Both the position numbers and the translations under genes were made by a program. Source: a virus. Taken from it: DNA of 64,000 nucleotides. Positions 1 through 64,000 of the stretch are shown piece after piece; the stretch's first letter is position 1; each line of letters starts with the position of its first letter. Under the pieces are notes generated by a model. It was not told where the DNA came from. It worked only from the letters and a program-made list of their open reading frames with translations, and did not search any database. The DNA lies in the IMG/VR virus record IMGVR_UViG_3300037109_000068, positions 1 to 64,000 of that record. One strand, given 5' to 3'.

Positions 1-993
1 CTGAGAAACTGACTTTTTTGGCTTTTCATCTTCCTCGTCTTCTTCCTCTACAGGCTTTGCATTTCGAGAAGGTCTTGAAACTTCTTTTTTAACAGGTTCA
101 GCTTCTCTCCTAGATGTTCTTTTTGGTTTTTCTTCTGGCTCATCTTCTTCTTCTACTTCTTCTTTTCTAGTTGGTCTTGTTCTACGAGATGTTGACTTTT
201 CTTTTGGTTCATCATCATCGTCTAATTCACCACCTTCTTTTTCAACATCTGTCTCATAAAAAGCAGCTTTTAATTCCTCGTATGAGAGAACACTTTCTTT
301 GATAATTTCATCAAGACTAGGTACTTCCTCTAAGATGGTTTCATCATAGGGGTCTCTGTCAAGAAATTCAATGTGGCGAGTTTCTGAGAATGGCTTACTA
401 TTTTCACCAATTTGTTTCCATTTAAATGTTAATTCAAGAGTTTTTCCATATTCCAAATCTGGGAAAGCTTCATTGTCATCATCTTCCTCTAATGCTTCTT
501 TTAAAGTATCATGAAACAATGATTCTGCCATATCCCAAACATAAACAGGCTCAGCCTCATGCTTTTTTGAATCAAGTGGAATAGGTATATACAAATACCG
601 TGATTTTGGATAAAGTGCAATTGCTCCATCTCTGTCTGTATCCCATAATCCTGCTTGTGCTTCACAAATCGGACATTTTTTACCTACTGATTGAAGACAA
701 ATGTAACTTTTATTCCCTGCACCGATGCTTCTGTGAAGCAAAAAAGGTCTACGATACCACTGCCCATCTTCCATTGCAACACCATAATCTTCATCTTTAT
801 CAGGGTGATTTGAATCTGTTACAACATATGGTAAAAAATCCATTTGAACTTTTTTAACCGACTCCTCAAATATTAGAAGAGAAATACCACTTGGCAATTT
901 TAAATACCCTGTTCCACTGCTAGAACCATAAACATTTTTCTTAGCGTTTCCTTTAACTTTTCCTTTGAAAAAACTTTCTTTTTTTGGCTTCAT
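1..993 (-). CDS. T4 gp32-like ssDNA-binding protein (partial; C-terminus runs off the left window edge)
   Basis: ATG at 993, open to position 1. Zinc-finger pattern H-x11-C-x7-C-x2-C (HRSIGAGNKSYICLQSVGKKCPICE). Long acidic/basic C-terminal tail. Sits in the replication module. Confidence 0.65.
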   Translation of the reverse strand, partial: MKPKKESFFKGKVKGNAKKNVYGSSSGTGYLKLPSGISLLIFEESVKKVQMDFLPYVVTDSNHPDKDEDYGVAMEDGQWYRRPFLLHRSIGAGNKSYICLQSVGKKCPICEAQAGLWDTDRDGAIALYPKSRYLYIPIPLDSKKHEAEPVYVWDMAESLFHDTLKEALEEDDDNEAFPDLEYGKTLELTFKWKQIGENSKPFSETRHIEFLDRDPYDETILEEVPSLDEIIKESVLSYEELKAAFYETDVEKEGGELDDDDEPKEKSTSRRTRPTRKEEVEEEDEPEEKPKRTSRREAEPVKKEVSRPSRNAKPVEEEDEEDEKPKKSVSQ

Positions 994-997
994 AATT

Positions 998-1486
998 TTA
1001 CTTTTTTATTTGACGTTGAATTTTAATATTTAATTGTTTATCTTCCACTTTTTTCTTAGTACGTTCATTACTTAAGTTTCTTGGCATTGAAGGTCCTGCA
1101 AAGTAATTCTGACCAAATAACATTACAAGATTTTCAAGTGCTTTTTTTCTATCCTGGAATGCTTTTTCTGCACCTCTAGCAACTCCAAATTCAAATTTTG
1201 CATCTAAATAATCACTATATGCATCTTTGTACTTATCTGATTGAAGAATAGCACTTGTTACGACTGCTTCCGTAATTTTAATATCTCCAAGTTTATGCTT
1301 TTCTGGATGTTCACGGACATCTTTATCTACTTCTGCTTTCGCTAAATCAAGAAACTCTTTAGCTTTATCCATTGCTCTTTCCATATTTGCAACATGTTTG
1401 CAATATTTGAAAGTCAATTCTGCTTGTCCTAACCACTCAACATCTAATGCCGAGTCGTCGATTCTGATGTCTTCTTCGTAATTCAT
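998..1486 (-). CDS. hypothetical protein, possibly a UvsY-like recombination mediator
   Basis: 162-aa helical protein immediately downstream of the gp32-like gene. N-terminal IDDSALDVEWLGQAELTFKY loosely resembles the UvsY N-terminus. Weak. Confidence 0.3.
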   Translation of the reverse strand: MNYEEDIRIDDSALDVEWLGQAELTFKYCKHVANMERAMDKAKEFLDLAKAEVDKDVREHPEKHKLGDIKITEAVVTSAILQSDKYKDAYSDYLDAKFEFGVARGAEKAFQDRKKALENLVMLFGQNYFAGPSMPRNLSNERTKKKVEDKQLNIKIQRQIKK

Positions 1487-1489
1487 AAT

Positions 1490-1894
1490 TTAAAAAGTTG
1501 TTGCATGTAATTCTGCTGGATTAATGTATGCTTTTAAACGATAGTCAATTTCTGCAGCTATTAAAGATGCTGCAATTGCAAGTTGTTCATTTCGATCAGG
1601 ATGGTGAAAAAAGATTTGTTTAATAAATGTTGGGTCAAATCCTGATGGCATATTATCTTCATTAGCTTCAATAATATATTTAGCCAATTGCAATAAATCA
1701 CCTTGAGTTCTATGCTTCTGATCCCATTCAATAGTAAATCCGTGTTTTTCGATTTGTTCCAATCGCATTTCAGATACCATTCTTACACCTAATGTATAAG
1801 GTAAAGATTTATTAATATCATTTATAAATTCAGGTCTAGAACCTTGTGGCTCAATAAAATGTCTCCACTTTTCATAAAATTCTTGTTTTGTCAT
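1490..1894 (-). CDS. hypothetical protein (possible all-alpha NTP-pyrophosphohydrolase-like)
   Basis: 134-aa ORF tightly packed in the operon. EQIEKHGF..DQKH..GDLLQLAKYI pattern only. Confidence 0.25.
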   Translation of the reverse strand: MTKQEFYEKWRHFIEPQGSRPEFINDINKSLPYTLGVRMVSEMRLEQIEKHGFTIEWDQKHRTQGDLLQLAKYIIEANEDNMPSGFDPTFIKQIFFHHPDRNEQLAIAASLIAAEIDYRLKAYINPAELHATTF

Positions 1895-1898
1895 TGTT

Positions 1899-2810
1899 TT
1901 AAGATTTAATGATAATATAACAATTTAATACTAAGTCTGCAAATCCATTATTATAAAAAGGATCAGCAAATCTTTCCATAATTAATCCTGCCTTTGGGTT
2001 ATCATCATTTAACAATACTGCTTGAAAATAACCTAATACTTGTCTGCGTATGCTTTCTGGATCTTGATCTTTCAATCCTTTTAAAATAACTGAAATTTCT
2101 TTCCACCTACCACCTTTAATCAATGAACGACATAGCTCAATGGTTTGTGATTGTTGTTCCGCAACTTGTTTTGCTGCTTCTAATCTTCTGTTTTCAGGAA
2201 TATTAAGTACCTGTTCTAATATTTGAAGAGCATTACGAGGTTGACCAAAACTATCCTGAACAATTTGAGCATAGATGTCTTTTTCTAATGTTTGTGCTTC
2301 TTCCCTAACAACCTTTCTTAATAAAGCAGTCATTTGATTATCATTTAACGGCTTTACTTGAAACTTCTGGCACCTTCCGTGAATTTCTTTGATCAGTTTT
2401 TCCGGTTGTGTTGTACATAATATAAAATATGCATGTTCGGGGGTATCTTCAAGTAATTTCAATGCTGCGTTTTGAGCATCATTTGTCCATTTATGAACCT
2501 CATCAATTATCCAAACCCTACAAGGTCCATTTATGGGTTTATATGAGACATTTCGTATTATGTCTCTTACGGTATCAATTCCACGAAAATTTGCAGAATT
2601 AATTTCACTAAGATCGCTTTCACCACATCCAAGAATATTTGCAACAATGCGACCAAGTGTAGTTTTCCCACAACCTGACAGTCCATTAAATAAAAATACA
2701 TGTGGACAGGTTTTCTTATTACTGAGCATACTTGTTAAAGAAGAAATTACATCTTCATTCCCTTTCACTTGCTCAAGTGTAGTTGGTCGATGTTTAAGGT
2801 ATAAGCTCAT
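1899..2810 (-). CDS. AAA+ clamp loader (DNA pol III gamma/tau / RFC-like)
   Basis: Walker A GLSGCGKTT, Walker B WIIDEVH, sensor-1/SRC-like HGRCQKF. Confidence 0.85.
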   Translation of the reverse strand: MSLYLKHRPTTLEQVKGNEDVISSLTSMLSNKKTCPHVFLFNGLSGCGKTTLGRIVANILGCGESDLSEINSANFRGIDTVRDIIRNVSYKPINGPCRVWIIDEVHKWTNDAQNAALKLLEDTPEHAYFILCTTQPEKLIKEIHGRCQKFQVKPLNDNQMTALLRKVVREEAQTLEKDIYAQIVQDSFGQPRNALQILEQVLNIPENRRLEAAKQVAEQQSQTIELCRSLIKGGRWKEISVILKGLKDQDPESIRRQVLGYFQAVLLNDDNPKAGLIMERFADPFYNNGFADLVLNCYIIIKS

Positions 2811-3028
2811 TCGTAAGTAACCTCCTCATTATTAATATTGTTGTTAGAAGCTGCTTTAGCTGGAGTTTTTGGAGATAAAGCCGTTGTAGTTAAACTCCAT
2901 TCTAAAGCTTTTATTTCTGCGGCTATTTGAATGTTTTTAACTTTTAGAGATTTAATGTTTTCTTTATTATTTGAAAGCATTTCATACTTCTCTTCTATAC
3001 ACTGAATTGTCTCTTGTTCTGTTTTCAT
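2807..3028 (-). CDS. hypothetical coiled-coil protein
   Basis: 73-aa ORF whose stop overlaps the downstream start. Confidence 0.4.
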   Translation of the reverse strand: MKTEQETIQCIEEKYEMLSNNKENIKSLKVKNIQIAAEIKALEWSLTTTALSPKTPAKAASNNNINNEEVTYE

Positions 3029-3040
3029 AATTTTTAATTT

Positions 3041-4516
3041 TTAAGCTGCTAGTTTATACTTTTCTTTCTTTAACCAAGGTTCATCTACTGGGCAAATTGC
3101 AATTTCAATTTCTAATGGTAAATTTATCCATTTCCATTCTTCAAGCAATTTTACCGTTGAAATTTCCACAAGTTTTTTAGCAACCATTTCAAGTTCATCT
3201 GGATGTGTATCAATAAGAATACTATCATGGATTTGCCCAATAATTCTTGAATCTAGATCATTTTCTTTAATAAATTTACTCATTTCAATAAATGACCATA
3301 ATAGGCAATGAAAGGCAGCACCTTGTACAGGATAGTTCACTACATCGTTAAACGACATTACGCCAGAACATCTAAACCCTGTATATAAATCAACATAACC
3401 ACATTTAAGATACTCCTGATAGAAATCATCTTTCCATTGTTTGTATTCAAAGTATCTTTCATTCCAGAATTTATCTTCAATGTCTTTAATATGTTTAATA
3501 AACCCTGTTGCTTCTGTAGAACTTTTCCCATTACTACTTGACCATTTAGAAATTGTTCCATATTCTTTTATCCCTTTACCTATTAAATGATCAGAAACAT
3601 AATATGGTTTAAATGGTTTACCTATTTCATTAATTATAATACCTTGCCCGTATTTCCATTTCCCTTGAGGAAGCTTTGCCCAATCAGCAATATTTGCTGC
3701 GCAGTTTTTATAATAATCTCCATAGAATTCTGGAAATATAAATCCATTTTTTGCTGCCTGTCGAAGTGTTGCTTGACCTTCAATCTTTTTATCAATTTTG
3801 TCGAGCATAAAGATCTCCTTCGCCATATCACTATGCATATCACCATGAAGAATATCATAAATCAATTTTTTATCATTGTTGTAGCAAGCCGAAATCCGTA
3901 CTTCGAGCTGTCCGTAGTCACCTTCAAGTAATTGATGTCCAGGACGTGGTATAATTGCAGTCCTGCAAATTTCCTGCATTTCTTTATCTCGAATGGGAAT
4001 ATTTTGAAAATTAACTTGAGAACTACTAGAACGAAAAGTACGAGCTAAATGAAGATTAAAGAAAGGATGCATATATTCATTTACTTGCTCACGTTCAAAA
4101 CCACTAAGTACATCAAGTGACTTTTTTACTTTCTTATGTTCTTCATAAAAGGACAATTCAGGAAGATTTAATTTCTGTAAAGCTTCTTCATCTGTTGATC
4201 CTTTTTTATTAATACCTTTCTTTCCACCTGACGTAAATTTTAAAGGTTTTATCTTCTTTACATTATACAGGAAATTACCTAGTTGATCAGATGAATAAAT
4301 ATTCACTTTTGTTGATTGAGATTTTTCCCATTCTCTGTAAAAAGATGTTTCTTTAAATTGATTTTCAAGTCGTATAATTTTACGAGCAAGTGCTATATTC
4401 TTTTTTTGAATATAATCTACATCAATATGAATACCTTGCATTTCAGCATCTGCAAAAGCAAGAATGCCTTTATGCATTAGCTCGTATGCTTCATTGCAAT
4501 TTGGGTTATAAATCAT
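3041..4516 (-). CDS. family A DNA polymerase, polymerase domain only
   Basis: Motif A DYGQLEVRISA, motif B RQAAKNGFIFPEFYG, motif C IHDSILID. No exonuclease motifs in this ORF. Confidence 0.9.
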   Translation of the reverse strand: MIYNPNCNEAYELMHKGILAFADAEMQGIHIDVDYIQKKNIALARKIIRLENQFKETSFYREWEKSQSTKVNIYSSDQLGNFLYNVKKIKPLKFTSGGKKGINKKGSTDEEALQKLNLPELSFYEEHKKVKKSLDVLSGFEREQVNEYMHPFFNLHLARTFRSSSSQVNFQNIPIRDKEMQEICRTAIIPRPGHQLLEGDYGQLEVRISACYNNDKKLIYDILHGDMHSDMAKEIFMLDKIDKKIEGQATLRQAAKNGFIFPEFYGDYYKNCAANIADWAKLPQGKWKYGQGIIINEIGKPFKPYYVSDHLIGKGIKEYGTISKWSSSNGKSSTEATGFIKHIKDIEDKFWNERYFEYKQWKDDFYQEYLKCGYVDLYTGFRCSGVMSFNDVVNYPVQGAAFHCLLWSFIEMSKFIKENDLDSRIIGQIHDSILIDTHPDELEMVAKKLVEISTVKLLEEWKWINLPLEIEIAICPVDEPWLKKEKYKLAA

Positions 4517-4688
4517 TCTTATTTAGATTTGGATCAATTATAACTAAATAATCTACAGGTACTACAGCAATTATATTATGCTTTATATCAGAAATTATAG
4601 TTCCTGTTGTACCTACACTAAGTTTACAAAATCCTCTTATAAAATATTTTTCACTATTTGAAACAATTGTTATAATTTTTTCTTCCAT
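4506..4688 (-). CDS. hypothetical protein
   Basis: 60-aa ORF overlapping the polymerase start. Confidence 0.3.
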   Translation of the reverse strand: MEEKIITIVSNSEKYFIRGFCKLSVGTTGTIISDIKHNIIAVVPVDYLVIIDPNLNKNDL

Positions 4689-4699
4689 TTTAATAAATT

Positions 4700-5287
4700 T
4701 TAAGCAATTATTAAACCGATTTGGTAATTATTAAACATGTTCATGTAATCTTTTATTGTCTTATTTCCGTCAGTAGCATTATGTCCAGTATTAAGAAAAT
4801 GTTTTAATCCACCAACTCCAGCAAAATGGCTAGCAACTAGCATTGCTGTCCAGGTAATTTTAACCCCGTGAACTGTAGTTCCAATGTACTTTCGATAATC
4901 AGGAATATAACGCTTAATATAAAAACTATTCTTTTTAAGAAGCTTTACAATACATTCATTTTGTGTTTTTTCTGAACTTAAAAATTGCTTTTGAGACCCT
5001 TTATATCCAATGTCTTTTCGAGCAATAGCGGTTAATTGCCATCTACCAGAAGCTCCCGTGGTTTTATTTACTAGATGATATGGACTAACAACACCTCGCT
5101 TAGGATAAGTTTTAATATCCCCACTTTCTGGAATAGATAAAGCTGTTAGAAACTCATCAAATTCATACAAAGCTAGTTTATAACTTACAGCCTTCTGAAA
5201 TGATACTTCAAGACTGATTCTGTCAACTGGGGCACAGCACCTTAAACAAAGTAATGTTCCCAATAAGGCAATAATCAATTTTTTCAT
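4700..5287 (-). CDS. secreted/lipoprotein-like lytic transglycosylase (SLT-like)
   Basis: Signal peptide MKKLIIALLGTLLCLRCC. E-S ... GASGRWQLT resembles the SLT catalytic ES..GAxGLMQ motif. Confidence 0.45.
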   Translation of the reverse strand: MKKLIIALLGTLLCLRCCAPVDRISLEVSFQKAVSYKLALYEFDEFLTALSIPESGDIKTYPKRGVVSPYHLVNKTTGASGRWQLTAIARKDIGYKGSQKQFLSSEKTQNECIVKLLKKNSFYIKRYIPDYRKYIGTTVHGVKITWTAMLVASHFAGVGGLKHFLNTGHNATDGNKTIKDYMNMFNNYQIGLIIA

Positions 5288-5298
5288 AATTTTAAGTA

Positions 5299-5589
5299 TT
5301 AATTAGACATATGATAAATTTTTCTTTTATTTGAATTTATCATTATTGGTGTGAAATATTCACATTTAGTCTTAATATTTTTTTCAGTTAATATTTTTGC
5401 AATTGGTAAGTGAGCAGTTCCTTTAAATTCAGTAGCTAAAGAAAGATGACACCAATGCGATTCTACATTTATATAGCATCTTGCACTATGAAAAATACAA
5501 TACTCACACTTTTCTTTACTGTGTTTATATTTCCAGAGTGCTATTTCTTTTCTCTTTTTCAAAACGGTAGCATTTGATTTATTTGCCAT
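5299..5589 (-). CDS. hypothetical Cys/His-rich protein
   Basis: 96-aa ORF with CEYC..H..C..H.C pattern. Overlaps the upstream gene end by 31 nt. Confidence 0.35.
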   Translation of the reverse strand: MANKSNATVLKKRKEIALWKYKHSKEKCEYCIFHSARCYINVESHWCHLSLATEFKGTAHLPIAKILTEKNIKTKCEYFTPIMINSNKRKIYHMSN

Positions 5590-6803
5590 TCAGCTAATCT
5601 ATATTCGTTTATCGAATCAAATCCATTATATCTAAGCAATTTTTCTTTCTTTTCAGGAATAGTTAATAATTCCATTATATTGTTAATAGAATTCCCACTC
5701 TTTTCATCTTTTGCTTTTAAATATGGTGAGATTTCACTATCATAATCAACGATACCAAATACAACATAAGTTTGAAATTTCAAACTTGTAATACCTGGTC
5801 GATTATCAATTACATGAGCACAAACCATGGTATCCCAATACCATCCTTTTACTTCTACGCCTAATCTTACTTTGGTCCAAACATGTTCAAACTTCATATT
5901 TGAAGCAACTTTCTTTATTTGTTGATTCGTTATTAAATTGATAAATGGTTTTAATTCTCTTCTTGATTTAGGCATTTCAAAAACATAAACATGATCTTCA
6001 CTATCTGCTACTGAACAGCAAACAATTCTATGACCTTCTGCATGCGGTTTCAATCCTGTTGTTTCATAATCAAAAGCAATCATATAAGGTGGTGATTTTG
6101 CTTTTACTTTTCCTATAACTGTATATTCTAATTGTTTTAAATCTGTAATTATTTCAATCTCAGGTTCTTTGTATTTTGGGAATGCTTGTTTTAATTTTTC
6201 AAAGGCTTGTTTTAAATCTTGTTTCCATATAATTGCCTCAACGCCATCATCTAACCTTTCAATATAACTTGGACTAAACGTAGGACAAATCCAACAACCA
6301 AAATCTTGATCAGGAATTGCATGCCCTCTCCATTTAAAAATATTATCTAAATCTCTTTTCCATCTATGACCAATTATACTGTATAGAGCTGAATTACCTA
6401 AAAGTATAATTAACTTAGGTTTATATTTTTCAACTGCTCTTAGAACACGTTGCCGGCAGCAATCTATCTGTAGATTTGTAGGGATTGAGTCTGTTCCATC
6501 TTGTTTTACTGGTCGACAATTACAAGCATAGATATTGATACAATCCTCAAACAAATCAATACCAAATTCAGCAAACGTCCCTTTAAGAATACTTCCAGTT
6601 CTACCTTGCCATTGTTTTCCACGTGCATCATCTTTCTGACTGGGTGCTTCACCAATAGTCATAATCTCTTTTTTGAAATTACCAAAAGGTTCCATACGTG
6701 GAGTAACAATATCTTTATATAAACCACAGGATTCACAAGAAAGACGCTTGCCTTTAGTTTGTGATTTAGATTCTGTTTGTTTTTTAGTGAAAAAACCTTC
6801 CAT
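5559..6803 (-). CDS. UDG family-4-like domain fused to a DnaQ-type 3'-5' exonuclease (proofreading partner of the split PolA)
   Basis: N-terminal CESCGLY and IGEAPSQKDD (UDG4 motif A-like), TFSPSY (motif B-like, His absent). Exo I motif FDYETTGL in the C-terminal half. Confidence 0.7.
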   Translation of the reverse strand: MEGFFTKKQTESKSQTKGKRLSCESCGLYKDIVTPRMEPFGNFKKEIMTIGEAPSQKDDARGKQWQGRTGSILKGTFAEFGIDLFEDCINIYACNCRPVKQDGTDSIPTNLQIDCCRQRVLRAVEKYKPKLIILLGNSALYSIIGHRWKRDLDNIFKWRGHAIPDQDFGCWICPTFSPSYIERLDDGVEAIIWKQDLKQAFEKLKQAFPKYKEPEIEIITDLKQLEYTVIGKVKAKSPPYMIAFDYETTGLKPHAEGHRIVCCSVADSEDHVYVFEMPKSRRELKPFINLITNQQIKKVASNMKFEHVWTKVRLGVEVKGWYWDTMVCAHVIDNRPGITSLKFQTYVVFGIVDYDSEISPYLKAKDEKSGNSINNIMELLTIPEKKEKLLRYNGFDSINEYRLAEWQINQMLPF

Positions 6804-7222
6804 TATTTAATTGTATTTATAATCATAATATTAGAATCTTTAGGAACTAATTTTGTTACATTTAATGAAGTAGCTACAATCCAAAACGAATATCTTTTTA
6901 TTAATTTCAAATAAGCAGGCTCTGATTCTCCACCATCTGGCCAACTTCCTTTATATCCTGGATTATATTCACCTTCATCCCGAGTTGTTTGTCCAATAAT
7001 AATCCCTATTTCAGGTTTTTCAAGTTTATTGAATATGATTTTCCTAAAACTATGTTGATATATATTTTGATAATCTTCACCTTGTTTTATTTCAGCCTCT
7101 TTTAAAGAATCATCAACAGGAGCATACAATTTATTTTCAATTTTATTTTGAAAATAAATTGTATCATGCAAAACTTCTCCAAAACGTATTTCTATACCAA
7201 ACCATTCAGATTGCTTTTTCAT
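6803..7222 (-). CDS. hypothetical protein
   Basis: ORF trimmed to the internal Met (MKKQSEW) just after the clamp gene stop. Confidence 0.4.
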   Translation of the reverse strand: MKKQSEWFGIEIRFGEVLHDTIYFQNKIENKLYAPVDDSLKEAEIKQGEDYQNIYQHSFRKIIFNKLEKPEIGIIIGQTTRDEGEYNPGYKGSWPDGGESEPAYLKLIKRYSFWIVATSLNVTKLVPKDSNIMIINTIK

Positions 7223-7227
7223 TATGA

Positions 7228-8232
7228 TTACCCTTTCAATAATGTTACATAAACCCAATTATCTCCTTCAAAGATCAATTTGTTTTCACAAATGACACAT
7301 TCCAACGTCTCGGACAATATATCTTTAAGCAAATACGGAGTAATGCAAAAGAAAATAGGTTTACCATCATATTGAATGTTTGCTTCCTCTTCAAACCACC
7401 CACAATCAGCTTTTGATTTAACTATTATTTTGTTTTTTGAAATTTCAATTTCGATTGATTCATCTAATATGTGCTCACGTTTTGAAAATACAGAAGCACG
7501 TTCGACAATATCAAAAATAGTTTTTGGAAAGGTAATTGATTCACCTTTGCCTTCAAGAAAATTCACAGTATTTGGATATTCATCTTCAAAAGTACGACAA
7601 GATATTTCTGTACCATCAAGTGTTTTAAAATGAATCCAACCTTTACTTTCAGCAATTGAAACAGGATTTAATCGTTTTACTTCAATAGCAGAAGGTGCAG
7701 GTATTAAGAAAGTATTTACAGGCATTTCTTTACCATCAAGATCACATTTTACAATTTTAAAACTATCTGATGCTTCAATAAAACCTTCTTTATTTACATG
7801 AATACAAGTAAGAATCGGTCGACTGGTATCTGTTGCACAAGTTGGAATAACAAATGATAGATATTTAAGAAATGATTCAGGCAATTTGTACCATTTACCT
7901 ATTTTGTCGATTAAAGGTAACTTTATTTCAGCCTGAAGTGATAAACCTGCTTTTGCTTTTTTACTTTCAATTCTGAGTTCTTCACCATCAATAATGACTT
8001 CAATTTCATCTTTCTTTATTTTAGAAAGTAAAGCATACAATTCAATTGCTTTTACAGCACCTTCAATTTCTATGCATTCAATTGGGTGAGAGATAGATAT
8101 TTCATCATTGTAAGTAATTACTTTACCATCTTTAAAAGCAAAGAAAGTTGCTTGCGGAATTGATTCTTTATTTGAAAGCCCAGGTTTTACTATTTCTAGT
8201 GCTTTTAGTAATTCTTGTCTTTTTATAATCAT
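7228..8232 (-). CDS. DNA polymerase sliding clamp (DnaN/beta-like)
   Basis: 334 aa. DnaN-like N-terminus (RQELLKALEIVKPGLSNKESIPQATFFAFKDGKVITYNDEISI). Sits between polymerase and clamp-loader genes. Confidence 0.65.
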   Translation of the reverse strand: MIIKRQELLKALEIVKPGLSNKESIPQATFFAFKDGKVITYNDEISISHPIECIEIEGAVKAIELYALLSKIKKDEIEVIIDGEELRIESKKAKAGLSLQAEIKLPLIDKIGKWYKLPESFLKYLSFVIPTCATDTSRPILTCIHVNKEGFIEASDSFKIVKCDLDGKEMPVNTFLIPAPSAIEVKRLNPVSIAESKGWIHFKTLDGTEISCRTFEDEYPNTVNFLEGKGESITFPKTIFDIVERASVFSKREHILDESIEIEISKNKIIVKSKADCGWFEEEANIQYDGKPIFFCITPYLLKDILSETLECVICENKLIFEGDNWVYVTLLKG

Positions 8233-8414
8233 GATTCAGGTTCAGTTAATTCTATATTACACATTTTTTTACTAGAATTATTATTAACAATTGATCTTTC
8301 CCAAGCCTTTATTTCTGCTAATGTTGCAGTTTCAGGAAAAAGTTTCTCTTGATAAATATAGTCCCACATATCTTCTGTGACTTGAATAGTCCTTTTAAAT
8401 TTAATTAAAAACAT
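8229..8414 (-). CDS. hypothetical protein
   Basis: 61-aa ORF overlapping its neighbours at both ends. Confidence 0.35.
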   Translation of the reverse strand: MFLIKFKRTIQVTEDMWDYIYQEKLFPETATLAEIKAWERSIVNNNSSKKMCNIELTEPES

Positions 8415-9406
8415 AATTTTTTCATTTTAATTAGTTTATCTAAGATATTATCACTTTTACTGCTTTTTGGAATCATTGCATATGATACTAGAATGTTTAA
8501 ATTTTCTGTTCCCAAGTTATTCTCTTGCATTTTTCTCTGTAGCGTACGAATTGATTTTATTTCATTCGATGCTAAATATAATATAATATTTGAAAATTTT
8601 GCAATAGTTTTCATTAAATAAATAGCATTCCAAGCAGCACGTAATTTAGCGCTAGTCTCAAGTTCAGTCAAAGTGAAATGGTGTTCATCTAGCAATTTTT
8701 CAATTTCTCTTTTATACCCTGGATGTTTTAGAAATGAAGAATTACTTTGAGAAATTTTATCAATATTAAAAAACCCAACAACTTCTGACCCAATATGTTT
8801 CTTTACCCCTGTACCTATTGGAATGCTATTTATATAGCAATTTTCTTTTTTCGATAAATCACTTGGAACAATTGGTAGATCAATTAATCCATATCCTCCA
8901 CCCCTCAATCGCCATGATGATGAGTCTACACTAAACCAGTCATAAGCTAAAGTAAGTTTAAGTGAAGTTACTGCAAATCCATGAAATTTTACTTTTGCTT
9001 TACCTTTAGAGTCAAGTATGTGAGGAACACAAATTTTGTCTAACCATTCTTTCCTCTGCATACTTGTTCTATCATTTGCAGGACTTATTCCAATATATGG
9101 ACCACCTTCTTTTATTAGTTTTTCAATAGCCCATTCTGGATCATCTTGGTGAAATGTATGTAGTAATTTTTCCGTAGGAAGTCCTGCTTTTAGCATCTTT
9201 TGATAATTTGCCCATCCTTCCCAAGCAGCGGTATCAGCTTGAATAGATTGTACCTTTTCATTAGGTTTTCCTGGTATTACGTCCAGTGTTGCAATAGCAT
9301 CAAGGTCTTTTGCATAGCGTTTACAGAATTCAATGTAATTATCAAGGTTTATTCTTTCACCTCGATTCCATACCGAAAATGCTCCTGAATCAAGAAATAT
9401 TCTCAT
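8405..9406 (-). CDS. dpdA: DpdA-like DNA-guanine transglycosylase (TGT superfamily)
   Basis: N-terminus MRIFLDSGAFS typical of phage DpdA. Adjacent to a complete preQ pathway. Confidence 0.7.
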   Translation of the reverse strand: MRIFLDSGAFSVWNRGERINLDNYIEFCKRYAKDLDAIATLDVIPGKPNEKVQSIQADTAAWEGWANYQKMLKAGLPTEKLLHTFHQDDPEWAIEKLIKEGGPYIGISPANDRTSMQRKEWLDKICVPHILDSKGKAKVKFHGFAVTSLKLTLAYDWFSVDSSSWRLRGGGYGLIDLPIVPSDLSKKENCYINSIPIGTGVKKHIGSEVVGFFNIDKISQSNSSFLKHPGYKREIEKLLDEHHFTLTELETSAKLRAAWNAIYLMKTIAKFSNIILYLASNEIKSIRTLQRKMQENNLGTENLNILVSYAMIPKSSKSDNILDKLIKMKKLCF

Positions 9407-9433
9407 TTTTTAATTTTTTAATGTTAAATAAAT

Positions 9434-9536
9434 TGAAGAAAACAGGATTCGAACCTGTGGATGCAAGGGTATTGATACTAGGTTATCACCCTTCCACCTC
9501 TTCCTAGTTAGCATTAAACCACTCTGCCATTTCTTC
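9434..9536 (-). tRNA. tRNA-like gene, long (type II-like), anticodon region non-canonical and unresolved
   Basis: On the minus strand: acceptor GAAGAAA/TTTCTTC, D-arm GCAGAGTGGTTTAATGC, T-arm ACAGGTTCGAATCCTGT. The central 52 nt does not fold as a standard anticodon arm plus variable arm. Confidence 0.5.
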
Positions 9537-9538
9537 AA

Positions 9539-9952
9539 TTATTTCACAGTATATTCTGCTATTATATTGATAAACGTTCCTCCGCGTGGATTGAAATTGC
9601 TTGTTACTTTCATGTAACGTGGTTTACATACAGAAACACAGTCATCTAAAATTATATTTGTAATAGTTTCCATGAAAGAACCAAGATTCCTAAATGCAAG
9701 AAAATAAATCTTTAAACTTTTAGTTTCAATGCATAACTGATCTGGAATATATTCAATTGTAATTGTAGCAAAATCGGGCTGACCTGTTTTAGGACAAAGA
9801 CTAGTAAACTCATTGAAAATAAACTGAGTAACATAATTCCTTTGTGGAAATTTGTTTTGAAATGTTTCTAGCATTTCTGAGGTAGGATTATTATATACAT
9901 ACTTCGTCCCATGGTTTCCTAATTGAGTTAATTTTTTTATATCGTCTTTCAT
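9539..9952 (-). CDS. queF: NADPH-dependent 7-cyano-7-deazaguanine reductase QueF (unimodular type)
   Basis: Catalytic Cys motif SLCPKTGQPDFATI and QueF motif ETKSLKIYF. Confidence 0.9.
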   Translation of the reverse strand: MKDDIKKLTQLGNHGTKYVYNNPTSEMLETFQNKFPQRNYVTQFIFNEFTSLCPKTGQPDFATITIEYIPDQLCIETKSLKIYFLAFRNLGSFMETITNIILDDCVSVCKPRYMKVTSNFNPRGGTFINIIAEYTVK

Positions 9953-10809
9953 AGTTTTATTAATTGGATTAATTCATTTCTTGTATCAGCTTCATTTAAA
10001 AATACTCCTGTAAGACTTGAGGTAGTCATTACAGAATTTTGCTTACTTACACCTCGTTGACACATACATAAATGCTTTGCTTCAATAATGCAAGCAGCAC
10101 CTTTAGGTTGTAAATATTGCATTAAAGCATCAGTTACTTGCTTTCCTATTCGTTCTTGTATCTGTAAACGCTTAGCATATATATCAAGCAGGCGAGCAAG
10201 TTTAGATATTCCGACTATTTTTTTATCGGGAATATACGCAATGTGTGCTTTACCAAAGAAAGAAATCATGTGATGCTCACAAGTTGAGTACATTTCTATA
10301 TTTTTTAGTAAAACCATTTGATCTGTTGTATCATCTTCAAAGCAAGTAAAAATGTCTTTTGGATCTTGATGACACCCTGCAAACATTTCTCCATATGATT
10401 TAATTACACGTTTTGGAGTATCTCTAAGTCCTTCTCTTGTAACATCTTCTCCAATATATTGTAAAATACGTGTAATATTGTCTTGAATATTATCTTCACC
10501 TCCTGGACAAGCTGTTTCCCATGGCATAACTAACCATTTATTGGAATAAAATTGTGTTTCAAATAAAGCATGATAAGTTATATCATCTCCATATTTTTCA
10601 ACGTATGTCCCAAGAGTACATCCTGTAGAAATAACATCATCAAGAATAAAATTAGCATTTTCTGGCTTATGTACAATTTTAGCTTTTTTTAAAAATGCAG
10701 TTAAAATCATTCCACCTTTTGGAATTCCATAAACCGTATATTCTGGACGGTCAATTTTTTCAAGTCTTTCGAAAACTTCTTCCCAGCTTACATAGTATTT
10801 TGCATTCAT
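9949..10809 (-). CDS. folE: GTP cyclohydrolase I (FolE) with an N-terminal Gpt-like phosphoribosyltransferase domain
   Basis: C-terminal ~185 aa: LRDTPKRV, STCEHHM, HLCMCQRGV. N-terminal ~100 aa: KYYVSWEEV, GIPKGG, PRPP loop NFILDDVISTGCTL, VMPWE, as in E. coli Gpt. Confidence 0.85.
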   Translation of the reverse strand: MNAKYYVSWEEVFERLEKIDRPEYTVYGIPKGGMILTAFLKKAKIVHKPENANFILDDVISTGCTLGTYVEKYGDDITYHALFETQFYSNKWLVMPWETACPGGEDNIQDNITRILQYIGEDVTREGLRDTPKRVIKSYGEMFAGCHQDPKDIFTCFEDDTTDQMVLLKNIEMYSTCEHHMISFFGKAHIAYIPDKKIVGISKLARLLDIYAKRLQIQERIGKQVTDALMQYLQPKGAACIIEAKHLCMCQRGVSKQNSVMTTSSLTGVFLNEADTRNELIQLIKL

Positions 10810-11528
10810 AAAGCAAGTGCATTTTTTAAAACAACATCCCAGGTCCCTTCATAACTAACTGGATCAACTAAACCTAATTCATTAAATGAGAGAATTCTCT
10901 CAACACATGATCCACATTTTCCACAAGCAACAATTTGTTCTTTATAACACGTACGAGTCAACAGGTATGGTACTTCAGTAGAATTACTATATCCTATTCT
11001 AAGAATTTCTGCCTTCGAAATGTTCATAAAAGGAACATATAAACCTATTTTTCCGTCTGATGAGTGAGATATTGTTTTTTGTAATGATACTAAAAAATCT
11101 GGCCTACAATCTGGGTAAATATGATGGTCCCCAGCATGTACAGCTAATCCAATTGTATCTGCTCTTATTGATTCAGCAAATCCTGCCATAATAGATGCAA
11201 AGATTAAATTACGCCCTGGTACAACAGTTTTTCGCATATTATGATTATTGTAGTGACCTTCGGGAATTTTTTCACCTTGTGTTAATAAAGCAGAATTAAA
11301 ATATTGGAAAGTATATCGTAGATCAAATGTTGTATGATATACTCCATATCCTGCTTCTCTGTAAAATTGAACAAGATCTACTGCTGATTGCAATTCAAAT
11401 GCATTATGCTTTGATCCATAATAAAATGAACAGCAATGCACTTCATACTCTTGTCTTAATAATGTACCTAATAATGTAGCAGAATCCATTCCACCAGACA
11501 AGCCTATAACTATTTTATTCATATTCAA
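10806..11528 (-). CDS. queC: 7-cyano-7-deazaguanine synthase QueC
   Basis: PP-loop GLSGGMDS. C-terminal Zn site CGKCGSCVER. Confidence 0.9.
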   Translation of the reverse strand: MNMNKIVIGLSGGMDSATLLGTLLRQEYEVHCCSFYYGSKHNAFELQSAVDLVQFYREAGYGVYHTTFDLRYTFQYFNSALLTQGEKIPEGHYNNHNMRKTVVPGRNLIFASIMAGFAESIRADTIGLAVHAGDHHIYPDCRPDFLVSLQKTISHSSDGKIGLYVPFMNISKAEILRIGYSNSTEVPYLLTRTCYKEQIVACGKCGSCVERILSFNELGLVDPVSYEGTWDVVLKNALAL

Positions 11529-11600
11529 TTAGTTAAAAATTAATGATTAAAAAGTAAAAACCCAGATAAAATGAATTACACAATATCTGGGTTTTTTGTT

Positions 11601-12410
11601 TTATTTACCGAATTTATACAGACCATCTGCACTTTGAACAACCAACTTTGGAAATTGATTGTATTTAGGATTTTTGCAGTCCGTTAACAATGTTTGAAAA
11701 CTTGTAGCGGAAGCATCCGGGAATTTCTTTGCAAGCATTTCAATCAATTGAACTTTTGTATATTTTCCTTTTTCAATGAATGGCGAAATGAAAGCAATTC
11801 TTTCTTTGGTAAGTGTTCCTTTACTTCCTGCAGGTGATTTTACTTTAGTTTCAGTTTTTGCCTTTGCTGCAGGTTTTGCTTCTTCAACTACTTTTCTTAC
11901 CGCTTTCTTTGCAGGTTTTTCTTCGGGTACTTCTTCATCATCATCCGGAGCCTCTAACATGTCATCTGTATCCACTACATAATTCAGCATTTCTTCGCGA
12001 AGTTCATCAATGTCTTTTATTTTAAGATCTACGTCTTCGAATTCCGGGTAGGTCTTTGCAATTTCCTTCAATTCCTTCAATGTGGTAGCATCCTGGACAA
12101 ATTTGTAAACATTTACTTCTACTTCTTCTTCAGGCTCGTCTTCAGGTTCAACTTCTTCAACTACTACTTTTTTGATTGCTTTTCCTTTTGCAGGTTTTGC
12201 TACTTCTTTTTTTGCAGGTTCAGCAGTTACTTCGGCAATAATAGCACGAGTAGCATCTGATAATTCATCATCATCTGTAATAAAATCACTTGCTTCTTTT
12301 ATGCCTTGAATTAAGACATCTTCACCACCATCCAAATCAATACCGGTATCAAATCCAGGTAATTCATTAATTTCTGCTGCTGCTTTTTTCAACTGTTTTA
12401 AATTTGCCAT
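11601..12410 (-). CDS. acidic/Lys-rich protein with the conserved C-terminal TDCKNPKYN domain (paralog 1 of 3)
   Basis: The C-terminal ~65 aa align with the C-termini of ORFs 23962-24420 and 25746-26111 (FIEKG..T..LLTDCKNPKYNQFPKLV). AKPAK/EE-rich N-terminal part. Confidence 0.6.
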   Translation of the reverse strand: MANLKQLKKAAAEINELPGFDTGIDLDGGEDVLIQGIKEASDFITDDDELSDATRAIIAEVTAEPAKKEVAKPAKGKAIKKVVVEEVEPEDEPEEEVEVNVYKFVQDATTLKELKEIAKTYPEFEDVDLKIKDIDELREEMLNYVVDTDDMLEAPDDDEEVPEEKPAKKAVRKVVEEAKPAAKAKTETKVKSPAGSKGTLTKERIAFISPFIEKGKYTKVQLIEMLAKKFPDASATSFQTLLTDCKNPKYNQFPKLVVQSADGLYKFGK

Positions 12411-12597
12411 ACGTTTTAAAATTTTAAATTAATAATATTAAATTAAGTTCACTGTCAAAGCCAGGTTGCATTAAGCAGAGCCTGGCTTCTTCAAACAAAA
12501 CAACTAACTAATTAACCAACTTTTAAACCAATTACCATGAAAAACAAATATAACAATTATTTTTTAGCATTAAAATTTATTTTCAAAAAAGAATAAA

Positions 12598-12816
12598 TTA
12601 TTTACGAAGTTTTTCCAAATCCTCAATAGACATCTCTCTTAATTGACCATCTTGCTTTTCGGCAATTAAAGCATCAATTTTTTGATTATGTGCCTTATTA
12701 TCGGCAGCATTTCGTAATTCTTCATTTTCTTTCTTATTGGTGAGGTAGACATCTTTAAGAATATCAAATCTTAATTGATTTTCAACATCTACAGTGCTAC
12801 TACCCACTGCGAACAC
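12598..12816 (-). CDS. hypothetical coiled-coil protein
   Basis: 72-aa ORF between queE and the paralog gene. Confidence 0.35.
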   Translation of the reverse strand: MFAVGSSTVDVENQLRFDILKDVYLTNKKENEELRNAADNKAHNQKIDALIAEKQDGQLREMSIEDLEKLRK

Positions 12817-12842
12817 CCAAGTTGCAAGAGCATTTCTAACTA

Positions 12843-13463
12843 TTATTTAAACCCTGCAAATTTATGCATTTGAATTGAAAGTTTCCAACCTGGATTATTC
12901 TTTACAAATTCAACCGCACCTTTAATATTTTCCGTACTTTCCTTTGTATATGGATTCATAAAAATTATTGGAGAGATATAATATTCATCTGCACCTGAAA
13001 TGCTTCGTATATTTGGAAGATTAAGATTTTTGCTATCAAAAGGAAATCTAAATTCTCCACAAAATCCATCTTTAAAATCAGAATGCAATTGATCTAAATC
13101 TTTTGGAGAACAAGAAATATAATCAAATTGAAATGGTAAACTTATTGTGCCATTTGTCTCCAATAATTGAGCATAATTATCTTCAAAAAATTCACAAATT
13201 TCCTCAGTTAATTGTAAAAGAGGTTCTCCGCCTGTCCAAATGATATTCAAACATTTATATTTACTAATTTCATCCAAAATTTCCTCTACTGTCATTTCTT
13301 TATAAGCTACCCATTCAGTGTCACAGAAATCACAAGATAAATTGCATCCAGCAAGTCGAATAAATATAGCAGGCATTCCAGTATTAAATCCTTCTCCCTG
13401 TATGGAAAAAAAGATCTCATTTACTTTAAGCTTCATAACGTGCAGAAGTTTTATCGGTTTCAC
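12843..13463 (-). CDS. queE: 7-carboxy-7-deazaguanine synthase QueE (radical SAM)
   Basis: CNLSCDFCDT (CxxxCxxC) and GGEPLL motif. Confidence 0.85.
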   Translation of the reverse strand: MKPIKLLHVMKLKVNEIFFSIQGEGFNTGMPAIFIRLAGCNLSCDFCDTEWVAYKEMTVEEILDEISKYKCLNIIWTGGEPLLQLTEEICEFFEDNYAQLLETNGTISLPFQFDYISCSPKDLDQLHSDFKDGFCGEFRFPFDSKNLNLPNIRSISGADEYYISPIIFMNPYTKESTENIKGAVEFVKNNPGWKLSIQMHKFAGFK

Positions 13464-13821
13464 TAACTGTTACAGCATTTATTTTTATACCATCTCGATA
13501 TAGATCTGGTAGAAGTTCTTTGCATTTAATAAAGATTACACGTGCCATGTTTTCGGCAGTAGGATTACATAAAGATTCATTTGTAATGAAATATTGACCA
13601 TCATTTAAATCTTTATGGTCAAAAGTTTCATCAATCCATTTTTTAATAGGTTCAAGTCGTCTGTAATCAAAAACCATTCCAACACTATCTAAAATGTTTG
13701 AAACTAATTCTACGGTCACTTTATAATTATGACCATGAAACGTTGAACAAGGGTGATCCTCAGGCAATCTCCGAAGATGATGCCCTGCACTGAAATGAAA
13801 TTCTTTACTAATGGTATACAT
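13426..13821 (-). CDS. queD: 6-carboxy-5,6,7,8-tetrahydropterin synthase QueD
   Basis: FSAGHHL, CSTFHGHNYKV, and ETxxT-like end SETDKTSARYE. Confidence 0.9.
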   Translation of the reverse strand: MYTISKEFHFSAGHHLRRLPEDHPCSTFHGHNYKVTVELVSNILDSVGMVFDYRRLEPIKKWIDETFDHKDLNDGQYFITNESLCNPTAENMARVIFIKCKELLPDLYRDGIKINAVTVSETDKTSARYEA

Positions 13822-13911
13822 TTTTAAATTTTAAATTAAACAAATATTGAAATTATTTTTAAGTCTACAAATAGTATTCGTATTTATTTTTTAGTAAATT
13901 AGATTTATTGA

Positions 13912-15447
13912 TTACCAATAACTTGTGAGGAAAGGCAAACCCCTTCGTAAATTCTGTAAAACATGTACTTGATGGTTATTATCAAATTCACCTTCTCTTA
14001 TTACAATCTCGTTTATTCGCATAATTCCAAGAGCTTTTTCTCGACCATCTTTATCTTGATTCAATGCATAGAAAGCAGTTGGATGAGCATACTTTCTCTT
14101 ATCTTCAGAAAAGTTTTCCATTTTAACTAAATTCTTTGTATAAGCATTTGCGTCTGTTTGTGTAACCCAAATTACTAAAGCATGTCTTTCTTGTGATAAA
14201 CCACGACCATCCATCCAAATCTTATTTTGTTTATGGCGAAACTCTTTTACCGTTTCATCATCCATAATATCTGGGTAATCAAAGAAAATTACATCAGGCA
14301 TAAATCCTTCTTCCTTTTCCCAGATATCTAGTATCATTTTTGCTTTGCGTATTGATAACGTTCCATTGGAATGTGTTGATATTTTAAATTGCCGATTGTA
14401 CTTTATAAAAAACTTTGAAATTACTTCCTTTGCTTCATTACTTTCTAAAGGATATTTTATATTGATTTTTTTTAACCAAGGTGTTCCCCAACTATTCCTT
14501 TCAAAGTCCTCACAAATTCCACAAGGTTTATAATCTGAATTTTCTTTAAATGCTTTTTGAAGTTCATTGATTGTTATTTCATTTCGAATATAATCTGTAC
14601 TTAACTTTTCAAATACTCCATAATCTCCTCTACATTCCTCTCTAGTACATTGTCCAGTCTGATTGAAAATACAATCCTTTACAGGTTCAAACATTTTACC
14701 TACATACTTTTCAAGATTAGATTTTTTTGCAAGATGTACTGCTATTCTTTTTAATTGCTGTCCTTCAGTCATATCACCTGCCTGAAAGAATGCTACTTTT
14801 CGTTTTTGTTTTGCTGCGCGAATTGCAAGTTCAAGTAACCAAAATGACTTTCCACGTTTTTCAGAAGCCATGATAGCAACAAACCCGTCTCTAACCATTT
14901 GATCATTCCAAAACGTCCCTAATGCTCCAGGAAATTTAATAAGTACCTCATTGGAAGTTGTAAATGCTTTTTCTACTTTTTCAAGTACAGATTCATGACT
15001 TAAATCAATCCAATTGCCTGAATCTTTTGAAATAGGTTTAAATGATAATGCTTCTTTTTGTGCTTCAAGTAATTGACCTGTCTCAACTAATCCATTTATT
15101 TTTTCTGTATGCTTTCGTAAATGTTGTTCATTGAAATAAGTAATTGCCTCATCAACTAAATAATCAACATTTATACTATCATTTTCAAACTCCTGAGATA
15201 AACCATCTAATATATCTTCAATATCACTCACTAAATTTTTTGGCAAACCATTCTTTACTTTTTGATAGAATATGGTAGTTATTTCTTTGCCGGGTGATTT
15301 GTTGTATTTGTTAAAATATTCTAAACACCACGATGCTATACGTTTTGCCGTAGGTGATTCAAACAACGATAAATCCCATTTGCCTTGTAATTGTTGGATA
15401 AAATCCGTAGAAACAATAAGGCCCGTAATTAAGCGTCTTTCTATCAT
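13912..15447 (-). CDS. DnaB-family (SF4) replicative helicase with a Cys-rich insertion
   Basis: Walker A IMASEKRGKS, Walker B-like VIFFDYPD, DnaB-like N-terminal domain. Insert carries C..C..C and CGIC. Confidence 0.6.
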   Translation of the reverse strand: MIERRLITGLIVSTDFIQQLQGKWDLSLFESPTAKRIASWCLEYFNKYNKSPGKEITTIFYQKVKNGLPKNLVSDIEDILDGLSQEFENDSINVDYLVDEAITYFNEQHLRKHTEKINGLVETGQLLEAQKEALSFKPISKDSGNWIDLSHESVLEKVEKAFTTSNEVLIKFPGALGTFWNDQMVRDGFVAIMASEKRGKSFWLLELAIRAAKQKRKVAFFQAGDMTEGQQLKRIAVHLAKKSNLEKYVGKMFEPVKDCIFNQTGQCTREECRGDYGVFEKLSTDYIRNEITINELQKAFKENSDYKPCGICEDFERNSWGTPWLKKINIKYPLESNEAKEVISKFFIKYNRQFKISTHSNGTLSIRKAKMILDIWEKEEGFMPDVIFFDYPDIMDDETVKEFRHKQNKIWMDGRGLSQERHALVIWVTQTDANAYTKNLVKMENFSEDKRKYAHPTAFYALNQDKDGREKALGIMRINEIVIREGEFDNNHQVHVLQNLRRGLPFLTSYW

Positions 15448-16022
15448 CTTTCTGCTCTAAAATCGTTTCCTGTCATATTTACTATCTTACCCATGCTTTG
15501 AATTCTTGAAGGTATTCGATTGTCACCTAATTTTTCTCCTAATTCTTTTAAATCTAAATTGGAAGTAAAAACAGTGGTTAACATATTTTCATACCGCCTG
15601 TTGATTAACAAATAAAGCATTTGATAAGCCCACTCTGTTGATTTTTCTACTCCAAAGTCATCTAATACTAATAACTTTGCTTTACTATATCTATCTAAAA
15701 TTTCAATTTCACTTTCAGAAGAATTTTTAGCATAGCTACTTCTAAACTTTGAAAGCAATTCAACAGAGGAAATAAAAATATTAGTTTCTAAATCATAGTT
15801 ACTTTTTATATTTGCAACCATCATTTGAGCAGCATACACGGTCTTTCCTGTTCCATTCGGTCCCCAAATATACTTTCCTTCAATGTTTCCTTTTAATTCT
15901 TTTGGAAAAGGTACTTTTTGTAATGCTTCCCTTATGATAAGTGGAAATAAACAAAGTACTTTAGTAAAAAAGAAAGCATCTTCCTCTGGCCAAAACTTGG
16001 TAAAATTATTTACTTCTTTCAT
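15444..16022 (-). CDS. DnaC/IstB-like AAA+ helicase loader
   Basis: Walker A GPNGTGKT, Walker B LLVLDDFG. Overlaps the helicase gene start. Confidence 0.8.
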   Translation of the reverse strand: MKEVNNFTKFWPEEDAFFFTKVLCLFPLIIREALQKVPFPKELKGNIEGKYIWGPNGTGKTVYAAQMMVANIKSNYDLETNIFISSVELLSKFRSSYAKNSSESEIEILDRYSKAKLLVLDDFGVEKSTEWAYQMLYLLINRRYENMLTTVFTSNLDLKELGEKLGDNRIPSRIQSMGKIVNMTGNDFRAER

Positions 16023-16024
16023 TG

Positions 16025-16795
16025 TTATTTAGTATTAGTTATGTATTCATCTGAATCTCGAAAATTGCTACTTACAGCATTTTTATATATTTTTTTACTT
16101 TGGTTAGATTTTCCATTATATGAAGATTCATTCATTTCCCAAGTACGAATAGCTGCTTTCCAATTTTTCATTTTATTTTTGCCTATTAGCCATCCTTTGG
16201 ATGAATAAAAGTCAATAAACATTTTTGGATTTACTTTATTCTTTCTTTCTTGGCAATATTTATTTACTAATTCTAAAGAGGGTGGGATTATTGTTTCTTC
16301 TTTTATTGGAAGTGTAGATTCTTCACGCGTACGCGTTATATTCCTTTTTATTATTTTGTTATTATTATATTTGTTATTATTAATTGACCTCTCGTTTTGA
16401 AATGTCTTGCCCTCTCGTTTTGAGAGGTCTTGCCCTCTCACAAGTTTAGCTAAATTATCTAAATTTATTCTCAACCATTCTTTTGCAGGAATTCCTTTAG
16501 ACTTAATTTCTAAAATTCTTCTTTGGATTAATTCCTGCTTACAACGGCGAATAACACGTTCCCCTAAATTTAATTCCTCCATTTGACTTTCATGTGTTAG
16601 AAAGAACCAATCATCATTTTCAGGATTATTTTTTTGAAAATATTTTGATTTGCTAATATAATTTCCAAGAACGATTGCTTCAAGTAATCCTAATATTTGT
16701 ATTAAATTTTTGTTAACAACAATATATCCATTAGTATTGTATGCTTCTGAAACGAAATAATTGGTAATCGTTTGTTCTTCATTGTAAGGTTTCAT
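16025..16795 (-). CDS. replisome organizer / DnaD-like replication initiation protein
   Basis: C-terminal FIDFYSSKGWLIGKNKMKNWKAAIRTWE (DnaD/DnaB_2-type motif). N-terminal wHTH-like region. Lies upstream of the loader and helicase. Confidence 0.65.
   Translation of the reverse strand: MKPYNEEQTITNYFVSEAYNTNGYIVVNKNLIQILGLLEAIVLGNYISKSKYFQKNNPENDDWFFLTHESQMEELNLGERVIRRCKQELIQRRILEIKSKGIPAKEWLRINLDNLAKLVRGQDLSKREGKTFQNERSINNNKYNNNKIIKRNITRTREESTLPIKEETIIPPSLELVNKYCQERKNKVNPKMFIDFYSSKGWLIGKNKMKNWKAAIRTWEMNESSYNGKSNQSKKIYKNAVSSNFRDSDEYITNTK
16388..16440. repeat. 23-bp tandem direct repeat (2.3 copies) next to an AT-rich tract; candidate iterons/origin
   Basis: CCTCTCGTTTTGAAATGTCTTGC / CCTCTCGTTTTGAGAGGTCTTGC / CCTCTCA inside the organizer gene linker. 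Flanked at 16340-16385 by a pure A/T stretch. Confidence 0.4.
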
Positions 16796-16969
16796 AGATT
16801 AGAAGTTTAAAATAGGAAACCCAATGATTTCAGCGGTGCCGCGCTTACTTTCACTGGGTCCTATCCTTAATTACTTATATTTTGCTAGATATGGCACTAT
16901 CTATTGTTTTAATCAGAAAACAAATATAAAAAACAATTTTATTACTTCCAAATAAATTATTAGTATTTT

Positions 16970-17395
16970 TTATCTTCTGAAACGTAGCCCTAATTCTGCT
17001 TCACAAGTTTCCCTAGTATCTGGGTGAACAAAGCAACATAATTCCTTATCTGATTTTGCCATAAGGTATTCTAAAGTTAAATATTTATTATGTGCTTGAG
17101 CATTTTGCATTGCATTTTTTCGAGCAGTGCTTATAAGTTCAAATTCAATATCGAAATCTTCTTTTTGATTTAAACCTAAAAGTATTTGGTTTTTAAGTGA
17201 TTTATAACCTGTAGTTGAATCTGTTAATGTTAGCATAATTGCAACTGCAAGATTTGTGCAAAGGCTATTATTAATTCCCCAGTCAAACAAAGGAACATTG
17301 TATTTGTACTGTGACTTAATTTCCTTGGAGTTTAACAACTTTCCATTTAGATAAACGGTTTTTGTGGCTGTTATACCTTTTAAAGTGTGTTTCAT
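16970..17395 (-). CDS. hypothetical protein
   Basis: 141-aa ORF on the same strand as the replication operon. Confidence 0.45.
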   Translation of the reverse strand: MKHTLKGITATKTVYLNGKLLNSKEIKSQYKYNVPLFDWGINNSLCTNLAVAIMLTLTDSTTGYKSLKNQILLGLNQKEDFDIEFELISTARKNAMQNAQAHNKYLTLEYLMAKSDKELCCFVHPDTRETCEAELGLRFRR

Positions 17396-17400
17396 GATTT

Positions 17401-17688
17401 TTAGTTTAAATTGGTTAATAGTTTTAGTGACAATTCTAAAGCTCGTTTGTGGATAAATTCAATAGGTTGATACTTATTGTTATGAAAGGCCAAACGGGAA
17501 AAAGTATAATCATAAGTATCTACAATAGTTTGATAACTATGTATAGTTCGAACAAATAGATATTTTACATTTTCCTGTCTCATTTCTGCGCTAGTTTTTT
17601 CAATTTTTGTTTTCAAGTTTAAATGGGCTTGAAAGAGAATATGACTTAGCGCTTGATATGGGTTATTAAGCATCCATAAAGTATTCAT
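17401..17688 (-). CDS. hypothetical protein
   Basis: 95-aa ORF, tightly spaced with neighbours. Confidence 0.4.
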   Translation of the reverse strand: MNTLWMLNNPYQALSHILFQAHLNLKTKIEKTSAEMRQENVKYLFVRTIHSYQTIVDTYDYTFSRLAFHNNKYQPIEFIHKRALELSLKLLTNLN

Positions 17689-17697
17689 AATTTTTAT

Positions 17698-18633
17698 TTA
17701 AGTTAATATTTGTTTTACTAAATAATCAGCTTCCTTTTGTTCCATTGATCCTGGGTCTCCTTTAATTTCAACACGAAATGCATTAACACCACGGAATTTT
17801 AATTCTCCTATTAAAATAGTTGCTTTTTCATGTGCTGCTAATTCTTTTGAAGTTGTACTTGGGCCATCAAAAATTACTGCGACTCGTTTAAACATTTTTG
17901 ATATAAGATGTACTTGATCGGTAGTAAACCCGATTCCTGACGTAGCAAACGACGATCGACCCAAGCGCCATACATCGGAGGGACCTTCAACACAGATCCC
18001 GGTCTCGAATTTCTCTTGCCGTAGTAAACGACTCATGTATAGTATTGATTTATGCGGCATGATTTCTCGATCTTTTGGACAAGCCATATATTTTGAAATG
18101 TGTTGATCTGTTATATCTCTCGCATCGAATGAAACAATATTTCCTTTCCAATAAAATGGAATTACAATGCGAAATCTATAATCTATACTATAATCCTTGT
18201 CTTTAATTCGACTAATAGGACCTGTTCCGAGCAACCCAAATTCTTTTTCTAGTTTATCAGGATCAAAATTTCTACTTTCTAAATATTTTTTATGACTTGT
18301 TTGCAAAGGAAGAGAATTACTTGGGAGTTTAAAAGGTTTAGTATTTAACAATACAACAGGTTCTTTATGAAAAGTTTTACCTCCATATTGTTTTGATATT
18401 GATCTTGCTTCCTTTTCACTTACACCAAGTAATTTAGAAATCGTTAGTTCAATGGGTTTCCACCCACATCGCCAACATACATAGAAGTCTTGATCTAGAT
18501 TATAAGAGAGATGCGGGCCGGGGTTTCCTGTACAAAATGGACAATCAATATTAACAAACCCCGGCCTACATTGTTTATATCCCTCGGTAAAATGAGGGAT
18601 ATTGTAATCAGTATAGAATTGAATTATGTCCAT
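17698..18633 (-). CDS. DNA primase (zinc finger + TOPRIM)
   Basis: CPFC..x..CWRCGW zinc finger. TOPRIM CVEGPSDVW and VIFDGP. Confidence 0.8.
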   Translation of the reverse strand: MDIIQFYTDYNIPHFTEGYKQCRPGFVNIDCPFCTGNPGPHLSYNLDQDFYVCWRCGWKPIELTISKLLGVSEKEARSISKQYGGKTFHKEPVVLLNTKPFKLPSNSLPLQTSHKKYLESRNFDPDKLEKEFGLLGTGPISRIKDKDYSIDYRFRIVIPFYWKGNIVSFDARDITDQHISKYMACPKDREIMPHKSILYMSRLLRQEKFETGICVEGPSDVWRLGRSSFATSGIGFTTDQVHLISKMFKRVAVIFDGPSTTSKELAAHEKATILIGELKFRGVNAFRVEIKGDPGSMEQKEADYLVKQILT

Positions 18634-18873
18634 TTAACTAGCTTTCTTATTCCTCATCCAACCTTTGAACTTAGTATGTTTTGGTTGAAAAATTGCTGAG
18701 GAATTTACATCGTTACAACCCCCATACGTGTGAATTTGTTTTCCTTTTTTAGTGCGTGCTAAAGCTGCTTCATGTTTTGCACGTTCTACGTTTGAATTTT
18801 GTGGACGATTGTTTGTTTTTTCTCTGTTTGGAGTAAAAAAACCTACGAGTGATAATAAAGATTTTAGTTTCAT
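18634..18873 (-). CDS. hypothetical basic protein
   Basis: 79-aa ORF abutting the primase start. Confidence 0.35.
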   Translation of the reverse strand: MKLKSLLSLVGFFTPNREKTNNRPQNSNVERAKHEAALARTKKGKQIHTYGGCNDVNSSAIFQPKHTKFKGWMRNKKAS

Positions 18874-18886
18874 AATTGAAAAATTT

Positions 18887-19282
18887 TTAATTGGTTATAT
18901 AATATGCATTTTTTAATAAATAATCAATATTTACTTTCTTGTCAATAATTCGTCTACTTTTTAATGACAATATTTCTAGACGATTTACTACAATAAGAGA
19001 TTCTTTGCCTGCAGGAAGTACAAAATGTCGTTTGCCACCTGCTACTTTGTTTACTTTGGTTAATTTTGACCTCTTATCCGCATAACGTTTGGCTAATGAA
19101 AAGTGAGCCCAACCGGTAAATACACGAATATTAGAACGGTCAGTCACGTAAATTACCCAAACATTTGTAATCCAAATTAACAAATTACCAACCCAACCAT
19201 TATATATCTTTTTCCAATATGGAAAAATTAACTTTTTTACTTTGGCCAATAACTGTTTCCATAATTTTTTGAATTCTTTCAT
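18887..19282 (-). CDS. hypothetical protein with one hydrophobic segment
   Basis: 131-aa ORF. WVGNLLIWITNVWVIYV is a putative TM segment. Confidence 0.4.
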   Translation of the reverse strand: MKEFKKLWKQLLAKVKKLIFPYWKKIYNGWVGNLLIWITNVWVIYVTDRSNIRVFTGWAHFSLAKRYADKRSKLTKVNKVAGGKRHFVLPAGKESLIVVNRLEILSLKSRRIIDKKVNIDYLLKNAYYITN

Positions 19283-19299
19283 GATTAATTGTTTTTAGT

Positions 19300-20892
19300 T
19301 TATAAATATTCCTGCATTAATTCTATTAATAAAGATTCATTTTCAGTTTCTATTCCATCTGTAATAGCATCAACTATCTTTCTTTTTGCATCAAGCAATT
19401 CTGCTATTTTTTCCTCGATGGTATTTATTGCAATTGCATAATAGATATTTACTCCTCTTAATTGACCAATCCTATGAATTCTATCTTCCATTTGATCCAT
19501 CTTTTTTGGACTCCAACCTAATTCTACTACAAGCATATTACTTGCTGCTGTTAAGGTAATACCAACTCCTCCAGCCATCAAATTTACAATAAATAATTTA
19601 GTATTCAAATCATTTTGAAAGGAATCAATCGCTTCCTGTCTTTTTGTCCCAGTTACTGAACCATCAAGTTTTACTGCTATTTTTGGAAATGATTCGATCA
19701 ATTGATTTATTACAAAGGTATGTGTGGTGACAATTACTAGTTTTCCTTCAGTTTCAAGATAATCCTCAACCCATTTAACGACTCCATTTAATTTACCTTG
19801 AACTGCAAATTGTTTTAATCCTTCTGTTCTTGCTTTTGCATTTAGGAAAGCTTTTGAATCAATTAAATGACCATTGACTAAATTTGCTTTTACAAATGAT
19901 TTGTAATCTGCTTCTGCTTTTGAATATTCTTTTCTATTTTCTAATTCAATTGGAACAATCGTTCTTATTTTTGCAGGTAATTCCGGCAAGACATCTTTTT
20001 TAAGCCTGCGCAGCATTATTGGAATAAGTTTTTTATGTAATTCCTCTGTCTTCATTGATCCTTTAAAATTCCAACCATACCTATCTTTTTTAGGATCACA
20101 ATATTTCCATATAAAATCCCATTGGTCAGGGAATATCGTTGGATCAACAAAGTTTATAGTATTAAATAATTCATATGGATGGTTTTCTACAGGTGTTCCT
20201 GTTAAAGCAAGTCGATGTGGTACATTTTTTTTAAGTTTCCTTATTGCAGACATTCGTTTTGTTGAACTATTTTTTATGAAATGAGCCTCATCAAGTATCA
20301 TTATTTTAAATTCTTGTTTGAGTAATTCCTTTGTCCAATATGTCAATATATCATAATTGATTATAATAACATTCCCTATTATTTTTGAAGGTTTTTCCCC
20401 ATTTAAAATTTGAATATGTGGAACAGGATTCATCCAGTTTTTAATTTCTCTTGCCCAATTTATTTTTACTGATGAAGGTTCTATAATAAGAGCAGGACGG
20501 ATTTCTGGATGCAATTGTAAATAAGCAATTGCCTCAATAGTTTTTCCTAAACCTTGTTCATCTGCGATTAAACAACAACCATTATGTTGCTCGATAAATT
20601 GCACACCAATATTTTGAAATGATCGAAGTGTGCCTTTTAAACCGGGAACTGTATATTTTTCATCAATATTATTTAAAAGGAATGTTTCAAGTCGCTTATC
20701 AATGATAAAATTCCAATCCATTACTTTTTTCAAATTTTCCTTAGTAAGAGGTGTAGACCAACAATCAATACTACTATGATAATTTCTAATAGTAAGTGTT
20801 TTCATATTGGCAATATCCTTCTTATTAGAAGGAAACTTCATTTTGATTAATTTCCTCCCATTAGCGTCTTTTGCAAGTGTGGCAGTTTTCAT
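19300..20892 (-). CDS. SNF2-family helicase/ATPase
   Basis: Motif I ADEQGLGKT, motif II ILDEAH, motif VI QMEDRIHRIGQ. Confidence 0.9.
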   Translation of the reverse strand: MKTATLAKDANGRKLIKMKFPSNKKDIANMKTLTIRNYHSSIDCWSTPLTKENLKKVMDWNFIIDKRLETFLLNNIDEKYTVPGLKGTLRSFQNIGVQFIEQHNGCCLIADEQGLGKTIEAIAYLQLHPEIRPALIIEPSSVKINWAREIKNWMNPVPHIQILNGEKPSKIIGNVIIINYDILTYWTKELLKQEFKIMILDEAHFIKNSSTKRMSAIRKLKKNVPHRLALTGTPVENHPYELFNTINFVDPTIFPDQWDFIWKYCDPKKDRYGWNFKGSMKTEELHKKLIPIMLRRLKKDVLPELPAKIRTIVPIELENRKEYSKAEADYKSFVKANLVNGHLIDSKAFLNAKARTEGLKQFAVQGKLNGVVKWVEDYLETEGKLVIVTTHTFVINQLIESFPKIAVKLDGSVTGTKRQEAIDSFQNDLNTKLFIVNLMAGGVGITLTAASNMLVVELGWSPKKMDQMEDRIHRIGQLRGVNIYYAIAINTIEEKIAELLDAKRKIVDAITDGIETENESLLIELMQEYL

Positions 20893-20911
20893 TTGAGATA
20901 AAATTTAATTT

Positions 20912-21073
20912 TTAGTAAATTGTTCTGATACATTCACTAATTGTTTTCACTGTGAGATAATGGCTTGCTGCATATTCAAAATGCTTTGCAACCATAATGT
21001 TTACATCTTTTATATTGTTACCGTCAGCAATTAACTTTGCAATTACTTTGTTTTTTAATTCTTGTTTTGTCAT
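20912..21073 (-). CDS. small hypothetical protein (53 aa, below the ORF-track cutoff)
   Basis: ATG at 21073 overlaps the upstream stop (ATGA). MTKQELKNKVIAKLIADGNN... fills an otherwise empty gap. Confidence 0.4.
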   Translation of the reverse strand: MTKQELKNKVIAKLIADGNNIKDVNIMVAKHFEYAASHYLTVKTISECIRTIY

Positions 21074-21393
21074 TCTATTTTCCTCCTTACTACTTTTCTT
21101 GTTTTAATCTTTTCCATTATTAATTGATATTTTTCTGTATATCTAGGATTTTTACGTCTTAGAATAGTATAGAACATCTCATTTTCTTTTATGAGAAATG
21201 GCCGGTCTCTTAACGACACATCAGTAGGAAACAATGATAATACTAATTCCTCAGATAATGTGTTAACTTTTCCGTTGAAATACTCGAGGAAAGACACATG
21301 TTCATTTTCAAAAAGTGCATTTATCTCACACTTTTTAAATGTATCTTTCCAAACATAATCTTTGTTAGGTGTCGCTTTTACTAGATATTTCAT
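21070..21393 (-). CDS. hypothetical protein
   Basis: 107-aa ORF overlapping the upstream gene stop. Confidence 0.45.
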   Translation of the reverse strand: MKYLVKATPNKDYVWKDTFKKCEINALFENEHVSFLEYFNGKVNTLSEELVLSLFPTDVSLRDRPFLIKENEMFYTILRRKNPRYTEKYQLIMEKIKTRKVVRRKIE

Positions 21394-22109
21394 TCAATAC
21401 TCCTATATTGGTTTACTTTTTTAATGAATGTAAAGTACTGTTGAGCATAGTTATTATCTTCATGCGTTTCCTTTACTTGCTTTTCGAACTGAATGAGGTT
21501 ACCTCGAAAACATCCACAGACAACTTGTATATCATTATCACTTGTCCAATAGACAGTGGTTTGTGCATTTCTTGATTCAATTTTTGGTGAAACCAAACGT
21601 TGTGGATTTTCCTTATAGTCTCTGCAATATGTACAACCTGTGCAATCTCTGCAACCTGTACAACCTCTGCAATCTCTGCAATATGTACAATCTATGCAAC
21701 CTGTGCAACCTGTGCAATCTCTGCAATATGTACAATCTATGCAATCTATGCAATCTCTGCAACCTGTACAACCTCTGCAATCTATGCAATCTATGCAATC
21801 TCTGCAATCTCTGCAATATGTACAATCTATGCAACCTGTGCAATCTCTGCAATATGTACAATCTATGCAATCTATGCAATCTCTGCAATCTATGCAATCT
21901 CTGCAACCTGTACAACCTCTGCAATCTATGCAATCTATGCAATCTCTGCAACCTGTACAACCTCTGCAATCTCTGCAATATGTACAATCTATGCAATATG
22001 TACAATTAATTAACGTTAGACTTTTCTGCGTTGCAGAGTCTTCTGTTTCGTAATATGCATTCCACTTATTGCCTTTTTCATCAATAAAAAATTCATTTTC
22101 TTTTTTCAT
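21390..22109 (-). CDS. Cys-x-x triplet-repeat protein (43 consecutive CXX units) with a globular C-terminal domain
   Basis: Residues 36-164 consist only of CTY/CID/CRD/CRG/CTG triplets. Flanked by non-repetitive N- and C-terminal sequence and in an operon with its neighbours. Confidence 0.75.
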   Translation of the reverse strand: MKKENEFFIDEKGNKWNAYYETEDSATQKSLTLINCTYCIDCTYCRDCRGCTGCRDCIDCIDCRGCTGCRDCIDCRDCIDCIDCTYCRDCTGCIDCTYCRDCRDCIDCIDCRGCTGCRDCIDCIDCTYCRDCTGCTGCIDCTYCRDCRGCTGCRDCTGCTYCRDYKENPQRLVSPKIESRNAQTTVYWTSDNDIQVVCGCFRGNLIQFEKQVKETHEDNNYAQQYFTFIKKVNQYRSIE

Positions 22110-22312
22110 GATTTTTCAATTTTAGTTAGTAAACCTTTTTTCAATTTTCTTTGCAATATGCACTCATGCAAAGTATGGTGTAACTCATCATCTACGATGG
22201 TTTGCTCAGCTTTCTTTTTTGGAGTGATAAAATGCATCTTATTCCTTTTTAGGAATTTTGCAAGTTGTCTGCCTGTTAATCCTTCTGGTAAATGTAATTC
22301 AATTTTTTTCAT
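22106..22312 (-). CDS. hypothetical basic protein
   Basis: 68-aa ORF overlapping the downstream start. Confidence 0.4.
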   Translation of the reverse strand: MKKIELHLPEGLTGRQLAKFLKRNKMHFITPKKKAEQTIVDDELHHTLHECILQRKLKKGLLTKIEKS

Positions 22313-22316
22313 CTTT

Positions 22317-23219
22317 TTAGTTATTAATGGTTACATATTGCATTTTTGGAGTCTGTTCATCTGTATATTTTTTAAGAACATCAAATCCTGAGTTCATCAT
22401 TTCCATACCACCTGTCAACATTAAGTAATCCATTTTTTTAATAATGTCTTTTGGTGCAGTAATATGATTTGTATAACGTGTAATACCATTGAATAATGCC
22501 CAAATCGTTTTTCCTTGCTCATCAATAGATGTTTGCAAGGAATCTGAAAAATCTACAATTTTGTTTTTCTTTTGCGTAGAAATTTTACTTGTATCATCAT
22601 TTATATCAACTTTAAAGATTTTATTTAAAACTCTTTCTATTGCTTCATCTCGAATTGGAAGATCTGCCATCTGTTTGAATTTAACCATCAATAAATCATC
22701 TTTTGAGATTGTTTTTCTTAATTCTTCCTTTGCGACTTCAATCCTTTCTTTCATGGTTTTTGTATGTCTGAATTTTTGTACTTCACCGTAGGCTTGAAAG
22801 AATGTATTTTGACAAACCACGGTGGTATTAGCACTTCCAAATCCTACACTAATTGAGCCATCATGTGCATTTAAACACGTTACCCAACGTTTAATTTCTG
22901 AATTACCGATTATTTCCTTTGGCAATTCAGCTTGCAAATAAACCTTTTTACCAAATTTTAATTGACCGCCTTGTGTTAATTCAATATCTAATCCTTCAAT
23001 AGCATTGAGAAGGATCATTGCAAGTTCACTGTTTTGGAGAGGAACATAATTTTGACCTACGGTACCTAACCAAAAATTGTCACGTTTAAATATACCAAAG
23101 GATTCGGTAGGTAATACTAAACCATCATTATTTAACGCAGTTAATGGTTTCTTTTCTGCCGACCAATTTAGATCTGTTTTTTCAAGCAAATCAAAACATC
23201 TTTCTTCAATTGTATTCAT
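22317..23219 (-). CDS. DUF932-family (phage/plasmid-like) protein
   Basis: YVPLQNSE, LNAHDGS and VVCQNTF motifs. Start moved to MNTIEER, because the longer ORF runs into a tRNA-like element. Confidence 0.65.
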   Translation of the reverse strand: MNTIEERCFDLLEKTDLNWSAEKKPLTALNNDGLVLPTESFGIFKRDNFWLGTVGQNYVPLQNSELAMILLNAIEGLDIELTQGGQLKFGKKVYLQAELPKEIIGNSEIKRWVTCLNAHDGSISVGFGSANTTVVCQNTFFQAYGEVQKFRHTKTMKERIEVAKEELRKTISKDDLLMVKFKQMADLPIRDEAIERVLNKIFKVDINDDTSKISTQKKNKIVDFSDSLQTSIDEQGKTIWALFNGITRYTNHITAPKDIIKKMDYLMLTGGMEMMNSGFDVLKKYTDEQTPKMQYVTINN

Positions 23220-23246
23220 AGTTTTTAAATTAAGTGAATAAATTAG

Positions 23247-23314
23247 GGAATCTGGATGGATTCGAACCAACTACTGATGCGCCAGTTCCATGTCCTTATC
23301 TCTAAGGCAGACTC
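23247..23314 (-). other. degenerate tRNA-like element (T-arm and acceptor present, no canonical anticodon arm)
   Basis: Minus strand: GAGTCTG...GTTGGTTCGAATCCATC CAGATTC C. The D-region forms CCTTA-GAGA-TAAGG. Only ACTG/CAGT with a 6-nt loop is found where the anticodon arm should be. Confidence 0.3.
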
Positions 23315-23323
23315 CAAGTATTT

Positions 23324-23704
23324 TTACAATTCGATTAATTTAGTTGAACAATCAAAGTGAATAGTTACACCGCTATATGTAGAATAGTGGCCTTTGTCTT
23401 TTGATTCAGTGTATCCTACTTTTATTACATGAGGAAGCTTTTTAATTTTTTCCTTTTGTGTTGGAGTAATTCCATTATATCCAAGTTTCATTCTAATAAC
23501 TCCATTTTTTCGATTGTCAATAAAACAAAAACCAGCTTCACTTCCAAGAATTTGTTCAATCCTTTGTCTGATAGGACTTTTTTTGGATTCATTTTCTGTA
23601 GATGTAGAAAATTCAGGAAACAAATGATCTAATGCTTTTTCTGCTTCTGGAAAAACATTATATGTATACATTAATTCATTTCTTGTACAAATATATTTTT
23701 TCAT
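23324..23704 (-). CDS. hypothetical protein
   Basis: 126-aa ORF with its start 33 nt downstream of hairpin copy 1. Confidence 0.5.
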   Translation of the reverse strand: MKKYICTRNELMYTYNVFPEAEKALDHLFPEFSTSTENESKKSPIRQRIEQILGSEAGFCFIDNRKNGVIRMKLGYNGITPTQKEKIKKLPHVIKVGYTESKDKGHYSTYSGVTIHFDCSTKLIEL

Positions 23705-23736
23705 ATCATTAAAGTTTAATTGTTTTTACTACGAAA

Positions 23737-23762
23737 ACCACGTAACCTCTCGACTACGTGGT
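23737..23762 (-). repeat. conserved GNRA-capped hairpin, copy 1 (terminator-like)
   Basis: Minus strand ACCACGTA-G-TC-GAGA-GG-T-TACGTGGT followed by TTTC. Confidence 0.7.
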
Positions 23763-23912
23763 AATAATATTATATGTTTTAATAGTTTGTAGGGCAGATT
23801 TTACTCACGTGGTAAAACAACAAGATACCAATAACCACTTAGCCCACATAATACACCATCCTTTCTTTTTGTAAGTAACTCCTTATTAAAGTTAACCATT
23901 TTTACCAACAAA

Positions 23913-23938
23913 ACCACATAACCTTTCGATTATGTGGT
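23913..23938 (-). repeat. conserved GNRA-capped hairpin, copy 2
   Basis: Minus strand ACCACATA-A-TC-GAAA-GG-T-TATGTGGT followed by TTTG. Stem G:C changed to A:T on both arms. Confidence 0.7.
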
Positions 23939-23961
23939 AAAATACGGGTAAAAATCGGTAT

Positions 23962-24420
23962 TTACTTTGCAAACTGATATATTCCTTTCTCGGTCACTTT
24001 TACCAGTTTTTCAAATTTATTGTATTTCGGGTTTTTACAATCTGTAAGCACCGTGGAAAGTGTTGAATCAGAAAGATGAGGAAGATTTTCTTTGCCAATT
24101 TCCATTAATTCCTTTTTTGTTTTGTTTCCTTTTTCAATAAATGGAGTCAAAACAGATACTAATGAAGGACCTTTTTCCTTTTTCACTGCGGATTGTTTTT
24201 CGGTTTTTTCCTTTTTCTCTTTGATAAATTTACCAACACTTTCGAAATCTTCAACTTTTAAAATTTCGATTTCTTCTTCTTCGTTTGCTTCAAATTCTGG
24301 ATCAATGTAAACGGTTGACACCTTTTTGATAGGTTTCTTTTCTTCTACATCGTCTTTTACCGGTTTCTGATTAGGTTTTACTACAACCTTGGCATTTGTT
24401 TTTCTTGCAATTGTTTTCAT
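23962..24420 (-). CDS. Lys/Glu-rich protein with the C-terminal TDCKNPKYN domain (paralog 2 of 3)
   Basis: C-terminus LTPFIEKGNKTKKEL...VLTDCKNPKYNKFEKLV aligns with 11601-12410 and 25746-26111. Confidence 0.6.
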   Translation of the reverse strand: MKTIARKTNAKVVVKPNQKPVKDDVEEKKPIKKVSTVYIDPEFEANEEEEIEILKVEDFESVGKFIKEKKEKTEKQSAVKKEKGPSLVSVLTPFIEKGNKTKKELMEIGKENLPHLSDSTLSTVLTDCKNPKYNKFEKLVKVTEKGIYQFAK

Positions 24421-24455
24421 GATTAAAAAGTTTAAAGTTAATAAATAAGAATGCT

Positions 24456-24638
24456 TTAATTAATTTTTTCAATACGAAGTATTTCTATTATTTTACGTAA
24501 ATGATCAATGATAAACACATAAAATAAAAGACAATCTCCAATAATAAGCTTTTGTTTTGCCTCTTCAAGAACCTTGTCTCTTTGTTCTTGATTCATACAT
24601 TTTTCATATTCCTTTTTGAAATAATCTAAGTTTTTCAT
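24456..24638 (-). CDS. small hypothetical early protein
   Basis: Start set at MKNLDYF. The longer MVLPVK... start lies inside hairpin copy 3. Confidence 0.4.
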   Translation of the reverse strand: MKNLDYFKKEYEKCMNQEQRDKVLEEAKQKLIIGDCLLFYVFIIDHLRKIIEILRIEKIN

Positions 24639-24672
24639 AGTATTTCCTTTTTTTATTGTTTTTACTGGCAAA

Positions 24673-24698
24673 ACCACGTAGCCTTTCGATTACGTGGT
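24673..24698 (-). repeat. conserved GNRA-capped hairpin, copy 3
   Basis: Minus strand ACCACGTA-A-TC-GAAA-GG-C-TACGTGGT followed by TTTGCCAGTAAAAA. Confidence 0.7.
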
Positions 24699-24724
24699 AA
24701 AATTGATTTATTTTAAATTCCTTT

Positions 24725-25003
24725 TTAAGGTTTAATAATTTTATGACAATTATAAGTATAATACGTAATAAAATAATTATTAGTTGAATCTACTACACTA
24801 TAATTATATGTATCAAGTGTAGTTTGATTATCATAAGGCATTAATACTTCTTTATTACTAATAGAAATTGTATCAATACCGTGCATCATAATTGTTTGCT
24901 CCGAACAATCCCAACAAAATTCCTCTTGTTTTATTTCTTCCTTTTTGCAATTAGTTACAAAAATCATAGAAAATAAAACAAGTGGTAAAATTAAATTTTT
25001 CAT
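24725..25003 (-). CDS. small lipoprotein (early gene)
   Basis: MKNLILPLVLFSMIFVTNC, then KKEE directly after the lipobox Cys. Confidence 0.55.
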   Translation of the reverse strand: MKNLILPLVLFSMIFVTNCKKEEIKQEEFCWDCSEQTIMMHGIDTISISNKEVLMPYDNQTTLDTYNYSVVDSTNNYFITYYTYNCHKIIKP

Positions 25004-25032
25004 GATATTCCTTTTTTGGTTTTACCAACAAA

Positions 25033-25058
25033 ACCAGGAAGCCTTTCGACTACCTGGT
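25033..25058 (-). repeat. conserved GNRA-capped hairpin, copy 4
   Basis: Minus strand ACCAGGTA-G-TC-GAAA-GG-C-TTCCTGGT. The C:G pair is flipped to G:C relative to the other copies. Confidence 0.65.
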
Positions 25059-25065
25059 AAAATTG

Positions 25066-25290
25066 TTAGCGTTTAAAATCATTCCAATTTGTATCAAATT
25101 GAATTATTCTCTCATTGTTTGAAAATAATTCATTGAATAATTTCTCTGCCTCAGCAAAAAGAGGTTCGTCAGTAGTTTTTGCAAGAAGTTCTTCATAAGC
25201 AACTTTTGCCTTTTTGTAGTTTTCAAGGTTAAGAATTCCTTTGTCATTTTTCTTAGCCCAAATTTGGAGATGAACGTTAAAGTATTTCAT
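25066..25290 (-). CDS. small hypothetical early protein
   Basis: 74-aa ORF. Confidence 0.4.
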   Translation of the reverse strand: MKYFNVHLQIWAKKNDKGILNLENYKKAKVAYEELLAKTTDEPLFAEAEKLFNELFSNNERIIQFDTNWNDFKR

Positions 25291-25418
25291 TTACTTTATC
25301 TAATAAAACTGTTAATTGAATAATGTTCATTTTTTCAAGGCAATCCTTTCTTATTATATTTGCCTTTTTTTGGATAAGTTGAATTAATTGAGTTTTCATA
25401 CAATAACAATTGGTTAAT

Positions 25419-25440
25419 ATGTGACAAATTTTTGTCACAT
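25419..25440. promoter_or_regulatory. perfect 22-bp palindrome (10-bp arms, 2-bp centre); candidate operator
   Basis: ATGTGACAAA TT TTTGTCACAT in an intergenic gap upstream of small minus-strand ORFs. Confidence 0.4.
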
Positions 25441-25463
25441 TTCGAATATTAAATTCTCATCAG

Positions 25464-25646
25464 TTAACCTTTTAATTTTGTAAACTCCAGATAAGCACCA
25501 GGTTTACTAATTTCAACCCTGTCTCCTATTTTATACCCATCTTGTTCTGCAAAAATAATAAACATATCATTTAAATAAATTCCAATACAGTTTTTATATG
25601 CCTTACAAGACGTTACATGAGGTAAAAGAACCTTTTTTGTTTTCAT
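25464..25646 (-). CDS. small hypothetical early protein
   Basis: Start set at MKTKKVLLP. The longer MVLPVK... start lies inside hairpin copy 5. Confidence 0.4.
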   Translation of the reverse strand: MKTKKVLLPHVTSCKAYKNCIGIYLNDMFIIFAEQDGYKIGDRVEISKPGAYLEFTKLKG

Positions 25647-25695
25647 GATATTTCCTTTTTTAGTGAATAAATATATTTCCTTTTTTACTGGCAAA

Positions 25696-25721
25696 ACCAC
25701 ATAACCTTGCGATTATGTGGT
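25696..25721 (-). repeat. conserved GNRA-capped hairpin, copy 5
   Basis: Minus strand ACCACATA-A-TC-GCAA-GG-T-TATGTGGT followed by TTTGCCAGTAAAAAA. Confidence 0.7.
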
Positions 25722-25745
25722 AAATTATATGTAATACAATACATG

Positions 25746-26111
25746 TTATGCGAATTTTAATGTGTTATTTTCCGTTTTTACAACAAGATGTGGAAATTTG
25801 TTGTATTTCGGATTTTTTGAATCAACAAGCAACGTTGTAACGGTAACGGGATTCACATTTTCAATTGATTCACAAGCAATCTTTGCTAATTGTTTTTGAT
25901 CGAATTGATTTGACTCAATTAAATCCGTTAAAAACGCTACGATTTGTTTACATGTTCCGTTTTTTTCAACTTTTTCTTTTTTTACCTTTTCAACAGGTAC
26001 AACGATTGCTTTTTCTTCGATTGTTTCAACAATTGTTGAAATTTTGGCATCATTGTTTATAACAACGATTTTCTTTGCCGATTTAACGACTTTTTTGTTT
26101 GCTTTTTTCAT
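25746..26111 (-). CDS. Lys-rich protein with the C-terminal xDSKNPKYN domain (paralog 3 of 3); first sizeable early gene
   Basis: C-terminus FLTDLIESNQFDQKQL...LLVDSKNPKYNKFPHLV aligns with the other two paralogs. Confidence 0.55.
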   Translation of the reverse strand: MKKANKKVVKSAKKIVVINNDAKISTIVETIEEKAIVVPVEKVKKEKVEKNGTCKQIVAFLTDLIESNQFDQKQLAKIACESIENVNPVTVTTLLVDSKNPKYNKFPHLVVKTENNTLKFA

Positions 26112-26202
26112 GGTTTTATGTTTTAAAATTGATTTAAATTGTGATGCATGTATTTTTGTACATGCATTTCGTCATAATTTTCAATGACTCATCAGACAAT
26201 TT

Positions 26203-26352
26203 TTAGAAACAATGCACAATATATGATGTATAATTAACAATACATAATGTTGCAAAAATAATTATTGTAAATGCTACAACATATTTTATTGATTTGTTTG
26301 AATTACGATTTGCATTTAATTTTGCGATTTGAATTTTCTGTGTAGTAGTCAT
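26203..26352 (-). CDS. possible 49-aa tail-anchored membrane peptide
   Basis: MTTTQKIQIAKLNANRNSNKSIKYVVAFTIIIFATLCIVNYTSYIVHCF. Below the ORF-track cutoff and has no clear RBS. Confidence 0.3.
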   Translation of the reverse strand: MTTTQKIQIAKLNANRNSNKSIKYVVAFTIIIFATLCIVNYTSYIVHCF

Positions 26353-27924
26353 GATTGAAAAGTTTTAAGTTAAATTAATAATTGATTGATTAAAAGTTTG
26401 AACATGTATTCCGATTCGACCGTATTTGCAACAAATAAAATATTGTCCAAAAAATACATGTTGTAAAAAAACATGAAAAAATTTATCACCACATTATTAT
26501 TTTGTTTCGTGGATTTTATTCGATTTTACATGTTGACCGGAAATCGAAAAAACGTTCGAGGTCTACGTCCTCTGCGTTGGTTGATATTTCGGAGTGATCA
26601 ACATCCGTTTTTCTATTCAGTAACGTTTTAGCACGGTTGAGAGATATCAGCAAACATCGTTTGCATTTTGTTAACGTGTAATACAATTCAATACTTAAAT
26701 ATCGGTATAATTAATTAATCGTCCAAATAAAAATACATCATAATTCATATATAGAATTTACCATACCTAAATAAACCATCAAAAGCAATCATTAATTAAA
26801 CGATATTAAAATAAATTCATATGTATTATATATAAAACAGCATAAAATATACGTGTAGTAATGCATGTATATGGCAATGGGATAATTATATGGAATGCAT
26901 AAAATATATATAACAGTACACATATGCATACACCACACTATATGACTACGTATCATTATACTACATACATATACCATACTATTAATCTAATATAATCATA
27001 TATAATAAAACAATCATAAAGTATACACAATACAATCAATATGCATATATAACATATGCATTGTACCATGCATGTATACACATATACACAACATAACATA
27101 TGTATGGTATAACATATAGCATACATAATATATACATATTAATAACATCATGTATATATCATTAATTATATATGTATTGATCATTACATATATGTATGGA
27201 TTAATCATGTGTATTGTATATAACATGCATTGTAATATGATAAAAAAAATTTGTGTGGAGGTGATTGATCGGTCGATTAAAAACATGTATACATGATTGT
27301 ACCATGCAATATATAATACATTGATAATCAATCATCATTTTGTCACATAAATTGTATTATGTTAAATAGGAATCAGTGCAGAATGATTAACATATTAATG
27401 ATCAACGAGATAGCGAAAACACGTTTGGCGCCTTGAGGTCAAAAAACGTGTCAGAGATACCCCCTCTATTAGATAGTATTTTTTTTGAATAATTAACCTT
27501 TCAGTAGTATAATTGAAATACTAAACACTTACTAACACAATAGTAAAATAGACAATGAATAGAATAATGGTAAATAATATAAAAAAGGAATTATGCATAT
27601 ATGTATTGTATATATACGTTATATTAGTTGTTTATAGTATACTTTTTAATTACTTTTTTAATACTTATGTATAAAGGCTGTTTATAGAATATAGTTTAAT
27701 ATAAAATTAATACGATTTCACCATTATACTAGAATATTAGAGGTAAAAAAAATTTATAAAAAAATTTTCTAGAATTTTGAATTGATTTTTTCGGTTCAAG
27801 AAGTAGTACGAATAATCTTTTATTACTGTGAATAGTATAGATTATTTGAAGTTAGGGAAAATATAAAAAGAGAAACTATTTAAGTAATTATAATAATTTT
27901 ATTGAGATAAAATTATTATAGGCT
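26353..27924. other. non-coding divergent control hub between the minus-strand early arm and the plus-strand late arm (promoters, possibly ori/pac)
   Basis: No credible ORF in 1.57 kb. The flanking genes diverge from it. Confidence 0.7.
26815..27335. repeat. low-complexity alternating purine/pyrimidine tract rich in ATGCAT/CATATG/GTATAC/ACATGT words
   Basis: For example, 27067-27090 is a perfect 24-nt Y-R alternation. ATGCAT recurs at least 7 times. Confidence 0.7.
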
Positions 27925-28602
27925 ATGGCAAGAAGACGTAAAAAAGACAAAACACCTGTACATAGAAATGTGATTACTAACACTCCAATAGTTAGTAGTG
28001 AAATGGCAGACCAAGAGAATACTAAAATTCTTGAAAAAATTGCCAATGGAACATACGCAAAGCCAGACACCCTTAAAAAACATGGAAACATTGAACCAAA
28101 GTTTAAGAATGATTTTATGCGCCAGGTATATTATCTAGCAAAGTTAGGAGCTAGGGATTGTGACATTGCACAATTTTTTGGGGTAGATATTACATGTATA
28201 GACCATTGGAAAACCAAAAACCTTGATTTTATGGAGGCCTTAAAAGAAGGCAAGTGGATGTTTGGATTTCGTGTTAGTGAAACATTAGGCAATCGGGCAC
28301 TAGGATATGATTATACAGAGGTGGAACATAGTCAACACGTAGATAGGTTTGGAGAAATTCGAAACTTAACGAAAGTTACACATAAACATATGGCGCCTGA
28401 CGTAACGGCAATTATATTCTTTTTGAAAAATAGGCATCGGGATTTATGGGCAGACGTTAACAAGACTGAAGTAGACGCAAGGTATCAAGTAGAACTATCC
28501 AAAAAGATGGATTTAACTATTCTTACAGAAGCAGAACAGAAAATGGTAAAAAGTATTGCTATAAAAAATATAAGTACAATCCATGGGGTCTCAGGTAATT
28601 GA
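27925..28602 (+). CDS. terS: terminase small subunit
   Basis: First late gene and overlaps the TerL start. HTH-like LGARDCDIAQFFGVDITCIDHW. Confidence 0.65.
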   Translation: MARRRKKDKTPVHRNVITNTPIVSSEMADQENTKILEKIANGTYAKPDTLKKHGNIEPKFKNDFMRQVYYLAKLGARDCDIAQFFGVDITCIDHWKTKNLDFMEALKEGKWMFGFRVSETLGNRALGYDYTEVEHSQHVDRFGEIRNLTKVTHKHMAPDVTAIIFFLKNRHRDLWADVNKTEVDARYQVELSKKMDLTILTEAEQKMVKSIAIKNISTIHGVSGN

Positions 28603-30121
28603 TAGAACATACGTAAAGAAGAAAGATACGAAAGAGGAAACTCTACAAAAGGTACTAGACAATCCTTTTGCAGTATTACTTTCTATGGGTGGACTATCAT
28701 TATATGAATTTATCCAGGTATTTTGGAATGAAATAGTCGAGGATGAATTTAAAACGAATTGGCATATTGAATATTTATGTAAGGAATTAGAGGAAATTGC
28801 AACACGTGTAGGAAACCACGAAAAGAAATTATACGATTTAATTATTAATATTCCACCAGGGACTACAAAAACTATTGTTTGCTCGATTATGTTTCCAGTG
28901 TGGTGTTGGACAAAATGGCCCTGGATGCGTTTTATTACAGGAAGCTATTCATCTGATTTATCTCTTGAAAGTGCTGAAAAAAGTCGAGACATTATGCGCT
29001 CCGACAAATTTGCTTTACTCTATCCAAATATCTTCATCAAAGAGGACAAGAATACTAAATCGAATTATCGTATTGCTATACGCGAATTAGATGAGGTTGG
29101 AAATAGACAACGAGTTGTATTTGGAGGAGGTCGGTTTTCAACTTCGGTAGGTGGAACCATTACAGGATTCCACGGACATATTAATATATGGGATGATCCA
29201 ATTAATCCAAAGCAAGCCGTCTCAGAGCCTATGTTAAATACGGCAAACAATTGGGTAGATCAGTCTGCAAGTACTCGTAAGGCTGATAAAGAAGTTTCAG
29301 TAACAATTATGGTAATGCAGCGTCTTCACCAAAAAGATCCAACAGGACATTTATTAGATAAGAAAGATAAAGTAATTCGACATATTTGCCTACCAGGTGA
29401 GATTCGAAATTATAAAGAACAATTAAATCCACCTGAATTAGCAAAATTTTATGTAGATGAATTACTTGACCCAATTCGCTTAAGTTGGAAATCACTAAAG
29501 GAAATGGAAGCGGATTTAGGCATATATGGATATGCAGGTCAAGTTGGGCAGCATCCAACACCACCCGGTGGAGGTATGTTTAAAGTGGGAAATTTTCAAA
29601 TTATAGATACTTTGCCTCATGAAATTAATTGGAATGCAAGAATGCGTTACTGGGATAAGGCTGGTACGGAAGGTGCAGGAAAGAGAACAGCAGGAGTAAA
29701 GATGATTAGACTCACAAATAATAAAGTAATTATTGTCGATGTTCGGAAAGGCCAATGGGCTGCAGAAAAGCGGGAACAAATTATAAAAGCAACGGCACAA
29801 GCAGATACAAGAGCATTTGAAATTGCAATAGAGCAAGAACCCGGATCTGGAGGAAAAGAATCAGCAGAAGCCACAACAAGAAATTTAGCAGGATTTGTAA
29901 TAAAAAAGGATTTGCCACATGGTGATAAAGTATATCGTGCAGAGCCTCTTGCAGTACAAGTAAATGAAGGCAATGTAATGCTTTTACGAGGTGAATGGAA
30001 TCATGACTTTATCGAAGAATTTCGGTTTTTTCCATTTGGAAATTTCAAAGATCAAGTAGATGCTACGTCAGCAGGATTTAATTTAATAATGCAACGAAGA
30101 ACAGCAAGGAGAATTACATAA
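28583..30121 (+). CDS. terL: terminase large subunit
   Basis: Walker A-like IPPGTTKT, Walker B HINIWDDP. Nuclease Asp motifs YWDKAG and DQVDATSAG. Confidence 0.9.
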   Translation: MGSQVIDRTYVKKKDTKEETLQKVLDNPFAVLLSMGGLSLYEFIQVFWNEIVEDEFKTNWHIEYLCKELEEIATRVGNHEKKLYDLIINIPPGTTKTIVCSIMFPVWCWTKWPWMRFITGSYSSDLSLESAEKSRDIMRSDKFALLYPNIFIKEDKNTKSNYRIAIRELDEVGNRQRVVFGGGRFSTSVGGTITGFHGHINIWDDPINPKQAVSEPMLNTANNWVDQSASTRKADKEVSVTIMVMQRLHQKDPTGHLLDKKDKVIRHICLPGEIRNYKEQLNPPELAKFYVDELLDPIRLSWKSLKEMEADLGIYGYAGQVGQHPTPPGGGMFKVGNFQIIDTLPHEINWNARMRYWDKAGTEGAGKRTAGVKMIRLTNNKVIIVDVRKGQWAAEKREQIIKATAQADTRAFEIAIEQEPGSGGKESAEATTRNLAGFVIKKDLPHGDKVYRAEPLAVQVNEGNVMLLRGEWNHDFIEEFRFFPFGNFKDQVDATSAGFNLIMQRRTARRIT

Positions 30122-31578
30122 TGGATAAAATATCTAGACAAGTTGGAAAAGGAATAGTAACGAATGCACAAATACAAACGCTTGCGAGTGCACTTGTATC
30201 AAGAATGAATCTTGCAACATCTCTTGGGGTACAATCATATGGAGGTGCTAGAGATATTTATGAAGCTTTAGGATATAAGACATTGTTAACCTATCAAGAC
30301 TTTGTACTTCGATATGATAGACAAGATATTGCAAAAGCAGTTATAGATCGTCCAGCAATTGCAACCTGGCAAGGTGATTTGTTTATTACTGATTCTAATA
30401 AAGGTGAAGACACAGCACTTGAAAAGAAATGGAAAGAACTTGATGACAAATTTTCTTTTAAATCTATATTTTTACGTGCTGATAAATGTGCAGGATTAGG
30501 GAAATATGGTGTACTTTTACTTGGGTTAGATGATACAAGGACCACAGAAGATTTTAGAAATCCTGCACGAGTAGGAAGTAAATTACTTTATTTACGGCCT
30601 TTTGGACAAGGAAGCGCTATTGTAAATGATTATGTTATAGAAACAACGGATCCAAGATATGGGTTACCATTAAATTATGGTATCACTGTTCAACAAGCAG
30701 AACAAGGAAACAGCATGTCTATTACTGTACATTATAGTCGAGTAGTACATATTGTGGATGATATTGTAGAAAGTGAAATTGAAGGTTCACCACGTCTAGA
30801 AGCAGTGTTTAATAGGTTAATGGACCTTGAGAAATTAGTTGGAGGTGATGCTGAGATGTTTTGGCGTGGAGCAAGGCCAGGTTATAGTGGAGTTGCAGGT
30901 AAGGATTATCAAGTGACGGATGCTACTATGACTGATTTGAAAGATCAAGTAGATGAATTTGAGCATAATTTACGTAGGATATTAATTTCTGAAGGAATTG
31001 ATTTAAAGGCGCTTGCTCAACAGATCGCGGATCCTGCAACACATGTAGACGTACAAATACAAATGATTGCTGCTGCTACAGGTATTCCGAAAAGAGTCTT
31101 GGTTGGAACGGAACGTGGTGAATTGTCTTCTGCACAAGATGCTTTAGAATATAAAATTTATGTGAAGTCTCGTAGAGAAGATTTTGCAGAGTTAAGAATA
31201 GTTCGACCATTTGTTAATAGTTTAATTGCGTTAAAAATATTACCTACCCCAAATGGAGGAAAGTATACGGTAAAATGGTCAGATTTATTTGCAGTCTCAG
31301 AAGCTGACCGTGTGAAAATTGGATTAGATCGTTCATCAGCACTTAAAAATTACACAAGTTCACCAACAGCTGAGGCAGTAATGTCTCCAGAAGATTTCTT
31401 AAAATATGGATTAGGTTTACAACCTGATGATATTACAAGTGTAAAGGATGGAATGAATACAGGAATACTTGAAGAAGCAAGAGCACAAAAAGCAATTCAG
31501 CCATTTACACAACCAGCAGCACAACCTAAACAACCAATAGTTAAACCAAAACAACCTATTACAAGAGCAGCAAAATGA
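30121..31578 (+). CDS. portal protein
   Basis: 485 aa, start overlaps the TerL stop (TAATG), followed by a MuF-like gene. Confidence 0.8.
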   Translation: MDKISRQVGKGIVTNAQIQTLASALVSRMNLATSLGVQSYGGARDIYEALGYKTLLTYQDFVLRYDRQDIAKAVIDRPAIATWQGDLFITDSNKGEDTALEKKWKELDDKFSFKSIFLRADKCAGLGKYGVLLLGLDDTRTTEDFRNPARVGSKLLYLRPFGQGSAIVNDYVIETTDPRYGLPLNYGITVQQAEQGNSMSITVHYSRVVHIVDDIVESEIEGSPRLEAVFNRLMDLEKLVGGDAEMFWRGARPGYSGVAGKDYQVTDATMTDLKDQVDEFEHNLRRILISEGIDLKALAQQIADPATHVDVQIQMIAAATGIPKRVLVGTERGELSSAQDALEYKIYVKSRREDFAELRIVRPFVNSLIALKILPTPNGGKYTVKWSDLFAVSEADRVKIGLDRSSALKNYTSSPTAEAVMSPEDFLKYGLGLQPDDITSVKDGMNTGILEEARAQKAIQPFTQPAAQPKQPIVKPKQPITRAAK

Positions 31579-32480
31579 TTGAAGTCACAACATATAAAAG
31601 AAGTGTTGATCCTACACATACAACAGCATTAAGAAATCTGTTCAGTAGAGAAATGCGAAGACGTGTTGATGAAATTATTAAGGTTATTAGAATAAGTGTA
31701 ATAGATAATAACTGCTTTGGCCTTACTGATGTTAAAACTAATCAGGATGTTGTTCCAACACAGTGGCAAGAATTTGCATATGATGATAGTCAAAATAAAA
31801 TTGCTGGATTTATTGAATGGTTACAAAAGCAAGTAGATACTAGTATCTTAAATAAAGCATTATTTTCTACAGTATGGTTTAATAAATATATATTAGATGC
31901 TTATCAACGTGGAGTAGTACGAGCAAGACAAGAATTAATTAAAGCAGGTTACGTTGTTCCTACAATTGAAGAGACAGGTGGAGTTGAAATTTCAATGGCA
32001 AATCCATTATATCTTGATAGAATAGGTTTAGAATATATGTGTGTACTTGCTGATTTAAAAGGTGTAACGGATCAAATGGCTTCTTTGATGAGTCGAGTGC
32101 TTGCTGAAGGATTTATAAATGGAGACAGTCCTTCACTTATTGCAAGTAAACTTATTGCTGTTATAAATGGTGAAGGAATAGGTGATTTAGGGTTAACAGA
32201 TTCACTAGGTAGATTTATTCCAGCAGGATTACGAGCAGAAATGATAGCAAGAACAGAAATTATACGAGCACATCATCTTGCAACTATCCAAGAATATCGA
32301 AATTGGGCGGTATTTGGAGTAATGGTAAAAGCAGAATTAGTGACTGCAGGAGATGAGAAAGTATGTAGTAAATGTTTAGAATTAGAACAAGGTGGACCAT
32401 ATTCATTAGATGAAGCAGAAACTATGATTCCAGTTCACCCGTTTTGTAGATGCTGTGTAGTACCAATTGTAATAAACTAA
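31575..32480 (+). CDS. head morphogenesis protein (Mu F / SPP1 gp7 family)
   Basis: ARTEIIRAHH ... VCSKC ... VHPFCRCCVVP C-terminal signature. Confidence 0.85.
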   Translation: MIEVTTYKRSVDPTHTTALRNLFSREMRRRVDEIIKVIRISVIDNNCFGLTDVKTNQDVVPTQWQEFAYDDSQNKIAGFIEWLQKQVDTSILNKALFSTVWFNKYILDAYQRGVVRARQELIKAGYVVPTIEETGGVEISMANPLYLDRIGLEYMCVLADLKGVTDQMASLMSRVLAEGFINGDSPSLIASKLIAVINGEGIGDLGLTDSLGRFIPAGLRAEMIARTEIIRAHHLATIQEYRNWAVFGVMVKAELVTAGDEKVCSKCLELEQGGPYSLDEAETMIPVHPFCRCCVVPIVIN

Positions 32481-32491
32481 ATATAAATAAT

Positions 32492-32857
32492 ATGGCTAAT
32501 ATAACGATTTCAGGAGTAAATAAAGAATATGTACAGGTAGATACAGCACCTGAAGGTAGTGGGTATTTTACCAACGAAATAAACATTAGAAATTTAATGA
32601 AAAGAGGAGTAGGCAAAATGTTTTTTTCAATACGTGAAACGACACAAGATCCATCTGCAGGGTCGGTAATGACAATTGTACTTCAATTTAAATGTGAAGG
32701 AGATACATATTGGACAGATTATTCAAATGATTCAACTGCTTTTAAAATAGGTGATCGTAAGATTATAGATGACCAGGCTGTTAATATTCGTTGGAGAGCT
32801 GGAGTTAAGTCTGGAGGATTTACAAGTGGCTCATTAGTATTTGGATTTGATTGGTAA
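32492..32857 (+). CDS. hypothetical virion-module protein
   Basis: 121 aa from MANITISG. Confidence 0.45.
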   Translation: MANITISGVNKEYVQVDTAPEGSGYFTNEINIRNLMKRGVGKMFFSIRETTQDPSAGSVMTIVLQFKCEGDTYWTDYSNDSTAFKIGDRKIIDDQAVNIRWRAGVKSGGFTSGSLVFGFDW

Positions 32858-32869
32858 ATTAAGGTAGTA

Positions 32870-34897
32870 ATGAAAAATATAGTACGGGGAATTGTTCAAA
32901 ATAGTTTACAAAATAAGATCAACAGGGCTAAGTGGTATAATAGTTCATGGAATTACAGGCAAAAGATTGTTATATCTAGCTTCAAGCAAGTGAATGTTTT
33001 AACTAATTATAACTACAAGATTACTCTAACTTCTAGTAATTTTAATTTTACTTATACAAAATCTGACGGTAGTGATTTTGTAGTTACCTCGGCAGACGGG
33101 TTAAGCTTGTTAGATTTTTATTTAGAAAGCTATAATGTAGGCACACAAACAGGGGTATTATATGTTAAGATACCATCATTTCCGATCTTGGGTTTTGTAA
33201 ATATTTATTTATATTATGGTAACGCAACTGCCACGTCCATTGCTAAATATGATAATATCATTACGTCAGATCAAATTAAAGGACGTTGGTTATTTAATAA
33301 TAATGCATTAAATACTTCTGGGTTCGATACGCAAACAACATTAGTAGGTTTACCTTCTTTTGATTCTGGGGGAAATGGCATTATATTAAATGGAACATCT
33401 CAATATCTTTCGATTGCTTATATTTTATCTTCTGCTCCTGCAACTGGAACGTTACAGATTTGGTATACTCCCCAGGTAACTTTACCAGACTCGAAAGATC
33501 ACAGGGTATTTTGGTTTAATTCTGGATATTTCGATTTATATATAAAAAGTTCTAATGGTGGGTTAGTATATAGGACTGGAACGGGTGCTATTATTACAAC
33601 ATCTGCATTAACTTGGACAGCAGGAACAAAATATTTACTCACCCTTACTTGGTCAGGTACAAATATTTATCTATACAGAAATGAAGTATTAGTAGGATCA
33701 TCGGCAGCTTTAGTAGTGTGGTCTAGCCTCACAACTCCATTTTATATCGGTTCGACAAACACAGGTTCTGTTTTTTTGCAAGGGTTAGTTTATGATTTTA
33801 AATATTTAAGTAAATTTTTAACGGTAAATGATGTAACTGCTGATTTTAATAGGGTAGGGTTAAATATAGAGCAGATTAATTTAAAATTAAAATTATTTAG
33901 AAATAGTTCTAGTCCAGTTTTGATTGGAGATAAGGCATGGGAGTTGCACAATGGAACTACTTATCAGGTATTTGAACCTAGTGTTGTTTTAAATTATGAT
34001 CAATCTGATTCTAGCAAAAAATGGTGCATGCTATATTCGGGAAGATGGGATGGTGCTACTGGATTAGCATATAGTTCTGATTTAATTACTTGGACAAAAT
34101 ATAGTGATAATCCAGTTATAGGACAAGGTTATGGTGGAGTAACCGGTGCAACCTGTAGAAATTTTACAATATATAACAATGGATATTGGTATATGTATTA
34201 CAGTACAGGGGCTTCTACAAGTAATTTATATAGATCAAAATCTACAAATCTAATAAACTGGTCTAATGATGGCAATGATAGCAATGGAGTAGTGATTGCA
34301 AATAACGTCAAAGATTGGTCAGGGGGCTGGCAAAATTCCTCGGTTTGGATTACAGACGATAATATTTGGCATATTTATGTAGAAGGGTATAAAACAACCG
34401 GACATGGTCCGCAATGGTTTCTCTCGTATGCATATAGTTCTGATGGCAAAACATGGACATTTAGTCCTGATTCATCTGGTAATTTAAATTTCGAACCGAT
34501 GCCTACTTTACAAACAGGCGTTGCTGGGGTTGATGCATATTGTAGCTTGTCTACGCCTAAATTGATTAATAGTAAATATTATGTTTTTTATCATGGCAGA
34601 ATTAGGAGCAATATATATATGGCTTCTAGTGATAATGTTAACGGCCCTTGGGTGATATATAACAATAAACCTATATTAACATTTTCAGACGAGACAAACA
34701 TAACGAAAATAGCCCCTATAGATCAAATAGCGGATGTGTGTGTGTTTGAATATAATAATAAAACATATATATTTTATGATGCCGATAATAACATAAAGCC
34801 TTATTGCGACATAAGATTGTCACAGTATAACGGTACAATGGCTGAATTAATTAATGACATCAGTATTTTTTCTGTAATAGGCAAAGAGAATAAATAA
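32870..34897 (+). CDS. DUF2341 + LamG/concanavalin-like + 5-bladed beta-propeller (GH43/32-like) protein
   Basis: N-terminus WNYRQKIVIS...DGSDF...YLYYGN (DUF2341-like). LNGTSQYLSI (LamG-like). C-terminal repeats of the type AYSSDLITWTK / YSSDGKTWTF. Confidence 0.5.
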   Translation: MKNIVRGIVQNSLQNKINRAKWYNSSWNYRQKIVISSFKQVNVLTNYNYKITLTSSNFNFTYTKSDGSDFVVTSADGLSLLDFYLESYNVGTQTGVLYVKIPSFPILGFVNIYLYYGNATATSIAKYDNIITSDQIKGRWLFNNNALNTSGFDTQTTLVGLPSFDSGGNGIILNGTSQYLSIAYILSSAPATGTLQIWYTPQVTLPDSKDHRVFWFNSGYFDLYIKSSNGGLVYRTGTGAIITTSALTWTAGTKYLLTLTWSGTNIYLYRNEVLVGSSAALVVWSSLTTPFYIGSTNTGSVFLQGLVYDFKYLSKFLTVNDVTADFNRVGLNIEQINLKLKLFRNSSSPVLIGDKAWELHNGTTYQVFEPSVVLNYDQSDSSKKWCMLYSGRWDGATGLAYSSDLITWTKYSDNPVIGQGYGGVTGATCRNFTIYNNGYWYMYYSTGASTSNLYRSKSTNLINWSNDGNDSNGVVIANNVKDWSGGWQNSSVWITDDNIWHIYVEGYKTTGHGPQWFLSYAYSSDGKTWTFSPDSSGNLNFEPMPTLQTGVAGVDAYCSLSTPKLINSKYYVFYHGRIRSNIYMASSDNVNGPWVIYNNKPILTFSDETNITKIAPIDQIADVCVFEYNNKTYIFYDADNNIKPYCDIRLSQYNGTMAELINDISIFSVIGKENK

Positions 34898-34986
34898 AAT
34901 TTGAAAAGCTGATTAAAAAATAAAGTATGCAACTATACACAGGTAAACTACCGAGGCGAAATAATTAAACTTTAAAATATAATATT

Positions 34987-35270
34987 ATGAAAACATTTAT
35001 TAAATGGTTTGCAGGATTTTTTGAGGATCAAAAAGGATCAGCCTCAAGTAAGAGAGGGACATTATATATTTGTTTCTTTTTTGGAGAATAATTGAATCCG
35101 ATTTACATGGCGTAAAATTACAAGATTCCAATATTCTTTATTTTGTGGTTGGTGTTATATTATTCTGCATAGGAGCGGTAACATCAGAATTTTTTACAAC
35201 CATAATTGGACAGAAAAAGGAAACATCAATTGAAATAAAAAAAGAAGAAACTAAGGAAGTAACACAATAA
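34987..35270 (+). CDS. small two-TM membrane protein apparently split by a -1 frame change in a T6 run
   Basis: ORF MKTFIKWFAGFFEDQKGSASSKRGTLYICFFFGE* (34987-35091) continues in the -1 frame as the track ORF 35070-35270. The junction is C TTT TTT G at 35076-35083. Confidence 0.35.
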
Positions 35271-35275
35271 AAGCT

Positions 35276-35782
35276 ATGATTCAACTTTTAATATTATTAG
35301 TATGTTTAATTATCCTATTAGCTTTAGAAGCGGTTTGGGATTCATGTGAGTATTTAAGTCATAATTGGATTACGGAAGATGTACGAATCCAAAGAATACG
35401 TAGGAGTTTTTTTAGCCTCGTATCTCATTCAGCCCAGTTATTAACATTTGCAGGCTTTGCGGCATTCGGCATGTATGTAGGTTACGTATGTAATTTTATG
35501 AGAGGGTTTAATTGGCTGGCGTTTGGATATATTATATTAGCCTATGTACTATTTAGAATATCAATATTTAATCCAATGTATAATAAAATGACAGGAGCTC
35601 CTGTATTAACTATAGGAACTTCTAATTTTTATGATCGAATATTAAATAAAATCATTGAAATACTTCAGAGATGGGGAGGAATGAAAGACGTAAGGACATT
35701 TGAAACAATATATGGAAATGTGATGGTGCTTTGTTTTTTCCTTGCCACCTGCGCTGTAATAGGAGCAATAAATAACCTTTAA
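35276..35782 (+). CDS. multi-pass membrane protein (about 4 TM)
   Basis: Hydrophobic segments LLILLVCLIILLAL, LLTFAGFAAFGMYVGYV, LAFGYIILAYVLF and VMVLCFFLATCAVIGA. Confidence 0.6.
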   Translation: MIQLLILLVCLIILLALEAVWDSCEYLSHNWITEDVRIQRIRRSFFSLVSHSAQLLTFAGFAAFGMYVGYVCNFMRGFNWLAFGYIILAYVLFRISIFNPMYNKMTGAPVLTIGTSNFYDRILNKIIEILQRWGGMKDVRTFETIYGNVMVLCFFLATCAVIGAINNL

Positions 35783-35809
35783 TATATAAAACTATGAAAA
35801 CTTTAAATT

Positions 35810-36226
35810 ATGATCCAATTGAAGAACAACCAATCAAATATCCGAAAGGAGTCTTGTATGGTCTTATCTAATGTACTAATCACAGGGTTAATTTTTGGGA
35901 TATTATATGTAGTCTATATGGTGAATTCAGATAGACCTTTATTTTACCCGTATTTCTGGAGAACAGTAAATTATTTATTATTGTTCGGATTGCCATTTGT
36001 TTGGTTAATTTGCTTATATCCATTAAGAGTTGATGCTTTAACTACAATATTGTTATGGTCACTGATAATATTTTTTGGGGAGTTTTTAGTATTTAATTTA
36101 TTATTGGCAAATGCAGATGAATTAAAATTTAAAGAGTGGATTACTTCCAGAGTATTTAGTTTGGTGCTTTCTGGATCACTTATTGTTATGTTACTAATAG
36201 TTGCTATTGTTAAATTGTTTCGCTAA
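35810..36226 (+). CDS. multi-pass membrane protein (about 4 TM)
   Basis: Four hydrophobic segments. The start could instead be the internal MVLSNVL (35858). Confidence 0.55.
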   Translation: MIQLKNNQSNIRKESCMVLSNVLITGLIFGILYVVYMVNSDRPLFYPYFWRTVNYLLLFGLPFVWLICLYPLRVDALTTILLWSLIIFFGEFLVFNLLLANADELKFKEWITSRVFSLVLSGSLIVMLLIVAIVKLFR

Positions 36227-36490
36227 ATGTCGTTTATTATGAAATTTCCGAAAGAGTATTGGCTTACATTTGCTTTGTTTTTAGCGTTAGTTCTTTCATT
36301 TTTATTTTACAGTCATTCTATTATTACTAGAGAATTATCGGTGGCGTTATCAAAAAAAGCAGATAAGGGGTATGTTGATAAAAGAGATTCTTTGTATTTG
36401 AAGGAAATTCGAAGTCAAGGAACTAATTTAGATTCTATTTTGCTGCATCAAAGGGAAACAAATTATTTACTAAAACATTTATCAAAATGA
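36227..36490 (+). CDS. single-pass membrane protein
   Basis: N-terminal TM YWLTFALFLALVLSFLFY. Abuts the upstream stop. Confidence 0.5.
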   Translation: MSFIMKFPKEYWLTFALFLALVLSFLFYSHSIITRELSVALSKKADKGYVDKRDSLYLKEIRSQGTNLDSILLHQRETNYLLKHLSK

Positions 36491-36894
36491 TGACTCAGGA
36501 ACAAATAGATTGTTTTAAAAATGATGTACGTAGGGAAATCTCAGATGAGGTACAATCTCAGTTTAATTGGATGAAGTGGGTTTTAGGAGGAATTATTACA
36601 TTACTTTTAGGTGTTCTTGCGTTTGAAGCAAGCAATATGAGAGAGATTTCAAAAATTAAAATAGAATATATTACCAAATCAGAATTTGATGATGAAAATA
36701 ATAAACTAAAACTTGAGATTACCAAAAAGTTTGCTCTTCCTGTTCAGTTAGTAATGGCTCAAATGAAACAAGTAAAGGCTAAATTGGTTGATAAGAATCA
36801 AAGGGAATTAGATAATGCAAAGGAAGAGGAATATAAAGTAATGCAAGAAATGATTCGGCTAAATTATGATATACTAAGAGGAGGAGGGAAATAA
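36487..36894 (+). CDS. single-pass membrane protein with a coiled-coil tail
   Basis: TM WMKWVLGGIITLLLGVLAF. ATGA overlap with the upstream gene. Confidence 0.5.
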   Translation: MMTQEQIDCFKNDVRREISDEVQSQFNWMKWVLGGIITLLLGVLAFEASNMREISKIKIEYITKSEFDDENNKLKLEITKKFALPVQLVMAQMKQVKAKLVDKNQRELDNAKEEEYKVMQEMIRLNYDILRGGGK

Positions 36895-36895
36895 T

Positions 36896-38392
36896 ATGCC
36901 TAAAATTAAAAAAGAAAATTTAATACAAATTAATTTTCAAAATGATTCTTATCTAATTCGTGAAGAAACTTATCAAGGAAAGACTTATATAGTTGTTCCA
37001 GTAACAATGATGGTTGAAGGAGTTCATAATGGAAGTCATGGAGCTTTACTTCACACAATTGGTGATTTGGGTAGATTTCCGGCATCTTGGGACGGTATTC
37101 CAATTGTGATTGATCACCCGCAGGTTGACGGAATAAATGTCTCTGCTAATTCGCCAGACATCATAGAAGGAGTTGGTGTAGGTCAGGTGTTTGGAACAAA
37201 TGTTAATGGGTCACGGTTGAAAGCAGAAGCGTGGTTAGATAAAAATAAATTAGCTGAAGTTTCTCCAGAGGCTTATCAAATTATTGAAAATAAAGAAATG
37301 TTAGAAGTTTCAGTCGGAGTATTTACTGAAGATGAAGAAGTAAATGGGGATTGGAATGGAGAAAAATATAATGCTATAGCCAGAAATCACAGACCAGATC
37401 ATTTGGCTCTCTTGCCCGGCGGGACAGGTGCTTGTTCTGTTAAAGACGGTTGTGGGATTAGATTAAATAAGAAAGGAGGAGTTATAAAAATGAACAGAAA
37501 GAAAATTGTTCCAGAAGAGACATTATTTATGAAAATGCAGTCAAATAAATTAAATGAAGAAGCTGTATTTGATATTGTAGACAATTCTACTACTGGATTA
37601 ATGGAACAGATAAGTGAACTGCGAGATTTAATAAATACAATGGATACACAAGAGGAATCAAATTATTTAGAAGAAGTATATGATTCTTATCTTATTTATC
37701 AAAAGTATACTAAATCAAATGGTGAAAAAATCTATAAGCAGAATTTTCAAATGGATGCAGCATCAAATGAGTATGTATTAGTTGGAAATCCTGTTGAAGT
37801 AGAAAAGCAAATAAATTATGTAAATGTTAACAAGAGCGGGACGAAAATAACCCGTTTTAAAAAGGAGGTAAAAACAATGAGTGAAGAAAAAAAGACTCCT
37901 TGTGGGAATTGCATGGAAAAGGTTATTGCTATAATTAACAGCAATGAAACTACTTTCACCAAAGACGACAGGGAATGGTTGTTAGTACAGGAAGAAGCTA
38001 TTTTGGATAAATTGATGCCAAAAGTTGCTGAAGTTGTCGTTAATAAAGACAAAAAGGAAGCTGTTCAGATTACTGCTGAACAAGTAATCAATGCTCTTTC
38101 AGCAGAAGACAAAGCTGCTCTTTCTTATGGAAAGAAACAACTTGCTGAAAAACGTGCAACAATGATTAAAGGAATTCAGGACAATGTAGCAAAAGACACT
38201 TGGACTGAAGTGGAACTAAAAGCAATGGATGAAAATATTTTGGAAAAAATATTTAATTCTGTTAAAAAGGAAGAAGTAGCTGAACTTGTTGATTATTCTT
38301 TAATGAGTCAAGGAAGACACATTGATAATAACACGGAAGAAATCGAGCCATTACTTCCTACAGGAGTTGAATTTGATGTAATTAAAAAATAA
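36896..38392 (+). CDS. DUF2213-like prohead protease/scaffolding protein
   Basis: N-terminus YQGKTYIVVPVTMMVEGVHNG...WDGIPIVIDHP. Acidic coiled-coil C-terminal half. SD-like GAGGAGG upstream. Lies before the decoration and capsid genes. Confidence 0.55.
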   Translation: MPKIKKENLIQINFQNDSYLIREETYQGKTYIVVPVTMMVEGVHNGSHGALLHTIGDLGRFPASWDGIPIVIDHPQVDGINVSANSPDIIEGVGVGQVFGTNVNGSRLKAEAWLDKNKLAEVSPEAYQIIENKEMLEVSVGVFTEDEEVNGDWNGEKYNAIARNHRPDHLALLPGGTGACSVKDGCGIRLNKKGGVIKMNRKKIVPEETLFMKMQSNKLNEEAVFDIVDNSTTGLMEQISELRDLINTMDTQEESNYLEEVYDSYLIYQKYTKSNGEKIYKQNFQMDAASNEYVLVGNPVEVEKQINYVNVNKSGTKITRFKKEVKTMSEEKKTPCGNCMEKVIAIINSNETTFTKDDREWLLVQEEAILDKLMPKVAEVVVNKDKKEAVQITAEQVINALSAEDKAALSYGKKQLAEKRATMIKGIQDNVAKDTWTEVELKAMDENILEKIFNSVKKEEVAELVDYSLMSQGRHIDNNTEEIEPLLPTGVEFDVIKK

Positions 38393-38407
38393 GAAAGGAG
38401 GTTTAAA

Positions 38408-38914
38408 ATGTCTAAAGAATATAGAACGATAAAACTGAAAAGTTATATGGATGTTTATATTGAACGTTTAGCAAATGCTGCTATCACTCCAGGTATGTTG
38501 GTGGAGGAAATGAGTACAGGTAAAGTTCGTAAGCACGCTGGTGCTGGAAAAGACGCTTTCCCTATGTTTGCAATTGAGGATGCTCTTCAAGGCAGAGGTA
38601 TTGATGATGCTTATGTTGCTAATGCTGATGTACGCTGTTGGATTCCTCGCCGTGGAGATGAAGTTTATGCATTATTGGCCGATGGTCAAAATGTAGCAAT
38701 TGGAGATTTTTTAGTATCCAATGGAGATGGTTTTTTACAAAAAGATGTAAAAACTTACGAAAGTTGGGAGTCTGCTGATTCACAACATGCTGAATCTATT
38801 TATAGTCAACGTGTGGTTGGAGTAGCTGCTGATGCAAAAAATTTATTAGCATCAGGTTCGGATTCAAGTGCTGGTGGGAAATACTACAACCGGATTGCAA
38901 TTCGTATTATTTAA
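38408..38914 (+). CDS. head decoration/cement protein (DUF2190-like)
   Basis: 168 aa, AAGGAGG 6 nt upstream, immediately precedes the capsid gene. G/A/V-rich beta pattern. Confidence 0.5.
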   Translation: MSKEYRTIKLKSYMDVYIERLANAAITPGMLVEEMSTGKVRKHAGAGKDAFPMFAIEDALQGRGIDDAYVANADVRCWIPRRGDEVYALLADGQNVAIGDFLVSNGDGFLQKDVKTYESWESADSQHAESIYSQRVVGVAADAKNLLASGSDSSAGGKYYNRIAIRII

Positions 38915-38941
38915 TTAAAAAATAGAAAGGAGGAAAAGAAT

Positions 38942-40072
38942 ATGGATTTAAAAGTAAATGTTGATCTAATGGGTAATGGCCAATCAAAAGGCCAAGTAGC
39001 AAATCAGTTAATGACCAATGGTCAACTTAATTTAGGTAAAATGCGTCCCTTTTTAACAGAGGATAAGTTTGGAAACATTAAAGCTTATGTAACTGTTTAT
39101 ACAGGGAAATCCGCAAATGATTATAAAAACCCAAAATGTTACAAAACCTATCCAATTAATACCAATGCCACTCTCCGTAGGGATGAATGGAAACAATTAG
39201 ATGAATCAATACTTGAAGCATCTATGCAGCGTCTTGGAGGGGTTGATGATTTGATTAGTAGAGGATTAGTTTACAATCTAGGTAATGCTATGGGTACAAC
39301 TGTCCTTGAATGGCATACTGTTGCCGGTTCTATGGAAGCTGTTGTAACAATGGATGGTATTACTCGTGGGAGAAATGATCGACCTGAGTATAACTATAAT
39401 TACCTACCTATTCCAATTATTCACGTAGATTATGAATTAAATGCAAGAGAACTTGCAGCAAGTCGTAGTCTTGGAAATCCACTAGACACTACTGATGCTC
39501 AGTTTGCTACTCGTGAGATTTTGGAAACGTTGGAAGAAATGTTATTTACCAATACTACATTTGGGTTTGGTGAAACAGATTCACGTGGTCGGAATAAAAT
39601 TTATAGCTATGTTAATCATCCTGATCGTAATATTGTTAAATTAAGTGTTCCTTGGGATCATTCCGCTTGTACTGCTGCTGGGATAATTCAAGATGTTCAG
39701 GACATGAAATCTGCCGCTACAGCTGCATATCATTATGGACCATTTATGTTGTATATCCCAACTAATTTTGAAAGAGTGTTAGATGATGATTATACAACTT
39801 CCGTAAATGGGACTACGTTAACCATTGGAGAACGTGTTTTGAAATTAAAAAATATTATGGGTATTAAAGTAGTTGATAAACTTCCTGCTGATAATGTTTT
39901 GCTTGTTCAAATGACCAGTGATGTTATTCGTATGGTTCGCGGTATGGGTATTACAAATGTCGAATGGAACCAAGAAGGTGGAATGATTACCAAATATAAA
40001 GTAATGACTATTCAGGTTCCTCAGATTCGTTCAGACCAGAATGGGAAGAGTGGTATTGTTCACATGGCTTAA
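38942..40072 (+). CDS. major capsid protein
   Basis: 376 aa, AAGGAGG SD, positioned after the scaffold and decoration genes. Weak hairpin plus T-run after the stop. Confidence 0.7.
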   Translation: MDLKVNVDLMGNGQSKGQVANQLMTNGQLNLGKMRPFLTEDKFGNIKAYVTVYTGKSANDYKNPKCYKTYPINTNATLRRDEWKQLDESILEASMQRLGGVDDLISRGLVYNLGNAMGTTVLEWHTVAGSMEAVVTMDGITRGRNDRPEYNYNYLPIPIIHVDYELNARELAASRSLGNPLDTTDAQFATREILETLEEMLFTNTTFGFGETDSRGRNKIYSYVNHPDRNIVKLSVPWDHSACTAAGIIQDVQDMKSAATAAYHYGPFMLYIPTNFERVLDDDYTTSVNGTTLTIGERVLKLKNIMGIKVVDKLPADNVLLVQMTSDVIRMVRGMGITNVEWNQEGGMITKYKVMTIQVPQIRSDQNGKSGIVHMA

Positions 40073-40120
40073 TTATCAGTCACTAATCAAGTGATTATTT
40101 TAAACTTAAAAATTTTAATC

Positions 40121-40564
40121 ATGGTACAACGTAAAAAGAAAACAAATACAGAAAAAGTAAAAATTACACGTGAAAAGAAAAACGATACGGAAGAAGTAAA
40201 TCCAGATACTAAAGTAGAAAGGGTAAAAATTGATACGGATGCTCCGATAAGATGGCAAAAAATTGGCGGAGGATCATTTTTTTTAGGTCGTAGAAGAATC
40301 AAACCAAACGAAAAATTTAAGGCTCGTCCTTCTGAGATTCCTGCTATGTTTCGAGATTCAGTAATTCCATTAGATGAAATTCCGGAAAAAGAAGCAGAAC
40401 TTTTAGTAGAAGGGATTAAAACTGTTTATACATTGGAATCCGTAGAAGTTGAAGGTGAAGAAGCTCCTTTATTTAATGTAGTCAATCAAAGCGGGAAAAA
40501 GATCAATGAAAAACCTCTTACTAAAGAAATTGCAGAATCATTTTTAAATGATCTTCAAAAATGA
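40121..40564 (+). CDS. hypothetical charged protein
   Basis: ATG-initiated version (MVQRKKK) of track ORF 40091-40564. Its stop overlaps the first island gene (ATGA). Confidence 0.45.
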   Translation: MVQRKKKTNTEKVKITREKKNDTEEVNPDTKVERVKIDTDAPIRWQKIGGGSFFLGRRRIKPNEKFKARPSEIPAMFRDSVIPLDEIPEKEAELLVEGIKTVYTLESVEVEGEEAPLFNVVNQSGKKINEKPLTKEIAESFLNDLQK

Positions 40565-41256
40565 TCTGGCGAGTACCTCGTATATGGGAAGGTGGTGATG
40601 TTTGGATAATAGGTGGAGGTCCATCAATGCCTAAACAATTTGAAATTCCTGAGAAAGTTATTCAAAGTGTTATTGATGGCTCATCTACTCCAAATGCATA
40701 TTCTCCATATATGTCTTGTTTACATGATAAGCATGTTATTGGAATTAATGTTGCCTATATGATTGGGGATTGGATTGATATGATGTTCTTTGGAGATAGT
40801 ACCTTTTTTTCAAGATATGGACAAGGTTTATCTACATTTTCTGGTCTTCGAGTATCATGTAGTCCTGTAGCAGATCATTATGATTGGATTAAATATTTAC
40901 CACGAGATAATAATCATTTAAAAGGAATTAGTTCTAATCCAAGATGTGTAAGTTGGAACAATAATAGTGGATCGGCTGCAATAAGTGTGGCCGTTCATGC
41001 TGGGGCAAAACGAATTATTCTATTAGGTTTTGATATGAAGCTAGATGATAAAGATCATCAACATTGGCATGATGTATATGGTCAATATGCTAATCGAAAT
41101 GAAAAGAGTGCAATGAATATGCCTTTTCATAAACACTTACATGGATTCCCAGAAATTGCTAAAGATGCAAAAAGAATGGGAGTTACAATTTTGAATGCTT
41201 CACCAGACAGTGCTATTGAATGTTTTAAAAAAGTAAATGTAAAAGATCTAATATGA
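40561..41256 (+). CDS. DUF115/Maf-like (MptE-like) putative glycosyltransferase
   Basis: VWIIGGGPS near the N-terminus and SGSAAISVAVHAGAKRIILLGFDM, as in motility-accessory-factor-type enzymes. Confidence 0.45.
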   Translation: MIWRVPRIWEGGDVWIIGGGPSMPKQFEIPEKVIQSVIDGSSTPNAYSPYMSCLHDKHVIGINVAYMIGDWIDMMFFGDSTFFSRYGQGLSTFSGLRVSCSPVADHYDWIKYLPRDNNHLKGISSNPRCVSWNNNSGSAAISVAVHAGAKRIILLGFDMKLDDKDHQHWHDVYGQYANRNEKSAMNMPFHKHLHGFPEIAKDAKRMGVTILNASPDSAIECFKKVNVKDLI

Positions 41257-42116
41257 AAATAATAAAAGGTAAAAAATACCTAGTTACAGGAGGTTCTGGG
41301 TTTTTAGGAGCTAAATTGATTGAAAGAATCATTAATGAAGGAGGTTTAGTTAGAACTATTGCTAGGAATGAAGGTAAGTTGATTATGCTAAAAGAACGTT
41401 TTGGAGATAAACTTGAAATTTATTTTGGGGATATTTCTGATAAATTCACTATACAGCAGTTTATGGTTGGAAAGTTTGAAGGTATTTTCCATTTAGCTGC
41501 TTTTAAGCATGTTTCATTGGCTGAAAAGTTTTCAATTGAATGCACGAATTCCAATATTATAGGTAGTTTAAATATTTTGGAATTTGGTTCAAAAAAGGAT
41601 GTTAAATTTATTATTGGAATAAGTACTGATAAGGCTGCTCAAATGACAGGCGTTTATGGAGCTTCTAAATATATCATGGAGAAATTATTCCAGCAATATC
41701 AAAATACATATCCAATTATTAATTATAGGATTGTTCGCTATGGTAATGTTTTGTATTCTACAGGTTCAGTATTATGTAAATGGAAAGATTTAATTCAACA
41801 AGGTAAAGAAGTCATAATAACTGATCGAAAAGCAACAAGATATTTTTGGACAATTGATCAAGCAATTGATTTAATTTTTGAATGCTTACTTAATGCAAAA
41901 GATGCTAAACCTTTTGTACCTACTATGAAAGCAATGAGAGTAGGTGATTTATTAGATAGCATGATATTAAAATATGCTCCTGAAGGTGCTAGAATTTCTG
42001 TAAATGAAATAGGTTTGCAGGAAGGTGAGAATCTTCATGAAAGAATATTGGAGACCGGTCAATATAGTAATGAAGCAGAATTATTTACAATACCTGAAAT
42101 AAAAGAGTTAATATGA
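41253..42116 (+). CDS. short-chain NAD-dependent sugar dehydratase/epimerase (CapD/PseB-like)
   Basis: VTGGSGFLGAKL Rossmann motif. STDKAAQMTGVYGASKYIMEKL (STDKA...YxxxK). Confidence 0.75.
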   Translation: MKIIKGKKYLVTGGSGFLGAKLIERIINEGGLVRTIARNEGKLIMLKERFGDKLEIYFGDISDKFTIQQFMVGKFEGIFHLAAFKHVSLAEKFSIECTNSNIIGSLNILEFGSKKDVKFIIGISTDKAAQMTGVYGASKYIMEKLFQQYQNTYPIINYRIVRYGNVLYSTGSVLCKWKDLIQQGKEVIITDRKATRYFWTIDQAIDLIFECLLNAKDAKPFVPTMKAMRVGDLLDSMILKYAPEGARISVNEIGLQEGENLHERILETGQYSNEAELFTIPEIKELI

Positions 42117-42880
42117 ATGTAGTAAAACTTATAGGAGGATTAGGGAATCAATTATTCCAATATGCATTTGGTAAATCATTAGCATCATATGGAGTTGGTG
42201 TTAAATTTGATAAGTCATGGTATAACGAAGAAACAGACCCTCCACGCCCATATCGGTTAGATAAGTTTTGTGTTGATGTTAAACTTGGACGAGCTTTTCC
42301 AAACCAGAGAGTAATTGTAGAGAAATATTTTCATGAAATGAAAGAGGTTGATAATTGTTATTTTAAGGGGTATTGGCAGTATCCTAAATATTATAAAAAT
42401 ATGATCCCTCTATTAAAAAATGAATTTAAAGTTAAAGAAGAATTTTACACTCCAGAATTTTTAAGTTTAAAAGAAAAAATTATAAATTGTGATGCTGTTT
42501 CTATTCATGTTAGGCGAGGTGATTATGTGACTAAAAGTGGATATTATGCTCTTCCATTTAACTATTATATTGAAGCGATCGCTAAAACGAAAGGCGATTT
42601 ATTTATATTTTCTGATGATATAGATTGGTGTAAAAATCAATTTAAACAAGAATATTTTGATCGTAATATTACTTTTATTCATTTAGAAGATTATTTGGAT
42701 TTTGAATTAATAAAGTTATGTAATACTAAAATACTTGCAAATAGTACGTTTAGTTTGTGGACAGCATATTTGAGTGAAGAGTCAACAACTATAATGCCTA
42801 AAAATTGGAGATATCGGAGAGGTGATCCTACACCTTTTGAAATAGGAATCCCTGTTCCTAAACATTGGATACAAATTTAA
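42113..42880 (+). CDS. GT11 alpha-1,2-fucosyltransferase
   Basis: GGLGNQLFQYAFG, HVRRGDY, NSTFSLWTAYL. Confidence 0.85.
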   Translation: MNVVKLIGGLGNQLFQYAFGKSLASYGVGVKFDKSWYNEETDPPRPYRLDKFCVDVKLGRAFPNQRVIVEKYFHEMKEVDNCYFKGYWQYPKYYKNMIPLLKNEFKVKEEFYTPEFLSLKEKIINCDAVSIHVRRGDYVTKSGYYALPFNYYIEAIAKTKGDLFIFSDDIDWCKNQFKQEYFDRNITFIHLEDYLDFELIKLCNTKILANSTFSLWTAYLSEESTTIMPKNWRYRRGDPTPFEIGIPVPKHWIQI

Positions 42881-43509
42881 AAACTATGATAATATCACTT
42901 GACAAAATACAAAGTAATTACCATTTAAATATTAAAGGGGTAATTCACATTGGAGCTCACTACGGAGGTGAATATAAAGATTATAAAAGACATGGTATTA
43001 AACATATGATGTTTTTTGAACCTGTACTTTCTAATTATTTAGAATTATTAAAGACTTTACCAAACAATGATAAAACAACTCAAACATATAATTTAGCACT
43101 TGGTAATGAAATGGGTGTAAAGGAAATGTATATTGAAACTGCAAATAAAGGTATGAGTTGTTCTCTATTAGAACCAGGTACACATTTAAAACAATATCCA
43201 CATATTACTTTTGATGGTCGAGAGTCAGTAAGAATGGTTAAATTAGATCATGTTATTTTCAATAGAAATCAATTTAACATGATTAATATTGATGTACAAG
43301 GCTATGAGTTGGAAGTATTTAAAGGTGCAGTTGAAACATTACCTTATGTTAATATTATTTATGCTGAAGTAAATTTTGAAGAAGTTTATAAAGGTTGTGT
43401 TCATGTTGAAGAGCTTGATTCTTTTTTAAAAGATTTTGGATTTAAAAGAATTTTAACAGATTCCAGTCCTCGTACTTGGGGAGATGCTTTATATTTAAAA
43501 GAATTTTAA
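42865..43509 (+). CDS. FkbM-family methyltransferase
   Basis: IHIGAHYGGE and INIDVQGYELEVFKGA. An alternative start is at 42886. The last 9 nt lie in the second copy of a 53-bp duplication. Confidence 0.7.
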   Translation: MDTNLKTMIISLDKIQSNYHLNIKGVIHIGAHYGGEYKDYKRHGIKHMMFFEPVLSNYLELLKTLPNNDKTTQTYNLALGNEMGVKEMYIETANKGMSCSLLEPGTHLKQYPHITFDGRESVRMVKLDHVIFNRNQFNMINIDVQGYELEVFKGAVETLPYVNIIYAEVNFEEVYKGCVHVEELDSFLKDFGFKRILTDSSPRTWGDALYLKEF

Positions 43510-43553
43510 CAGATTCCAGTCCTCGTACTTGGGGAGATGCTTTATATTTAAAA
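43448..43553. repeat. perfect 53-bp tandem duplication (2 copies) at a gene junction
   Basis: 43448-43500 equals 43501-43553 (GAATTTTAACAGATTCCAGTCCTCGTACTTGGGGAGATGCTTTATATTTAAAA), bounded by ATTTAAAA microhomology. Confidence 0.9.
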
Positions 43554-43564
43554 CAAAAGTAACA

Positions 43565-44287
43565 ATGATTTCACTTGCAATACCTACATATAATCGAAGT
43601 GATTTTACTATTCAATCATTCGAATATAATTATATTTTAAATAATCCAAATATAAGTGAGATAGTTATTTTAGATGACTATTCAGATAAACAAGAATATA
43701 TTTCACTACATAATACAATTAACAATATTACTTCTAAAAAAATTAAGTTATTTAGAAACAATTCAAATTTAGGCCCTTTTAGAAATAAATATGAAGTGGT
43801 TAAGAGATGTAATAGTGATTGGATAATTTTATTGGATTCAGATAATATACTAAATAATATTTATATTGACATTGTTTCTAAACTTAATAAAGAAGAAGAT
43901 GTGTTTTATAGTCCAGAAACATTATTTAGTTTAACCCATAAAGTTGAATGGGATTATTCAGAATATAATCATTTTCTAATTACTAAACAGAATGCTAAAG
44001 AGTATATTTGTAAAGGTAACTTTGAAACAATGCTAAATACAGGTAATTTCTTTATAAATAGAAATAAGTATATTGAAACTTTCGAGCAAAATTGCATAAA
44101 TACAAGATTAGGTGTTAATGATGCATTATACTTTTCTTATTTATGGCTTGCTGGTGGGAATAAAATACAAGTAGTTCCTGAACTTAATTATATTCATAGA
44201 GTGCATAAAGGTAGTTGGTATAAACATCATCAAAATGAATGTGGATTAGCAACAAAAGAAATACATCAAAAAATTAAAGCATTATGA
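43565..44287 (+). CDS. GT2-family glycosyltransferase
   Basis: MISLAIPTYNRSD, VILDDYSD, LLDSDN. The start is taken at the ATG after the duplicated segment. Confidence 0.8.
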   Translation: MISLAIPTYNRSDFTIQSFEYNYILNNPNISEIVILDDYSDKQEYISLHNTINNITSKKIKLFRNNSNLGPFRNKYEVVKRCNSDWIILLDSDNILNNIYIDIVSKLNKEEDVFYSPETLFSLTHKVEWDYSEYNHFLITKQNAKEYICKGNFETMLNTGNFFINRNKYIETFEQNCINTRLGVNDALYFSYLWLAGGNKIQVVPELNYIHRVHKGSWYKHHQNECGLATKEIHQKIKAL

Positions 44288-45144
44288 TTGACTGGATACA
44301 AGGTGATAAATTTAAAGGGATCGCAGATTTTACATATTCACCAAAAAAGAAATTGGCTGATGATTATGACAATCTTCCTAATACATTAGATTTGTCAAAA
44401 TTAAAAGATATCAATATTGTATATACTCACATAATGTATGTAGCATACTTGTTGAATATTATACAGCATTTAGGAAAGCAATTTATACTTATTACCCATA
44501 GTTGTGATTGTAGAATAGAAGATGGTCAAATTGTACGACCTAACGGGTGTGGAATCACACAAAGTATTGATGTATATAAATTGCCTGATAATGTTCTTAA
44601 ATGGTATTCTAAAAATGTAAATGTAGTTAGTCCATGGATTGAATCAATTCCAATTGGGCTTGAAAATGACAGATGGTTTCCTCAATTGCATAAGAAAGAA
44701 AAGATGGTTGAGAAGTTAAAAGAACCTTCTGTAACTAAAAATCTTGCTTACATGTGTCATAATCAAAATACTCATTCAGAACGAAAGGAACTTTATGAAT
44801 TATTTAAAGGAAAATCTTGGATAACAATAGAGCAAGGTTCTAACGGTAGTAAATTTGATGAGTACTTGGATAACATATATAATCATCAATTTGTTCTTAG
44901 TCCTCAAGGAAATGGGATAGATACACATCGTACTTGGGAATGTTTGTATATGAATACAATTCCAATTGAAAAACGAAATAAAAATAACAGATTTTACACA
45001 GATTTACCAATTTGTTTTGTTGATGATTGGAAAGATATTACTGAGGAATTTCTTCAAAAAGAATTAATTCGAATCAAAGACACTAAGTGGAATATGCAGA
45101 AATTAACATTCGAATATTGGAAAAATAAAATATTGAATACATGA
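44284..45144 (+). CDS. exostosin/GT47-like glycosyltransferase
   Basis: C-terminal HQFVLSPQGNGIDTHRTWECLYMNTIPI matches the exostosin-type F.L.P.G....R..E....G.IP pattern. Confidence 0.5.
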   Translation: MIDWIQGDKFKGIADFTYSPKKKLADDYDNLPNTLDLSKLKDINIVYTHIMYVAYLLNIIQHLGKQFILITHSCDCRIEDGQIVRPNGCGITQSIDVYKLPDNVLKWYSKNVNVVSPWIESIPIGLENDRWFPQLHKKEKMVEKLKEPSVTKNLAYMCHNQNTHSERKELYELFKGKSWITIEQGSNGSKFDEYLDNIYNHQFVLSPQGNGIDTHRTWECLYMNTIPIEKRNKNNRFYTDLPICFVDDWKDITEEFLQKELIRIKDTKWNMQKLTFEYWKNKILNT

Positions 45145-45908
45145 AATATTTATTAGTTATAGCAGCATATAATGATGATAGACAACAACATTTTGAAATC
45201 TATCATTCTCCACGTAATAGAGTATATTGTGACTATCATGGATTTGAATATATTGAGATAAAAGATTTAAATTTGATTCCAGAAGCATGTAAACAACGTA
45301 AAATAGTTTGGTGGAGATTTTTTTTAATTAAGCATTGGATTGATACTGGATTTTTGAAAGATGGTGATATTATTTCTCAAATTGATGCAGATATATGCAT
45401 TGTAAATGGAATGAAATCTTTTGAACCTGCTGAAGGAAAAAGTTTTGCGTATGCTATTGATTCTTGCAATACTCATTGTATGGGAGCATTTTCATTTAGA
45501 ATTACAGAATGGGCAAAGCAAATGTTAAATAACTTATTGAATGAATCTCGATATAATAAATACAAAGATACTCCATTTTGGAAAATGTTTCATGAACAAG
45601 CATGCTGGTATTCACTTGCAGGAATAAAAGGAATATTTGCGGATCCAAATCAATTAAGTTGGAAAGAAATAAAAGATTTAGGTTGGAATTCTACAAAAGA
45701 TTATAACCCAGTTTATTCTTTAGAGGAATTAAAAGAAAATGTACAAATATTGCCTGTAGAATGGAATGTTACAGATTGGGAAAGAAAAAGTCAATATTTT
45801 AGATTCCCAACTAAAACGGTAAATAAGCAAGATGTAATATTTCGACATTTTGCGGGTGGAGTAAAATGGAATAATACATGGGCTAAAATTCCAATGTTTA
45901 AAAGATAA
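45141..45908 (+). CDS. nucleotide-diphospho-sugar transferase-like (GT34/GT77-like)
   Basis: VWWRFFLIKHWI...ISQIDADICIV (DxD). Confidence 0.4.
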   Translation: MKYLLVIAAYNDDRQQHFEIYHSPRNRVYCDYHGFEYIEIKDLNLIPEACKQRKIVWWRFFLIKHWIDTGFLKDGDIISQIDADICIVNGMKSFEPAEGKSFAYAIDSCNTHCMGAFSFRITEWAKQMLNNLLNESRYNKYKDTPFWKMFHEQACWYSLAGIKGIFADPNQLSWKEIKDLGWNSTKDYNPVYSLEELKENVQILPVEWNVTDWERKSQYFRFPTKTVNKQDVIFRHFAGGVKWNNTWAKIPMFKR

Positions 45909-45912
45909 AAAT

Positions 45913-46680
45913 ATGAATAAAATTAAAGAAATAACAATTTGTTTGCATTGTGGTTGTTCTCGTGAGGTTGTTAACGCTCAAATGGAAGCTTTAAAATCAT
46001 TAGAAGATCATTATATAATTCATTGGAATAATAGAATTGATAGACATCCTGGTTCATATAATTCATATTCAGAATTAGTAAATGATGCAATTATTACTTC
46101 ACCCACAGAATGGATGATTTTTATTAATGATCGTACTAAACCAATTGCACAAGAAGTTGAACATATTCTTCAATTATTAGAAAATGGATTTGCCGTAGCT
46201 ACTAAATATAGTGTAGGTTTTATAGGATATTCAAAGCAATTAATTAGAACAATAGGTTGGTGGGATGAGCGTTATTATGGTGGAGGCTATGAAGATGATG
46301 ATTTTGTACTAAGATTACGGTTAGCTAATTTAGCATATTATGAGTCAGAAGAATCAACATACGACAAAAGTTGGATCAGTCCATTACGGCCTGTAGGTGG
46401 AGGTGGTTGTCGAGAATCTCAGCCTGAATTTAGAAAGAAATGGGCTGTAATGAAGAATGAAATTAGACGAGTTATTCCAGAATTAAATTATGAAAAGTAT
46501 GCAGGAAAATTAGGTAAAGATCAACTTGATATACAACAATCTTGGAATAATTGGTCGTATTCACAATTAGGAATTATGTTCCATGATAGAATGATTAATA
46601 ATAGTGGAGGAGAATCACGAACAAAGTGGTTTTTAAAAGATGATTATAAAACTGAATTTCGCAAAGTAACATCAGTATGA
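45913..46680 (+). CDS. GT2/GT7-like glycosyltransferase
   Basis: WDERYYGGGYEDDDFVLRL resembles the GWGGEDDD motif of galactosyltransferase-type C-terminal domains. Confidence 0.5.
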   Translation: MNKIKEITICLHCGCSREVVNAQMEALKSLEDHYIIHWNNRIDRHPGSYNSYSELVNDAIITSPTEWMIFINDRTKPIAQEVEHILQLLENGFAVATKYSVGFIGYSKQLIRTIGWWDERYYGGGYEDDDFVLRLRLANLAYYESEESTYDKSWISPLRPVGGGGCRESQPEFRKKWAVMKNEIRRVIPELNYEKYAGKLGKDQLDIQQSWNNWSYSQLGIMFHDRMINNSGGESRTKWFLKDDYKTEFRKVTSV

Positions 46681-47339
46681 GTACACAAAGGACAATAGTA
46701 TTAGTATTACGTAGTGGAGGTGACTTTTCATTTCGAGATGTTGAACTGATTGCTCGACATATCAATGGAAATTGGAAATCAAAAGTTAAACCACGAATAA
46801 TTTGCTTATGGGATAATGCTACACACCATTATAATTTAGGAAATATTGAATTTATTCCACTTACAAACAATTGGCCTAAAACTTGGTCACGGATTGAATT
46901 ATATAGCCCTGAGATGGAACAATATCGACCATTTCTATATGTTGATTTAGATACTGCAGTGGTTAATTCAATTGAAAATATTTTTGATTTAGTAAAAGAT
47001 GAATCTCAATATATAACACTTGAAGATTTTAGTCAGAAAAAACAATTAGCAACAGGGCTTGTGTGGTTTCCTGCTAATTCTAAAAAAATTGAAAATGTGT
47101 GGAAGGCACGTGACAAAGCGAGGGTTGGATCATTTAGAATGGATTATTTCCTACGTGAAGTGATCACCCCCGATGCCTTCTGGCAACAATTAACAGATAA
47201 GATACATGATTTTAAACCTGTAGCATCACCTCTATTGAACGATATACCTTCAGAAGGTGTTCTGATATGTTTTCATGGAAAACCTCGAATCTTTGATGCT
47301 GCTAAACATATTAACTGGGTAAATGAATATGTAAAATGA
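46677..47339 (+). CDS. GT8-like nucleotide-sugar transferase
   Basis: FLYVDLDTAVVNSIENIFDL (DxD context). Confidence 0.4.
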   Translation: MSTQRTIVLVLRSGGDFSFRDVELIARHINGNWKSKVKPRIICLWDNATHHYNLGNIEFIPLTNNWPKTWSRIELYSPEMEQYRPFLYVDLDTAVVNSIENIFDLVKDESQYITLEDFSQKKQLATGLVWFPANSKKIENVWKARDKARVGSFRMDYFLREVITPDAFWQQLTDKIHDFKPVASPLLNDIPSEGVLICFHGKPRIFDAAKHINWVNEYVK

Positions 47340-47938
47340 AAAAAATAACAATCATAATCCCATACAAAGAAGACCGTGGATGGCTTAAAGATGCTATTAA
47401 TAGTGTTCCTAAGGATGTTCAATTGATACTTTCCAAAGGAGATGGAAATTGGCCTCAGAATTTTAATAAAGTATTAAAAGAAGCAACAGGTGACTATATC
47501 AAATACTTGCATGAGGATGATATGCTAACACCTAATTGCATAGTTGATTCAATTCGTTGTATGAAAAACTATGAAGCAGATTTCATTCATGGAAATGCAA
47601 TAGAATTATCTAATGATTCTCCTGTTAGAGTTTATCGCCCAACTCTTAAATTACCTACATTAGAAATGCTTTTAAAGCATAATTCTATCCATAGTGCGAC
47701 TACAATGTACAGAAGAGAAGTATTTGAAAAAATAGGAGGGTTTAATGAAGATAATAAATATTATTCTTTTGAAGAATTTGAATTTAATCTACGGGTTTTG
47801 AAAGCAGGATTTAAAATCATGTATTGTGATTCTGAATTAGCTTTTTATCGTAGGCATCCAAAACAGACAATACGTACTGTTAACCAAATTCAAAGAAAAC
47901 AATATAGACAAGAATTAATAAATTCATATAATGATTGA
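47336..47938 (+). CDS. GT2-family glycosyltransferase
   Basis: ITIIIPYKEDRGWL, YLHEDDML. Confidence 0.75.
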   Translation: MKKITIIIPYKEDRGWLKDAINSVPKDVQLILSKGDGNWPQNFNKVLKEATGDYIKYLHEDDMLTPNCIVDSIRCMKNYEADFIHGNAIELSNDSPVRVYRPTLKLPTLEMLLKHNSIHSATTMYRREVFEKIGGFNEDNKYYSFEEFEFNLRVLKAGFKIMYCDSELAFYRRHPKQTIRTVNQIQRKQYRQELINSYND

Positions 47939-48653
47939 ACAGTCACCTATATTAATAACAGGTTGCCCTCGTAGTGGGACAAGTATAATTGCTTCGATAA
48001 TTAATTTATGTGGAGCTTTTGGTGGAGAAATGTCTAAGCGTGGAATGTATTCAAATGATATTATACATGAGAAAATAGTTAAGCCTTTTATTAGTAAATT
48101 ATCAATTGATCCAAAAGGACAGTATCCATTATCATATAATGAAAGTTTACAGATTCCAGTAAATTGGAAAAATTCAATTGAAAAAGCAATTATTGATCAA
48201 AAATATAAGTATGGTCAGTGGATGTATAAAGATGCATTATCAAGTATAATTTGGCCAGTTTGGAATTATGCTTTTCCAAATGCAAAATGGATAATTGTTC
48301 GCAGACGCACTGGTGATATTATTCAATCTTGTTTAAAAACAAACTATATGTGTGCTTTCGATAATAAAGAAAATCAAAAAGCTATTGGAGTATATACTGA
48401 AAAAGATGGTTGGTTATGGTGGGTACATGAGTATGAAAAAAGATTTGTTGAAATGATTGAGTCTGGTGTAAATTGTAAACAGATTTGGCCAGAAAGAATG
48501 GCTACTGGAGATTATTCACAGATATATGAGATGCTTGATTGGCTTGGTTTAAAATGGGATAAACACATTCCAGAAATAACTACGCCTTTGTTTGATCATT
48601 CTTTACAAAGATATAGAAGAGAACCAAATAATAAGGGAACATTTACTTTATAA
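47931..48653 (+). CDS. sulfotransferase-like P-loop protein
   Basis: ILITGCPRSGTS (5'-PSB-like) and WIIVRRRTGDIIQS (3'-PB-like). Confidence 0.6.
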   Translation: MIEQSPILITGCPRSGTSIIASIINLCGAFGGEMSKRGMYSNDIIHEKIVKPFISKLSIDPKGQYPLSYNESLQIPVNWKNSIEKAIIDQKYKYGQWMYKDALSSIIWPVWNYAFPNAKWIIVRRRTGDIIQSCLKTNYMCAFDNKENQKAIGVYTEKDGWLWWVHEYEKRFVEMIESGVNCKQIWPERMATGDYSQIYEMLDWLGLKWDKHIPEITTPLFDHSLQRYRREPNNKGTFTL

Positions 48654-48670
48654 TTAAGGAGGAAATAAAA

Positions 48671-49069
48671 ATGGCAGCACTCGTAACCACAACTGAAGTA
48701 CGAGAAATCATGGATAACGAAGATATTCCTGATTCACTTGTAAATGCTTGTATCACAGCAGCAGCAGCACAATTAGATATTGTATTTGCAAATAACTTAG
48801 AAATAAGTGCTGATTTATTAAAAGAAATTGAGCGCTGGTTATCTGCACATTTTGTTGCTTCTACACCTAACTATCGAACAGCAAGTAAGGAGAAAATAGG
48901 TGATGCTGAAGTCACTTATACTGGAAAATATGGTGAAAATTTATCGTCTACTCCTTATGGACAAATGGCTCTTCAATTGGACATTACAGGAAATTTACTA
49001 AAGTATGGTAAATTTAATGCTACACTTCGAGCAGTAAAAAGTTTTGATTCAAACGATAAAAGGTATTAA
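48671..49069 (+). CDS. head-tail connector (gp6-like/DUF4054-like)
   Basis: 132 aa, AAGGAGG SD. First gene of the neck module. Confidence 0.5.
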   Translation: MAALVTTTEVREIMDNEDIPDSLVNACITAAAAQLDIVFANNLEISADLLKEIERWLSAHFVASTPNYRTASKEKIGDAEVTYTGKYGENLSSTPYGQMALQLDITGNLLKYGKFNATLRAVKSFDSNDKRY

Positions 49070-49070
49070 A

Positions 49071-49469
49071 ATGGGAATAAATTCATTTTTAACAAGAGCA
49101 TATAAGCAAACAGCTGTCTATTGGGGAAATCCTGTAAATGATGGAGCTGGAGATTTTACTTTTGATGAACCCATAGAAATAAAGTGTAGATGGGAAGATG
49201 GGACGAGTATATTTTTATCTGCAACAGGAAAAGAGTTGGATTCAAAGGCAGTTGTATATCCTTTGCAAGACTTAGATGAAAATGGTTTTATATTTCTAGG
49301 TACCATAGATGATTTACTTGAATCATATGAAGACAGTCTTGGGGCTATTGATGATCCAAAATCTATTGAAGGTGCTTTAGCAATACTTCGATTTGATAGA
49401 TCACCTATTTTAGGATCAACTACAGAGTTTATGCGTAAAGCATATTTAACTAGTAAAAATATGTGGTAA
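49071..49469 (+). CDS. head-tail adaptor/head closure protein
   Basis: Size and position. The start is taken at MGINSF, just after the upstream stop. Confidence 0.4.
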   Translation: MGINSFLTRAYKQTAVYWGNPVNDGAGDFTFDEPIEIKCRWEDGTSIFLSATGKELDSKAVVYPLQDLDENGFIFLGTIDDLLESYEDSLGAIDDPKSIEGALAILRFDRSPILGSTTEFMRKAYLTSKNMW

Positions 49470-49880
49470 ATGAGATCGGTAAACCCAAATACAGGAATAA
49501 AAGGCTTTGATATTGTACTTGCAAATTTAAATAAAGAAATTCGTGCAATTGAAGGTAGATCAGTGCAAGGACTTTTAAAAGGAGCAGCAAAGATACGATA
49601 TGAAATGGATCATACTCCACCTTTGATTCCAATAAAGTCAGGTGTTATGAGATCATCATGGTATGCTTATCCAATTGTTAGTACAGGAGTTATTGGAGGT
49701 GGACCACTTGTTAGATGTGGATTTTCGGCTAATTATGCATTATGGCCTCATGAAATGCTTAATCCAGATATTAATTGGACACGCCCAAATTCTGGACCTA
49801 AATTCTTTGAATATGCTGTAAAGAGAAATACAGGTGAAATTTTAAAAATAATACGAGATAACGTAAATATAAAGATATGA
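49470..49880 (+). CDS. HK97 gp10-like tail-completion protein
   Basis: Position and an N-terminal pattern typical of the gp10 family. ATG abuts the upstream stop. Confidence 0.45.
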   Translation: MRSVNPNTGIKGFDIVLANLNKEIRAIEGRSVQGLLKGAAKIRYEMDHTPPLIPIKSGVMRSSWYAYPIVSTGVIGGGPLVRCGFSANYALWPHEMLNPDINWTRPNSGPKFFEYAVKRNTGEILKIIRDNVNIKI

Positions 49881-50269
49881 ATGCATCAAGTGTTGATATT
49901 GTTAGTATGTTAGAAGCAGAGAGTACATTAGTGTATGCTACTAACTTATTTATAGGAAAAGAACCGGCAAAGCCAAATAATAGCGTAACTATATTTGATA
50001 CTGCTGGATTTCCTATGCAATTAAATTTAATGGATCAAGGATATGAATACCCATCTATCCAGATACGTGTTAGAAATGATCATTATTTAGTTGGATGGGC
50101 AATTATTGAAAACATAAAGAACCTATTACATGGCCGGGCACAACAGACATGGAATGGAACTTTATATTCTGTTATTTACTGCGCTAGTGGCCCTGCGCTA
50201 TTAGATTGGGATGATAACGGAAATGTACGTTTTATTATAAATTTTAATTTGCAACGCCGAGTTGCATAA
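49877..50269 (+). CDS. tail terminator-like protein
   Basis: 130 aa directly upstream of the tail tube gene. Confidence 0.4.
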   Translation: MNASSVDIVSMLEAESTLVYATNLFIGKEPAKPNNSVTIFDTAGFPMQLNLMDQGYEYPSIQIRVRNDHYLVGWAIIENIKNLLHGRAQQTWNGTLYSVIYCASGPALLDWDDNGNVRFIINFNLQRRVA

Positions 50270-50286
50270 AAAAGGAGGTAAAAACA

Positions 50287-50718
50287 ATGAGTAGTAAAGC
50301 TTTTACTGGAGTAGGTACAGAATTTAACCGTTGGAATAAAGCTACTGGAAAGTGGGTACATATTGCTGAGGTTAATTCAATAACCGGTCCAGGAATGAAA
50401 AGAACAACTATTGATGTGACTTCGTTAGATTCGGTAGGAGGTTACCGTGAATTTATTGCAGGTTTTCGAGATGCAGGAACTGTATCTTTGAAAATGAATT
50501 TTACACGAGATACCTATAATGTTATGATTGGAGATTTTGAAAGCAATGTACTTCAAAATTATAACATTATTTTGCCTGATACAGAAGTTACTTCATTTGA
50601 GTTTGAAGGGCTTGTAACAGAATTACCATTAAGTATTCCGGCTGATGATAAAGTTACTGTTGATGTAACTATACAAATCAGTGGGCCGGTCGTATTCGAT
50701 AGTGGTTCAGGTTCGTAA
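50287..50718 (+). CDS. major tail (tube) protein
   Basis: 143 aa, AAGGAGG SD, followed by the chaperone pair and tape measure. Confidence 0.7.
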   Translation: MSSKAFTGVGTEFNRWNKATGKWVHIAEVNSITGPGMKRTTIDVTSLDSVGGYREFIAGFRDAGTVSLKMNFTRDTYNVMIGDFESNVLQNYNIILPDTEVTSFEFEGLVTELPLSIPADDKVTVDVTIQISGPVVFDSGSGS

Positions 50719-50770
50719 TGTAAATGGAATTCTAATCAAGAATTTATTTTTAATTTTAAAAAAACTAATC

Positions 50771-51193
50771 ATGATTTTAGACAGAAAAAAATTATTGCAA
50801 AAAGAAGTTCTCCCAATTGAGAAAGTTGATCTTGGGAATGGTGATTTTATTTATGTTAAAGCTATGACAGGCCATGACCGTGACTTGTTTGAACAATCTC
50901 TTTTAAAAGAGAAAGTTGATGAAAAAGGTAATTTGGAACGATATGACAGAGACAATGCCGATTTTCGTGCTAAGTTAGTAGTTATTACCGCTTGTGATGA
51001 AAATGGAAAACTGATCTTTGAACCACGTGACTATACAGAACTTAGTCGGAATATGGGAATTGTAACATTGGAAAAAATTGTTGCTGTGTCTTTAAAATTG
51101 AATAGAATAACAGAACAAGACCAGAATGATTTAGTAAAAAACTCAAAAGCCGTCCCTGGCGGCAATTCCAATTCAGACTCTGCCGTGAACTAG
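50771..51193 (+). CDS. tail assembly chaperone (gpG-like)
   Basis: Lies between the tube and tape measure genes. Contains the slippery heptamer near its 3' end. Confidence 0.7.
   Translation: MILDRKKLLQKEVLPIEKVDLGNGDFIYVKAMTGHDRDLFEQSLLKEKVDEKGNLERYDRDNADFRAKLVVITACDENGKLIFEPRDYTELSRNMGIVTLEKIVAVSLKLNRITEQDQNDLVKNSKAVPGGNSNSDSAVN
51136..51142 (+). promoter_or_regulatory. -1 programmed ribosomal frameshift slippery site A_AAA_AAC
   Basis: The zero-frame codons are GTA AAA AAC. The -1 frame is open from 51130 through 51561. Confidence 0.65.
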
Positions 51194-51561
51194 GAATAAT
51201 TCATCCAGATTACCTGTTGGATCAACTTACATTGGAACAGCTTAATGAGTGGAAAGCATATGATGTAATAGATCCAATAGGTACTTGGAGGGATGATTTT
51301 AGAATGGCAAAGTTAGCGGCACTAATAGAAAACATAGCTTACAATGTTTATTTTCGTGCTCCAGGGGAAAAAGCAAAAATGATCACACCAGAAGATGAGA
51401 TGCCAAACTGGGCAGGTGATATAAAAAAGAAAAAAGATGAATCAAATCAGACAGTTGAACAAATGAAACAAGCTTTAATGCAAATTTCCAGAATGCATAA
51501 TAAAAATATTGTAAAAGATAAGATTCGTAGATCTATTCCACCTAAAAAGAAGGACAAATGA
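51142..51561 (+). CDS. -1 frame extension of the tail assembly chaperone (gpT-like part of a G-T fusion)
   Basis: No good independent start (the track uses TTG at 51217). The frame is -1 relative to 50771-51193 and overlaps it by 64 nt. Confidence 0.6.
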   Translation, partial: LKSRPWRQFQFRLCRELGIIHPDYLLDQLTLEQLNEWKAYDVIDPIGTWRDDFRMAKLAALIENIAYNVYFRAPGEKAKMITPEDEMPNWAGDIKKKKDESNQTVEQMKQALMQISRMHNKNIVKDKIRRSIPPKKKDK

Positions 51562-54263
51562 ATATAGGCACATTAGAGGCAACACTTGGAGTTGATACGG
51601 CAGGATTAGCACAAGCACAAGTGGCAATGCAGCAGTTTCAGCAAAAAGCTGAAATGAGTATGAATAAAGTTGAGGAGACATTTGATAAAGCAGGTAGAAA
51701 TATTTATTATTTTGGAACGGCTTCAATGCGATTCTTAACATTGCCATTAGCTCTTGCTGGAGTAGCTGCATTTAAAATGGCTTCTGACTTTGAATCATCA
51801 ATGCAAAAAATTGTTGGATTAGTGAGTGTATCTCAAACACAAGTTAATGCCTGGAGTAAAGAATTACTTGCCATGGGGCCTGCATTAGGAAAATCTCCCA
51901 AAGAGTTAGCAGATGCATTATATTATATTACGTCTTCAGGCATTAAAGGAGCGGATGCAATGAATGTATTAACAAATTCTGCAAAAGCATCTGTTGCTGG
52001 ATTGGGTGAAACAAAAGACGTAGCAAATGCTGTTACATCTGCAATGAATGCTTATTCTAAATCAAATCTAACATCCGGGCATACATTAGATATCTTAACA
52101 GCAGCGGTAAGAGAAGGGAAAGCAGAAGGTGCAGATTTTGCAAGACAAATTGGAGATGTGGTGCCTATTGCATCGCAAATGGGAGTTTCATTTGATCAAG
52201 TTGCAGCAGGAATGGCAGCAATGACATTGACAGGTATATCTACAGCTGAATCTGCTACATATTTAAAAAATATGTTGTTTGCAATTGAAAAAAATACTCC
52301 ACAAACTAGAAAAGCATTGCAAAGTATGGGAACATCAATACAGGAACTTCGCAATTCAATTGCAAATAAAGGATTACTTCCTACACTAGAAAATTTACGT
52401 GTATTAACAAATAAGTATGGAGAAGATATGATGAGTAAAGTATTTCCAAATATTCGCGCGTTTATGGGAGTACTTTCATTAATGGGTGATCGCTTGGATG
52501 CAAATAAAGTATTATTTCAAAAGGTTGCAAATTCAACAGGTGATATGAATGCAGCATATTTGACAGCAGCAAATACACTTAAAGTTTTATTTGGGCGTGC
52601 TTTAGCACAAGTAATGAGTTCTGCAATTGAATTAGGACTAGCATTAAAAGGACCTATAAAAGGGTTTTTGCAAGGATTTGCAAATACTATAAAAGATGTT
52701 TCTAACTGGATCTTAAGTTTAAGTAAGACACAACAGAAATGGGTTCTTGGAATTGCTATTGCTGTGATAGCAATAGGTCCTTTGGCAATTGGTATTGGTT
52801 TATTAATGCGAACATTCGCAGGGATAGCAATTGTGATTAAAGCTGTTATTCCAATAATTCAAGCATTTAATTTAGCAATATTGGCAAATCCAGTTGGAGC
52901 ATTAGCAATAGTATTAAGTGTTGCTATAGCTTCAATGATTGCTTTTAGTGGAGCTACCACAAAAGCCACAAATAGTCAAAAAGTATTAAATGATGAAATT
53001 GAACGTGGAAAAGAACTTGCAAAATCAAAAGTATCTATTGATGAACAAATGAAAGTTATAGGTTCATTAAGTCAATTGCAACTTCAAACTTTAAAAGAAA
53101 CCATTGAAGCACAACTTAAACTTGAAGACACATATAATGCTACATTATTAGGGAAACTTGGTGAGAATTCTTTTAAAGTAATGTCATATAAAAAAGGGTC
53201 AGAAGCTGCACAATATGATATAGAAAAACAAGCAAATCTAAATCGTATTAAATTATTAAGTGAATTTTTAGCAACAATAGAGTCAAAGTTAAAAACGACT
53301 ACTAGAAGACAATCAATAACACCAATTGACCCAAAAGAAATGGAAAGAGTAAGTAAATTTATTCTTGCTCAATTGAAAATACAAGAAGATGTAATTCGAA
53401 AAGTAGGGCAAGATTATGATACTTTTGTTTCAAAAATTTCTAAAGGTGGAAAAACTCAATCATCAATGACAATTAAAACACCAAAAGTAGAATTTGATAC
53501 TAATGCAATAGATAATTATAGAAAACATTTTATGTTTATGGAAACGAATTTGTCAACTCCAATGGGAACTTTGCAAAAGAAATTAGCAGATATTGCTTTG
53601 CAAAATGGTTTATTGGGTGATTCTTTTGATCCTGTAGGTGTAAAGTTACAAACTGTAGGAGCTCAAATTGCATTTGTTAAGCAACGTATGCAAGAAATGT
53701 TGGATCAAGGAATACGTCCAGGGAATGATGCTACATTAAGCATGGGATTAACTTTAAGTAAATATATTGAAAAATTAAGAGAATTAGAAATAATACAAAG
53801 AAAAGCAAATTTACAAGCAAAGATAGGTTCTGAAGTCCAAAGCTTGTATGATGCTTCAATAAATGGGTCAATTAAAACAGTGGGAGATTTTGCAAATGCT
53901 CTACGTACTGCAATTATTAAAATAATTGCAATGTATGTGGCAGAGGCTGTTACCGTACAGGTGGCTAATGCAATGAAAAGTTCAAAAAATCCTTGGCTTG
54001 GTTTAATATTAGGTGCAGCAGCAGGAGCGGCTACTTATGCTTTATTTAATTCAATTATTCCTAAATTTGCAGAAGGTGGACAAGTTCCAGGAGGATATCC
54101 GAATGACACATATCCAGCTTTATTAACAAGTGGTGAAACTGTTATTCCTCCTCATAAGTTAAGTGAAGTAATGGATGAGCAAAAAAATTATACATTTGAA
54201 ATTAGAGGGGATGTATTAGTTGCTATTTTGAAAAAACAAGGTATTAAAAATAATTTAATATAA
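51558..54263 (+). CDS. tail tape measure protein
   Basis: 901 aa. TP901-type core (LGKSPKELADALYYITSSGIKGADAMNV), central TM-like block, coiled coils. Confidence 0.9.
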   Translation: MNIGTLEATLGVDTAGLAQAQVAMQQFQQKAEMSMNKVEETFDKAGRNIYYFGTASMRFLTLPLALAGVAAFKMASDFESSMQKIVGLVSVSQTQVNAWSKELLAMGPALGKSPKELADALYYITSSGIKGADAMNVLTNSAKASVAGLGETKDVANAVTSAMNAYSKSNLTSGHTLDILTAAVREGKAEGADFARQIGDVVPIASQMGVSFDQVAAGMAAMTLTGISTAESATYLKNMLFAIEKNTPQTRKALQSMGTSIQELRNSIANKGLLPTLENLRVLTNKYGEDMMSKVFPNIRAFMGVLSLMGDRLDANKVLFQKVANSTGDMNAAYLTAANTLKVLFGRALAQVMSSAIELGLALKGPIKGFLQGFANTIKDVSNWILSLSKTQQKWVLGIAIAVIAIGPLAIGIGLLMRTFAGIAIVIKAVIPIIQAFNLAILANPVGALAIVLSVAIASMIAFSGATTKATNSQKVLNDEIERGKELAKSKVSIDEQMKVIGSLSQLQLQTLKETIEAQLKLEDTYNATLLGKLGENSFKVMSYKKGSEAAQYDIEKQANLNRIKLLSEFLATIESKLKTTTRRQSITPIDPKEMERVSKFILAQLKIQEDVIRKVGQDYDTFVSKISKGGKTQSSMTIKTPKVEFDTNAIDNYRKHFMFMETNLSTPMGTLQKKLADIALQNGLLGDSFDPVGVKLQTVGAQIAFVKQRMQEMLDQGIRPGNDATLSMGLTLSKYIEKLRELEIIQRKANLQAKIGSEVQSLYDASINGSIKTVGDFANALRTAIIKIIAMYVAEAVTVQVANAMKSSKNPWLGLILGAAAGAATYALFNSIIPKFAEGGQVPGGYPNDTYPALLTSGETVIPPHKLSEVMDEQKNYTFEIRGDVLVAILKKQGIKNNLI

Positions 54264-54265
54264 TC

Positions 54266-57169
54266 ATGGCATACGGTGTAAAATATAGAACGAGTACGTA
54301 CAGTGAAGGATTAGGAAAATGTACGGTGGATATTTTAAAAGACGGATATACAGATGCTATTTCCACTTTTATTATTGCACATAATGGTGTAACAATTACA
54401 TATAATTCTACAGAATATTTTGAGGTAATAAAATCAAATAGTATTACAATCAAGATCATTAATAATAAAGATGATTTCTATGAATTTGATGATTTGCTTT
54501 CAGCTGGGGAATTAGAATATCTAGTAAAAATATACAATGATAATATTATATTATTTTCTGGATTTATTGTTTGTGATGCTACTGAACAAAGCTGGTTATG
54601 GAATGGGGTATTTTCTTTAGTTGCCACAAGTAATTTAACTAGATTAGAACAGAATACTCCAGTTAGTTTATTAACGCATGGAACACATTTACTATTAGAT
54701 TTAGTACTCGAATGTTTATCATGGACAGGATTAGAATTAGATGTAATGGTTAATTGTTCATTGAAAGAATCAAGTGTAAATACTGGTAATTCTTTTCTTG
54801 ATACAACATACATAGATGCTGATTTGTTCTATTCTGATAATGTCACCGTTATGAATTGTAAAGATATTCTTACACAAATTTTACGTTCATTTTCTTGTAT
54901 ATTGTATTATTATGATGATAAGTGGTGGATTGAAAGATTAAAAGATATTGAAACTTCCCCGCGTTCATATTTTGTATATTCAAATAATAGTAGTGCAATT
55001 TCTGTTTTTGTAGATCTTGATTCTGCATATAAAGCAACAATTGGAACAGAAATAATTTTAATTAATACTTCTCAAAATATTAAATATGCTCCAGGATTAA
55101 AAGAAATTGATTTAAATTTAAAGGAAAAAAAGAAATATAATAATTTTAATTATTATTTTAATGCAATAACAAGAGATGAACCAATGTTGACTATTGAATT
55201 TGAAAGTCCAGCATTTGGTGAATGGGAAGTATTAGATGAGACTTGGGTTAATTGGACATATGGTCAGGATTCTAATTTGATGAAAAATTGGGTGAATGTT
55301 ATTGATAGTTATTCAGCTACTGGAACTATGCCTACAGATGTTGCTTTATTTAGCACAGGTGGACATTCTCCTCAATCTTGGTATACTTCCACAAATTATA
55401 TTGATTATAGAACATTAAATAGTATATTGAGCACAGTTACACATATACCTTTAAGAAATTCGTTAAACGGGATTTTTTCACGAATTAAAATTAGTGATAC
55501 TTCTGTGGAAACAATGAATATTACTATAGCATTTAAATTTAAATTACCTCAGGATTTTTTAGATCAATGGTCAACTATATTTCAAGATCAAGTTGCTTTA
55601 AATCCAAAAGTTAATTCTCCTCTTCATAAATTTTATGTTCGAATAATTATTGGGTATGGATCAAATGAGTTTTTAGTTTATAGCACATCAGCATCTGCTT
55701 ATGAATTTAGAAATACAAATGATATTATAATGATGCCAGGTGCTGGTCCAGGTGGATTTGATCCGGCTATTATTACAACAGAAATTCCATATAATTCATT
55801 TACAAATAAAGAATTGTTTTATCATGAGTTTTCTCAAACAATAGCAGTACCTGTCTCATCAGCTACAGATAATTTTACAATAGGATTTTGTGAAATAGGC
55901 TACAATGGAGGACCTTATTACCGTGGGACTAATTTATCTGTTGCTAATTTTGCAATAAAAGAAAGTATATTTGGAGACATTGTTATGACTGTTGAACAAG
56001 CAGAAGAAGATAATTTAATTATTGGAAAAGTAACAAATCATTTTATTACTACAAAAAAAGAAGACATTTACTTATATGATACTAAAAATGATAAGCTTTT
56101 AAATTCAATGTTTACCTCTGTAAATAAAACACATACAGAGGAATGGACAGATGCTTTTCATCCAACTATTTCAAAGCCTATTACTGAATGTATTATAGAA
56201 GATATGTTCCAAATTTACAATAAAACAAGACGTGAAATTAACTCAGATATTAAATCATTAGGTTTTCCTGTTTATGTAGAACCTGTAATACCTTTACCTT
56301 TTGTTGCCTTAAATCAATCGGCATTACATTGGTTTGGAATAACCGCAGCACCAAATGGAGATATTTATGTTGTAGTACTATATGTTGGCATTTATATACA
56401 AATTGGAGGTGCAGGTAATTTTAATTTATTTCATTCTTTAAATGCTGCTTGGTCTGATATTTGTGTAGCACCAAATGGTGATGTGTATGCTTGTGTTTCA
56501 GGAGGTGATATTTATAAAAGGACAGGAGGGGTTGGGAGTTTTGCGGCATTAGGACAAACCAGTCGTGCTTGGAATACTATAACTGCAGCACCCAATGGCT
56601 ATATTTATGCAGGCGTTTATAATGAATATATTTATAGGCAAACTGTTCCAGTTGTAGGAGTGAATGATTTTTTAGAGTATTATTCTGTTGGTGGAGCTTG
56701 GTCTGGTGCTTGTAGTGCACCGAATGGAGCTATTTATTTTGCAAATAGAGGTGGTGATATTTATAAAGATAATGATACTGGAGATAATTTTAATCCATTG
56801 TCTCAAACTCATAGAGATTGGTTAAGTTTGACGTCTGATCAATATGGGAACATATACGCAGCGATCACTAATTATATTTATATCCAACGTGCAGGAGTTG
56901 GTAATTTTACATTATGGGATTCTACTGCTAAATCTTGGACAAGTATTTGTGTAGATATTGATAATAACATTTATGCTGCTGTATATTCAGGAGATATTTG
57001 GAAAAAACCTTTGCGAAATATTAATTATAATTTATTAAAGCCTTTTTCTCTTGTAAATTCTACAATGCAAAGTAAAATCTTTTACATTGATAGTTATCAA
57101 TTAACGTTAGATATTGATCAGTATCAAATAAGTTTAAAAGAATATGTTGGAGATGACGAAATTGATTAA
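54266..57169 (+). CDS. tail tip/baseplate protein with a C-terminal six-repeat beta-propeller-like domain
   Basis: First gene after the tape measure. The C-terminal 230 aa carry six ~40-aa repeats W..I..APNG.IYA...GGDIY. Confidence 0.55.
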   Translation: MAYGVKYRTSTYSEGLGKCTVDILKDGYTDAISTFIIAHNGVTITYNSTEYFEVIKSNSITIKIINNKDDFYEFDDLLSAGELEYLVKIYNDNIILFSGFIVCDATEQSWLWNGVFSLVATSNLTRLEQNTPVSLLTHGTHLLLDLVLECLSWTGLELDVMVNCSLKESSVNTGNSFLDTTYIDADLFYSDNVTVMNCKDILTQILRSFSCILYYYDDKWWIERLKDIETSPRSYFVYSNNSSAISVFVDLDSAYKATIGTEIILINTSQNIKYAPGLKEIDLNLKEKKKYNNFNYYFNAITRDEPMLTIEFESPAFGEWEVLDETWVNWTYGQDSNLMKNWVNVIDSYSATGTMPTDVALFSTGGHSPQSWYTSTNYIDYRTLNSILSTVTHIPLRNSLNGIFSRIKISDTSVETMNITIAFKFKLPQDFLDQWSTIFQDQVALNPKVNSPLHKFYVRIIIGYGSNEFLVYSTSASAYEFRNTNDIIMMPGAGPGGFDPAIITTEIPYNSFTNKELFYHEFSQTIAVPVSSATDNFTIGFCEIGYNGGPYYRGTNLSVANFAIKESIFGDIVMTVEQAEEDNLIIGKVTNHFITTKKEDIYLYDTKNDKLLNSMFTSVNKTHTEEWTDAFHPTISKPITECIIEDMFQIYNKTRREINSDIKSLGFPVYVEPVIPLPFVALNQSALHWFGITAAPNGDIYVVVLYVGIYIQIGGAGNFNLFHSLNAAWSDICVAPNGDVYACVSGGDIYKRTGGVGSFAALGQTSRAWNTITAAPNGYIYAGVYNEYIYRQTVPVVGVNDFLEYYSVGGAWSGACSAPNGAIYFANRGGDIYKDNDTGDNFNPLSQTHRDWLSLTSDQYGNIYAAITNYIYIQRAGVGNFTLWDSTAKSWTSICVDIDNNIYAAVYSGDIWKKPLRNINYNLLKPFSLVNSTMQSKIFYIDSYQLTLDIDQYQISLKEYVGDDEID

Positions 57170-57180
57170 TACATAAAATT

Positions 57181-58773
57181 ATGGGAGTAATAACATATAG
57201 TAAATACAGACGGAATCCAGTAACAGAAGCAACAAACTTAGGATTAGGTAGTGCCATATTTGTAAATAATGATCCTGGGTTAAGCTCAGATGATTTTCTG
57301 TTAAAAACAGGAGATACAGCTACAGGTGATTATACTTTTAACTCTTTCATCAAAATTAGTAACAATTCAGCTACTATGCTGATGTTAGATCGAGCAAATA
57401 CCTCCTATGATGGTGGTTTAGGGTTTACGGATGATGGGGTTGGAAAATGGTATATGTTTCAAGGTAATGGAGGTAATGATCTAAATATACAACAAGTAGG
57501 GGTAGATGGTGGAGCTTATCCAAGAATACGGTTATCAGGAAGTACAAAGGATATTTATTTGGCTTGTAGTGGCGGTAGTACGTTTATTGGAAGTCATATT
57601 GGTTCTAATACATTTACCTCTGGTTTTGCTGGTAGTGGATGGAAAATGGATACTACTTCTGATGTTTCGTTGACTATAGATAACCTGTATGTAAGAAAAT
57701 CTATGTATGTGTATGAATTAGTAATTAATAAAATTCGATGTACTAATGGAAGTCTTTGGGTAAGTGATGCTTGTAAGATTGATCATGTTGTAAGTTCTAC
57801 TATCTACATTGACACAGATGGAGGAAATATGACTGTACCATTTGTAGTTAATGATATTATACGTTGTCAACGTTGGACAGGAAGAACTATAAAATATTAT
57901 ACAGCTACCGTTAATTCTGTAGATGGCTCAGGGGCTTATTTTACTTTTACGGTTATAAATGGTTCAGATGCTCCTGCAGCAGGAGATGAGATTGTAAGGG
58001 TGGGTAATAGTAGTGTTACCTCTAGGCAAGGGGCTTTATATCTTACTTCTAGTGACTCTAATGCTCCATATATGGATATACTTGATGGTGTAACAGGGTA
58101 TAGTTTTGCAGGTAAAACAAAAGTAAGATTAGGTAAATTAGACGGAATTACAGATGCCATATTTGGAGCATTATCAGGATATGGTTTGTATTCTTCTATT
58201 ACATATTTAACTGGCAGTATTAATGCTACTGCGGGATATATTGGTGGATTTACAATTGATGCTGCTGAAGGATTATATTCAGGGACAGGAGCTACTCGTG
58301 TGCAAATGAAAGCAGGAGTTGGAATATGGACAGGTGCAACAGCTTTTGCATCTGGTCATTTTAGAGTTGGGTGTGATGGGGAGCTATTTTGTGACAAAGC
58401 TACTATTAAAACTGCTTCAAGTAGCAGACGAATTGAATTAATAGATAGTGATCATTCTTTGAATTTATACACTGATAATGGTTCCACAATTCAATTAAAT
58501 TCAACTAGAATCCCTTCACTATACATCAGGGATTCCACAAATACATATTCCACATTATTAAAATATGACACAATTGATATAAATAATAGTGGTTCTACAA
58601 GTAGATTTTATGTTGTTACAGGAGCTGGAACATTATCCGTAGCTATGCAAGCTTCTTCATATGTAAATTTATATATTGATTTACCAGATGGAGCTACATC
58701 AGGAGAAACAGGCCCTACTTGGAAAAATGTAGTTGTGAACATTAATACAGGTCGTATATGTAGAGCTAGTTAA
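57181..58773 (+). CDS. tail fibre/spike protein
   Basis: 530 aa, G/S/T-rich, positioned after the tip protein. Confidence 0.45.
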   Translation: MGVITYSKYRRNPVTEATNLGLGSAIFVNNDPGLSSDDFLLKTGDTATGDYTFNSFIKISNNSATMLMLDRANTSYDGGLGFTDDGVGKWYMFQGNGGNDLNIQQVGVDGGAYPRIRLSGSTKDIYLACSGGSTFIGSHIGSNTFTSGFAGSGWKMDTTSDVSLTIDNLYVRKSMYVYELVINKIRCTNGSLWVSDACKIDHVVSSTIYIDTDGGNMTVPFVVNDIIRCQRWTGRTIKYYTATVNSVDGSGAYFTFTVINGSDAPAAGDEIVRVGNSSVTSRQGALYLTSSDSNAPYMDILDGVTGYSFAGKTKVRLGKLDGITDAIFGALSGYGLYSSITYLTGSINATAGYIGGFTIDAAEGLYSGTGATRVQMKAGVGIWTGATAFASGHFRVGCDGELFCDKATIKTASSSRRIELIDSDHSLNLYTDNGSTIQLNSTRIPSLYIRDSTNTYSTLLKYDTIDINNSGSTSRFYVVTGAGTLSVAMQASSYVNLYIDLPDGATSGETGPTWKNVVVNINTGRICRAS

Positions 58774-58848
58774 ATATTTATATATATAAATAATTTTTAT
58801 ACTAAAAATAATTGTTATATTTCAAATAAATCTTTAAAATAAAGTACA

Positions 58849-59145
58849 ATGAAAATTAAAATTAATCAGATTTTAGTAGGTGAAGATGGAAAAACTCCGA
58901 TCCAAGATAAGGATGATATCTTTACTTTAAAAAAAGTATGTATTTCTGCTGTTCTTAATCCAATCAAGGATGAGGATTTTAATAAGAAAATGGAGAAATA
59001 TGTACTATGGAAACGGCTGTTATCAGCAGATGAAGAAATTGAGTTATCTTCAGAGGAAATTACACTATTGAAACAAAGCATTGATAAGTGTTTTGTTCAA
59101 TTAATTCTTGGACAAAGTGTGGAATTATTAGAACAGAAATCATGA
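58849..59145 (+). CDS. hypothetical protein
   Basis: 98-aa ORF. Its stop overlaps the endolysin start (ATGA). Confidence 0.4.
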   Translation: MKIKINQILVGEDGKTPIQDKDDIFTLKKVCISAVLNPIKDEDFNKKMEKYVLWKRLLSADEEIELSSEEITLLKQSIDKCFVQLILGQSVELLEQKS

Positions 59146-59783
59146 GTAAATATTCTAATGGAAATTACATTTTAGGACTTGATTGTTCAAAATACCAAGG
59201 TAATATTAATTGGACAAAAGTTAAAGATGATGGAGTTCAGTTTGCTTTTATTAAAATTACTGAAGGTGGAACTTACAGCGAGGACGAGATATATAACATA
59301 AAAACTAGGGTGATTATGGCAAAGGGTGCTGGAGTTAAAATTGGGTATTATCATTTTGCACGTCCTGGAGATTTTAATGATCCAAAAAAAGATGCTATTC
59401 AAGAAATAGAAAATGTTAAAAAGCATTTAGCTCTTTTACCTTCGTTCAATTTCCCACCTACATTAGATATTGAAGCTTATGCAAAGAATTGTGTATTGAA
59501 AGGAAAAGCACTAAACATTAATATTTTTATTAATACTTTTTTAGATCAATTCAATGAAGTGATAATATTATATACTGGAAAATACTTTTTTGATCCTAAT
59601 TCCAATCACACATATGGAATGAATCCATTATGGTTAGCAGCTTATACCAGTAAACCTGTTTTACCAAAAGGTTGGAACGAATGGAAGATATGGCAATTCA
59701 CAGATAAAGGGCAAATAGATGGGATTCCTGGTTTTGTAGATTTAAACTGGATGCAGGTAGAATATTTTAATTTATTTAACTAA
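59142..59783 (+). CDS. endolysin, GH25 muramidase
   Basis: LDCSKYQGNINW, FIKITEGG, GYYHFARP, LDIE. Confidence 0.9.
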   Translation: MSKYSNGNYILGLDCSKYQGNINWTKVKDDGVQFAFIKITEGGTYSEDEIYNIKTRVIMAKGAGVKIGYYHFARPGDFNDPKKDAIQEIENVKKHLALLPSFNFPPTLDIEAYAKNCVLKGKALNINIFINTFLDQFNEVIILYTGKYFFDPNSNHTYGMNPLWLAAYTSKPVLPKGWNEWKIWQFTDKGQIDGIPGFVDLNWMQVEYFNLFN

Positions 59784-59795
59784 AAAATAATTATT

Positions 59796-60008
59796 ATGAT
59801 TCGCGTAGATAATTTATCAAAACCAGATAATCGTAATTGGCAGAAAGTATCTAATTATTTTCTTTACACTCTGCCTTTGTATTTAGTATCATTAATGGCT
59901 TTGCCTATTTCTGATGATCTAAAATTATGGTTAAACTTTGGATTAACCATGCTTACAGTATCACTTAAAGGTTTCAGTAAATTTACAACTAATTCGGAGG
60001 ACGTATGA
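59796..60008 (+). CDS. holin-like two-TM protein
   Basis: 70 aa with two hydrophobic segments, directly after the endolysin. Confidence 0.45.
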   Translation: MIRVDNLSKPDNRNWQKVSNYFLYTLPLYLVSLMALPISDDLKLWLNFGLTMLTVSLKGFSKFTTNSEDV

Positions 60009-60625
60009 AAACAATTTTAGCAAAAATTTTATCTAATGGAGCACTTGTTTTATTAATATTTGCAGGGTTTTATATTTTCTTTCTGAGAGAATGTAAAAAG
60101 ACAACTTGTCCACCTAAAGGACAAGTATTAGTTAGTCAAACCGTGTGGGATTCGATTCAGAAGATAGCAAACATGCCCCCTAAAATTCACTATGACACAA
60201 TTATTCAAAAAGGTAAAACAGTCTATGTTCCAGGAAATCCAATCTCTAAACCAACAGTAAACCCTCAAGATACCTCAATAAAAATATATAGTGAAAGTCT
60301 ATTGAAAAAGGATATTGATGTAACGGTAGATTTTAGTCTTCGTGGAAAGTTATTAGATGTAAAATGGCAATATAATCCAATTACTAATACAATCGTTAAA
60401 ACGGTAACAGAATATGTACCTAAAATTGTAGATAGACCTGTACCTGTTGTTACAAGAGGTTTGTGGGGATATGCAATGGTAGGAGGTAATTTAAACGCTT
60501 TCGTATTTGGAGGTGGATTTGATTATGTTTCGAAAAAACAAACTGAATATGGTTTTATGTATCAAAGATATGGGAAGTTAGATTTTTATTCATTTAAATT
60601 AGGAATCCCATTGAGAATTAAATAA
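60005..60625 (+). CDS. membrane-anchored lysis-cassette protein (spanin-like?)
   Basis: N-terminal TM ALVLLIFAGFYIFFL. Beta-rich, aromatic-ended C-terminus. Overlaps the holin-like stop. Confidence 0.35.
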   Translation: MKTILAKILSNGALVLLIFAGFYIFFLRECKKTTCPPKGQVLVSQTVWDSIQKIANMPPKIHYDTIIQKGKTVYVPGNPISKPTVNPQDTSIKIYSESLLKKDIDVTVDFSLRGKLLDVKWQYNPITNTIVKTVTEYVPKIVDRPVPVVTRGLWGYAMVGGNLNAFVFGGGFDYVSKKQTEYGFMYQRYGKLDFYSFKLGIPLRIK

Positions 60626-60642
60626 TTTAAAAAGGAGGTAGT

Positions 60643-60702
60643 ATGAAAAATTATTATTTGCCAACACCACCGGACTGGCCTCCAGACCGCCTGTGGCTTT
60701 AA
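60643..60702 (+). CDS. 19-aa Pro/Trp-rich micro-ORF
   Basis: AAGGAGG 5 nt upstream of the ATG. MKNYYLPTPPDWPPDRLWL. Ends just before the terminator. Confidence 0.3.
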   Translation: MKNYYLPTPPDWPPDRLWL

Positions 60703-60710
60703 AAAGAGTA

Positions 60711-60736
60711 AGACCCTAAATCATAGGGTCTTTTTT
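60711..60736. terminator. bidirectional intrinsic terminator between convergent transcription units
   Basis: AGACCCTA-AATCA-TAGGGTCT, followed by TTTTT and preceded by an A-run. Confidence 0.75.
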
Positions 60737-61072
60737 ATTTGTATCTTCCCAGGCCCATTGAGACCCATTGCATGATTTACTCTTTCCTTCAATTGCATAT
60801 TCAATTGCTCGTTTACTTACATCTAACTTTCTAACAGCTGACACAAGTGAAGGCCACTTCTTAATAACAATCCCATTTTTCAATTCTAATACAGGTTTTC
60901 TATGTGCTTGTTGAGCTCTACCTTCATCAAATCCAGCTCCATAGATCATATCAACATATTGCCTAAATAATTTCATAGGAATATAATGATCTGTAGTAAC
61001 TGGGGTTTCGATTAAAATACTTCTGGATTTGATTTCGGATAGAATTTTATCTTTTAAATTGGTCTGTTCCAT
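60716..61072 (-). CDS. hypothetical protein with a C-terminal NUMOD/HTH-like DNA-binding motif
   Basis: WPSLVSAVRKLDVSKRAIEYAIEGKSKSCNGSQWAW resembles homing-endonuclease-type DNA-binding modules. Confidence 0.35.
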   Translation of the reverse strand: MEQTNLKDKILSEIKSRSILIETPVTTDHYIPMKLFRQYVDMIYGAGFDEGRAQQAHRKPVLELKNGIVIKKWPSLVSAVRKLDVSKRAIEYAIEGKSKSCNGSQWAWEDTNKKDPMI

Positions 61073-61443
61073 ATTTCTGGATTTATAATATGCTTAATTG
61101 GAGCGTGTTCAGAATTATCTTCCACCCAATATTTTGCATCCGTATATTTAGGCTTTTTAAATTCTAACATGGCATAATTCCTAATGTCTACCATTAATTC
61201 CAAGTTGTGAGTTTTTTCATACAAAGCAATTTTATTTTTCATTGCTTCAATAAAATCATATTCATTATTTTTATTGAATAATCCGTATCGAAAGGAAGCC
61301 TGTACCATTTTATTTTTTGCAAGTCGATCAAATTCCTCAGACCATTCAGAAGTTTGCAGAGAAGGTAATGCAGGCATGTGATTAATATCATAATCAATTT
61401 CTTTCATGCCTGCATGTTCTCTCCAAAGGTTATTTAAAAACAT
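61054..61443 (-). CDS. hypothetical protein
   Basis: 129-aa ORF overlapping the downstream start. Confidence 0.35.
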   Translation of the reverse strand: MFLNNLWREHAGMKEIDYDINHMPALPSLQTSEWSEEFDRLAKNKMVQASFRYGLFNKNNEYDFIEAMKNKIALYEKTHNLELMVDIRNYAMLEFKKPKYTDAKYWVEDNSEHAPIKHIINPEIWNRPI

Positions 61444-61457
61444 TTCTTCTGTCTAAA

Positions 61458-62057
61458 TCATAACCACTCATTCATCATTGGTAAACTAGCAATCCATTCA
61501 CATATTCCACCTTTACCTGACCATTCTGACATTCTATGATTTTTACGCTGATGATACATATTCATTGCAGTTTCATAATTCATATCATAATCCGCAGATT
61601 GAAGAAAACCTTCTGGAAGTAGTTGTTTCATTTGTCGTAATAATTCCACGTTTTTAGTGGTACGATAGGCTTCTCCTAAATCATTTAAAATCCGTAAAGT
61701 TTCTAACAAAACGACACCATCCTGAAAATCTTGCATAATTAAATCAGTCATTCCTAATTTATGCATAGTGCTACAAGACATACGTACTTTTGAAATACAA
61801 TATGTATCTAATTCTTGCCAAATGTAACGAGGAATGGTAATAAAGCATTGAATATGAATCATCCGTAAAAATTTACGATGTTCTGGACCTGCTTTAATAA
61901 GCTTTTTAGCCAGTTCATTATCATTAGGTCCTATGATAAAATAAGGTTCTCTTATGTTATTAAAAAAAGAATCACTTTTATCCCAACTATTCATTGGATT
62001 CCTCATTCCATGAATTGCAGCCTTAAATCCGAATACTTCTGTGTTTTCAATTTTCAT
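61458..62057 (-). CDS. ThyX-like protein (weak call; canonical RHR motif not seen)
   Basis: FITIPRYIWQELDTY...SCSTMH and a C-terminal HQRKNHRMSEW roughly follow the ThyX layout. Confidence 0.35.
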   Translation of the reverse strand: MKIENTEVFGFKAAIHGMRNPMNSWDKSDSFFNNIREPYFIIGPNDNELAKKLIKAGPEHRKFLRMIHIQCFITIPRYIWQELDTYCISKVRMSCSTMHKLGMTDLIMQDFQDGVVLLETLRILNDLGEAYRTTKNVELLRQMKQLLPEGFLQSADYDMNYETAMNMYHQRKNHRMSEWSGKGGICEWIASLPMMNEWL

Positions 62058-62067
62058 AATTTTAAAT

Positions 62068-62688
62068 TTAAGTTATTTTACTAATCCCTTTTTTAATTGT
62101 TACTTCAAATACTCTATCTGCTTTTTCGTAAATATCTTCTTTATCTACACGTTCATCACTAACCATTATCGTTTGAAGTTTAAGTCGGTTTGATATTTCA
62201 TTAATCATATCGAGTAAACGCAGGTTTGCTTTTACACCTTTTAGATGTTTGAATGGTTCATCAAGTAACATTACATTTCGACTATGTGGTGTTTGCATTG
62301 ACCAAGCAGCAATACGTAGAGCAAAAGCAGCAACATCAACTGCCCCTACACCTGATGCTTTTAATGGATCAACTTTATTTTCGTTACGGACAAAATATAA
62401 ATCACATTCAGTTTTATTCCTACGTGGAACAAATTCAATTTGTAATTTATACGGATCATTAAAAATTGCTTCGAGAGCAAGTGAGGTTATATCGGAGATA
62501 TGAAACGAAAGTTGCTCCTGTGTTGATTTCCCAACAATACGAATAATCTCCCGAGCTTTCTCATGCTTTTGCAAATCTTGTTTTTTTGCAGCAATTTCCT
62601 TACGTAAAGTTAAAATATCTTGCTCAACCTTGATCTTTTGACCTTTTTTTTGTTCAAGATTGTTTCTTAGGCTTTTTATATCTTCCAT
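62068..62688 (-). CDS. Rad50/SbcC-like ATPase, C-terminal half only (coiled coil + signature/Walker B)
   Basis: LKASGVGAVDVAAFALRIA (signature-like) and VMLLDEPF (Walker B/D-loop). No Walker A in this ORF. Confidence 0.45.
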   Translation of the reverse strand: MEDIKSLRNNLEQKKGQKIKVEQDILTLRKEIAAKKQDLQKHEKAREIIRIVGKSTQEQLSFHISDITSLALEAIFNDPYKLQIEFVPRRNKTECDLYFVRNENKVDPLKASGVGAVDVAAFALRIAAWSMQTPHSRNVMLLDEPFKHLKGVKANLRLLDMINEISNRLKLQTIMVSDERVDKEDIYEKADRVFEVTIKKGISKIT

Positions 62689-62866
62689 AAATTTCTTTGA
62701 TTATGATTAAAATAATAATTATAAACCAACCTATAATTAATATTTTACCTGCTAAATCTTGTTCTGCCATTTTATTCGAATAACTATTGTTGGAATTAAA
62801 CAAATATAGAGATATTTATTTTTCTTATCAATAAATAAACCAACCCATAAATCATACCAAACAAAT

Positions 62867-63106
62867 TTAATTACTATTTTCATACTCCTCCTCAAGATTT
62901 TTAATGCCTTCACTAATTTCAGTATCTAATAGATTTATTTCATCATCCATTTTATCTAATTTCTTTTCAGCTTCTTCGATTGTATTACATTTCCAATCAT
63001 CTTTAAGTTGTTTCATAAGAGCTTGTTTATGCCCTTTTAATTGATTTACTGTAGATTTTGCTTCATCTACTTGCCGTTTTAATTGCAAAAGTTGTTGTTC
63101 TGTCAT
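62867..63106 (-). CDS. coiled-coil protein
   Basis: 79-aa ORF with an ATGA overlap with the upstream small ORF. Confidence 0.4.
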   Translation of the reverse strand: MTEQQLLQLKRQVDEAKSTVNQLKGHKQALMKQLKDDWKCNTIEEAEKKLDKMDDEINLLDTEISEGIKNLEEEYENSN

Positions 63107-63282
63107 TGCACAGATGGTTTAAAATTGTTTACAATAGTTATTAATTGCATATTTGCCTCTAATAATTTTTGAACTTCATTTACAAAAATTGGATAATCTT
63201 TTTCAATGAATTTTAGTAAATAAGCACATTCATTTTCTGACAATACACTTACAGTTTTAGTTAATCTTTGTTTTTCTGTCAT
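63103..63282 (-). CDS. small hypothetical protein (59 aa, below the ORF-track cutoff)
   Basis: MTEKQRLTKTVSVLSENECAYLLKF... ATGA overlaps at both ends indicate translational coupling. Confidence 0.45.
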   Translation of the reverse strand: MTEKQRLTKTVSVLSENECAYLLKFIEKDYPIFVNEVQKLLEANMQLITIVNNFKPSVQ

Positions 63283-63494
63283 ATTCTTTCAAATTTTTCA
63301 TTAAATTCATTTTCTTCCCTCACGTATAATTGAGGATCATCCATGTGTGCATCAACTTCTTTTACATATAAAACCATTTTTTGGTTATTAGTAATGTTAT
63401 TAACATAAGCTATGGAAAATACATTTGTGGAATTTATTATATTTTCCTGAAGTATTATATACCTTTCACCTGATTTTTTATTTATTGCTATCAT
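63279..63494 (-). CDS. hypothetical protein
   Basis: 71-aa ORF. Confidence 0.4.
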   Translation of the reverse strand: MIAINKKSGERYIILQENIINSTNVFSIAYVNNITNNQKMVLYVKEVDAHMDDPQLYVREENEFNEKFERI

Positions 63495-63506
63495 AAGTCA
63501 AAAAAA

Positions 63507-63743
63507 TTAGTTATCTAAAGATTTTAAATATTGATCAAATTTTTTATTATCTTCAATTATTTTAGGAATAGCTTTTGTAGCACATTTTCCACAAATGTAA
63601 TAATCAACTTCACAACCATTTTCATCATTAGAATATCCAGCAGCGTAGCTTCCTCCTATAGGAGTTTTACATATATCACAAGCATCATCAAATTCACACT
63701 TTACAAAATATTCTTCTATTTCTTTTTGTGGCAATATTTTCAT
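63507..63743 (-). CDS. small zinc-ribbon protein
   Basis: CDICKTP ... CGKC, two CxxC pairs. Confidence 0.45.
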   Translation of the reverse strand: MKILPQKEIEEYFVKCEFDDACDICKTPIGGSYAAGYSNDENGCEVDYYICGKCATKAIPKIIEDNKKFDQYLKSLDN

Positions 63744-64000
63744 ACTTCTAAACTTTTATTAATTATGTTTACTATTGGTTGTTCTACATTATTTTCTTTC
63801 TCAAATATTTCAAGATTCTTTTCATAAGACATAGTCACTTCCCATTTACTATCTAATCGACTAACATAAGCAGTTAATCTTTCATTACGTTCTTCAACTA
63901 CATCCAAATGCTCACGTGAAATTACATTTTTTTCAATTGGTAAAAAAACAACTTCAACAGTATTCGTATCAGCATAATACAAATAAACACGTGGTTTATG
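63740..64000 (-). CDS. hypothetical protein (partial; the frame stays open to the right window edge)
   Basis: The track start at 63982 is TTG. The same frame is open through 64000, so the true start is probably outside the window. Confidence 0.4.
   Translation of the reverse strand, partial: HKPRVYLYYADTNTVEVVFLPIEKNVISREHLDVVEERNERLTAYVSRLDSKWEVTMSYEKNLEIFEKENNVEQPIVNIINKSLEV

What the first reader, a model, noticed from the sequence alone, without database searches (positions are those of the whole stretch)
40561..48653. Eleven-gene glycan-biosynthesis island between the major capsid and head-tail connector genes: candidate virion-glycosylation system
Seen:
- Eleven consecutive plus-strand ORFs, eight of them joined by ATGA start/stop overlaps.
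- They sit between the capsid gene (38942-40072, plus one unknown ORF) and the connector gene (48671).
- Readable motifs: a DUF115/Maf-like enzyme (IIGGGPS; ILLGFDM), a CapD/PseB-type short SDR (VTGGSGFLG; STDKA..YGASKY), and a GT11 alpha-1,2-fucosyltransferase (GGLGNQLFQYAFG, HVRRGDY, NSTFSLW).
- Also an FkbM methyltransferase, two GT2 enzymes, an exostosin-like enzyme, three further DxD transferase-like proteins, and a P-loop sulfotransferase-like protein (GCPRSGTS).
- I see no membrane span in any of them, and no Wzx/Wzy or priming phosphoglycosyltransferase.

Established: Maf-type enzymes O-glycosylate flagellin. To my knowledge, phage-encoded transferases next to structural genes that glycosylate capsid or tail proteins are known only as one to a few genes, in some mycobacteriophages.

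Inference: the enzymes act stepwise in the cytoplasm on a soluble acceptor, most plausibly the capsid, the decoration protein or the adjacent 147-aa protein. The product would be a complex fucosylated, methylated and possibly sulfated glycan. This pathway is much larger than any I know of in a structural module.
Basis: partly seen in the sequence, partly recalled or inferred. Interest (0 to 1): 0.9.

Follow-up and report, generated by a model that had tools for sequence, protein, structure and literature searches.

The report
Swappable sugar-coating gene island in phage
An uncultivated tailed phage carries eleven soluble sugar-building and sugar-modifying enzyme genes between its capsid and connector genes; related phages hold a different gene set at the same spot, and the enzymes most likely coat the virus particle with a complex, variable glycan, which has not been shown directly.

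Summary
Window 40561-48653 holds eleven tightly packed plus-strand genes between the capsid gene and the head-tail connector gene. None has a membrane span.

- **Enzyme assignments:** all eleven have profile or structural support as glycan enzymes. Support is strong for eight and weak for g7 and g8; g1 rests on a PHROG profile and a predicted fold.
- **Link to capsid glycosylation:** g6 is a clear homologue (E 2e-42) of chlorovirus A075L (GT114). A075L is the xylosyltransferase that builds the glycan on the PBCV-1 major capsid protein.
- **Not unique to this phage:** 80 related viral contigs were fetched, and 50 of them span the capsid-to-connector junction completely. With the window that makes 51 loci. 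The same junction holds 0 to 12 genes there, in 34 different arrangements.
- **Fixed frame:** a conserved frame surrounds a swappable middle. It is unknown protein C0, then the Maf/Cst-II-like g1, then variable cassettes, then sulfotransferase g11.
- **No export machinery:** only 1 of 417 island proteins (window included) has a membrane-like segment.
- **Cultured phages:** g1 homologues in P1, PAJU2 and CcrColossus also lie in late or structural operons, next to transferases or methyltransferases.

Best reading, with probability about 0.6: a cytoplasmic system that glycosylates and sulfates virion proteins. No acceptor has been identified and nothing has been shown biochemically. I class it as a new variant of a known kind.

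The parts
38408..38914 (+). Head decoration protein, a candidate glycan acceptor. It has a Ser-rich loop near its C-terminus (LLASGSDSSAGG).
   Evidence: PHROG766 'head decoration' 2.6e-14 over residues 11-112. Fifteen of 33 distinct g1-bearing relatives have a D-x-S-G/D-S-S loop in the C-terminal extension, against 0 of 10 relatives without g1. The window's own protein does not match that exact pattern. The comparison is confounded by phylogeny.
38942..40072 (+). Major capsid protein, the left border of the locus
   Evidence: Pfam DUF6260 3e-23 and PHROG771/264. It is 36% identical to the annotated capsid protein of Brevundimonas phages. Relatives in IMG/VR are 46-68% identical.
40121..40564 (+). 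C0, a conserved 147-aa protein of unknown function that always precedes g1
   Evidence: Found in 58 loci and absent from the 7 island-less relatives. Joined to g1 by an ATGA overlap and has no Shine-Dalgarno sequence. The AlphaFold2 model shows two small confident domains plus a disordered 40-residue N-terminus. No fold or family match was found.
40561..41256 (+). g1, a minimal Maf/Cst-II-like (sialyltransferase-fold) transferase. It is the conserved first enzyme of the locus.
   Evidence: PHROG4603 3e-31. Pfam MptE-like scores 20.7 bits, below the cut-off. The AlphaFold2 model has pLDDT 89. Its top PDB folds are Maf 5MU5 (TM 0.54) and Cst-II (TM 0.43-0.48). Present in 56 loci. More than 1000 homologue clusters exist in metagenomes.
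41253..42116 (+). g2, a UDP-GlcNAc 4,6-dehydratase-type short-chain dehydrogenase (PseB/FnlA/CapE family) that modifies a nucleotide sugar
   Evidence: Polysacc_synt_2 2.3e-62. PDB FlaA1/PseB 2GN4 5e-35 and CapE 7e-35. TIGR03589 PseB scores 160 bits, below its equivalog cut-off of 407.
42113..42880 (+). g3, a GT11 alpha-1,2-fucosyltransferase-family enzyme
   Evidence: Pfam Glyco_transf_11 3.2e-22, above the cut-off. PHROG2644 1.8e-33. HVRRGDY motif present.
42886..43509 (+). g4, an FkbM-family methyltransferase. Its 3' end carries a 53-nt tandem duplication (43435-43540).
   Evidence: Methyltransf_21 2.8e-16 and TIGR01444 3e-16. The ATG 42886 start is supported. The duplication is shown.
43565..44287 (+). 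g5, a GT2 glycosyltransferase
   Evidence: Glycos_transf_2 3.6e-12. Start at ATG 43565, giving 240 aa like its orthologue in L099. It has the lowest GC in the island, 23.9%.
44284..45144 (+). g6, a GT114 glycosyltransferase homologous to chlorovirus PBCV-1 A075L, the capsid-glycan beta-xylosyltransferase that acts on fucose
   Evidence: phmmer 1.8e-42 to PDB 8Q8I/8AVQ/8ASA. The family profile gives 1.8e-56. A075L residues R158, R208 and E211 align with g6 R167, R216 and E219. The catalytic D73 corresponds to the invariant D75 by profile register. The g6 family co-occurs with GT11 in 10 of 11 loci.
45141..45908 (+). g7, a probable GT-A transferase of DUF273/GT34 type; evidence is weak to moderate
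   Evidence: DUF273 1.7e-4, below the cut-off. It belongs to a rare family of 92 representative clusters. Some members are domains of multi-transferase fusion proteins with GT9, GT2, GT4 or GT11, and two members hit GT34 weakly. It is 83% identical to its orthologue in L099, with pN/pS 0.22.
45913..46680 (+). g8, a probable GT-A transferase of GT7/GT2 type; evidence is weak
   Evidence: Glyco_transf_7C 1.7e-3, Glyco_tranf_2_2 2.3e-3 and PHROG2456 4e-3. Weak matches to beta-1,4-galactosyltransferase structures. It has a GGYEDDD motif. pN/pS against L099 is 0.32.
46677..47339 (+). g9, a GT8-like retaining transferase and a homologue of P1 PmgQ. It is the commonest cassette gene in the phage family.
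   Evidence: PHROG1962 4.9e-25. The family profile matches Skp1 alpha-galactosyltransferase 6MW5 (2.6e-5), GT8 5GVV, LgtC and glycogenin. The DxD residues D90 and D92 are invariant. P1 pmgQ matches at 2e-23. It is fused to g1 in L043 and L045.
47336..47938 (+). g10, a GT2 glycosyltransferase
   Evidence: Glycos_transf_2 1e-7, Glyco_trans_2_3 1.3e-6 and NCBIfam EpsE 6e-10.
47931..48653 (+). g11, a PAPS-type sulfotransferase. It is the conserved last gene of the locus.
   Evidence: Sulfotransfer_3 scores 28.6 bits against a cut-off of 27. The family profile's best PDB matches are tyrosylprotein sulfotransferases 1 and 2, at 6e-5. The GxxRSG loop, R125 and S133 are invariant. Present in 43 loci. 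An APS kinase gene lies directly downstream in L030, L031, L034 and L080.
48671..49069 (+). Head-tail connector-type protein, the right border of the locus
   Evidence: DUF4054 5e-4 and PHROG302. Preceded by AGGAGG. In the 7 island-less relatives it lies 87-127 nt after the capsid gene.
50287..50718 (+). Tail tube protein, a candidate glycan acceptor. It ends in a Ser/Gly-rich tail (DSGSGS).
   Evidence: Phage_TTP_11/12. A C-terminal S/T/G-rich tail is present in 17 of 23 distinct g1-bearing tail tube proteins, against 1 of 3 without g1; p = 0.2, not significant. In mycobacteriophages the glycans sit on the C-termini of capsid and tail tube subunits, as cited in PMC12619734.

Best explanation
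The region is one allele of a hypervariable, phage-encoded glycan locus built into the virion morphogenesis operon.

**Proposed mechanism.**
1. Late in infection the genes are expressed together with the head and tail genes. They are translated at low level and largely by coupling.
2. The soluble enzymes work in the cytoplasm. g2 modifies UDP-GlcNAc into a 6-deoxy-hexosamine precursor.
3. The transferases add sugars one at a time to an exposed segment of a virion protein. They are g1 (Maf/Cst-II-like), g9 (GT8-like), g3 (GT11 fucosyltransferase), g6 (GT114, which in chlorovirus adds xylose to fucose), g5 and g10 (GT2), and g7 and g8 (GT-A-like).
4. g4 methylates the product and g11 sulfates it, using PAPS.

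**Likely acceptors.** The head decoration protein, the C-terminal tail of the tail tube protein, the capsid protein, or C0.

**Evolution.** Conserved end genes (C0 and g1 on the left, g11 on the right) frame a middle section whose cassettes are exchanged between phages. This gives each lineage a different surface glycan.

**Shown here:**
- the enzyme families;
- the synteny;
- the variability of the locus;
- purifying selection on its genes;
- the lack of membrane components.

**Inferred:**
- the virion as target;
- the order of the reactions;
- the sugars involved;
- the biological role, such as shielding, antigenic or adhesive variation, or particle stability.
For: 1. **Position and packing.** The island lies between the capsid and connector genes. 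It has 7 ATGA overlaps and one 8-nt overlap, and no Shine-Dalgarno sequences. The flanking structural genes carry AGGAGG. Promoter-like matches are no more frequent than in shuffled sequence, and the two plus-strand terminator-like hits inside the island are just the two copies of the 53-nt duplication.
2. **Conserved site, variable content.** In 50 complete relatives the same junction holds 87 nt to 9.6 kb. With the window there are 34 architectures among 51 loci and 119 protein clusters. C0, g1 and g11 are conserved at the ends.
3. **Cassette content in relatives is glycan chemistry throughout.** It includes GDP-mannose dehydratase, epimerases, a DegT aminotransferase, UDP-GlcNAc 2-epimerase, UDP-glucose dehydrogenase, a PfkB kinase, GT2/9/10/11/32 transferases, methyltransferases and radical SAM enzymes.
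4. **Capsid-glycan enzyme homologue.** g6 matches A075L at E 1.8e-42. A075L is experimentally shown to build the PBCV-1 capsid glycan by xylosylating fucose. The g6 family co-occurs with GT11 in 10 of 11 loci.
5. **The sulfotransferase looks genuine.** An APS kinase gene lies next to g11 homologues in four relatives.
6. **No export machinery.** No flippase, polymerase, transporter or priming enzyme was found, and only 1 of 417 island proteins has a membrane-like segment.
7. **Genes are functional.** Against the closest relative L099 the gene order is the same, amino-acid identity is 66-87% and pN/pS is 0.17-0.43, similar to the structural genes.
8. **Independent cultured phages.** g1 homologues sit between head-closure and tail-terminator genes with a methyltransferase in PAJU2. 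They sit after tail genes with two transferases and a methyltransferase in CcrColossus. In P1 they lie in a late operon together with a g9 homologue. XacN1 has a g1 homologue and is reported to have virion glycoproteins.
9. **Precedents.** Mycobacteriophage virion glycosylation (cited) and the glycogene clusters of giant viruses, some with sulfate-metabolism genes.
Against: - No glycoprotein, acceptor sequon or mass shift has been demonstrated.
- The g1 fold match is modest (TM 0.54) and nearly as good to Cst-II, which acts on lipooligosaccharide and not on protein.
- g1 lacks Maf's substrate-binding domains, and no CMP-ulosonate pathway was found in any annotated cassette.
- Soluble transferases of LPS and capsule pathways also lack membrane spans and could use host carriers and exporters.
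- The Ser-rich features of the decoration and tail tube proteins correlate only loosely with the island. They fail in L063 and L078, and the comparison is confounded by phylogeny.
- C0 is neither Ser/Thr-rich nor preceded by a Shine-Dalgarno sequence.
- The P1 homologues pmgO and pmgQ are dispensable and have no known phenotype.
- The host is unknown.
Confidence: 0.6

Rival explanations
1. The enzymes remodel a host envelope glycan (LPS or LOS core, O-antigen, capsule or an S-layer glycan) on host lipid carriers at the inner face of the membrane. The purpose might be to mask receptors, exclude superinfecting phages, or stop progeny from sticking to debris. The host's own flippases and ligases would export the product.
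For: - The g1 model resembles the LOS sialyltransferase Cst-II.
- GT2, GT8-like (LgtC), GT9, GT11 and GT32 enzymes, together with sugar-nucleotide genes, are the usual content of bacterial O-antigen and capsule loci.
- Low GC and cassette mosaicism also resemble such loci.
- Transferases of those pathways are often soluble, so the lack of membrane spans is not decisive.
Against: - The fixed position inside the head-to-tail morphogenesis operon, coupled to a capsid-adjacent gene, is unusual for host-conversion genes.
- Expression late in a lytic cycle leaves little time to remodel the envelope.
- None of 57 islands carries a priming phosphoglycosyltransferase, flippase, polymerase, ligase or transporter.
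- The only characterised close homologue, A075L, acts on a capsid glycoprotein.
- Some islands consist of C0 plus the sulfotransferase alone.
Confidence: 0.22
2. The locus makes a soluble product. This could be a free oligosaccharide, or a glycosylated, methylated and sulfated small molecule or peptide made during infection. Neither a virion nor an envelope component would be modified.
For: FkbM-type and other methyltransferases, radical SAM enzymes, a zinc alcohol dehydrogenase, a transketolase-like E1 enzyme, AdoMet decarboxylase and sulfotransferases also occur in natural-product tailoring clusters.
Against: - No scaffold-forming enzyme (PKS, NRPS, or a RiPP precursor with its maturase) was seen.
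- Transferases dominate the content.
- The position in the structural operon and the A075L homology point to a macromolecular acceptor.
Confidence: 0.06
3. The enzymes hypermodify the phage DNA with sugars, as in T-even phages and in phages with glycosylated 5-hydroxymethylpyrimidines.
For: Phage transferases that glycosylate DNA are well known (papers listed). g7 has a sub-threshold hit to the JBP1 DNA-binding domain, E 0.005.
Against: - No hydroxymethylase, TET or 5mYOX-type gene lies in or next to the island.
- The phage's recognisable DNA-modification genes belong to the 7-deazaguanine pathway, on the other strand 30 kb away.
- GT11, GT114, FkbM and sulfotransferase families act on glycans.
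- The locus is in the structural module, not the replication module.
Confidence: 0.03

Closest known systems
Virion glycosylation in mycobacteriophages Che8, Corndog and Myrna (Freeman et al. 2023, Cell Host Microbe; cited in PMC12619734, PMC12363180 and PMC13313380; the paper itself is not held in the library)
   Same: - The phage encodes its own transferases, and in some cases a methyltransferase.
- These enzymes modify structural proteins in the cytoplasm.
- The glycans sit on the C-termini of capsid and tail tube subunits. The tail tube protein here also ends in a Ser/Gly-rich tail.
   Different: - Those systems have one to a few genes; this one has 11, and up to 12 with C0.
- The hosts there are Actinobacteria; the host here is unknown and the genome is low-GC.
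- Here the locus is a hypervariable cassette site with conserved flanking genes, a Maf/Cst-II-like enzyme, a GT114 enzyme and a sulfotransferase.
- Homology between the enzymes of the two systems was not tested.
- Glycosylation here is unproven.
Capsid N-glycan machinery of chlorovirus PBCV-1 (A064R, A075L, A111/114R and others) and the clade-specific glycogene clusters of mimiviruses
   Same: - Virus-encoded soluble enzymes build an unusual fucose-, xylose- and methyl-containing glycan on a capsid or fibril protein in the cytoplasm.
- g6 is a true homologue of A075L (GT114).
- Mimivirus clusters of 6-21 genes are clade-variable and can include sulfate-metabolism genes.
   Different: - Those are giant viruses of eukaryotes.
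- The PBCV-1 genes are scattered rather than forming one operon.
- They have no Maf/Cst-II-like enzyme.
- Here the cluster is a translationally coupled operon embedded in a tailed-phage structural module.
Bacterial flagellin glycosylation islands (Maf or FlmG with pseudaminic or legionaminic acid pathways)
   Same: - Cytoplasmic O-glycosylation of a self-assembling extracellular polymer.
- A Maf-like fold in g1 and a PseB-like dehydratase in g2.
- Variable island content between strains.
   Different: - g1 is only the 231-aa catalytic core, without Maf's N- and C-terminal domains.
- It scores below the Pfam cut-off.
- No PseC, PseH, PseG, PseI or PseF (or NeuB/NeuA) genes are present.
- The target cannot be flagellin in any obvious way.
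Bacterial O-antigen and capsule gene clusters
   Same: - Low-GC mosaic cassettes of GT2/8/11/32 transferases and sugar-nucleotide genes between conserved flanking genes.
- Extreme allelic diversity between close relatives.
   Different: - There is no priming phosphoglycosyltransferase, Wzx, Wzy, Wzz, ABC transporter or ligase in any of 57 islands.
- The location is a phage head-tail operon.
Phage P1 pmgO-pmgQ late-operon genes, Pseudomonas phage PAJU2 gp10-gp12 and Caulobacter phage CcrColossus gp126-gp131
   Same: They carry homologues of g1 (and, in P1, of g9). These lie in late or structural operons beside methyltransferases or transferases.
   Different: - These sets are small, at 2-5 genes.
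- Their function is uncharacterised.
- pmgO and pmgQ are non-essential in P1.
- They have no C0 and no sulfotransferase.

Membership tests
GT114 (founding member: PBCV-1 A075L) | Significant full-domain sequence similarity to A075L | tested here: met
   phmmer 1.8e-42 (148.8 bits), g6 residues 93-284 against chain residues 81-278. The family profile gives 1.8e-56 over positions 64-271.
GT114 (founding member: PBCV-1 A075L) | Catalytic base Asp73 and the phosphate- or ribose-binding residues Arg158, Arg208 and Glu211 | tested here: met
   R158, R208 and E211 align with g6 R167, R216 and E219 in the printed alignment. All three are invariant or nearly invariant in the family. D73 corresponds to the invariant D75 by profile register only. 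The uracil and phosphate contacts N148 and T150 are Cys and Asn in the window protein.
GT114 (founding member: PBCV-1 A075L) | Beta-xylosyltransferase activity on O4 of L-fucose in a capsid glycan | not testable with these tools
   The only indirect support is co-occurrence with a GT11 fucosyltransferase gene in 10 of 11 loci.
Maf (motility-associated factor) / Pfam PF01973 MptE-like (DUF115) | Scores above the Pfam gathering threshold | tested here: not met
   20.7 bits against a cut-off of 34.6; only residues 137-161 match. Two of the 120 listed homologues carry a precomputed PF01973 hit.
Maf (motility-associated factor) / Pfam PF01973 MptE-like (DUF115) | Central sialyltransferase-like catalytic fold | tested here: met
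   AlphaFold2 model with pLDDT 89.1. The top Foldseek hit is Maf 5MU5 (E 2.5e-4, TM 0.54), followed by Cst-II (TM 0.43-0.48).
Maf (motility-associated factor) / Pfam PF01973 MptE-like (DUF115) | N- and C-terminal domains flanking the catalytic core (Maf proteins are about 600 aa) | tested here: not met
   g1 is 231 aa. It covers only a fraction of the 632-residue 5MU5 chain (TM normalised to the target is 0.22).
Maf (motility-associated factor) / Pfam PF01973 MptE-like (DUF115) | Genomic association with a CMP-nonulosonate biosynthesis pathway and flagellin genes | tested here: not met
   Only a PseB-like gene (g2) is present. No NeuB/PseI-type or CMP-transferase-type family was found in the annotated clusters of the relatives. 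Many singleton clusters were not scanned.
GT11 alpha-1,2-fucosyltransferases | Pfam PF01531 above threshold, plus the HxRRGD motif | tested here: met
   79.6 bits against a cut-off of 23.9. HVRRGDY is in the translation.
PAPS-dependent sulfotransferases (Pfam Sulfotransfer_3) | Family score above threshold, with 5'-phosphosulfate-binding loop and 3'-phosphate-binding Arg/Ser | tested here: met
   28.6 bits against a cut-off of 27, which is marginal. GCPRSGTS is in the translation. T10, G11, R14, S15, G16, R125 and S133 are invariant across 34 homologues.
PAPS-dependent sulfotransferases (Pfam Sulfotransfer_3) | Link to PAPS supply | tested here: met
   An APS kinase gene (PF01583, 3.6e-17) lies immediately downstream of the g11 homologue in L030, L031, L034 and L080. 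None is in the window itself.
Tyrosylprotein sulfotransferases (TPST) | Specific similarity to TPST rather than to carbohydrate sulfotransferases; a Tyr-containing acidic acceptor | tested here: inconclusive
   TPST1 and TPST2 are the best PDB matches, but only at 6e-5 to 8e-4. Few bacterial Sulfotransfer_3 structures exist for comparison. Islands with a sulfotransferase but no transferase (L061) are compatible with a protein acceptor.
PseB (UDP-GlcNAc 4,6-dehydratase, inverting; TIGR03589) | Scores above the equivalog cut-off | tested here: not met
   160.1 bits against a cut-off of 407.75. FnlA scores 121 against 730. g2 is a member of the broader Polysacc_synt_2 family (211 bits).
Phage virion-glycosylation systems (mycobacteriophage type) | Phage-encoded transferases in or beside the structural operon | tested here: met
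Phage virion-glycosylation systems (mycobacteriophage type) | Glycans demonstrated on capsid or tail tube subunits | not testable with these tools
   The only indirect sign is the Ser/Gly-rich C-terminal tail of the tail tube protein and the Ser-rich loop of the decoration protein.
Bacterial O-antigen / capsule (Wzx/Wzy or ABC-dependent) loci | Priming phosphoglycosyltransferase, flippase, polymerase or transporter (polytopic membrane proteins) | tested here: not met
   The highest hydropathy in the window genes is 1.48. Only 1 of 417 island ORFs (window included) has a convincing membrane-like segment, a 121-aa protein in L080, and none is multi-pass.

The most novel reading that the evidence does not exclude
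Many tailed phages outside the Actinobacteria may wear a self-made, lineage-specific glycan coat. It would be encoded by a modular cassette locus inside the structural operon, a viral counterpart of the bacterial O-antigen locus.

- The locus is framed by a conserved Maf/Cst-II-like transferase (with its partner C0) and a sulfotransferase.
- It shares at least one enzyme family (GT114) with the capsid-glycan machinery of giant algal viruses.
- It may include direct or glycan-borne sulfation of virion proteins, which to my knowledge has not been described for phages.
- The small g1-containing gene sets of P1, PAJU2 and the phiCbK-like phages would be minimal versions of the same system.
Probability: 0.45. 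Interest if true: 0.85.

Novelty: new variant of a known kind. Interest (0 to 1): 0.78.

Why it matters
**What is known.** Virion glycosylation by phage-encoded enzymes is experimentally known only for a few actinobacteriophages with one to a few genes. There it alters antibody recognition.

**What this would change, if correct.**
- Phages in environmental communities would be investing up to about 9 kb, roughly 12-14% of their genome, in a variable surface glycan.
- That would affect how we think about phage antigenicity, particle stability, adhesion to mucus or polysaccharide matrices, and recognition by grazers or immune systems.
- It would also affect how phage structural modules are annotated.

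**Broader links.**
- The enzyme set ties phages to giant-virus capsid glycobiology through GT114.
- It offers a large natural library of soluble transferases, methyltransferases and sulfotransferases acting on a protein-bound glycan.
- It gives testable functions to long-unexplained genes of model phages, such as P1 pmgO and pmgQ and PAJU2 gp10-12.

Tried and rejected
- **Near-identical DNA in GenBank phages.** None was found, so no annotated record could be used.
- **Function of C0.** The PDB sequence profile, Pfam, PHROGs, AlphaFold2 and Foldseek against PDB and BFVD gave nothing significant. The first word-indexed homologue search found only 3 proteins. The profile search found 134, all unnamed.
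- **Host identification.** In the genome collection, relatives are binned into MAGs of Bacteroidota (three, plus one labelled Bacteroidales), Nitrospiraceae, Syntrophomonadaceae, Hyphomicrobiales and an archaeon. Several are whole-phage-sized contigs, so binning is unreliable and the host is left open. There are no tRNAs.
- **A capsid-protein feature that tracks island presence.** One indel (GETDSRGRN against GG--GT) does not track it.
- **Nonulosonate or Kdo pathway genes in relatives' cassettes.** None was found in the 40 representatives scanned.
- **Promoter and terminator scan.** Promoter-like matches are at the chance level, so internal promoters cannot be excluded.
- **Freeman et al. 2023.** The paper is not in the held library and is cited only through other papers.
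- **Jabs and HFTV1 cryo-EM papers and the Acinetobacter 'RNA and sugars' paper.** They had no relevant information.
- **DNA glycosylation.** Considered and rejected as the main reading; see the rival explanations.

Full report
**1. What is in the sequence**

The window is part of an uncultivated tailed phage with a long non-contractile tail.

- The plus-strand structural module contains, in order:
  - large terminase (28583);
  - portal (30121);
  - MuF-like head morphogenesis protein (31575);
  - protease/scaffold-like protein (36896);
  - head decoration protein (38408);
  - major capsid protein (38942-40072);
  - connector-type protein (48671);
  - Neck1-type protein (49470);
  - tail terminator (49877);
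  - tail tube protein (50287);
  - tape measure protein (51558).
- Between the capsid and connector genes lie a 147-aa ORF (C0, 40121-40564) and the eleven ORFs of the finding.
- There are seven ATGA overlaps and one 8-nt overlap. The remaining gaps are 4 to 55 nt.
- None of these genes has a Shine-Dalgarno sequence. The scaffold, decoration, capsid, connector and tail tube genes are each preceded by AGGAGG.
- No island protein has a hydrophobic segment compatible with a membrane span.
- Island GC is 29.7%, against 34-35% in the flanking structural genes.
- No near-identical DNA exists among GenBank phages. The best annotated capsid homologue is 36% identical.

**2. Enzyme assignments**

| Gene | Assignment | Evidence |
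|---|---|---|
| g2 | UDP-GlcNAc 4,6-dehydratase type (PseB/FnlA/CapE) | Polysacc_synt_2 2e-62. PDB FlaA1/PseB and CapE about 1e-35. Below the PseB equivalog cut-off |
| g3 | GT11 | 3e-22, HVRRGDY motif |
| g4 | FkbM methyltransferase | |
| g5, g10 | GT2 | |
| g11 | Sulfotransferase | Sulfotransfer_3 just above threshold. Invariant PAPS-binding loop and Arg/Ser. Best solved relatives are tyrosylprotein sulfotransferases, 6e-5 |
| g9 | GT8-like | PHROG 'glycosyltransferase' 5e-25. Profile matches Skp1 alpha-galactosyltransferase, GlyE, LgtC and glycogenin. Invariant DxD |
| g1 | Maf/Cst-II-like | Fails the Pfam MptE/DUF115 threshold but matches PHROG4603 at 3e-31. Confident model (pLDDT 89). Best solved folds are Maf 5MU5 (TM 0.54) and Cst-II |
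| g6 | GT114 | 1.8e-42 to PBCV-1 A075L (1.8e-56 with the family profile). Donor-binding Arg/Arg/Glu residues aligned. Invariant Asp at the position of the catalytic base |
| g7, g8 | GT-A-like, weakest | See below |

It is in fact a member of CAZy family GT114.
- A075L is the beta-xylosyltransferase that adds xylose to fucose in the N-glycans of the chlorovirus major capsid protein (PMC11571054; PMC9614988).
- g7 belongs to a rare family. Some members are domains of large multi-transferase proteins, and two hit GT34 weakly.
- g8 has only sub-threshold GT7C/GT2 hits and a GGYEDDD motif.
- Both g7 and g8 are conserved under purifying selection.

**3. The island is one allele of a family-wide hypervariable locus**

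- Eighty IMG/VR contigs encode capsid proteins 46-68% identical to this one.
- In the 50 contigs that span the junction, the capsid-to-connector distance ranges from 87 nt to 9.6 kb.
- In seven of them the two genes are adjacent, with no C0 and no enzymes.
- Clustering the 417 ORFs found at this site gives 119 protein clusters. There are 34 different gene orders among 51 complete loci, window included.
- The ends are fixed:
  - C0 occurs in 58 loci;
  - g1 follows it, in 56 loci;
  - the g11-type sulfotransferase, in 43 loci, is last before the connector.
- The middle section is a mosaic of glycan chemistry:
  - sugar-nucleotide enzymes: GDP-mannose 4,6-dehydratase and epimerases, a DegT aminotransferase, UDP-GlcNAc 2-epimerase, UDP-glucose dehydrogenase and a PfkB sugar kinase;
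  - transferases: GT2, GT9, GT10, GT11 and GT32-type enzymes;
  - several methyltransferase families;
  - B12-radical SAM enzymes;
  - a zinc dehydrogenase and a transketolase-like enzyme;
  - AdoMet decarboxylase.
- In four loci an APS kinase gene lies immediately after the sulfotransferase gene. This is good evidence that g11 really uses PAPS.
- GT114 genes co-occur with GT11 genes in 10 of 11 loci. This fits the fucose acceptor of A075L.
- Only one of the 417 proteins has a membrane-like segment, and none is polytopic.
- The minimal complete form is C0-g1-g9-sulfotransferase (L063, L078). In L043 and L045, g1 and g9 are fused into one protein.
- The closest relative is L099, a 62.4-kb contig.
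  - It has the same gene order plus one extra FkbM gene.
  - Island proteins are 66-87% identical, against 65% for the capsid protein.
  - pN/pS is 0.17-0.43.
  - The genes are therefore functional and are retained as a block.

**4. Evidence from cultured phages**

The g1 family (PHROG4603, auto-annotated as 'alpha-2,3-sialyltransferase') occurs in 65 GenBank phage records.

- In Pseudomonas phage PAJU2 it lies between the head-closure and tail-terminator genes, beside a methyltransferase.
- In Caulobacter phage CcrColossus it follows tail genes. After it come a nucleotide-sugar transferase, a methyltransferase and a GT9 enzyme.
- In coliphage P1 it is pmgO, in a late-promoter operon that also contains pmgQ, a g9 homologue (2e-23).
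- Both P1 genes are non-essential in a CRISPRi screen (PMC10695390). An accessory virion modification would be expected to behave this way.
- Xanthomonas phage XacN1 has a g1 homologue. Its authors reported at least two virion glycoproteins (PMC5852040).
- None of these sets has been characterised.

**5. Mechanism and target**

The best-supported reading is a cytoplasmic, stepwise glycosylation pathway for a virion protein, with methylation and sulfation. It would be co-expressed with the head and tail genes at low, coupled translation levels. The arguments are:

- position and synteny;
- the A075L homology;
- the absence of any export or lipid-carrier machinery across all alleles;
- hypervariability typical of exposed surface structures;
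- the mycobacteriophage and giant-virus precedents.

The acceptor is not established.

- **Tail tube protein.** It ends in a Ser/Gly/Thr-rich tail in 17 of 23 distinct g1-bearing relatives, against 1 of 3 without g1.
- **Decoration protein.** It has a Ser-rich 'D-x-S-G-S-S' loop in its non-core C-terminal extension in 15 of 33 g1-bearing relatives, against 0 of 10 without g1.
- These correlations have few independent contrasts and clear exceptions (L063, L078). They are leads, not evidence.
- **C0.** It is genetically the tightest partner of g1 and the sulfotransferase. However, it is not Ser/Thr-rich, lacks a Shine-Dalgarno sequence, and has no recognisable fold. It could be an adaptor, given that g1 lacks Maf's substrate-binding domains. 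It could also be a low-copy acceptor or a regulator.
- **Sulfotransferase-only islands.** L061 has C0 and the sulfotransferase but no transferase. Together with the TPST-like best matches, this leaves open direct protein sulfation.

**6. Rivals**

- **Host envelope glycan remodelling** is the serious alternative, at about 0.2.
  - In its favour: the g1 fold is nearly as close to the LOS sialyltransferase Cst-II, and the enzyme families and mosaicism resemble O-antigen loci.
  - Against it: the morphogenetic-operon position, late coupled expression, the lack of any priming or export gene in 57 islands, and the capsid-glycan function of the only characterised close homologue.
- **A soluble metabolite** (about 0.06) and **DNA glycosylation** (about 0.03) are unlikely.
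- The phage's recognisable DNA-modification genes belong to the 7-deazaguanine pathway and lie elsewhere.

**7. Novelty and verdict**

- I found no paper describing this locus or phage group.
- Virus-encoded virion glycosylation is a known kind of system, so this is not categorically new.
- The new elements are:
  - a conserved-frame, cassette-swapping locus of up to 12 genes at a fixed site in the structural operon of a widespread environmental phage family;
  - a Maf/Cst-II-like enzyme, a GT114 enzyme shared with chloroviruses, and a PAPS-dependent sulfotransferase;
  - a link to unexplained late genes of model phages, which makes the idea directly testable.
- Confidence that this is a glycan-biosynthesis locus is above 0.95. 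Confidence that the target is the virion is about 0.6.

Noticed in passing
window 43435-43540: The 3' end of g4 carries a 53-nt tandem duplication (43435-43487 and 43488-43540, 96% identical). Because 53 = 3n+2, the second copy is read in another frame. As a result g4 ends LYLKEF* at 43509, and a spurious TTG start appears for g5. The closest relative L099 has no duplication; there g5 starts 2 nt after g4's stop. This could be replication slippage, a recombination scar or an assembly artefact.
   Followed up: partly
window 9949-13463, minus strand: There are genes of the 7-deazaguanine (preQ0/queuosine-type) pathway: GTP cyclohydrolase I (9949-10809), QueC (10806-11528) and a radical-SAM QueE-like gene (12843-13463). 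They lie within the replication module (PolA, UDG-exonuclease fusion, SNF2 helicase, DnaC-like protein, primase). The phage DNA is therefore probably modified with a 7-deazaguanine. No DpdA-type transglycosylase was looked for.
   Followed up: no
window 32870-34897, plus strand: A 675-aa protein lies inside the head module, between the MuF-like gene and the scaffold. It has a ConA-like lectin domain (Laminin_G_3, 7e-11), DUF2341 and a weak GH43-like C-terminus. It is absent from the closest relative L099, which has small ORFs there. It may be a capsid-borne carbohydrate-binding protein.
   Followed up: partly
window 36876-50286 (regions upstream of start codons): A strong AGGAGG Shine-Dalgarno sequence precedes the scaffold, decoration, capsid, connector and tail tube genes. 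None precedes C0 or any island gene. Such strong Shine-Dalgarno use sits oddly with a Bacteroidota host, which is the commonest MAG label among relatives.
   Followed up: no
L083-L090 (genome contigs relatives): Relatives of this phage are binned into MAGs labelled Bacteroidota or Bacteroidetes (three, plus one Bacteroidales), Nitrospiraceae, Syntrophomonadaceae, Hyphomicrobiales and 'archaeon'. Several are 56-75 kb contigs that look like complete phage genomes, so they are probably mis-binned free phage. The host remains unknown.
   Followed up: partly
L098 (phage P1, record positions 79592-82150): P1 pmgO is a g1 homologue and pmgQ is a g9 homologue. Both lie in the late pmgL operon with a Ser/Thr phosphatase gene between them, and both are non-essential. 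This may be a minimal version of the same system in a model phage.
   Followed up: partly
L027 10820-11283, L059 12330-12790 and L080 11687-12121: In three relatives an S-adenosylmethionine decarboxylase gene (AdoMet_dc, 1e-25) is inserted between C0 and g1. This is unexpected in a glycan locus. It might supply an aminopropyl donor for a modification.
   Followed up: no
L030, L031, L052, L062 and L080 (clusters 12, 23 and 17; cluster 45 in L052 and L080 only): One recurring cassette combines a zinc alcohol dehydrogenase, a thiamine-dependent E1/transketolase-like enzyme and a short-chain dehydrogenase. A PfkB sugar kinase joins it in L052 and L080. This suggests synthesis of an unusual branched or higher-carbon sugar.
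   Followed up: no
L061 3713-4902; also L064 and L071: These islands have the sulfotransferase but no g1 homologue, and L061 has no transferase at all (L061: capsid gene, C0, sulfotransferase, connector). The sulfotransferase can therefore function without a phage-made glycan.
   Followed up: partly
window 45141-45908 (g7): g7 belongs to a rare protein family. Only 92 clusters among 1.84 billion representatives match at E <= 1e-3, and several are domains within 1000-1500-aa multi-glycosyltransferase proteins.
   Followed up: partly
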